Notes: generated by a model from the letters alone, not told the origin. A stretch of 27,037 nt of DNA from a bacterium (GCA_041497675.1 JBGQGY010000039.1:1-27037), one strand, 5' to 3'. Positions 1-27,037 are shown, counted from the first letter of the stretch. Numbers and translations are program-made.

Positions 1-165
1 CCCAAACATGGCATTGAGACCGTCGGCCTCTCCACCGGCGGTCCACCAGGAGAAGATTTCCAGCTTCTTGGCCGCTCCGGCCTGCAGACTCGCCCCGGTC
101 TGAAAAACCAGGACGACCAGCACGAGGGCAGCGGCCGCGATGCGAAGCGCGCGATGGGTCTTCAT
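1..165 (-). CDS. Sugar (glucose/mannose-type) ABC transporter substrate-binding protein, N-terminal part (runs off the window)
   Basis: Not in the ORF track. The reverse strand from ATG at 165 reads MKTHRALRIAAAALVLVVLVFQTGASLQAGAAKKLEIFSWWTAGGEADGLNAMFG. This is a signal peptide followed by the LEIFSWWTAGGE motif typical of glucose-type SBPs. A strong RBS (AAGGAGGG) lies upstream. Confidence 0.85.
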   Translation of the reverse strand, partial: MKTHRALRIAAAALVLVVLVFQTGASLQAGAAKKLEIFSWWTAGGEADGLNAMFG

Positions 166-214
166 CCGTACTCCCTCCTTTGCGTCGAGCCGCCAGCAGC
201 GCGGCCCGCAGCGG

Positions 215-245
215 GAGCCTTCTGCGCGGGTCTGTGGCGACCCTG
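215..245 (-). promoter_or_regulatory. Candidate alternative-sigma (sigma-H-like) promoter for the sugar SBP gene
   Basis: Minus strand CAGGG-N18-GAAGGCTC; the same architecture recurs at 13544-13574 (-) and 16041-16070 (+). Confidence 0.5.
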
Positions 246-247
246 CC

Positions 248-277
248 TTGTCCTCATGCTGCCCCCGGACGTATACT
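248..277 (+). promoter_or_regulatory. Candidate sigma70/SigA promoter for the ykuK-like gene and acyl-CoA synthetase
   Basis: TTGTCC (248-253), 18-nt spacer, TATACT (272-277), then AGGAGG (282-287) before GTG at 298. Confidence 0.55.
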
Positions 278-297
278 GAATAGGAGGGCAACGCGCG

Positions 298-768
298 GTG
301 GAATTTATCAGCCCCACGCAGGGGCGTCTATCATTCGACCAGATGTTCCGCCAGTTGGTCGGCTACATGAAAGCCGAGCCCGACCAACAATATCATTTAA
401 TTATCGGCACCGATTCGCTCCTCTCGGACGACACGACGTTCGTCACCGCAGTGATCGCCCACCGGGTCGGGCACGGCGGCCGGTATTTTTATCGCAAGTT
501 CCGCAACCGCAAGATCGAGAGTCTGCGCCAGCGTATCCTCTTTGAGACGTCGCTGTCGCTGGAGATTGCCCACCTGATCACCACCGACCTGGCGCGCAAC
601 GGTCTCTCCAAGCTGCCGGTCGAGATCCACCTCGACGTCGGGCAGGTCGGAGAGACCAAGCGCATCATCCGCGAGGTCGTGGGCATGGTCTCAGGATCGG
701 GCTACGCCGCGGTCATCAAGCCTGACGCCTACGGCGCCACCAAAGTCGCAGACAAGCATTCCAAATAG
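298..768 (+). CDS. Ribonuclease H-like YkuK family protein (DUF458-type)
   Basis: 156 aa with IIGTDS, GGRYF, LRQRILFETSLS, EIHLDVG..GETK..I.EVVGMV..SG and IKPDAYGATKVADKHSK motifs characteristic of YkuK; AGGAGG RBS. Confidence 0.85.
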   Translation: MEFISPTQGRLSFDQMFRQLVGYMKAEPDQQYHLIIGTDSLLSDDTTFVTAVIAHRVGHGGRYFYRKFRNRKIESLRQRILFETSLSLEIAHLITTDLARNGLSKLPVEIHLDVGQVGETKRIIREVVGMVSGSGYAAVIKPDAYGATKVADKHSK

Positions 769-774
769 CGCCGC

Positions 775-2445
775 ATGATCCGGCTGGAAGACTTTGCGGG
801 GCGCGCCTACGCAGAGTCCCGCCGGGCGTTTCGCTGGCACATCCCGACCCCATACAACATCGGCGTCGACGTGTGCGATCAATGGGCGGCGCGGGATCCG
901 GATCGTGTCGCAATTCTTTACGAATCGGACTCGGGCACGCGGCTCACGTGCACCTTTGGAGCGCTGCGCGACACGTCGAACCGGCTGGCGAACGCACTCA
1001 CAGGACTCGGCATTCGGCGCGGTGATCGCGTCGCGGTCATCCTCCATCAACGGATCGAAACCGTTGCCGCGCACGTCGCAATCTACAAAATGGGCGCCGT
1101 CGCGGTGCCGCTGACGCGCATGTTCGGCCCGGATGCGCTGGCGTACCGCCTGGAACACAGCGGCTGCCGGGCCGCGGTGATCGATCAGTCGGTGCTGCCG
1201 AAACTGGCGGACCTCCACGAGCAGCTGCTGCCCGCCCTGGAGACGGTCATCGTGGTCGCGGATGCGACTCACAGCGCGCGGCCCGCCGCCGGTGGACGCT
1301 GTCTCTATCTGACGTGGGATGACGTCATCGAGGATGCTAGCAGCGGCTTCGCGCCGCTGGCGACCCACCCCGACGATTCGGCGATGATCGTGTATACCTC
1401 GGGCACGACGGGGCCGCCGAAGGGCGCGCTGCACGGGCATCGGGTACTGCTTGGACACGTGCCGTCCGTCCAACTCTATTTCGACTTCGTGCCGCGCGGC
1501 GGCGAGGTCTATTGGACGCCCGCGGATTGGGCCTGGATCGGTGGAGCGTACGATCTCCTCTTCCCGGCGTTGAAGTTTGGCGGTCCGGTGCTCGCGTTTG
1601 AGACCACGAAGTTCGATCCCGAGCGGGCCTTCGACCTCATGGCACGGTACGGCGTCACGCACACGTTTCTGCCGCCGACGGCGCTGAAGATGGCGATGCA
1701 GGTCGATCACCCAGCCGACCGGTTCAGCCTCGTCTTGCGCGCGATCATGAGCGGCGGCGAGCCCGTCAACCCGGTGATCCTGGATTGGAGGGCCCGTGAG
1801 GTCCCCGGTGTCGCGCTCCACGAGATCTACGGTCAAACCGAAGCCAATCTGGTCTGCGGGAACTGCTCCCGGCTGTACCCGGTGAAACCCGGGTCGCTGG
1901 GGCAGGCGTTCCCCGGCCATGACGTGCGCCTGGTGGGCGATGACGGCGCCCCGGTGCCGCCCGGCGATCCGGGCGAGATCGCGGTATGGGGGGCGGGCGA
2001 TCCGGTCGTCTTCAAGGAGTACTGGCGCAACCCTGAAGCGACCGCCGCGAAATATTACGACGGCTGGCTGCGGACCGGCGACGTGGCGAGGCAGGATGAG
2101 GACGGGTACTTCTACTTCGAGGGACGCACGGACGACGTCATCAAGAGCGCCGGGTATCGCATCGGTCCGGCCGAAGTCGAGAGCAGCCTCCTGACCCATC
2201 CGGCCGTGGCGGAAGCCGCCGTGGTCGGTGTGCCCGATCCGATCCGCGGGCAACTCGTCAAGGGATTCGTCAAACTCCGCGCCGGCCGGGCGGCATCAGA
2301 CGCGCTGGCGGCCGAGATCCAGAACCATGTCAGGGCGAGGCTGGCCGCCTACGCCTATCCGCGTGCCATCGAATTCGTCGACGAGTTGCCGATGACCACG
2401 ACGGGCAAGATTCGCCGCGCGGAGCTGCGAGGCCGAACGACCTAG
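775..2445 (+). CDS. Acyl-CoA synthetase (AMP-forming, acetyl-/medium-chain-CoA ligase-like)
   Basis: Adenylate-forming motifs YTSGTTGPPKG, YGQTE, TGD, GRTDDVIKSAGYRIGPAEVE and PMTTTGK. Confidence 0.92.
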   Translation: MIRLEDFAGRAYAESRRAFRWHIPTPYNIGVDVCDQWAARDPDRVAILYESDSGTRLTCTFGALRDTSNRLANALTGLGIRRGDRVAVILHQRIETVAAHVAIYKMGAVAVPLTRMFGPDALAYRLEHSGCRAAVIDQSVLPKLADLHEQLLPALETVIVVADATHSARPAAGGRCLYLTWDDVIEDASSGFAPLATHPDDSAMIVYTSGTTGPPKGALHGHRVLLGHVPSVQLYFDFVPRGGEVYWTPADWAWIGGAYDLLFPALKFGGPVLAFETTKFDPERAFDLMARYGVTHTFLPPTALKMAMQVDHPADRFSLVLRAIMSGGEPVNPVILDWRAREVPGVALHEIYGQTEANLVCGNCSRLYPVKPGSLGQAFPGHDVRLVGDDGAPVPPGDPGEIAVWGAGDPVVFKEYWRNPEATAAKYYDGWLRTGDVARQDEDGYFYFEGRTDDVIKSAGYRIGPAEVESSLLTHPAVAEAAVVGVPDPIRGQLVKGFVKLRAGRAASDALAAEIQNHVRARLAAYAYPRAIEFVDELPMTTTGKIRRAELRGRTT

Positions 2446-3716
2446 GCCGGCCGCAGCTCGGTGCGGCCTCCCATGTAGGGCACCAACGCGTCGGGGATAC
2501 GGACGCTGCCGTCGGCCCGCTGACCGTTCTCAAGCACGGCGAGCAGCGCGCGGCTGGTGGCGACGAGGGTGCCGTTCAACGTGTGGACAAACTCGGCTGC
2601 GCCGCGCGGGCCTTCGCGAAAGCGGGTGCCCAGCCGGCGGGCCTGAAAGTCACCGGCGTTGCTGCACGAGTGCGTCTCGCCGTAGTCGCCCCGGCCCGGC
2701 ATCCAGGTCTCGAGGTCGCACGTCTTCGCCATCGCGTGCCCCAGATCACCGCCACAGAGCACGACAACGCGGTGCGGCAACCCCAGGGTCTGCACGAATC
2801 GCTCTTCGAGACCGACCAGGAACTCGTGTTCCTCGATCGAGCGACTCGGGTGGGCATATGAAAACATCTCGACCTTGAAGAACTGGTGCACGCGATAGAG
2901 CCCGCGGGTGTCGCGTCCGTGTGACCCCGCCTCACGCCGAAAACACCAGGACAGACCCGCGTACCGCAGCGGGAGCGCGGCGCTGTCGAGCGTCTCGTCC
3001 ATGTGGAACGCGGCCAGGCTCTGCTCGCTGGTGCCGATCAACGCGAGGTCGTCACCCTCGATCTTGTAGGTTTGTTGTGGGTCAAACGACGTGCCGCCCC
3101 ACGCGCCGGTGATGACGCCGGTGCGCACCAGCATCGGTACTTCGAGCAGGGTGAACCCCTCGCGCAGCAGGAGGTCCAGGGCGAGCCGCACCAGGGCCAT
3201 CTCAAGCAGCACGCCGTCGCCCCGCAGATAGTAAAAGCGCGACCCCGAGGCCTTCGCGCCCCGTTCGAAGTCGAGGATGCCCAGGCGGGTCCCAAGATCG
3301 ACGTGATCGATCGGGGCAAAGTCGAACACGGTCGGCTGTCCCCAGATACGCAGGACCACGTTGTGCGCAACATCGGCGCCTTCGGGGACACTGTCGTCGG
3401 GCTGGTTGGGCAGCGCGCGGAGCAGGTCGTCCAGCTGTGACTCAATCTGCTGCAAGGAGGGCTCGAGAGTCTTGAGACGGGAGGAGAGCTCGCGCATCTC
3501 GCCGATGCGCGAGCTCTTTGCATCGCCCGACAGCTTGGGGATCTCCACGCCGACGCGGTTCTGCTCGGCTCGAAGCGATTCGATCTCGGACAGCAACGCC
3601 CGGCGCCGCCGGTCGGCCTCGAGCACGTCGTCGATCGCCTGCGGATCCCGGCCACGCTTGCGCAGACCGGCCTTGAACAGCTCGGGCTGTGCGCGTATCT
3701 TTTTCAGATCAAGCAT
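2442..3716 (-). CDS. serS: Serine--tRNA ligase
   Basis: MLDLKKIR start with N-terminal coiled coil, GTSE, motif 2 FRREAG..RGLYRVHQF, SCSN..DFQARRL and motif 3 HTLNGT. Confidence 0.97.
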   Translation of the reverse strand: MLDLKKIRAQPELFKAGLRKRGRDPQAIDDVLEADRRRRALLSEIESLRAEQNRVGVEIPKLSGDAKSSRIGEMRELSSRLKTLEPSLQQIESQLDDLLRALPNQPDDSVPEGADVAHNVVLRIWGQPTVFDFAPIDHVDLGTRLGILDFERGAKASGSRFYYLRGDGVLLEMALVRLALDLLLREGFTLLEVPMLVRTGVITGAWGGTSFDPQQTYKIEGDDLALIGTSEQSLAAFHMDETLDSAALPLRYAGLSWCFRREAGSHGRDTRGLYRVHQFFKVEMFSYAHPSRSIEEHEFLVGLEERFVQTLGLPHRVVVLCGGDLGHAMAKTCDLETWMPGRGDYGETHSCSNAGDFQARRLGTRFREGPRGAAEFVHTLNGTLVATSRALLAVLENGQRADGSVRIPDALVPYMGGRTELRPA

Positions 3717-3731
3717 CGTGGTACGTGTGGA

Positions 3732-4880
3732 CTAGGCGAGCGCGCCGGCCAGGATCTCCTTGGCGGCAACGTCTGCGCCCTTGCCGGAGGGCCCGCCGAC
3801 CTGCGGCAAGACGATCTCCAGGGCCCGCAGTCCGGCCAGCACCGCGTCATCCGGCACGTAGCCCAGGTGGCCGAAGCGGAAGATCTTGCCGCGCATCTTG
3901 CCCGGGCCGCCGCCCAACACGACACCGTGTTCGAGGCGCAGCTTCTTGAGCAGCGCGTTCCCGTCAACGCCCTCGGGCAACCACATAGCTGTGACGGCCT
4001 CGCTGGCATCGGCCTCGTCAGGCACGAGGCGCAACCCGAGCGCCCGGACGCCCGCGCGCACGGCCCGCGCAGTGCGGCGGTGGCGGGCAAACCTCGCCTG
4101 CAACCCTTCGGCTTCAACCAGTCGCACCCCGGCGTTCAACGCGTTCAGGATGCCGATCGCCGGCGTAAACGGCGTGTAGGCTTCCGCGTCACCGAGTTCG
4201 GTCCGAAGCCGATCGAAGGCCCAGTAAAACTTGGGCAGCCGAGCGGTCTTGGTCGCCTCCCACGCGCGATCGGACACGCTGAGCAGCGCCAGCCCCGGCG
4301 GGGCCATGAGCGCCTTTTGCGAGCCCGTAATGACGACATCGATGCCCCACTCGTCAGTCCGGAGGTCGATCGCGCCGAGCGAGCTGACGGCGTCAACGAG
4401 GGTAAGCACCGGGAAGTCGCGGGCGACCGATGTGATCGCCTCAAGATCGTTCCGCACGCCGGTCGAGGTCTCGTTATGCGTCACCAACAGTGCCTTCGCC
4501 TGCGGGGTCCGCCGCAGCGTGTCGCGGATCACGCGCGGATCGGCCGCCTTACCCCACTGGACCTCCACCCGGACCACGCTCAGACCAAGGGCCTCGCTGA
4601 TCGCCGCAAACCGCTCACCAAAGGCGCCGCCCACGATGGCCACGATGGTGTCGCCTGGTGAGCAGACGTTGACCAGCGCCGCCTCGAGACCGCCCGTCCC
4701 CGACGCGACGAACGGCAGCACGGTGTTGCGCGTTTGGAACACGCGGCGCAATGCCGCCAGCGTGTCGGCCAGCAGGCGACCAAACTCTGGGTCGCGGTGA
4801 TTGACCATCTGCTTGGCCGACGCCTGCAACACCTCATCAGGTAGTGGGGTCGGTCCAGGGATCAACAGGTACTGACGCAC
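3732..4880 (-). CDS. Class V PLP aminotransferase (alanine--glyoxylate/serine--pyruvate/phosphoserine aminotransferase family)
   Basis: LLIPGPTP, SGTGGLEAA, HNETSTG, DAVSS, TGSQK (PLP lysine) and FRFGHLG; GAGGAGGT RBS. Confidence 0.92.
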   Translation of the reverse strand: MRQYLLIPGPTPLPDEVLQASAKQMVNHRDPEFGRLLADTLAALRRVFQTRNTVLPFVASGTGGLEAALVNVCSPGDTIVAIVGGAFGERFAAISEALGLSVVRVEVQWGKAADPRVIRDTLRRTPQAKALLVTHNETSTGVRNDLEAITSVARDFPVLTLVDAVSSLGAIDLRTDEWGIDVVITGSQKALMAPPGLALLSVSDRAWEATKTARLPKFYWAFDRLRTELGDAEAYTPFTPAIGILNALNAGVRLVEAEGLQARFARHRRTARAVRAGVRALGLRLVPDEADASEAVTAMWLPEGVDGNALLKKLRLEHGVVLGGGPGKMRGKIFRFGHLGYVPDDAVLAGLRALEIVLPQVGGPSGKGADVAAKEILAGALA

Positions 4881-4919
4881 ACGACACCTCCTCGTTACGG
4901 ATCGACGTTCCTCCGGCCT

Positions 4920-4948
4920 AAACTACCATATCCTCGTGGCGGCGTCAG
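4920..4948 (-). promoter_or_regulatory. Candidate SigA promoter (extended -10) for the aminotransferase-serS operon
   Basis: Minus strand CTGACG, 17-nt spacer ending in TGG, then TAGTTT. Confidence 0.5.
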
Positions 4949-4958
4949 CGACCGCCGC

Positions 4959-7010
4959 CTACCGGACCGGCGCGCGCTTGAACCACGCCACGCCAACCGC
5001 GGCCAACAACACAATCACCATCACGCCCAGGGTCGTCTCGAGCCACAACGGCCACCCCAGCACGGCCGCCGCGACGTACCCGCCAAAGGCCACCACGCAG
5101 GACGCCACGAGCGCTGGAAGCAACTGATCGCGTCGCTCCGGCGTCTGATAAGGCAGCGCCGTCTCCTCCGCGCCCAGATAGTAGGGCACGTCGGTGACCA
5201 CCGTCACAAACCGGCCGGCCCGGCGGCGGAAGAAGAGCGCGGTCTTCAGCAGCAGCGCGTTCTGGTTGTGCAGTAGGAAGTGCCACCAGCGTGTGGGCAC
5301 GAACTCCGGCAGCACGACGGTGAGTTGTTGGTCGAAGCCCACTTCCCACTCGAGGTTGCCCAAGTGCTCGAGAAACGTGCCGGCCACCGACCGGTAGGGC
5401 GATTTGAGCACCTTCAGCGGGACACCCATGCCCCAGCGTTCCCACTTTTTCTCGACCTCGGCGGTCTCTTTGGGATCGATCTCGACCATGAGCGCCGTGA
5501 CGTCGTCGCTGATGGACTTCGCATATTGCAGCGCGGGGAGCGTGCCCCGGTTGATGCCGCCGACTGGAATGATGACCTTGTGCTGGCGGACGGCTCCCGG
5601 CAGTTGGGCGCCTTCCAACGTGAGGTGCCGCCGGACTTCCTCATAGTGCAGCCAGATGCTTCGCATCAGCATGACGAACGCGGGAATCAGCAGAAGGACG
5701 ATCCAGGCGCCGTCGGCAAACTTTACGGCGGCGACGACGACCAGCACGATCGCCGTCGCGATCGCGCCAATGGCGTTGATGACCATACTCCGCCGCCATC
5801 CGGGGCCTCGCGACGTCCACCACTTCTTCACCATGCCCGCCTGCGAGAGCGTGAATGAAAGAAAGACGCCAACCGCATACAGAGGGATCAGATGGTGCGT
5901 GCTCGCACCGAAGACGTACATCAGGACGCCCGAGAAGATCGCCAAGAGCACGATGCCGTTCGCGAATACCAACCGATCACCCAGGTTGGCAAGCTGGTGG
6001 GGCAGGAAACGGTCGCGCGCAAGGATCGACGCCAGCCGTGGGAAGTCCGCAAAACTCGTATTGGCGGCCAGGATCAGGATCAACGCGGTCGACGCCTGCG
6101 CAAGATAGTAGACGGGGCCGCTGCCAAAGACCGCGCGCCCCAGCTGCGAGACGATCGTTTCGTGCTCGGACGGCGCCAGCCCGTAGTGACGGCCCAGATA
6201 GGTGACCCCCAGAAACAGCGTGCCCAGGATCGCCGCCATCCAAATGAGGGTGATGCCCGCGTTGCGCGACTCGGGTGGTCTGAAGGCGGGGATCCCATTG
6301 CTGATGGCCTCGACGCCGGTCATGGCGGCCGATCCCGATGCGAAGGCCTTCAGGATCAAGAACAGCGTGAGCGCGTGCAACGGCCCGGCTGGCTGATCCG
6401 GCACCTGCTGGGGCACCGGCAGGCTGCCCCATGACCGCGCGAAGCCCGCGCCCAGCATCGCCAACATGGTGAAAATGAACAGATAGGTGGGCGCGCTAAA
6501 GATCGTGCCCGACTCGCGCACCCCCCGCAGGTTGATGATCGCAATCAGGGCCACCGCGGCCAGCGCCAGACCGACGCGGTGGGTGAACAGCGACGGCACC
6601 GCCGAGGTGATGGCCGCCACTCCTGCCGAGACGCTGACCGACACGGTCAAGACATAGTCGATCATGAGCGACGAAGCCGCGATGAGTCCGGGCCAGACCC
6701 CGAGATTCTCATGTGCGACGATGTAGGACCCGCCGCCGGAAGGATAGGCGTGGATCGTTTGATAGTACGAGAAGGCGACGATCGCGAGCACCGTGGTGAT
6801 CGCCAGCGCGATCGGCAGCGCCATGGTCATCGCCAGCGGACCGGCGGCAACAAGCACCAGCAGGATCTCCTCGGTCGCGTAGGCCGACGACGATAGCGCG
6901 TCCGACGAGAAGACCGCCAGCCCCTGGATCTTGTTCAGGCGCTCGTCCGCCAGCCGGTGCGTCGGCAGCGGCTGACCGATGAGTAGACGCTTGACACCAC
7001 TGATGGCCAT
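4959..7010 (-). CDS. APC-superfamily permease, KimA/YdaO-like potassium transporter
   Basis: True start is probably MAISGVKRLLIG at 7010 (TAATG overlap with the upstream stop). Motifs SSDALSSSAYATEEI, AYPSGGGSY, DYVLTV, TGVEAISNG, ANTSFADFPRL and cytoplasmic SPYRS / PEFV..WW..LLHNQ. Confidence 0.88.
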   Translation of the reverse strand: MAISGVKRLLIGQPLPTHRLADERLNKIQGLAVFSSDALSSSAYATEEILLVLVAAGPLAMTMALPIALAITTVLAIVAFSYYQTIHAYPSGGGSYIVAHENLGVWPGLIAASSLMIDYVLTVSVSVSAGVAAITSAVPSLFTHRVGLALAAVALIAIINLRGVRESGTIFSAPTYLFIFTMLAMLGAGFARSWGSLPVPQQVPDQPAGPLHALTLFLILKAFASGSAAMTGVEAISNGIPAFRPPESRNAGITLIWMAAILGTLFLGVTYLGRHYGLAPSEHETIVSQLGRAVFGSGPVYYLAQASTALILILAANTSFADFPRLASILARDRFLPHQLANLGDRLVFANGIVLLAIFSGVLMYVFGASTHHLIPLYAVGVFLSFTLSQAGMVKKWWTSRGPGWRRSMVINAIGAIATAIVLVVVAAVKFADGAWIVLLLIPAFVMLMRSIWLHYEEVRRHLTLEGAQLPGAVRQHKVIIPVGGINRGTLPALQYAKSISDDVTALMVEIDPKETAEVEKKWERWGMGVPLKVLKSPYRSVAGTFLEHLGNLEWEVGFDQQLTVVLPEFVPTRWWHFLLHNQNALLLKTALFFRRRAGRFVTVVTDVPYYLGAEETALPYQTPERRDQLLPALVASCVVAFGGYVAAAVLGWPLWLETTLGVMVIVLLAAVGVAWFKRAPVR

Positions 7011-8578
7011 TAGGGGGCGCGTCCCATCCAGACGTTCCAGTGAAACGTTCCCGGTCCGCCGACCTCGCCCTGAACATCGGCGCGGTGCAGCAGCAACGGA
7101 AACCAATCGCCGAGCCGGACCGCGACGGCGTCCTCGTAGAACCGCCGCTGTGCACGCTCCCAGATCGCCAGCCTCACCGCGGGACTGGCGTGCCGGCGCA
7201 GGAGTTGCATGAGGGCCTGCATGTCGCGGCTGTCGTACCACCCCGGAAACGATGGCTGCAACGGGAGTAGAAACGCGGGATCGGGCACGAAGCCAAATGT
7301 CGCCGTGAAGACGTCCCAGCCGTCGGGTCGCGCGCGGCGGTTTGCCAGCGTCGCAAAGTCCATCACCTGAAGGTCGATGACCAGCCCGATGCGCTCGAGT
7401 TGGGCCTTCGCAATGGTGGCCGCATTGAGATGGTGGGGCATCTCGCCGCTCACCATCCACCGGATCGGCTGACCGGCATACCCGGCTTCGATCAGCAGCC
7501 GGCGGGCAGCGGCAGGATCATGCTGGCGGTACATCTCGCCGCCCGCGTCGCTGTACAGTGGGTGCTCGCGCGGGAAGAACGACGGGGTGGTTCGCCAGAA
7601 CTGCCGCGGGCCAAAGGTGCCCTGCAGGACCGGTTCCTCGTCGAGCGCCGCGACGATGGCGCGGCGGAGCGCCCGATTGCCGGTCAGCGGGCTGCGGTGA
7701 TTGAACATGAACCCGGCCCACTGCGGCGTGGTGATCACGAGCGGCCGCACGGTCCGGACCGCGCTCAGACGCGCAAATTCGTCCGACGGGATCGAGTGCG
7801 CAAACTCGTAGTCGCCGCGGATGACCCCGGCGATGCGGACCGCCGCGTCCGGCACCGGCAGGAAGTCGATGACATCGATGTAGGCCACCCGGCGACCGGC
7901 CTGACCATCGGCCGGGTCATCACGAGACGCGTAGCGGTCGAATCGCTCCAAGCGGATGCGCACGTCGGGGACGTGCTCGACGAACCGGTAGGGACCGGTG
8001 CCGATGAATCTCCTGATCGGTCCGGTCCCGGCGTCCTCAATGACCTCCCGTGGATAGATCACCGCGCCTTGGCTGGAGATGGCCAGCGCGAGCGGCACGA
8101 GGCCGTTGGGTTCGCGCAGCCGCATCTCGACCGTGTAAGCGTCACGCGCGGTCAGACGTTCGACATCGTTGAAGAGTTCGCGCCCGCGGGCGGCGATCCG
8201 ACCCCATCGCTGCAACGATGCGATCACGTCGGCGGAGGTCATCTCCCGGCCGTGATGAAACAGCACGCCGCGGCGCAGCACAAACGTGTACGTGCGCCGG
8301 TCCGGCGAGGAGAACCAGCGGTCGACCAGCATCGGTTTCGGCTCGTAGCGGCTGGAGAGCGCGAACAGCCCCTCGAAGATGTGGATCGCCACGTCCTGCG
8401 TCGGCGCGCCCGTCGTCCATTGGAGGTCGATCGTTGGCGGCTCGCCGGTGTGGGCGATGCGCAGCACGCCCCCACGCACCGGAGCCGGCGGTGTCTGCGG
8501 TGCGGCAGAGGTTGCGGCCGAGACCGCAAGCAGCGCCGCGAGCACTCCGACCGGCCAGCGGCACAGCACCGGCTTCAT
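7010..8578 (-). CDS. ABC transporter substrate-binding protein, family 5 (peptide/nickel type), no adjacent cognate permease
   Basis: Start MKPVLCRW at 8578 (ATGA overlap with the PAP2 stop); signal peptide; RGGVLRIA, HIFEGLF, LRRGVLFHHG, IGTGPYRF. Confidence 0.9.
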   Translation of the reverse strand: MKPVLCRWPVGVLAALLAVSAATSAAPQTPPAPVRGGVLRIAHTGEPPTIDLQWTTGAPTQDVAIHIFEGLFALSSRYEPKPMLVDRWFSSPDRRTYTFVLRRGVLFHHGREMTSADVIASLQRWGRIAARGRELFNDVERLTARDAYTVEMRLREPNGLVPLALAISSQGAVIYPREVIEDAGTGPIRRFIGTGPYRFVEHVPDVRIRLERFDRYASRDDPADGQAGRRVAYIDVIDFLPVPDAAVRIAGVIRGDYEFAHSIPSDEFARLSAVRTVRPLVITTPQWAGFMFNHRSPLTGNRALRRAIVAALDEEPVLQGTFGPRQFWRTTPSFFPREHPLYSDAGGEMYRQHDPAAARRLLIEAGYAGQPIRWMVSGEMPHHLNAATIAKAQLERIGLVIDLQVMDFATLANRRARPDGWDVFTATFGFVPDPAFLLPLQPSFPGWYDSRDMQALMQLLRRHASPAVRLAIWERAQRRFYEDAVAVRLGDWFPLLLHRADVQGEVGGPGTFHWNVWMGRAP

Positions 8579-9564
8579 ATACGGCGTTCGGCCAGCCCGG
8601 TCTTGATGAAGAGCCACGGCGCGATCCACACGACCCCCACCGCCAGCAGGGCGTACCGCACGTAACGGAACACCAGACCCACCACCAGCGGGTCGCGCGG
8701 GAACACCGCGGCCAGACCAAACCGCAGCACCGCCACGACGAGCAGCCCGACGACCAGCCGCGCCGCGCGGATCCGCCACGCCCCACCGGGGCTGAACCGG
8801 GCAGAGCGCCGCATGAGCGCCAGCCCGACACCGGCGCCAAAGACCACGCCGACGCTGCCGACCGGCCCGTCCAGGCTGCGCGGATCGTATGCCCGCTTCG
8901 CATCTGCTGGGGGCGCCCCGGCGGTGGCCTGAGCGGCCCAACCCGGCGGATCGGCAACGTCGGCAATCGCGGCGCGCACGCCGAGGGTCACCCCGAGCAT
9001 GAGGATCGAGACCCCAAGCGCCGCGAGGATCTGTACACGCATCGGGCGGGATCCAAACCAGCCGGCGGCGCCAGGTTCGACGCGGCGGTAGACCACGAGG
9101 ACGACCGTGCCGATCACCCATCCCGCCAGGACATCCTGAGGAAAGTGCACACCGAGATACATCCGCGAGAGAGAGATGCCCACGATGACCAGCACTGCGG
9201 CGATCATCGCCCACGGGGCGCCGACCACGCGCGCCAGCGTCGGCCAGATCGCGGCAGCGTTCTGGGCGTGGCCGGACGCCAGACCGTACCCCGGTTCCAG
9301 GCTGAGGGCCTTCACGCGCGCGTCGACCCAGAAGGGACGCGGGGCGTGCACGGCCCACTTGACCACGCCGTTGACGAAGTCGGAGCCGACCAGGATCGCC
9401 AGCACCCGAAGCCCGAGTGCCGCATCAACGCACCAGTACAGGAAGGGAACGAAGGCCGAGAAGAACATTTCATCGCCGAAGAACGATAGCGCGCGCATCA
9501 CACCGTCCAGCGCCGGGCTGAACCGTTGGAGCGTGAGTACCCAATCCACTCCCGGCCACGACAT
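8575..9564 (-). CDS. PAP2-family membrane phosphatase
   Basis: C1 KWAVHAPRP, C2 ASGH and C3 SRMYLGVHFPQD motifs; multiple TM segments. Confidence 0.92.
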   Translation of the reverse strand: MSWPGVDWVLTLQRFSPALDGVMRALSFFGDEMFFSAFVPFLYWCVDAALGLRVLAILVGSDFVNGVVKWAVHAPRPFWVDARVKALSLEPGYGLASGHAQNAAAIWPTLARVVGAPWAMIAAVLVIVGISLSRMYLGVHFPQDVLAGWVIGTVVLVVYRRVEPGAAGWFGSRPMRVQILAALGVSILMLGVTLGVRAAIADVADPPGWAAQATAGAPPADAKRAYDPRSLDGPVGSVGVVFGAGVGLALMRRSARFSPGGAWRIRAARLVVGLLVVAVLRFGLAAVFPRDPLVVGLVFRYVRYALLAVGVVWIAPWLFIKTGLAERRI

Positions 9565-9579
9565 TGCGAGCCACCCCCA

Positions 9580-9996
9580 TCAGACGTCGAAGATGATTCG
9601 GGCCGACCAGCCGTCGTCTGTTTGGTTCACGCTCAGCATGTGATACGTGGCCGCTTTGATATCGAGCTTGAAGTGATGTTTGGCAGGATCGACCGGTTCC
9701 CCGTGCACCGTGGCGTGCAACCGGCGCTCGGTCACCTCGTCGACGACGAAGATCTTGGGGACGAACTCCTCGGCGGCGAGCAGCACCAACAGATCGTTGA
9801 GCCAGGCGACCAGCAGCCCTTCCCGATCGTCGGCTTCGACCCGCCGCTCGCGCCAGGCGCGATTCTCAACCTGCATCGGGTCGATGAGAAACGAAAACAT
9901 CCCCTCGGCGGCGGTTTCAAATAGGTCGGGGAGCGTAGTGGCGCGCACCGCGATGCCGATATCGGCGGTATGCTCGATCGATTCGAACGTACCCAC
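9580..9996 (-). CDS. Archease
   Basis: N-terminal EHTAD, LF..AA..MF, LLV.WL, DIKAATYH and C-terminal IFDV are archease signatures. Confidence 0.93.
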   Translation of the reverse strand: MGTFESIEHTADIGIAVRATTLPDLFETAAEGMFSFLIDPMQVENRAWRERRVEADDREGLLVAWLNDLLVLLAAEEFVPKIFVVDEVTERRLHATVHGEPVDPAKHHFKLDIKAATYHMLSVNQTDDGWSARIIFDV

Positions 9997-10002
9997 CCAC
10001 GT

Positions 10003-10008
10003 ATCATA
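10003..10008 (-). promoter_or_regulatory. Candidate -10 element for a leaderless archease transcript
   Basis: TATGAT lies 6 nt before the GTG start (9996), and no Shine-Dalgarno is present. Confidence 0.4.
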
Positions 10009-10011
10009 CTC

Positions 10012-10932
10012 TTACAGGTCTCTCAGGGTGGGGTCGAGGGTATCCCGCAGCGCATTGCCGAACAGGTTGAATCCCAGAATCGCCAGGAAAATGGCCACGC
10101 CAGGATAGTTGACCAGCCAGGGAGCCGTCCAGATCCAGTCCCGCGCCCCGATGAGCAGCGCGCCCCACTCGGGTGATGGGGGCTGCGCGCCGAGCCCGAC
10201 AAAACTCAGGGCCGCGGCCGCCAACACCGCCGTGGGGTACTGCAGGGTCGCCAGGACGACCACGGACGAGATGGTGTTAGGCAACACGTGGCTGAACATC
10301 ACGCGCCCATCGGTGGCCCCCAGCGCCTGTGCCGCGGTGACGAAGTCGTTGCGTTTAACCGACAGCACGTTCCCGCGCACCAGGCGGGCCCACCCCGGCA
10401 CGCTGCTGATGCCAATAGCGATCATCGCGTTCCGGAGGTTGGGGCCAAGGGTCGCGACGATGGCCAGGGCCAGCAAGATGTACGGAAACGCCAGCATGAT
10501 GTCGATCCATCGCATGATCAGCAGATCGGCCCGGCCGCCGTAGTAACCTGAGAAGACGCCTATGGGTACGCCAATAGACATGGCGATGCCCACGCTGATG
10601 ACGCCAACCTGGAGCGTGGTGCGCGTGCCATAAATGATCCGGCTGAGCTGATCGCGCCCCAGATCATCGGTGCCGAGCCAGTGTCGCGCTGAGGGTGCCT
10701 TGAGGCGGTCGGCGGTGTTGATCTTGTAGGGATCGTAGGGGGCGATCAGCGATGCGGAGATCGCGCACAGCGCCAACAGCAGGATGATGCCGCCGCCAAT
10801 CTGCGCGGGTCGCTTCCGGAACAACTGTTTGACGAGCGAACGGCGGGGGCGGACGCGCTCGTCGAGGGTGACGGCAGCCTTGACCGGCCGCCCCCGGGTG
10901 GACGACCCCGCGACCCCCGTCGCATCACTCAT
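10012..10932 (-). CDS. Peptide ABC transporter permease, DppC/OppC-like
   Basis: HWLGTDDLGRD..SRIIYG, EAA-like FVTAAQALGA, HVLPN, LSFVGLGAQPPSPEWG. ATG at 10932 overlaps the dppB stop. Confidence 0.93.
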   Translation of the reverse strand: MSDATGVAGSSTRGRPVKAAVTLDERVRPRRSLVKQLFRKRPAQIGGGIILLLALCAISASLIAPYDPYKINTADRLKAPSARHWLGTDDLGRDQLSRIIYGTRTTLQVGVISVGIAMSIGVPIGVFSGYYGGRADLLIMRWIDIMLAFPYILLALAIVATLGPNLRNAMIAIGISSVPGWARLVRGNVLSVKRNDFVTAAQALGATDGRVMFSHVLPNTISSVVVLATLQYPTAVLAAAALSFVGLGAQPPSPEWGALLIGARDWIWTAPWLVNYPGVAIFLAILGFNLFGNALRDTLDPTLRDL

Positions 10933-11851
10933 AGACAATGCGCGGGTCCAGGGCGCTGTAGGTCAGGTCGACGGCCAGGTTAATCAGCACGTAGGTCACG
11001 GCCACAACGACGACCACGCCCTGGATCACAGGGAAGTCGCGCTGCTGGATGGCTTGAACGGCCAGTTCTCCGACCCCGTGCCACGAGAAGACAATTTCGA
11101 TGATAAACGCGCCGCCCAACAGACCGCCCATCTGCAGACCCAGGATGGTGACCACGGGGATGAGGGCGTTCTTCAGCGCGTGACGCAGGATCACCACGCC
11201 GTGTTGCAGCCCCTTGGCGTGCGCCGTCCGGATGTACTGCGAGTGCAGGACGTCCAGCATGCTCGACCGCGTGATGCGCGCCAGGATGGTGGACGCGATC
11301 AAGCCGAGTGTCAACGCCGGCAGGATGAGGTGTTTGAGGCTGTCCGAGCCCATCACCGGAAGCCACCGCAGACGCACGCTGAACAGCGAGATCATGATGA
11401 GCCCAAACCAAAAGGCCGGCATGGACAAACCCCACATAGCCAGAAACATCGTCACCGTGTCGATCGGTGTGTCACGGTGCACCGCCGCGAGGATGCCCAT
11501 GGTCAGCCCAACGGTTACGGCCACCGCCAGGCTGCCGAACGCGAGGAGCAGCGTGTTCTTGTACCGCGCCTCGATCTCCGCCCGCACAGGCCGCCGGGTG
11601 CGCACGGATCGGCCCAACTCGCCCCGAGCCACCGACCCGAGAAACCGCACGTACTGTACAGCCAGCGGCGCGTCGAGCCCGAGTTCTCGCCTGATCGAGT
11701 CGACCGTGGCTTTGTCGGGAGGCAGCTGGCCAAAATACATGATCTCGATGGGATCGCCCGGCACCAGGGCGCGAATGAGGAAGACCAGGGTGACCACACC
11801 AAGCACTACGGGGATCAGGAACACGAGGCGTCGGGCAGCGTAAACGGCCAT
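10925..11851 (-). CDS. Peptide ABC transporter permease, DppB/OppB-like
   Basis: PGDP, LGLD.PL..QY, LGRS, ARITRSSMLDVL...YIRTAHAKGL, HALKNALIP and RDFPVIQG...LDPRI. Confidence 0.94.
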   Translation of the reverse strand: MAVYAARRLVFLIPVVLGVVTLVFLIRALVPGDPIEIMYFGQLPPDKATVDSIRRELGLDAPLAVQYVRFLGSVARGELGRSVRTRRPVRAEIEARYKNTLLLAFGSLAVAVTVGLTMGILAAVHRDTPIDTVTMFLAMWGLSMPAFWFGLIMISLFSVRLRWLPVMGSDSLKHLILPALTLGLIASTILARITRSSMLDVLHSQYIRTAHAKGLQHGVVILRHALKNALIPVVTILGLQMGGLLGGAFIIEIVFSWHGVGELAVQAIQQRDFPVIQGVVVVVAVTYVLINLAVDLTYSALDPRIVYE

Positions 11852-11869
11852 GTTCTGCTACGCCCAGGG

Positions 11870-11909
11870 AACGGGCATACCGCGCGCAGAAACACGCGGT
11901 ATGCCCGTT
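11870..11909 (-). terminator. Strong stem-loop between the SBP gene and dppB (partial terminator or mRNA-stabilising hairpin)
   Basis: Perfect 15-bp inverted repeat AACGGGCATACCGCG / CGCGGTATGCCCGTT with a 10-nt loop, starting 7 nt after the SBP stop; no long U-tract on the minus strand. Confidence 0.75.
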
Positions 11910-11916
11910 TTCACGC

Positions 11917-13512
11917 TTACTGCTTCACCCACACGTCTTCGTAGATGATCCCACCGAAGTAGTCGAGTCGGAGGTTTTCCAGTCGTCCGCCGGCCGCAAA
12001 CATAAGCCAGTCGGTCAGGATCGGGATAACGATGGCCTTTTGCAAAATCATCACCTGCGCCTGCTTAACCATGTCTAGCCTGCGGGAAGCGTTCATCGTC
12101 GTGTCCGCGCGGTCCAGTGCCGTGTCCAACTCGGAGTCAGCGTAGAGCTGCCGCCAGCCCGGCGTCTTGAACAGCAGCGAGAGGATGTTTGCCTCCGGCC
12201 AGGTCCACCTCATTAGGTCGAAGTCGAACTGCGCTTTGGGCATCTCGGCAGACATCGTGCCGAAGTCGGTCACCCTGACGTCGACGTCGATGCCGACGTC
12301 CTTCAGGTTGGCCTGGATGATCTCGCATCCGCGCTTGACGGTCTCAAAACCCGAATACGTCCAACAGCTGAACTTGGCCGCCCGCCCGCCGTTCTCTCTC
12401 ACACGCGTGGCCGGGTTGACCCGCCAGCCCAGCTCATCGAGCATCGTCGCGGCCTTCCGCAGGTCAAACCCGATGCCGTACTGTTTGCCGATCTTGTCGT
12501 CCCAACCCGCGACGCCCACCGGGATCGGGTTCAAATTCAGGGTGGCGAAGCCACCCCAGGCGCCCTCGACGATCGATTTTTTATCGATCGCCCACCCGAC
12601 CGCGGCGCGAAACTTCGGGTTGTCAAACGGGGGCCGCTTGTAGTTGAACTCCACGAACACGAAGTTGAGCGCGTCCTTCTTGACGGCCGTCTTGAATCGT
12701 TTGTCGTTGAGGAATCGGTCGGCCGACTCGCGGGTGAGCGGGATGACGTCGAGTTCCCCGGTCTCCATGGCCGCGATGCGCGTACCGACGGCGGGCACCA
12801 CCTTGAGGATGATCCCCGACACGTGCACGGGCCCCTTGTTCTGCACGTCCTCGCGAAACTGCTGGTACTCGGGGTTGCGCGCCAGGACGATCGACGACCC
12901 GGCCACCCACGTCTCGAACTTGAACGGCCCTGTCCCTACGGGATTACGCCCGTAGTCCTTACCGTACTTCCGCACCGCGGCGGGCGACACGATGCCCGCA
13001 TACGACGTCGTCAGGTTCGTGAAGAACGGCGCGAAGGGTTTTTCCAGGGTGAACTGGACGGTCGTGTCATCGAGGGCTTTGACGTCCTTCACCTCGTTGA
13101 ACTGGGACCTGGCCGGCGCGGCCGTGGCCGGATCGAGAAGCCGCTTGAAGGTGAACTCCACCGCCTGCGCGTTGAAGGGCGTCCCATCGTGGAACTTGAT
13201 GCCGGTCCGCAGTTTGAACGTGACGACCTTCTGGTCCTGGCTCACGGTCCACGAGCTGGCCAGCCGGCCTGCGGGCAGACCCTGCTGATTGATGTACACC
13301 AGCCGGTCGTAGATGAACCCCTGGACACCGCTCGCCGTCGCGGAGACCGTGGCGTGCGGGTCAAGCGAATCGGGGTCTTCACCCAGCACGAGCCGCAGCG
13401 TGCCGCCTCTCCGGATCTCTTGCGCGGCGGATTGGCCTGTGAGCCACCCGGGCCCGACGAGCAAACTCGCGAGCACGATCGCAGCGGCGAGGACGTACCA
13501 CCGGCGCTTCAT
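11917..13512 (-). CDS. ABC transporter substrate-binding protein, family 5 (DppA/OppA-like)
   Basis: Start MKRRWYVLAAAIV at 13512 with an AGAGGAGGG RBS; signal peptide; RGGTL, PDSLDPH, IYDRLV, LRTGIKFHDGTPFNA, PVGTGPFK. Confidence 0.94.
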   Translation of the reverse strand: MKRRWYVLAAAIVLASLLVGPGWLTGQSAAQEIRRGGTLRLVLGEDPDSLDPHATVSATASGVQGFIYDRLVYINQQGLPAGRLASSWTVSQDQKVVTFKLRTGIKFHDGTPFNAQAVEFTFKRLLDPATAAPARSQFNEVKDVKALDDTTVQFTLEKPFAPFFTNLTTSYAGIVSPAAVRKYGKDYGRNPVGTGPFKFETWVAGSSIVLARNPEYQQFREDVQNKGPVHVSGIILKVVPAVGTRIAAMETGELDVIPLTRESADRFLNDKRFKTAVKKDALNFVFVEFNYKRPPFDNPKFRAAVGWAIDKKSIVEGAWGGFATLNLNPIPVGVAGWDDKIGKQYGIGFDLRKAATMLDELGWRVNPATRVRENGGRAAKFSCWTYSGFETVKRGCEIIQANLKDVGIDVDVRVTDFGTMSAEMPKAQFDFDLMRWTWPEANILSLLFKTPGWRQLYADSELDTALDRADTTMNASRRLDMVKQAQVMILQKAIVIPILTDWLMFAAGGRLENLRLDYFGGIIYEDVWVKQ

Positions 13513-13543
13513 GGTTGTTCCCTCCTCTGTCACGTCTCTTGGC

Positions 13544-13574
13544 GAGCATTCGACATGGCAGGAGGCGCCCCCTG
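13544..13574 (-). promoter_or_regulatory. Candidate alternative-sigma (sigma-H-like) promoter for the peptide ABC operon
   Basis: Minus strand CAGGG-N18-GAATGCTC. Confidence 0.55.
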
Positions 13575-13593
13575 GCAGGCTAAGTAAGAGCGC

Positions 13594-15003
13594 ATGACCG
13601 ACCACGCCACGCGAAGAGCCATCGCGCACGCCGTCAAGATCGTTGCCCCGTGGATCGAGTACAAGAGGGCCCTGGCACGGGTCCCCGCCGTCTCGGTGGG
13701 AATCGTCCACGAAGATCAGATAATCTTTGCCAACGGATATGGCTTCGCGAACGTCGCGAAGCGGACGCGGGCGACCGAGACGACCTGCTATCGGATCGCT
13801 TCGATTTCGAAGACGATCACCGCGACGGCCGCCCTCCAACTGGCGGAACGGGGCGCCCTGCAACTCGATGACCGGGTCCAGACGTTTCTCCCGTGGTTCC
13901 GGTCAACGAAGGACGCCGGTCTGGCGCGAATCACACTCCGCCACCTGCTCACGCACATGGCCGGCATCGAGCGGGACGGCAACACGGCGCACTGGGAGCA
14001 CCGCCGGTTTCCGACGTTGGCGCAGATCCAAGACCACGTTCGAGAGGGCATCGCGGTCTTTCGCCCGTTGGAAAGCTTCAAGTACTCAAACCTCGGCTAC
14101 GCCATCGCCGGCCAGGTCATCGCGGCCGCGAGCGGGCAACCATACGAACGGTACGTCGAGGAGCGTGTCGTCCACAGACTCGGCCTGACGCATACCAGCC
14201 CAACACTGCCCGCCCGCGTGCGCGGGCGACTCGCCCTCGGGTACGACCGGGATCTCCCCTCGAAACCTCGCGCCGCCCTGCCGCACGCCGAGACGCGCGC
14301 GATGGCGGCGGCAACTGGTTTCTCGTCCAACGTCCTCGACCTGTGCGCGTACATGTCGGCCCAGTTCCTGGGCAATGCCACCCTGCTGTCCGATGAGAGC
14401 AAGCGGGAGATGCAGCGCGTCCACTGGATGAACAAGAAGACCGACCATCACTACGGCATTGGGTTTGACCTCTGGAAGGTGGACGATACGCTGATCGTGG
14501 GACACGGCGGCGGCTTCCCTGGGTTCATCACGCGGATCGGGATGGATCCCGAGAGGAAGATCGGGGTGGCGGTGCTGACGAACGCGCTCGACCCCCTGGC
14601 CGGCACGCTGGCGAACGGCATCCTCTCCACGATCGGCTACTTCGTCAGGCACGATGCGAAATTTCGTGCGTCGCGGAGACGGGCGCCGAACCTGGCGAGA
14701 TATCAGGGACGGTTCTTCTCGACGTGGAACGACACGGAAGTGGTCCGCGTCGGCGGCCGGCTGGTCGCCTTCGGGCCGATCAGCGATCGCCCGATGGATG
14801 AGGCGGTCCTCTTCGAGCCCGCCGGCAGGCACCGGTTCAAGATCGGGTCCGGCAGCGAGTTCGGGTATCTTGGTGAGCGTGTGACGTTCGAGTTCGGGCG
14901 GAAGGGACGGCTGACAGGATTGACCTGGGGGCCGAATCGCTCGCGCGCGGTGAGGACGGCCCTGCGCGTATCCAAAGGAGGTGGTGCACCTGGCCGACCG
15001 TGA
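13594..15003 (+). CDS. Serine hydrolase, beta-lactamase/penicillin-binding-protein fold (AmpC-like family, probable peptidase/esterase)
   Basis: SxxK (RIASISKT), LLTHMAG, YSN (FKYSNLGY) and GHGG; extra C-terminal domain; no signal peptide. Confidence 0.88.
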   Translation: MTDHATRRAIAHAVKIVAPWIEYKRALARVPAVSVGIVHEDQIIFANGYGFANVAKRTRATETTCYRIASISKTITATAALQLAERGALQLDDRVQTFLPWFRSTKDAGLARITLRHLLTHMAGIERDGNTAHWEHRRFPTLAQIQDHVREGIAVFRPLESFKYSNLGYAIAGQVIAAASGQPYERYVEERVVHRLGLTHTSPTLPARVRGRLALGYDRDLPSKPRAALPHAETRAMAAATGFSSNVLDLCAYMSAQFLGNATLLSDESKREMQRVHWMNKKTDHHYGIGFDLWKVDDTLIVGHGGGFPGFITRIGMDPERKIGVAVLTNALDPLAGTLANGILSTIGYFVRHDAKFRASRRRAPNLARYQGRFFSTWNDTEVVRVGGRLVAFGPISDRPMDEAVLFEPAGRHRFKIGSGSEFGYLGERVTFEFGRKGRLTGLTWGPNRSRAVRTALRVSKGGGAPGRP

Positions 15004-16036
15004 GCGCATACGCCTCACGTCGATGGTCGCCTGCGCGGGCTGAGCGTCGAAGCTGCCTCCCGGCGAACTGGCGTACGTGTTGCGCCACCTCCCCAAGCCC
15101 GGCGACCCGAACCTGCTGCTCGGGATCGGCACCGGCGATGATGCGGCCGTCTACCGCCTGACCGACGAACTGGCGCTGGTGCAGACGGTCGATGTGTTCA
15201 CGCCGATCGTCGATGACCCGTACACGTTCGGACAAATCGCCGCCACCAACGCCCTCTCGGATGTCTACGCGAAGGGCGGACGGCCGTTGCTTGCTCTGAA
15301 CATCGCAGGATTCCCCCGCAAACTGTCGCTGGATATCCTCGCAGACATCCTTCGGGGCGGCGCCGAAAAGGCTCTGGAAGCCGGAGTATTGATCGTGGGC
15401 GGCCACACCATTGACGACCCCGAACCGAAGTACGGTCTGGCTGTCACCGGCTTGGTGCACCCGGCGCGATTCGTCTCGAACGCGGGCGCTCGGCCGGGCG
15501 ACGTGCTGTTCCTCACGAAGCCGATCGGGATTGGGGTGATCACGACCGGTATCAAACAGGATATGACGCCACCGGCCGTCGCCGCGGAGGCCATACGCGT
15601 CATGAATACGCTCAACCGCGCGGCCTCGGAGGCCATGATGCAGGTCGGTGTCCATGCGGCCACCGATGTCACAGGGTTTGGCCTGTTGGGCCACCTCTAC
15701 GAGATGGTCGACGCCAGCGGCGTCGCCGCGCGCATCTCCGCCGCAGCCGTCCCCGTGCTGCCGGGCGCGGCGGATCTCGCCGGACATGGCGCGGTCGCCG
15801 GGGGTACCGCCCGCAACCTGGAGTGGCTCGCGGACAAAGTGCGCTGGGCGCCCACCATCGACGAAACCACCCGCATCCTGCTGGCCGACGCGCAGACATC
15901 AGGTGGGTTGCTGATCGCCGTCGCACCGGAGCGGGCGGCGGCGCTGGAACAGGCAATGCACGCGCGAGGGGTCGAGCCGATCGCGCGAATCGGTGAGATC
16001 GTCACCCGCAACGGCCTCCCCCTCGACGTCCGATAG
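14990..16036 (+). CDS. selD: Selenide, water dikinase (selenophosphate synthetase), selenocysteine-containing
   Basis: The frame extends upstream of the ORF call through an in-frame TGA (15041-15043): (M)ADRERIRLTSMVACAG-U-ASKLPPGEL. It continues with DDAAVY, QTVD.FTPIVDDPY.FG.IAA.NALSDVYA, GGHTIDD.EPKYG, TDVTGFGLLGH and DAQTSGGLL. RBS AAAGGAGGT at 14974-14982. The start codon (CTG 14990 or GTG 14984) is uncertain. Confidence 0.95.
15044..15078 (+). other. Candidate bacterial SECIS element
   Basis: Immediately 3' of the UGA. Hand folding gives a lower stem GCGUCG/CG(U)ACGU and an upper stem CCGG-CGAA-CUGG (15060-15071); not computed. Confidence 0.45.
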
Positions 16037-16040
16037 CTTC

Positions 16041-16070
16041 CAGGGAGCCGGGCGCCTCCGGCGAATGCTC
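16041..16070 (+). promoter_or_regulatory. Candidate alternative-sigma (sigma-H-like) promoter, possibly leaderless, for the SARP regulator
   Basis: CAGGG-N17-GAATGCTC ending 7 nt before GTG 16078; no Shine-Dalgarno. Confidence 0.55.
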
Positions 16071-16077
16071 AATAGGC

Positions 16078-19000
16078 GTGTCAGGACTTCTTTCTCTTCA
16101 TTTGCTCGGCGGCTTCCGGATGGTCGACGGCGATGGGCCTGTTCCCGGCGTTGAGTCGGTTCGGGTCCAATCGCTGGTTGCCCATCTGGTTCTCCATGCC
16201 GGCGATTCGTTTTCCCGCCAGCACCTCGCCGGCTTGTTCTGGCCCGATTCCCCCGACGGTCAGGCGCGGACCAATCTGCGTAAGCTCGTCCTGGAACTCC
16301 GCCGCGCCCTCCCGGACTTCGATCGATATCTCCTCATCGAGGATCGCGCGTTGCAGTGGCGCCGCGACGCGCCGATCTCGGTCGACGTGGTGGAGTTCGA
16401 ACACGCGCTCGCCCACGCGTCGTCACCGGCAGCCCTGGAACAGGTCATCACGCTGTACCGCGGCGATCTCTTGCAGGAGTGTTATGACGATTGGATCATT
16501 CCCGAGCGCGAGCGTCTGCGGCGGTCGTACATGGATGCTCTGGCGCGCCTGGTCGCGGCGCTGGAGGCTCACCGGGACTACGCCGGGGCCATTCGGCACG
16601 CCCGCCGCCTCCTCGATCTCGACCCGCTCCAGGAAGCCACCTACCGCCTGCTGATGCGCCTCCACGCGCTGACCGGCGACCGCACAGGCGCGGTCCGCGT
16701 GTACCATGCCTGTGCCTCGACGCTTCAGCGCGAGCTGGACGTGGTCCCAAGCCCCGAAACCCGCGAGGCATACGAGCGCCTGCTCGCCGCCGATGCCCGT
16801 CCGGCGACGCAACCTCTCGCGGCGCCCCCACTCGTGGGCCGCCATAGCGAGTGGGAACGGCTCCAGACAGCCTGGAGGACCGTCATGGCGGGATCGAGTC
16901 GCGCGGTGATCCTGGGAGGCGAGCCCGGCATCGGCAAGACTAGGCTGACCGAAGACCTGCTGGAGTGGGCGGCCCGCCAAGGCATCGCCAGCCGGCACGC
17001 GCGCTGCTACACGGCCGAGGCCGACCTGGCCTTCGCGCCGATCACGGCGCTGCTGCGTGCGCGATCACTGCCACCCATGACCGCCGTGGTGAAACGCGAC
17101 GTGGCGCGGCTCCTCCCGGAACTTCTTGAGGATGATCCCACGCTGCCGCCACCGGGGCCGCTCACCGAGGCGTGGCAGCGGCAGCACCTGTTCGAGACGA
17201 TGGCGCGCATCCTGCTGGTCGATCAGCCGCTGCTCGTTGTGGTCGACGACCTGCAGTGGTGCGACGAGGAAAGCCTCGAGTTCCTGCACTCGCTGACCCG
17301 CCGCAATCCGCACGCCAGATTGCTGCTCGCCGTAACGATGCGTCCGGAAGAGGTGGACGCGATCCATCCACTACAGCGTGTCGTCCAATCGTGGCGGCAT
17401 GCAGGGATCCTGACCCAGATCGATCTGGGACCGCTCGATGCCGGCGCGACGGCACAGCTCGCCTCGTCGATCGCGGGCGCCGACCTGAGCGCCGAGGCGG
17501 CATCCCGGGTGTTTCGGGATACCGAGGGCAACCCGTTGTTCATCGTTGAACTGGCGCGCGCGGGCCTGGTGGGCACGAGTGATCCGGCCGAGCCGCTGCC
17601 GCCGCAGATTCAAGAAGTCATCCGCACGCGGCTGGCCCACCTCTCGCCGGCGGCCCGAGAACTGGCGGGCGTGGCGTCGGCCGTCGGCCGGTCGTTTACG
17701 TTCCGGCTCCTGGCCGAAGTCGGCGGCATGGAAGAAGATTCGCTGATCCGCTGTCTGGACGAACTCTGGCACCGCAGGATCATCCGCGAGCAGGGAGCCG
17801 AGGCCTATGATTTTACGCACGACAAGGTGCGCGAGGTCGCCTACCGTGTGATGAGCGCAGCCCGGCGGCGCTGGCTCCACCGACAGATCGCACGGGGGCT
17901 GGAAACGCTCTACAAGACCAACCTGGACGACGCCAGCGGGCAGATTGCCACGCACTATGAGCAGGCGGGTATGTCCGACGAGGCGACGCCTTACTACCTG
18001 CGGGCCGCCGAGGCCGCCCGCCGCGTCTCCGCGTACGATGTGGCGATCAACTACTACCACCGCCTGTTGGCGCTGGAGACCGGCGTAGATCGCATCACCG
18101 TGATGCGGCGGCTGGCCGAGATTTGGCAGCGCACCGGCCGCTGGACCGACGCGGAGCAGATCGTTCGACAGGCCCTGGCGCTCGCGCGACAGGCGGCGGA
18201 CACCGAAGCGGAGGCCGAGTGCCAGATCGGCCTCGGGTTTATCCTCCGCCTCCGCGGCTCCTACACGGAGGCGATCAGCTGGTTCGAGCAAGCGCGGCAA
18301 ATATTCGAACATCTCAGCGTCCCGCGCGGGGTCGGCCGGTCGGTCGGGCATCTGGGCATCGTGTACTTCGAATTAGCCGACTACGCGCGCGCGCTGGACT
18401 GTTTCAACCGGCAGTGGCAGATCGCGCAGCGGCTCGGCGATACGGCCGAAATGAGCAACGCGCTGCGGGATATGGGACTCGTCCACTGGGCGCAAGGCGA
18501 CTACACGCAGGCGCTGGCCTGCCACGAGCGCCACTTGCACCTGGCCGCCGAACGCGGCGAACGGTCCGGCATCGAAGGCATGAACGCGTTGAATAACCTG
18601 GGTCTGGTCTATCGGGCCATGGGCGAATACGCCCGGGCGCTGGAATATCATCAGGAGAGCCTGAAGATCGCGCGGGAGATCGGCAACCGTCGTGGTCTGG
18701 CCGTCGCGCTGGGCAACATCGGGATCGACCACGAAGAGCAGGGCGCCTATGTCCGCGCACTCGACTACTTTACTCAGCAACTCGCGATTGCTGAGGAGTT
18801 GGGCGACCGCCGCAGCGTGAGCCACGCCGTCTGGCACGCCGGCAACGTCTATGAAGCCCTGGGTCGATATGCCGAAGCGCTGTGCTACTTCTCCAAACAA
18901 CTGGCGATCGCCACCGAGCTGGACGACCGGCGTGTGGCCGCCATCGCGTTGGGGAACATCGCCCGAGTGCGCGCGGCGCAGGGCTCGGACCAGGACGCGG

Positions 19001-19551
19001 AAAAGCTGTACACGCAGAGCCTGCTACTGCTCTCCGCGGTGAATCTTCCGCACTACGTCTGCGAGATGCGCTACCGGCTGGCGGATCTCTACGCCCGCCA
19101 GGGACGTTTCGCCGACGCCCACGCCTCGGCCACCGACGCACTGCACACCGCCACCCGGCTCAAGCGGACGCCCATCCAATTCGCCGCCGAGTTGCTCAAC
19201 GTCCACGCCCGAGTGCACCTGGGTCAGATTTCGCGGGAGCAGGCGGAAGTCGACTTCCTCGGACTCCTCGTGCGTTATCCGGACCCTCGGCACCAGGCCG
19301 CAGTGCACTACGAGCGGTGGCGGTTGATGGGGGCCGAAGAACCCCGCAGGCTTGCCGCAGACTTGTATCGCACGCGCTCTGCCGGCATCGACCGCATCGA
19401 ATGTCGACGACGCTACGCCGAGTTGACCGGCAATGGGGTGCAGGACTCACCGGATTTGCCGCCGATCCCGGGCGTTCTCCCCTCTGTGCCCCCTGACCTG
19501 GACCATGTCTTGAAGCGCGCGGGGCACCTGCTGCGGCCCACCGTCTCATGA
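16078..19551 (+). CDS. AfsR/SARP-family transcriptional activator: winged HTH + BTAD + STAND/AAA ATPase + TPR array
   Basis: LHLLGGF, SRQHLAGLFWPD..ARTNLR (wHTH); VDV.EFE, LYRGDLL, DPLQE..YR.LMRL, LQRELDV.PSPET (BTAD); LVGR, Walker A GEPGIGKT, Walker B VVVDDLQWCD, TEGNPLF, FTHD; about 9 TPR-like ~40-aa repeats. Confidence 0.92.
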   Translation: MSGLLSLHLLGGFRMVDGDGPVPGVESVRVQSLVAHLVLHAGDSFSRQHLAGLFWPDSPDGQARTNLRKLVLELRRALPDFDRYLLIEDRALQWRRDAPISVDVVEFEHALAHASSPAALEQVITLYRGDLLQECYDDWIIPERERLRRSYMDALARLVAALEAHRDYAGAIRHARRLLDLDPLQEATYRLLMRLHALTGDRTGAVRVYHACASTLQRELDVVPSPETREAYERLLAADARPATQPLAAPPLVGRHSEWERLQTAWRTVMAGSSRAVILGGEPGIGKTRLTEDLLEWAARQGIASRHARCYTAEADLAFAPITALLRARSLPPMTAVVKRDVARLLPELLEDDPTLPPPGPLTEAWQRQHLFETMARILLVDQPLLVVVDDLQWCDEESLEFLHSLTRRNPHARLLLAVTMRPEEVDAIHPLQRVVQSWRHAGILTQIDLGPLDAGATAQLASSIAGADLSAEAASRVFRDTEGNPLFIVELARAGLVGTSDPAEPLPPQIQEVIRTRLAHLSPAARELAGVASAVGRSFTFRLLAEVGGMEEDSLIRCLDELWHRRIIREQGAEAYDFTHDKVREVAYRVMSAARRRWLHRQIARGLETLYKTNLDDASGQIATHYEQAGMSDEATPYYLRAAEAARRVSAYDVAINYYHRLLALETGVDRITVMRRLAEIWQRTGRWTDAEQIVRQALALARQAADTEAEAECQIGLGFILRLRGSYTEAISWFEQARQIFEHLSVPRGVGRSVGHLGIVYFELADYARALDCFNRQWQIAQRLGDTAEMSNALRDMGLVHWAQGDYTQALACHERHLHLAAERGERSGIEGMNALNNLGLVYRAMGEYARALEYHQESLKIAREIGNRRGLAVALGNIGIDHEEQGAYVRALDYFTQQLAIAEELGDRRSVSHAVWHAGNVYEALGRYAEALCYFSKQLAIATELDDRRVAAIALGNIARVRAAQGSDQDAEKLYTQSLLLLSAVNLPHYVCEMRYRLADLYARQGRFADAHASATDALHTATRLKRTPIQFAAELLNVHARVHLGQISREQAEVDFLGLLVRYPDPRHQAAVHYERWRLMGAEEPRRLAADLYRTRSAGIDRIECRRRYAELTGNGVQDSPDLPPIPGVLPSVPPDLDHVLKRAGHLLRPTVS

Positions 19552-19576
19552 ACCCTCCGCGGCTAGGCCTCTGCCA

Positions 19577-19609
19577 GGAACGCTTGCGGAACGGCGCCCG
19601 TGGTACAAG
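19577..19609 (+). promoter_or_regulatory. Candidate SARP-dependent promoter: GGAACG direct repeat plus extended -10
   Basis: GGAACG at 19577-19582 and 19588-19593 (11-bp period), then TG-G-TACAAG at 19601-19609; GAGGTG RBS before ATG 19641. Confidence 0.55.
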
Positions 19610-19640
19610 ACCATCATCGCAGTATCAGTGAGGTGAGCCG

Positions 19641-20624
19641 ATGTCCGGAGCCGGTCTCCTGTTCGTCTCCGCGGTGATCACCATTGTGCCGGTTCTCATC
19701 TATATCTGGGTCCTGTGGGTGATTGACCGGTACGAGAAAGAGCCCCTGTCGCTGCTTGGCGTCGCCCTCTTGGGGGGTGCCGTGGTCGCCCCGGCTCTCA
19801 CGGTGATCGTCGAAAGACTGTTGGGGTTGTCGAGCTCGATCTTTCCTGCGCTCTTCCAGATCTATCCGGTCGTCCGCCCAAACCTGGCAGGGGCCGTCAT
19901 AGAGGAGCTGGCAAAAGGCGCGGTCATCCTCGGCGCCTACCACTTTCTGCGGAGCGAGTTCGACGATACCCTTGACGGAATCGTCTACGGCGCCACGGTC
20001 GGCGCGGGGTTCGCCCTGGCCGAGTCCGTGAGTTTTCTCCGTGAACTGGCGCCCATGGCCGCGAGCGCCAACTTCGACCCTGGGCTTTTCTTCGCCATCT
20101 TCATATCCGGCCTGACCCACTGCGTTTTTGGCGCCACGTTCGGCGCCACCCTCGGCTATGTCCGCGAAACCTCCCCGGCGGGCGGTATGCGACTGGCCAT
20201 GCCTGTAGGCGGGCTGGTCGCCGCCGTGCTCTACCACGTGGGATACGTGGCCGCAGGCGCGGCGGGTTTGGCGGGCATCGGCGGCACGCCTGGGATGCTC
20301 CTCGGTCTCGGCCGGCGGGTCGCGGACTGGGCCGGTCTGGTCATGCTGGCCTTCATCGTGGTGTGGGCGTGGTCGCGGGAACGCGGCATTCTCCGGTGGG
20401 GGCTGGCCGACGAAACCGCGACGGGCGCGATCACCGCCGACGAGTTGTCCGCATTGACTGGGACCGGCCGGTTGGCTGGGGCCAAGTCACTGCGTGAAGC
20501 GCTGGCCGAATTGGCGTTTGCAAAGTGGCGGGCATCTCGAGGGTTCGGCAGCGACGAAGAGGTCAAACGCCAGCGTCAGCGTGTGCTCCAGCTCAGGTCG
20601 GCCAAAGGGGGTGAGCGCCGATGA
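19641..20624 (+). CDS. PrsW-family intramembrane protease, paralog 1 (last motif degenerate)
   Basis: IDRYEKEP, EExxK (IEELAK), DGIVYG..VG.GFALAE, LTH; the final HxxxN motif reads HVGYV. Confidence 0.88.
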   Translation: MSGAGLLFVSAVITIVPVLIYIWVLWVIDRYEKEPLSLLGVALLGGAVVAPALTVIVERLLGLSSSIFPALFQIYPVVRPNLAGAVIEELAKGAVILGAYHFLRSEFDDTLDGIVYGATVGAGFALAESVSFLRELAPMAASANFDPGLFFAIFISGLTHCVFGATFGATLGYVRETSPAGGMRLAMPVGGLVAAVLYHVGYVAAGAAGLAGIGGTPGMLLGLGRRVADWAGLVMLAFIVVWAWSRERGILRWGLADETATGAITADELSALTGTGRLAGAKSLREALAELAFAKWRASRGFGSDEEVKRQRQRVLQLRSAKGGERR

Positions 20625-21238
20625 GCACGCCTGTCGCCCCCGCGAATCCGAACCGCAAGCTCCTCATCGGGGCGGGTGTTGGGTGCGGCTGTCTGTCCCT
20701 CATCATCGCGATCGTCGCCCTGATCTTGATCTTCTCGTCGCTGGGACGAACGCAGAGCCAGCCGGTGCCGCAGCCTCAACCACAGCCCGTGCAGCCGCAA
20801 CCTGGGCCGCAGCCCGCGCCACAGCCAGCTCCGCAGCCAGCTCCGCAGCCTGCCCCGCGGCCCGGCCCGCAAGCCGAGGGCATCGACGGCCTGAAGGTGC
20901 AGATGGCAATGGTCAAAGTCCAGGGAGACGCGGACAACGCGCGGCCGGGTGCTCCCACCGATACATATGGTCAAGGAGAAATTGCCGGCGCGCTTGGCAA
21001 CTTCGTGGAGGTGCGTGGCACACACGAGATACACATTTACTGGTTCAAGGTCGAAGGCGACAAACCATCGCTTGTGGCCAAACCCTATGTGGCGACTATC
21101 TCGGATAATATGCAGGGCAAGCCTTTCTTCTTCCGTCTCTCGGGGCTCGTGGCGGGCGACTTTATCTTCGCGATCCTGAAGAACACGGGCCCGGACCAGT
21201 TCCAGCGCGTCGCGATCCGACGGTTCCGTGTCCAGTAA
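20621..21238 (+). CDS. Single-pass membrane protein with Pro/Gln-rich stalk and unknown C-terminal domain
   Basis: ATGA coupling to prsW-1; short basic N-tail, TM LLIGAGVGCGCLSLIIAIVALILIF, PQPA repeats, then a ~120-aa beta-rich-looking domain. Confidence 0.8.
   Translation: MSTPVAPANPNRKLLIGAGVGCGCLSLIIAIVALILIFSSLGRTQSQPVPQPQPQPVQPQPGPQPAPQPAPQPAPQPAPRPGPQAEGIDGLKVQMAMVKVQGDADNARPGAPTDTYGQGEIAGALGNFVEVRGTHEIHIYWFKVEGDKPSLVAKPYVATISDNMQGKPFFFRLSGLVAGDFIFAILKNTGPDQFQRVAIRRFRVQ
20759..20872 (+). repeat. Coding tandem repeat (QP / PQPA units)
   Basis: Imperfect 12-nt units such as CCGCAGCCAGCT, with synonymous third-position variation. Confidence 0.85.
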
Positions 21239-21264
21239 AGTCATTCACCACAGGAGGTGATCGC

Positions 21265-22476
21265 ATGAGCCCAGGTCGTGGTCCCGCACTGCCCAACATC
21301 ACGCTCCCGTCAGGAAACCTATCTGATCGGGGCATCCGCCATCTCATGCTCGCTGTTTTTGGAGGGGTGTTCTTCCTCTTCACGATCGGCACTCTCATCC
21401 TCTTAGGGACCAAATTCCCGCTGGGCACTCTCATTGTTTGCGGCCTTGCCGCCGTCCTGCCCGTGCCGATCTACGCGGCACTGATCCTGTGGCTGGACCG
21501 ATATGAAAAAGAACCGGCGTTTCTTCTGGTGTCGGCCTTCCTCTGGGGCGCGGTCGTCGCGACATTCGTCTCATACTTCATCAACACGGGCGCGGCCGTA
21601 GTGCTTCACGGCATCCTCGGACCGAGGCTGGCGGGGGCGCTGGCGCCTGCGTTATCGGCGCCGATCGTCGAGGAGACCTCTAAGGGGTTTGCCCTCCTAC
21701 TCCTCTACTTCCTGGCAAAGAACGAGTTCAACGACGTCGTGGACGGCATCGTGTACGGCGCGCTCGTTGGGCTGGGTTTCGCCATGGTCGAAAACATCAT
21801 CTACTTCGGCCGGGTCTACACAGCCGGAGGGGCGGCTGGGCTGGGGTACCTCTTTGTCATGCGCGCCGTCTTTAGCGGGCTGATCCACCCGCTCTTCACC
21901 GGCTGCACGGGAGCCGGACTTGGGTACTCGCGAGAAACGACCAGCGGCGTCCGAAAGCTCGCGGCCCCGGTCATCGGTTACTTCGCCGCCATGATGCTTC
22001 ACGCGTTGTGGAACGGGACCGGCGGACTCCTCGACCTGAGCGGTGTTCAGATGAGCCCCATGGTTGCGCTGTTCGTGCTCGTCCCGGGGATGATGCTGAT
22101 CTACGGCGTCCCCGCGATGGCGGTGCTCGTCCTTCTGGCGAAGGCGGGATGGAAGCGAGAGATCGCCGTGATCCAGGAGTTTCTGAAGGACGAAGTCAAA
22201 CGCGGGACCGTCTCGGAAGGCGAGTACAACCTGCTGACCAACACCCGCGAACGCTTTCGCCACCTCATGGGGGCGTTTACGAAGCACGGGCCGTCCGGAT
22301 GGCTTGCGCTGCGCTCGCTGTATGAGATGGAAGTCGACCTGGCGTTCCGTAAGTCCCAGGAGGCCCGCGGAGAGAAACTCCCGTCGTTCGATGTCGTCGT
22401 CTCCGTGGATGGGTTCAGGGAGCGCATCGGTCAAACCCGCAAGCGGCTCTCCGATATCGGCGTCGCGACAGCGTAA
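21265..22476 (+). CDS. PrsW-family intramembrane protease, paralog 2 (all motifs intact)
   Basis: LDRYEKEP, APIVEETSK, DGIVYG..VGLGFAMVEN, LIHPLFT and LHALWN; CAGGAGGTGA RBS. Confidence 0.93.
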   Translation: MSPGRGPALPNITLPSGNLSDRGIRHLMLAVFGGVFFLFTIGTLILLGTKFPLGTLIVCGLAAVLPVPIYAALILWLDRYEKEPAFLLVSAFLWGAVVATFVSYFINTGAAVVLHGILGPRLAGALAPALSAPIVEETSKGFALLLLYFLAKNEFNDVVDGIVYGALVGLGFAMVENIIYFGRVYTAGGAAGLGYLFVMRAVFSGLIHPLFTGCTGAGLGYSRETTSGVRKLAAPVIGYFAAMMLHALWNGTGGLLDLSGVQMSPMVALFVLVPGMMLIYGVPAMAVLVLLAKAGWKREIAVIQEFLKDEVKRGTVSEGEYNLLTNTRERFRHLMGAFTKHGPSGWLALRSLYEMEVDLAFRKSQEARGEKLPSFDVVVSVDGFRERIGQTRKRLSDIGVATA

Positions 22477-22494
22477 CGGGAGGAGGCAACAGAC

Positions 22495-24090
22495 GTGTCC
22501 CAGAGAGGTTCCAGTACTGTCATCATCCTGCTGGCCATTGTGATCGTCCTATTGCTGGGCGCAGCCGGCGTGGGAGCCTTCATCATCCTGCGCTCGCAGC
22601 AGCGCCCGACGGGCGGTCCGGCAGGCCCCGTGCCGGTCCAACCACCGGTGAACCCTCCACAACCGGTGGCGTCTCCGGCGCAGCCGTTCCAGCCTCCGCA
22701 GCCGCCGGCGCCCCCGGCCGCAAGCGATGTGATCAGCAAGCTCGAGCTGGCCGCCACATCGCCGACGGACGTGGCTCAGGCAGAGCCGGTAAACCTCAAG
22801 ATGACCTTCGTGTTCGGCGGCAGTGAAAAAACCAAAGTCGAGGCCCAGCTGGCCTGGCGCGCCGGCGATGATCAGCTCGAGTACGGTAAGGTTTTTGGGT
22901 ATGAGGCCGTTCCCGGCCCCAACACCATTGACGGGTGGACCTTCCGCTCTCACCCGGACAGCCCGCCGGGAACGAAGTACGCCATGTACGCGGTGATCAG
23001 AACCGCGGGCAAGATCTTCATTTCTCAGACCGCCGTCCCGGTGACCGTCAGAGGATCTGCTGCTCCACCACAGCCGCCGACCGCACCGGCCGCAAGCGAT
23101 CTGGTCCGCGATCTGCAGATCACCGCGGTCTCACCCACCGAAGCCCCGCCCGGCGAGGCCGTCAAGCTCAAGATGACCTTTGGCTTCAACGGGCCTGAGA
23201 AGACCAAGGTTGCCGCGCAACTGGCCTGGAAGATCGGCGACGCGGAATTGACCTATGGCAAGGAGTACAACGAGGACGTCGTCCCCGGTCAGAACATCAG
23301 CGAGGGTTGGAGCTTCAAGACTGCGCCGGATACCGCCAACGGTACCAAGTTCACGATGTTTGCGGTGGTCAAGGCCGGTGGTAAGACCTTCATCTCGCAG
23401 ACAGGCGTTACGATCACGGTCACGACGTCCGCGCAGCCGGCGCCGCAGCCGCCTCCTGCACCGGTCCCCGCGCCACCACCGGGACCAGTCCCCGTTCCGC
23501 CGCCTCCCGGACCGGCCCCCGCTCCACCGCCGGGCCCGGCCCCCGCTCCCGGACCGGTACCGCGACCGGCACCGGCGCCGGTCGAGATGCAGTCCTACCG
23601 CGACCCAGGCGGTCGGTTCATGATCGACTACCCCGTCGGGTGGCGCACCCAGCTGCTCCAGGGTGGATTCATGGCCTTCTACAAAGATCATCCCGAGGAA
23701 GGCATTTCGTTTATTCATAATCCCTGGGGCGTTCTGCGCGGGGCTTTCGGCGGTCGCGAAGTCGCCCAACTGTTCATGGACAATGCCCACCGAAAATATC
23801 CGGATATGCAGGTGCTCGGTCAGGACATCAAGCAGCTCGCCCGGAACGGGCCGATTCGCACCGACGCGGCAATCCTAGAGGTCGCCTGGACGAACCTGCG
23901 GGGGGAGCGCATGCGCGGGCGCATTGCGATCGTGGCCACCAACGTGCAAATGGCTGGGATGCCAAACGAAACGACGCTTCACTATTGGGCGTATCAGGCC
24001 CCCGAAGTCGCCTGGGACTCGATGCAATCGATATTTATCCAGATGTACCAGAGCTGGAGTGGAACAGCATACGTCACCTCGCCACCGTAG
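22495..24090 (+). CDS. Membrane-anchored Pro-rich protein with two tandem ~112-aa repeats and a C-terminal PsbP/DcrB-like domain
   Basis: GGGAGGAGG RBS; N-terminal TM; three Pro-rich linkers; duplicated domain; the C-terminal domain begins YRDPGGRFMIDYPVGW, a PsbP-like pattern. Confidence 0.8.
   Translation: MSQRGSSTVIILLAIVIVLLLGAAGVGAFIILRSQQRPTGGPAGPVPVQPPVNPPQPVASPAQPFQPPQPPAPPAASDVISKLELAATSPTDVAQAEPVNLKMTFVFGGSEKTKVEAQLAWRAGDDQLEYGKVFGYEAVPGPNTIDGWTFRSHPDSPPGTKYAMYAVIRTAGKIFISQTAVPVTVRGSAAPPQPPTAPAASDLVRDLQITAVSPTEAPPGEAVKLKMTFGFNGPEKTKVAAQLAWKIGDAELTYGKEYNEDVVPGQNISEGWSFKTAPDTANGTKFTMFAVVKAGGKTFISQTGVTITVTTSAQPAPQPPPAPVPAPPPGPVPVPPPPGPAPAPPPGPAPAPGPVPRPAPAPVEMQSYRDPGGRFMIDYPVGWRTQLLQGGFMAFYKDHPEEGISFIHNPWGVLRGAFGGREVAQLFMDNAHRKYPDMQVLGQDIKQLARNGPIRTDAAILEVAWTNLRGERMRGRIAIVATNVQMAGMPNETTLHYWAYQAPEVAWDSMQSIFIQMYQSWSGTAYVTSPP
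22714..23421 (+). repeat. Intragenic domain duplication (22714-23049 and 23086-23421, 372-nt period)
   Basis: Ungapped alignment of 112 aa with about 60 identities by hand count, including LKMTF, EKTKV.AQLAW, YGK, VPG.N...GW.F, GTK and FISQT. Confidence 0.92.
23434..23580 (+). repeat. Coding Pro-rich low-complexity repeat (PPPGPAPA-like)
   Basis: QPAPQPPPAPVPAPPPGPVPVPPPPGPAPAPPPGPAPAPGPVPRPAPAP. Confidence 0.85.
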
Positions 24091-24122
24091 GTCGAACGAC
24101 ACGAAGCGCAGGTGAAGTTATC

Positions 24123-24338
24123 ATGGAGGAAGAGGGACGCAAGCCGTCGCAACTGTTCACCCTCAGGGTGTGGACCGAAGCCGTGGGTGAGAGTCAGACC
24201 GAGTGGCGCGGCAAGGTCCAGCACATTGCGACGGGCGAGGCTCGATATTTCCGCAGCTGGCAGGCGCTGGTGGAGTTCCTCGAGCGCCGCATGAGCGAGG
24301 GTGCAGATGACCTGTCGGGCTCCAACAAGCGCGCCTGA
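24123..24338 (+). CDS. Small hypothetical protein (71 aa)
   Basis: ATG at 24123 after AGGTG; sequence MEEEGRKPSQLFTLRVWTE...WRGKVQHIATGEARYFRSWQALVEFL. It fills the gap between two operon genes. The ORF-track start at 23985 overlaps the upstream gene and is unlikely. Confidence 0.78.
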   Translation: MEEEGRKPSQLFTLRVWTEAVGESQTEWRGKVQHIATGEARYFRSWQALVEFLERRMSEGADDLSGSNKRA

Positions 24339-24353
24339 CCGCGGGACGTTCGC

Positions 24354-25169
24354 ATGAGGGCAGGTACTCCGCTGCCCCGCCGGAGCATCTGGATCGCCCA
24401 GGCACTCACTATTACCGGGCTTATTCTCTACGTGCTGCTGGTCCAGGTCCTGGCCCCCGCCCTCCAGGAACCGGGGCGCAGGACCGGCGCGGCCATCGGT
24501 CTGCTGCTGGCGCTGGTGCCCGCCGTGCTGTGGCTTGTTCTGTTCTACGTTCAGGATGCACGAGAACCCGAGCCACTTGGCTACGTCGTGCGCGTAGCGC
24601 TCGCGGGAGGGGTTCTCGGTGGGGCGATCGTACTGCCCGTCCTGCAGCGGGTCTTCGCCTCAGCAGGCTGGGTCAACGCCGGCCCGCTCGTCGGATTGTT
24701 GGGATCCATTCTCATCATCGGAGCGCTGCAAGAGTTCTGTGTGTATCTAGCGGTTCGCTTTACGGTCTACGAGGTCAGCGAGTTCGACGAGGTCGCCGAC
24801 GGCGTCACCTATGGCACGGCGGCGGGCGTTGGGTTGGCGACGATACTGAACCTGTGGCTGGTCATGGCCGGCCCGAGCATCAACCCGGTGCCGATGGCCA
24901 TCCGCATGGTCGTGATCACCCTCGGACACTCGGCCTTCGGCGGCGTCCTCGGGTATTTCCTCGGGCTGGCGAAGATCCACCACCAGCCTCAACGCGCGGT
25001 GCAGGGGTTCGTGCTGGCCGCTGTGCTCAACGGGCTGTTCACGTACTTCCTGCGGGAGGTCACGCAGAGCGGGCTCACCTACAAACCGTGGAACGGGCTG
25101 GTGCTGGCGACGGCCGTTGCGGTGATCGTCACGCTCGTCCTCGTGAGGCGCGAGCATGCGAAGGCTTGA
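24354..25169 (+). CDS. PrsW-family protein, paralog 3 (catalytic motifs degenerate)
   Basis: QDAREPEP, EFDE..DGVTYG.AAGVG and LGHSAFG..LGYFLG show the family. EExxK has become QEFCV, FxxxE has become LATIL, and HxxxN has become NGLFT. Confidence 0.82.
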   Translation: MRAGTPLPRRSIWIAQALTITGLILYVLLVQVLAPALQEPGRRTGAAIGLLLALVPAVLWLVLFYVQDAREPEPLGYVVRVALAGGVLGGAIVLPVLQRVFASAGWVNAGPLVGLLGSILIIGALQEFCVYLAVRFTVYEVSEFDEVADGVTYGTAAGVGLATILNLWLVMAGPSINPVPMAIRMVVITLGHSAFGGVLGYFLGLAKIHHQPQRAVQGFVLAAVLNGLFTYFLREVTQSGLTYKPWNGLVLATAVAVIVTLVLVRREHAKA

Positions 25170-25713
25170 TCTTCCCGTCTGGATCGCCGCGGTCGTGATG
25201 CTTGGGGCAGGTTGGGGCCTTATCAAATCCGCGGACGCCAGGATGATCGGCTTTGCCGACCCGCAGGGGTCGCTGCGTCTCCAGTATCCCGCCGGCTGGT
25301 TGCGGGTTCCGGGATCCACCGCGCTGCTTGAAATCCAGGATCCACTGTCCGGGGCCCCGGTGGCGACGACCCTGCTGGCGGAGCGCGCCCCCCGGCCCGC
25401 CGACCAAACGCTGGATCAGATCGCCCGCGAGGGAACGTTCGACCGGAGTCAGCGGATGGTCATGTACCGGGTCCTCCGCCAGCGAGCCATCCGCGTGGGC
25501 GGTCATGACGCGGTCGCGGTAGATTACGCATTCGTCGCCGACCCCCACCAGTCGGTCCCGGAGGCGGAACGTCTGCCTGTCGTGATGCGCGGCACCCAAG
25601 TGGTCGTCGCCACCGACAAGACGGTCTACCGCATCGACCTGCGGGCCTCGGCGGGCGTCATCGGTCGCGCGCGGGTCCAGTTCGAGCGGATCCTCCGCGA
25701 GGTGCAACTGTGA
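25156..25713 (+). CDS. N-terminally anchored or exported PsbP/DcrB-like protein
   Basis: 14-nt overlap with prsW-3; hydrophobic N-terminus; FADPQGSLRLQYPAGW, VGGHDAV and a C-terminal FERILREV helix fit the PsbP-like pattern. Confidence 0.72.
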   Translation: MRRLDLPVWIAAVVMLGAGWGLIKSADARMIGFADPQGSLRLQYPAGWLRVPGSTALLEIQDPLSGAPVATTLLAERAPRPADQTLDQIAREGTFDRSQRMVMYRVLRQRAIRVGGHDAVAVDYAFVADPHQSVPEAERLPVVMRGTQVVVATDKTVYRIDLRASAGVIGRARVQFERILREVQL

Positions 25714-26867
25714 GAGGCCGATCGATCTGGCCGCGAGTGGTCGTGTGGTCGCTGAGTGTCGCCCTGGGTTTGGGGCTGTGTGCGGGCTCGTCGACGGCGC
25801 AGATCAACGTCGCGATGATCGAGCAGGGAATAGCCCGCACGGTCATGCTTGGGCTCCTGAGACGTGACGAAAAGGGATCGTACAGGGAGTTTTCGAGTTG
25901 CTCCGGCTCGTTTGTCACGCCGAAGAGCTTGATTCTCACCGCTTCGCACTGTGTCCGGGCCAACGAAGATATCCAAAAGTTCGGGATCAAGAAGGGGCAG
26001 CTCTACAATCCTGAGGGCTTTTCACTCGTATACATCAACGTCCCAAACCAGGTCAAGCCTGTGCTCTTCCTGTGGGCGAAGTTTGTGGCGGACCAAGTAG
26101 ACCTAGACGTCGCCCTCATACGTGCGGAAACGGTGATTGGGTCTGGGGGAATGCAGGCGCTGCCTCCGGATTTCAACGTGCCGTATGTCCCGATCGGCGA
26201 CTCTGACACGGTGCGGATCGGCGAACCGGTGGTGTTGATGGGGTACCCTAGCGTCGGGGGCGACACGATCACCGTCACGCGCGGCTACGTCACCGGCTTC
26301 ACTGTTGACTCACAGGGACGGAAGTTCGAGATGAAAACCGACCTCGGTGCGCCGGGATTCAGCGGCGGGCCGGTCATCAACGAACGCAGCGAACAGGTCG
26401 CGGTGCACCAGAGCTCCCAGGTCGAGCCGGATCGAGCCGCGCGGTCTGGCCGCGCGACGCTGAGCAGGCGGCTACCGGCCGAGTGGGCCCAGTATCTGAA
26501 AGACGGAACGTCGACCGCGCAGCCGGTATCCCCCGCGGGGGCGGCGAGTGTCATCCTCCAGGGGCGCGTCGTCGACGGCGCGACCGGAGCCGGGATCCCC
26601 GGAGCCGGCGTGTGGGTGCTTGCCCCCGGTTCGTCGCTAGAGGACCCGACCAGCAAACAGGTCGTCGCGAGCGCCCTCACCGACGGCAATGGCGTCTTTC
26701 AGGCGAAACCGCCGGTTCTTCGAGGATCGTCCTACCCGGTTATTGTGCTCGCCACCGGGTATGGCCGGGTCGCCGGCTACGTAGAGATTCCCGCCCGGGG
26801 TCCGCAGACCGCGCCCGGCAGTTCGGAGGTGGCCATCGTCGGGACGATCACGCTTCAGCGGCAGTAG
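25710..26867 (+). CDS. Exported trypsin-like (S1) serine protease with a C-terminal carboxypeptidase-regulatory-like beta-sandwich
   Basis: GTGA coupling; signal peptide; CSGSFV, ILTASHCV (His), DLDVAL (Asp), IGDSD, GYP, PGFSGGP (Ser); tail ILQGRVVDGATGAGIPGA...TDGNGVF. Confidence 0.9.
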   Translation: MRGRSIWPRVVVWSLSVALGLGLCAGSSTAQINVAMIEQGIARTVMLGLLRRDEKGSYREFSSCSGSFVTPKSLILTASHCVRANEDIQKFGIKKGQLYNPEGFSLVYINVPNQVKPVLFLWAKFVADQVDLDVALIRAETVIGSGGMQALPPDFNVPYVPIGDSDTVRIGEPVVLMGYPSVGGDTITVTRGYVTGFTVDSQGRKFEMKTDLGAPGFSGGPVINERSEQVAVHQSSQVEPDRAARSGRATLSRRLPAEWAQYLKDGTSTAQPVSPAGAASVILQGRVVDGATGAGIPGAGVWVLAPGSSLEDPTSKQVVASALTDGNGVFQAKPPVLRGSSYPVIVLATGYGRVAGYVEIPARGPQTAPGSSEVAIVGTITLQRQ

Positions 26868-26900
26868 GCACGCGCAATTCATCGACGAGGAGGTGCGTTC

Positions 26901-27037
26901 ATGAACACACCACCAAGGTGGCTGGCCGGTGCGGTCCTGTTGCTGTTCGTGCTGGCGACTGTGGCAGCGCCCGCCCACGCCCAGTTTCCCTTCCAGCCCG
27001 CACCGCAACCTGCGCCGCAACCCGCTCCACAACCCGC
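26901..27037 (+). CDS. Exported Pro-rich protein, N-terminal part (runs off the window)
   Basis: Not in the ORF track. GAGGAGGT RBS, ATG 26901, MNTPPRWLAGAVLLLFVLATVAAPAHA-QFPFQPAPQPAPQPAPQP (AxA signal peptidase site, then QPAP repeats). Confidence 0.85.
   Translation, partial: MNTPPRWLAGAVLLLFVLATVAAPAHAQFPFQPAPQPAPQPAPQP

Follow-up and report, generated by a model that had tools for sequence, protein, structure and literature searches.

The PrsW protein of Bacillus subtilis (YpdC; PF13367, MEROPS M82) is the site-1 protease of the anti-sigma factor RsiW, and its cleavage is followed by trimming of RsiW by other peptidases. Site-1 cleavage is performed at the membrane by a trypsin-fold extracytoplasmic protease in the DegS-RseA pair, and in the case of iRhom-type pseudoproteases an inactive relative of an intramembrane protease serves as a platform for another protease. 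The catalytic motifs of PrsW used here (EExxK, a motif-3 His and HxxxD/N) were taken from passages of two papers (PMC12943098 and PMC4602095), of which the first reports that E75A/E76A and H175A abolish the function of B. subtilis PrsW and the second places the motifs in the predicted active site. In a section of Zhang et al. 2012 (PMC3482391), PrsW-dependent export or release is proposed for polymorphic toxins, and N-terminal PrsW domains fused to variable C-terminal domains are reported, Chloroflexi being among the groups concerned.

The window analysed here is a stretch of 27,037 nucleotides of bacterial DNA, of which positions 16078-27037 harbor a locus with three PrsW genes and the following features:

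16078-19551, + strand: REG, a regulator of 1157 aa with SARP-like (BTAD), STAND NTPase (AAA_16) and TPR parts (ORF and Pfam)
19577-19593, + strand: putative REG operator, a hexamer direct repeat with 11-bp spacing (sequence match and conservation)
19641-20624, + strand: PrsW1, a membrane protein of the PrsW family whose C-terminus extends into the cytoplasm (PF13367)
20621-21238, + strand: P1, a single-pass protein with a Pro-rich stalk and a domain of ~120 aa (hydropathy and proline content)
21265-22476, + strand: PrsW2, a protease of the PrsW family that looks canonical and ends in a cytoplasmic domain (PF13367 and motifs)
22495-24090, + strand: P2, a single-pass protein with two repeats of ~115 aa, Pro-rich linkers and a C-terminal PsbP-like domain
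24123-24338, + strand: S71, a cytoplasmic protein of 71 aa (ORF and conservation)
24354-25169, + strand: PrsW3, a PrsW relative of the triad type whose active site is altered (PF13367 and motif tallies)
25156-25713, + strand: P3, a single-pass protein with a PsbP/DcrB-fold ectodomain (AlphaFold2 model and Foldseek)
25710-26867, + strand: TRYP, an exported serine protease of trypsin fold that ends in a CarboxypepD_reg-like tail (Trypsin_2)
26901-27037, + strand: 5' part of P4, a gene for a secreted 'domain C' protein, coding for its signal peptide and a Pro-rich linker; the remainder of the gene is on contig C169

Gene set, conservation and the sigma factor question

The ten co-directional genes described in the first-pass annotation are borne out by the ORFs and their translations, and GC per codon position backs the frames of the window ORFs; the ATG of P4 is at 26901 and not at 26902. 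As also annotated, the genes that follow REG overlap or are closely packed, with spacings from -14 to 33 nt (-4, 26, 18, 32, 15, -14, -4 and 33 nt in order) beyond a gap of 89 nt between REG and PrsW1. The three PrsW genes, each followed by a gene for a membrane-anchored partner as had been pointed out, all score above the PF13367 cut-off of 23.5 bits (84.3 for PrsW1, 166.9 for PrsW2 and 49.5 for PrsW3), and all stay far under the cut-off of 225 of NCBIfam NF033739, the equivalog of B. subtilis PrsW (42.3, 57.5 and 83.5 bits, respectively). By hydropathy the partners are single-pass proteins with one N-terminal membrane helix each.

Gene order, whose conservation the first-pass annotation had proposed to check, is kept in two other genera at 50-66% protein identity, so that the full set is present in three genera with that of the window, at identities of 39-81%. 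The order in G022 is REG-x-PrsW1-P1-PrsW2-P2-S71-TRYP-PrsW3::P3, with 53-66% identity for the PrsW genes, P2, P3 and TRYP, 39% for P1 and 81% for S71, and G011 harbors the same genes divided among contigs. The operon is real and conserved, and it is undescribed in the literature searched, where the gene set was not found, in agreement with the earlier remark that no known system has such a composition. It is hardly credible that unrelated envelope genes have come to lie by chance behind a regulator: the modules do occur separately and TRYP precedes PrsW3 in G022 while it follows P3 in G000, but the tight spacing with overlaps, the retention of the full set in three genera at 39-81% protein identity and the presence of PrsW3, P3 and TRYP as a triad at 30/30 of the best Anaerolineae P3-family loci all argue against chance.

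The cluster continues on another contig, C169, the first 141 nt of which are identical to the last 141 nt of the window. A 2833-nt contig from another run bridges this overlap, and G002 has the same gene order across the junction on one contig. The cluster extends ~5.8 kb onto C169 and codes there for paralogous secreted 'domain C' proteins with an unmatched fold, DUF350 proteins (two tandem 95-aa proteins match PF03994 with 37.2 and 37.7 bits, cut-off 26) and a protein of ~15 membrane helices, all of which may be further envelope components.

No sigma or anti-sigma domain was found by profile searches in the window, on C169 or among the G022 locus proteins scanned. The statement that no ECF sigma or anti-sigma factor is visible at the locus therefore holds for the window, and the cognate pair that might have been expected just downstream is not on C169. 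The N-tails of the partners, judged too short to hold a sigma factor in the first-pass annotation, measure ~13 (P1), ~8 (P2) and ~4 (P3) residues by hydropathy. This is not a conventional sigma/anti-sigma locus. Conventional regulated proteolysis of an anti-sigma factor encoded elsewhere together with its sigma factor, the adjacent partners being bystanders, is very improbable. The genome is a draft of 272 contigs and leaves room for such unlinked partners, and B. subtilis prsW is itself unlinked to sigW-rsiW; against this, the adjacency of PrsW and partner is conserved, for P3 up to fusion, and the profile searches found no sigma or anti-sigma domain in the proteins covered.

PrsW active sites and the PrsW3-P3-TRYP triad

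All four motif positions of PrsW2 are canonical (EExxK, motif-3 His, HxxxD/N). In PrsW1, EExxK and the His residues of motifs 3 and 4 are intact, with Val instead of the motif-4 Asn/Asp in 3/3 orthologues, so that its activity is uncertain too. PrsW3, which shows eight hydrophobic segments by hydropathy, has Q-E in place of E-E, Val in place of Lys and, where motif 4 should have His, Asn. The Q-E and the Asn are those of its type: of 22 triad-type PrsW, 18 have Gln and one has Glu at the first Glu position, and 17 have Asn and two have His at the motif-4 position, whereas 17/17 other PrsW sequences retain E, E, K and His. The motif-4 position of 30 further Anaerolineae triad PrsW is Asn (28) or Asp (2), and His in none. 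The second Glu is retained in 15/22 and 23/29 triad-type sequences, and Q-E-x-x-K and Asn are conserved in their own right, the site not being randomly decayed, so a variant catalytic mechanism is possible. Judged by these residue patterns, the triad-type PrsW is probably a pseudoprotease scaffold. That PrsW3 works as a PrsW protease is unlikely, its catalytic signature being missing. In a quick tree, the three PrsW genes represent two deep subfamilies, with an SH-aLRT of 92, not 95, for the branch uniting the triad type, and PrsW2 clusters with solitary Chloroflexota-type PrsW genes.

P3 itself has no Pfam match above cut-off. Its AlphaFold2 model (pLDDT 95) is closest in Foldseek to the cyanobacterial PsbP 2xb3 (E 7e-7; TM-score 0.63 by query and 0.74 by target), followed by MTC28, LpqN, DcrB and Mog1, with 45 chains at E <= 0.001. 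The P3 family comprises 151 representative clusters, and one member (P0020) matches PsbP_2 with 31.4 bits (cut-off 27). TRYP starts with a hydrophobic segment (hydropathy), matches Trypsin_2 with 66.9 bits (cut-off 27.6) and has a CarboxypepD_reg-like tail that at 28 bits is under its cut-off; His80, Asp133 and Ser218 are invariant in 27/27 aligned sequences.

The triad is present twice in the genome of the window, the second copy lying among housekeeping genes on contig C21. Within the phylum of the window it is complete at eight of nine loci, the ninth being cut by a contig end, and in Anaerolineae the three genes are adjacent at all 30 of the best P3-family loci. PrsW3 and P3 are fused in G022 and G003, and 11 of 15 long representatives of the P3 family start with a PrsW domain. 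The triad-type module, the most widespread part of the cluster, was found in roughly one in three of the sampled Anaerolineae genomes, and a second phylum has it as well. Because it is also found where the other two pairs are missing, the cluster cannot be a single indivisible apparatus. The first-pass annotation had proposed a dedicated triple-PrsW apparatus; its gene set is real and conserved, and the single apparatus is not supported as proposed, as the triad stands alone on C21 and in Anaerolineae and REG/S71 are found with different cargo. The cluster is a mosaic of separable modules.

Our preferred reading, held with slightly less than even confidence, is that of an envelope-proteolysis operon built from such modules, namely REG/S71 regulation, the PrsW3-P3-TRYP triad, the PrsW1 and PrsW2 pairs and the downstream envelope genes. 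The analysis shows which genes are present and conserved, which are fused, what folds and residue patterns their products have, and that a repeat is conserved; each step of binding, cleavage and activation is what we infer from this. PrsW3, P3 and TRYP would form one unit, in which PrsW3 is an eight-helix membrane pseudoprotease scaffold and P3 contributes a ninth helix, with an adaptor domain of PsbP fold exposed on the outer side. Catalysis would be supplied by the secreted TRYP, either docked on or controlled by the PrsW3-P3 platform or acting on P3. Tentatively, and as something possible rather than likely, a PrsW-derived pseudoprotease with a PsbP-fold ninth helix could be the membrane receptor and gatekeeper of a dedicated secreted serine protease, a bacterial counterpart of the eukaryotic pseudoprotease platform, in this lineage under a ligand-sensing SARP-STAND activator with a 71-aa partner and a defined operator. 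If true, this would be an inducible extracellular proteolysis switch of an undescribed kind.

The pairs PrsW1-P1 and PrsW2-P2 were seen in three genera only. P1, with Pro-rich stretches and no Pfam family found, overlaps PrsW1 by 4 nt and has an orthologue in the same place in G011 and in G022 (39% identity). P2 has its membrane helix at residues 9-27, Pro-rich stretches reaching 62% Pro over 40 aa and a full-length orthologue in G022 (57% identity); its excised C-terminal part matches the whole PsbP profile (E 1.8e-4) with 22 bits, just below the cut-off of 23.5. A PrsW2 match is absent from G001 (same genus, 91% complete), and a comparable partner was found in 0/80 loci with more distant PrsW2 relatives. 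PrsW1 and PrsW2, which keep the catalytic signature, probably each cut the adjacent type-II surface protein near the membrane.

An alternative scheme would have all three PrsW proteins as active site-1-type proteases that shed or mature their adjacent partners, the trypsin-like enzyme trimming the products, in one inducible shedding apparatus. A type-II single-pass gene after each PrsW, often translationally coupled (overlaps of 4 and 14 nt), the fully canonical PrsW2 and nearly canonical PrsW1, and the trimming that follows PrsW cleavage of RsiW would all fit, and the conserved Q-E-x-x-K could still support catalysis. We nevertheless consider this scheme unlikely, because the motif-4 His is found in 0/30 and 2/22 triad-type proteins, the triad is found without the other two pairs, and a stable PrsW::P3 fusion is common; loss of this His inactivates B. 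subtilis PrsW, according to the mutants in the passage cited above.

Less probable still is export or release as in polymorphic toxins, with PrsW as conduit and releasing peptidase and the PsbP-like and other ectodomains as cargo bound for the surface or the medium. The PrsW::P3 fusions recall the N-terminal PrsW and variable C-terminal domain fusions reported in the section of PMC3482391 mentioned above, and several paralogous secreted proteins lie downstream. However, what is fused to PrsW is an adaptor of PsbP fold that is conserved, not a variable toxin, P3 carries its own membrane helix, and the releasing peptidase would be devoid of the catalytic His. Searches of the window and of C169 gave no toxin or immunity family at the thresholds used, and PADLOC returned generic TPR and trypsin matches only. 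Such a mechanism is improbable here.

Regulator, S71 and the putative operator

REG scores above cut-off for BTAD (69.2 bits), AAA_16 (79.8 bits) and TPR_12 (167 bits), and Walker A and B motifs are readable in its translation; the match of its N-terminus to Trans_reg_C, an OmpR-type winged helix, is below the 26.2-bit cut-off (17 bits, E 0.006). Its orthologues head the cluster in G022 and G011, with 58-63% identity. The single exact match to GGAACG-N5-GGAACG in the window is at 19577-19593, 64 nt 5' of the PrsW1 start and 10 nt 5' of a -10-like hexamer TACAAG, and the direct repeat is also present upstream of PrsW1 in G011 and G022, thus in three genera in all. This repeat, of an AACGC type from which the copy of the window deviates in the last letter, also lies downstream of REG orthologues at 7/12 other loci (5/10 among Anaerolineae) and was not found at the remaining 5/12 scanned, with 9 matches in 156.7 kb vs 1.09 in shuffles. 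The repeat 3' of REG orthologues is thus kept across two phyla, and direct repeats at ~11-bp spacing by the target promoter, a SARP-type feature, are present as the predicted operator.

No gene of the cluster is better conserved than S71, which shares 81% identity with the orthologue in G022 and for which no Pfam family was found. Its family is present in 114/301 Anaerolineae genomes, and in 11/13 Anaerolineae loci a REG homologue adjoins it, beside varied cargo.

The proposal that a STAND activator switches on the cluster gains much from the SARP-style repeat 64 nt upstream of PrsW1 and its conservation after REG orthologues in two phyla, and on this sequence evidence REG very probably drives the cluster. 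REG would bind DNA in the cytoplasm in the manner of a SARP, its STAND NTPase serving as switch and its TPR part as sensor. Its target would be the repeat at 19577-19593, and the promoter it activates would drive transcription from PrsW1 through the last gene of the cluster. S71 may be part of the regulatory cassette, either as a REG partner or as an obligatory first-line target.

Comparison with known systems

The locus shares PF13367 membership with the PrsW-RsiW system of B. subtilis, all catalytic motifs of which are kept in PrsW2, and P1, P2 and P3 are N-in, C-out single-pass proteins like RsiW. Unlike in PrsW-RsiW-sigmaW, there is no ECF sigma factor at the locus, the partners (tails of ~4-13 aa) have no anti-sigma domain in the cytoplasm, the first Glu and the essential His are missing from PrsW3, and the partner gene is adjacent or fused. 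TRYP differs from HtrA, DegP and DegS in having no PDZ domain and scores only 16-28 bits against their cut-offs of 408-470. The likeness of TRYP to DegS-RseA and of PrsW3 to iRhom is one of analogy only, PrsW3 not being homologous to rhomboids.

P3 has the fold of the PsbP, DcrB, LpqN, MTC28 and Mog1 proteins, of which MTC28 is a proline-rich secreted mycobacterial antigen, and P2 likewise joins Pro-rich linkers to a PsbP-like end. Unlike these proteins, P3 has an N-terminal helix as membrane anchor, a PrsW relative to which it is coupled or fused, and in every case a serine protease next to it. In the polymorphic toxins with PrsW, as described in the section cited (PMC3482391), a PrsW body is joined, by fusion or coupling, to a C-terminal domain outside the cytoplasm, as in PrsW3-P3, whereas the present locus has no toxin, immunity gene or RHS repeat, its peptidase site is altered, and the PsbP-fold domain has its own helix.

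Finally, REG has the BTAD, AAA_16 and TPR architecture of the large SARP or AfsR-type regulators, and its putative operator likewise consists of a direct repeat at one helical turn just upstream of a -10-like hexamer. It is far under the cut-off of the AfsR equivalog (72 vs 1430 bits) and, unlike AfsR-type regulators, it does not lie beside antibiotic biosynthesis genes but is paired with a 71-aa protein, with envelope or secreted proteins as cargo.

Gene content of the cluster and its continuation

The draft genome (G000) comprises 272 contigs and is 98.6% complete, and one of its contigs, C39, corresponds entirely to the window. Genome searches at the order, class and phylum levels returned an identical set of 94 species genomes each time, which places the organism in a phylum-level lineage of small size. 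For several cluster proteins, the closest named relatives are labelled "Armatimonadota" or Chloroflexota in public records. The first 16 kb of the window harbor housekeeping genes (an RNase H-like protein, an acyl-CoA ligase, seryl-tRNA synthetase, peptide ABC transport parts and an AIR-synthase-like protein), among which no sigma or anti-sigma domain was found. The transport genes code for two SBP_bac_5 solute-binding proteins and two permeases (7010-9358 and 11917-13863, minus strand), with archease and PAP2 genes between the two sets and the ATPase gene absent from the window.

From position 16078 to the end of the contig, ten genes lie in the same direction. Their number, shared orientation and spacing, as described in the first-pass annotation, are borne out by the ORFs and translations and by codon-position GC, and the observation of the cluster is confirmed. 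The regulator REG combines BTAD, AAA_16 and TPR domains according to Pfam. The three PrsW-family proteins PrsW1, PrsW2 and PrsW3 score 84, 167 and 49.5 bits, respectively, for a Pfam cut-off of 23.5. The partners encoded 3' of each of them (P1, P2 and P3) have a single N-terminal membrane helix, preceded by tails of approximately 13, 8 and 4 residues, and P1 and P2 also harbor Pro-rich stalks. The trypsin-like protease TRYP is assigned by Pfam to Trypsin_2 and ends in a CarboxypepD_reg-like tail.

The first-pass annotation had named a cognate sigma or anti-sigma factor encoded just downstream as a point that would refute its reading. The downstream contig, C169, was recovered through an exact overlap between the final 141 nt of C39 and its own initial 141 nt, and no sigma or anti-sigma factor was found on it. 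Its first 730 nt are also covered by a 2833-nt contig of another public run, which extends approximately 2.1 kb past the C169 start. In a genome of the same genus (G002), the genes PrsW3-P3-TRYP-P4-DUF350-DUF350-P5 and further genes are present in that order on one contig, with 66-97% identity; P4 is a Pro-rich secreted protein bearing a domain referred to here as domain C.

Genes of contig C169 (coordinates are those of the fetched locus L111)
First gene: remainder of P4
641-928 and 977-1264: two tandem DUF350 membrane proteins, 92% identical at the protein level
P5: lipoprotein uniting a P2-like repeat with a P4-like domain
Two additional P4-like secreted proteins
Small exported protein
Protein with about 15 membrane helices
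Luciferase-like oxidoreductase, 3' of the cluster genes, after the protein with about 15 helices

In four other runs, the contigs are broken up between the tandem DUF350 genes, and the tandem repeat is the probable cause. The protein with about 15 helices had no match in a PDB sequence search and scored 0.81 in the ESM Atlas, where the matching cluster is unnamed.

The domain C alignment comprised 20 sequences (two proteins taken from databases, the other 18 being paralogues or orthologues in five genomes), and its model, of the P4 type, has a pLDDT of 95. With Foldseek, no PDB structure matched at E <= 0.001. The best VIA-align hit was the C-terminal domain of MamB (Z 7.8, 80 residues), followed by an alpha-lytic-protease-prodomain-like protein (Z 6.6) and ring-building motifs (Z 5-6), all in the range that the tool calls common arrangements. 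Domain C is a confidently predicted fold with no clear counterpart among solved structures. The members of this family are secreted and approximately 150 aa long; four copies are present on C169 (L111 5-3516) and two on another contig, C44 (L121 9566-10713), and their genes alternate with those of 95-aa DUF350 membrane proteins in G001, G002 and G011. A word-index search gave five matches to domain C, and whole-genome profile searches far more.

The PrsW3-P3-TRYP triad and its PrsW subfamily

The genome harbors a second copy of the PrsW3-P3-TRYP triad on contig C21 (L112 10453-13120), with identities of 61%, 53% and 48%, respectively. It is flanked by fatty-acid oxidation and nucleoside genes and sits between acyl-CoA dehydrogenase/ETF genes and a 3-hydroxyacyl-CoA dehydrogenase gene. 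P3 orthologues (E <= 1e-12) are present in 7 of the 94 genomes; all three triad genes were identified at eight of the nine corresponding loci, the ninth ending at a contig edge. PrsW3 and P3 form a single open frame in G022 and G003. A HMMER search of the full library with P3 retrieved 151 representative clusters (E <= 0.001), and an N-terminal Pfam PrsW domain is found in 11 of the 15 family members of at least 360 aa. Those cluster members that have a name originate from Chloroflexota and Anaerolineales, with the label "PrsW family intramembrane metalloprotease". Two Anaerolineales genomes have the split PrsW3/P3 form followed by a Trypsin_2 and CarboxypepD_reg protease. More broadly, the P3-family profile matched 104 of 301 sampled Anaerolineae genomes, and the PrsW3-like, P3-like and trypsin-like genes are adjacent at all of the best 30 Anaerolineae loci, in the order PrsW-P3-protease at 27 and with the protease first at 3. 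One Anaerolineales triad (G096) carries a gene of the PDDEXK_3 nuclease family (155 bits; L164 8553-8987) between its PrsW3-like and P3-like genes, and its PrsW3-like protein has a Cys-rich, zinc-ribbon-like N-terminus.

The P3 model (pLDDT 95, built with 63 aligned sequences) matches PsbP (2xb3, E 7e-7), MTC28, LpqN, DcrB, Apa, the EagT6/SciW chaperones and Mog1. The PsbP-type fold serves in the binding of proteins to one another. At its C-terminal end, P2 gave an end-to-end match to the PsbP profile, slightly below the cut-off, and thus the partners of PrsW2 and PrsW3 both end in PsbP-like domains; the PDB sequence search with P2 returned only proline-rich noise. The TRYP catalytic triad is unchanged in 27 of 27 sequences. 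A complex prediction of PrsW3, P3 and TRYP, scored on TRYP and run without controls, gave 0.00, a value that counts neither for nor against a complex.

The motifs of B. subtilis PrsW given in PMC12943098 are E75E76xxK79, F110xxxE114, H138 and H175xxxD/N179, and function is reported there to be abolished by E75A/E76A and by H175A. EExxK and HxxxD sit in the modelled PrsW active site according to PMC4602095. These positions separate the triad-type (PrsW3-like) proteins from the other PrsW sequences.

Residues at two motif positions in PrsW-family sequences
Triad-type PrsW (n=22): first Glu, Gln 18 and Glu 1; motif-4 His, Asn 17 and His 2
Other PrsW, namely PrsW1, PrsW2, the C43 protein and solitary relatives (n=17): first Glu, Glu 17; motif-4 His, His 17
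Further Anaerolineae triad proteins (n=30): first Glu, Gln 23 of 29 and Glu 2; motif-4 His, Asn 28, Asp 2 and His 0

The second Glu and the Lys are retained in all 17 non-triad sequences. PrsW2, which had no match in a PDB sequence search, is canonical at all motif positions, and PrsW1 lacks only the Asn/Asp. PrsW3 of the window has Gln-Glu, a Val in place of the Lys and the motif-4 Asn, and in its C21 copy the motif-3 His is replaced by Gln. A quick maximum-likelihood search, which left out L185 (partial) and P0105 and P0161 (without Pfam PrsW match), gave a branch with an SH-aLRT of 92 that has all 49 triad-type rows on the same side; PrsW1 and PrsW2 grouped with solitary PrsW genes carrying C-terminal domains, beyond a branch of support 100. 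The fifth PrsW-family gene of the genome, on contig C43 (L113 ~7249-7806), retains Glu-Glu, Lys and His as in canonical PrsW and, in this tree, lies on a long branch next to the triad clade.

Judging from these residues, the triad-type PrsW is probably a pseudoprotease scaffold, and since the substitutions are themselves conserved, there is room for a variant mechanism. It constitutes a large, sharply bounded PrsW subfamily in which the active site is replaced and whose members always go with a membrane protein of PsbP fold and with a secreted protease; the label "PrsW family intramembrane metalloprotease" is probably misleading for it. The only functionally understood PrsW is reported to be YpdC of B. 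subtilis, and a similar role has been reported for Clostridium difficile.

Conservation of the whole cluster and a candidate regulatory unit

Among the 94 genomes, a full-length P2 orthologue is present only in G022 and, split across two contigs, in G011. The order in G022 is REG, an extra gene, PrsW1-P1-PrsW2-P2-S71-TRYP-PrsW3::P3, the protein with about 15 helices and a P4-like protein, S71 being the 71-aa protein. In G011, a first contig carries REG-PrsW1-P1-PrsW2-P2, and others carry P2 (C-terminus)-S71-~15-helix protein-TRYP and a P4/DUF350 array followed by PrsW3-P3-TRYP. Lack of conserved gene order, which the first-pass annotation had named as a ground for refutation, is thus not what the genomes show, and the proposed cluster stands, being kept in two other genomes. 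The extra G022 gene (L098 17335-17967), between REG and the repeat-bearing promoter, has no counterpart in the window and codes for a protein that crosses the membrane once and has a beta-rich domain without known family; no pairwise BLAST similarity was found between P1 and this protein, nor between P1 and P2.

Conservation of the whole cluster is narrow. No PrsW2 match was found in G001, of the same genus and 91% complete. PrsW2 relatives from other phyla (30-42% identity, 80 loci) are solitary PrsW genes with unrelated neighbours, and tblastn detected a second PrsW or a homologue of P1, P2, P3, S71 or TRYP at none of the 80. The ORFs downstream of these relatives, callable at 64 of the 80 loci (five being too close to a contig end), are heterogeneous. 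In a genome of another family (G029, contig C497, L157), a gene of the PrsW1 type (47% identity), which shares the His-x-Gly-Tyr variant, and a gene of the PrsW2 type, whose product has a zinc ribbon at its N-terminus, diverge around a luciferase-like oxidoreductase, on a contig too short to reveal partners.

In the DNA upstream of PrsW1, aligned from G000, G011 and G022, a hexamer is conserved that recurs at 11-bp spacing, and a TAC(A/C)A element comes after it. The sole exact match in the window lies at 19577-19593; a relaxed search (<=2 mismatches) gave matches at chance level, and the evidence considered is limited to exact or conserved copies. In G022, G011 and 5 of 10 Anaerolineae loci, the stretch that separates the REG stop from the genes after it contains an AACGC-type repeat with equal spacing; there are 9 matches in 156.7 kb, whereas 200 shuffles gave 1.09 on average and at most 5. 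In a scan for promoters and terminators, promoter-like sites (1 versus 1.3 expected) and terminator-like sites (9 versus 5.4) were at chance level.

The S71 family is found in 114 of the 301 sampled Anaerolineae genomes, frequently in multiple copies; a word-index search had given nine matches, and whole-genome profile searches far more. Its ESM Atlas score is 0.90 against unnamed Chloroflexota clusters. Long flanks were obtained for 13 of the best 20 loci (L215-L227), the seven left out being mostly on short contigs, two of them with partial REG matches. A REG homologue lies on the S71 strand at 11 of the 13 loci (29-45% identity, mostly near full length, two cut by the locus end), upstream at 10 (<= 2.6 kb where the REG end is visible) and downstream at one. 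The cargo encoded after S71 varies, including DUF5122 beta-propellers, CarboxypepD_reg/SdrD_B surface proteins, astacin, patatin and glyoxalases; at S71-REG loci it is often secreted, Ig-like surface proteins being among it. REG, S71 and the repeat therefore make up a portable regulatory cassette, which lends inferential support to REG as the activator that would drive the operon. REG, S71 and the 11-bp-spaced repeat represent a testable regulatory unit in phyla whose transcriptional regulation is almost unstudied.

Proposed mechanism and comparison with known systems

In the most likely mode of action, REG, switched on through its TPR and NTPase parts, would bind the repeat and fire a promoter 5' of PrsW1. 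PrsW1 and PrsW2 would act on the type-II surface proteins encoded alongside, and PrsW3-P3 would form a platform of nine helices, with an outer domain of PsbP fold, for the secreted protease TRYP. The domain-C, DUF350 and ~15-helix proteins would be additional envelope components. If true, the platform model would represent a new means for monoderm-type or atypical envelopes to place and control an extracellular protease. The first-pass reading of a dedicated surface-proteolysis apparatus holds insofar as the cluster is conserved and free of sigma and anti-sigma factors, but the triad also stands alone and PrsW3 is a probable pseudoprotease.

No description of this gene set was found in full-text literature searches, among them searches for PrsW with DUF350, PsbP, pseudoprotease or Chloroflexi. 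PADLOC returned only generic TPR and trypsin-domain matches, and thus a known defence system is not indicated. The cluster differs from the PrsW-RsiW-sigmaW pathway because it has neither an anti-sigma domain nor a sigma factor. It also differs from the PrsW-toxin architecture of Zhang et al. 2012, because its C-terminal domain is conserved and non-toxin, and TRYP is distinct from HtrA/DegS because it lacks a PDZ domain. What is new here with respect to these systems is an undescribed and widely conserved arrangement of known families, with a probable pseudoprotease at its core.
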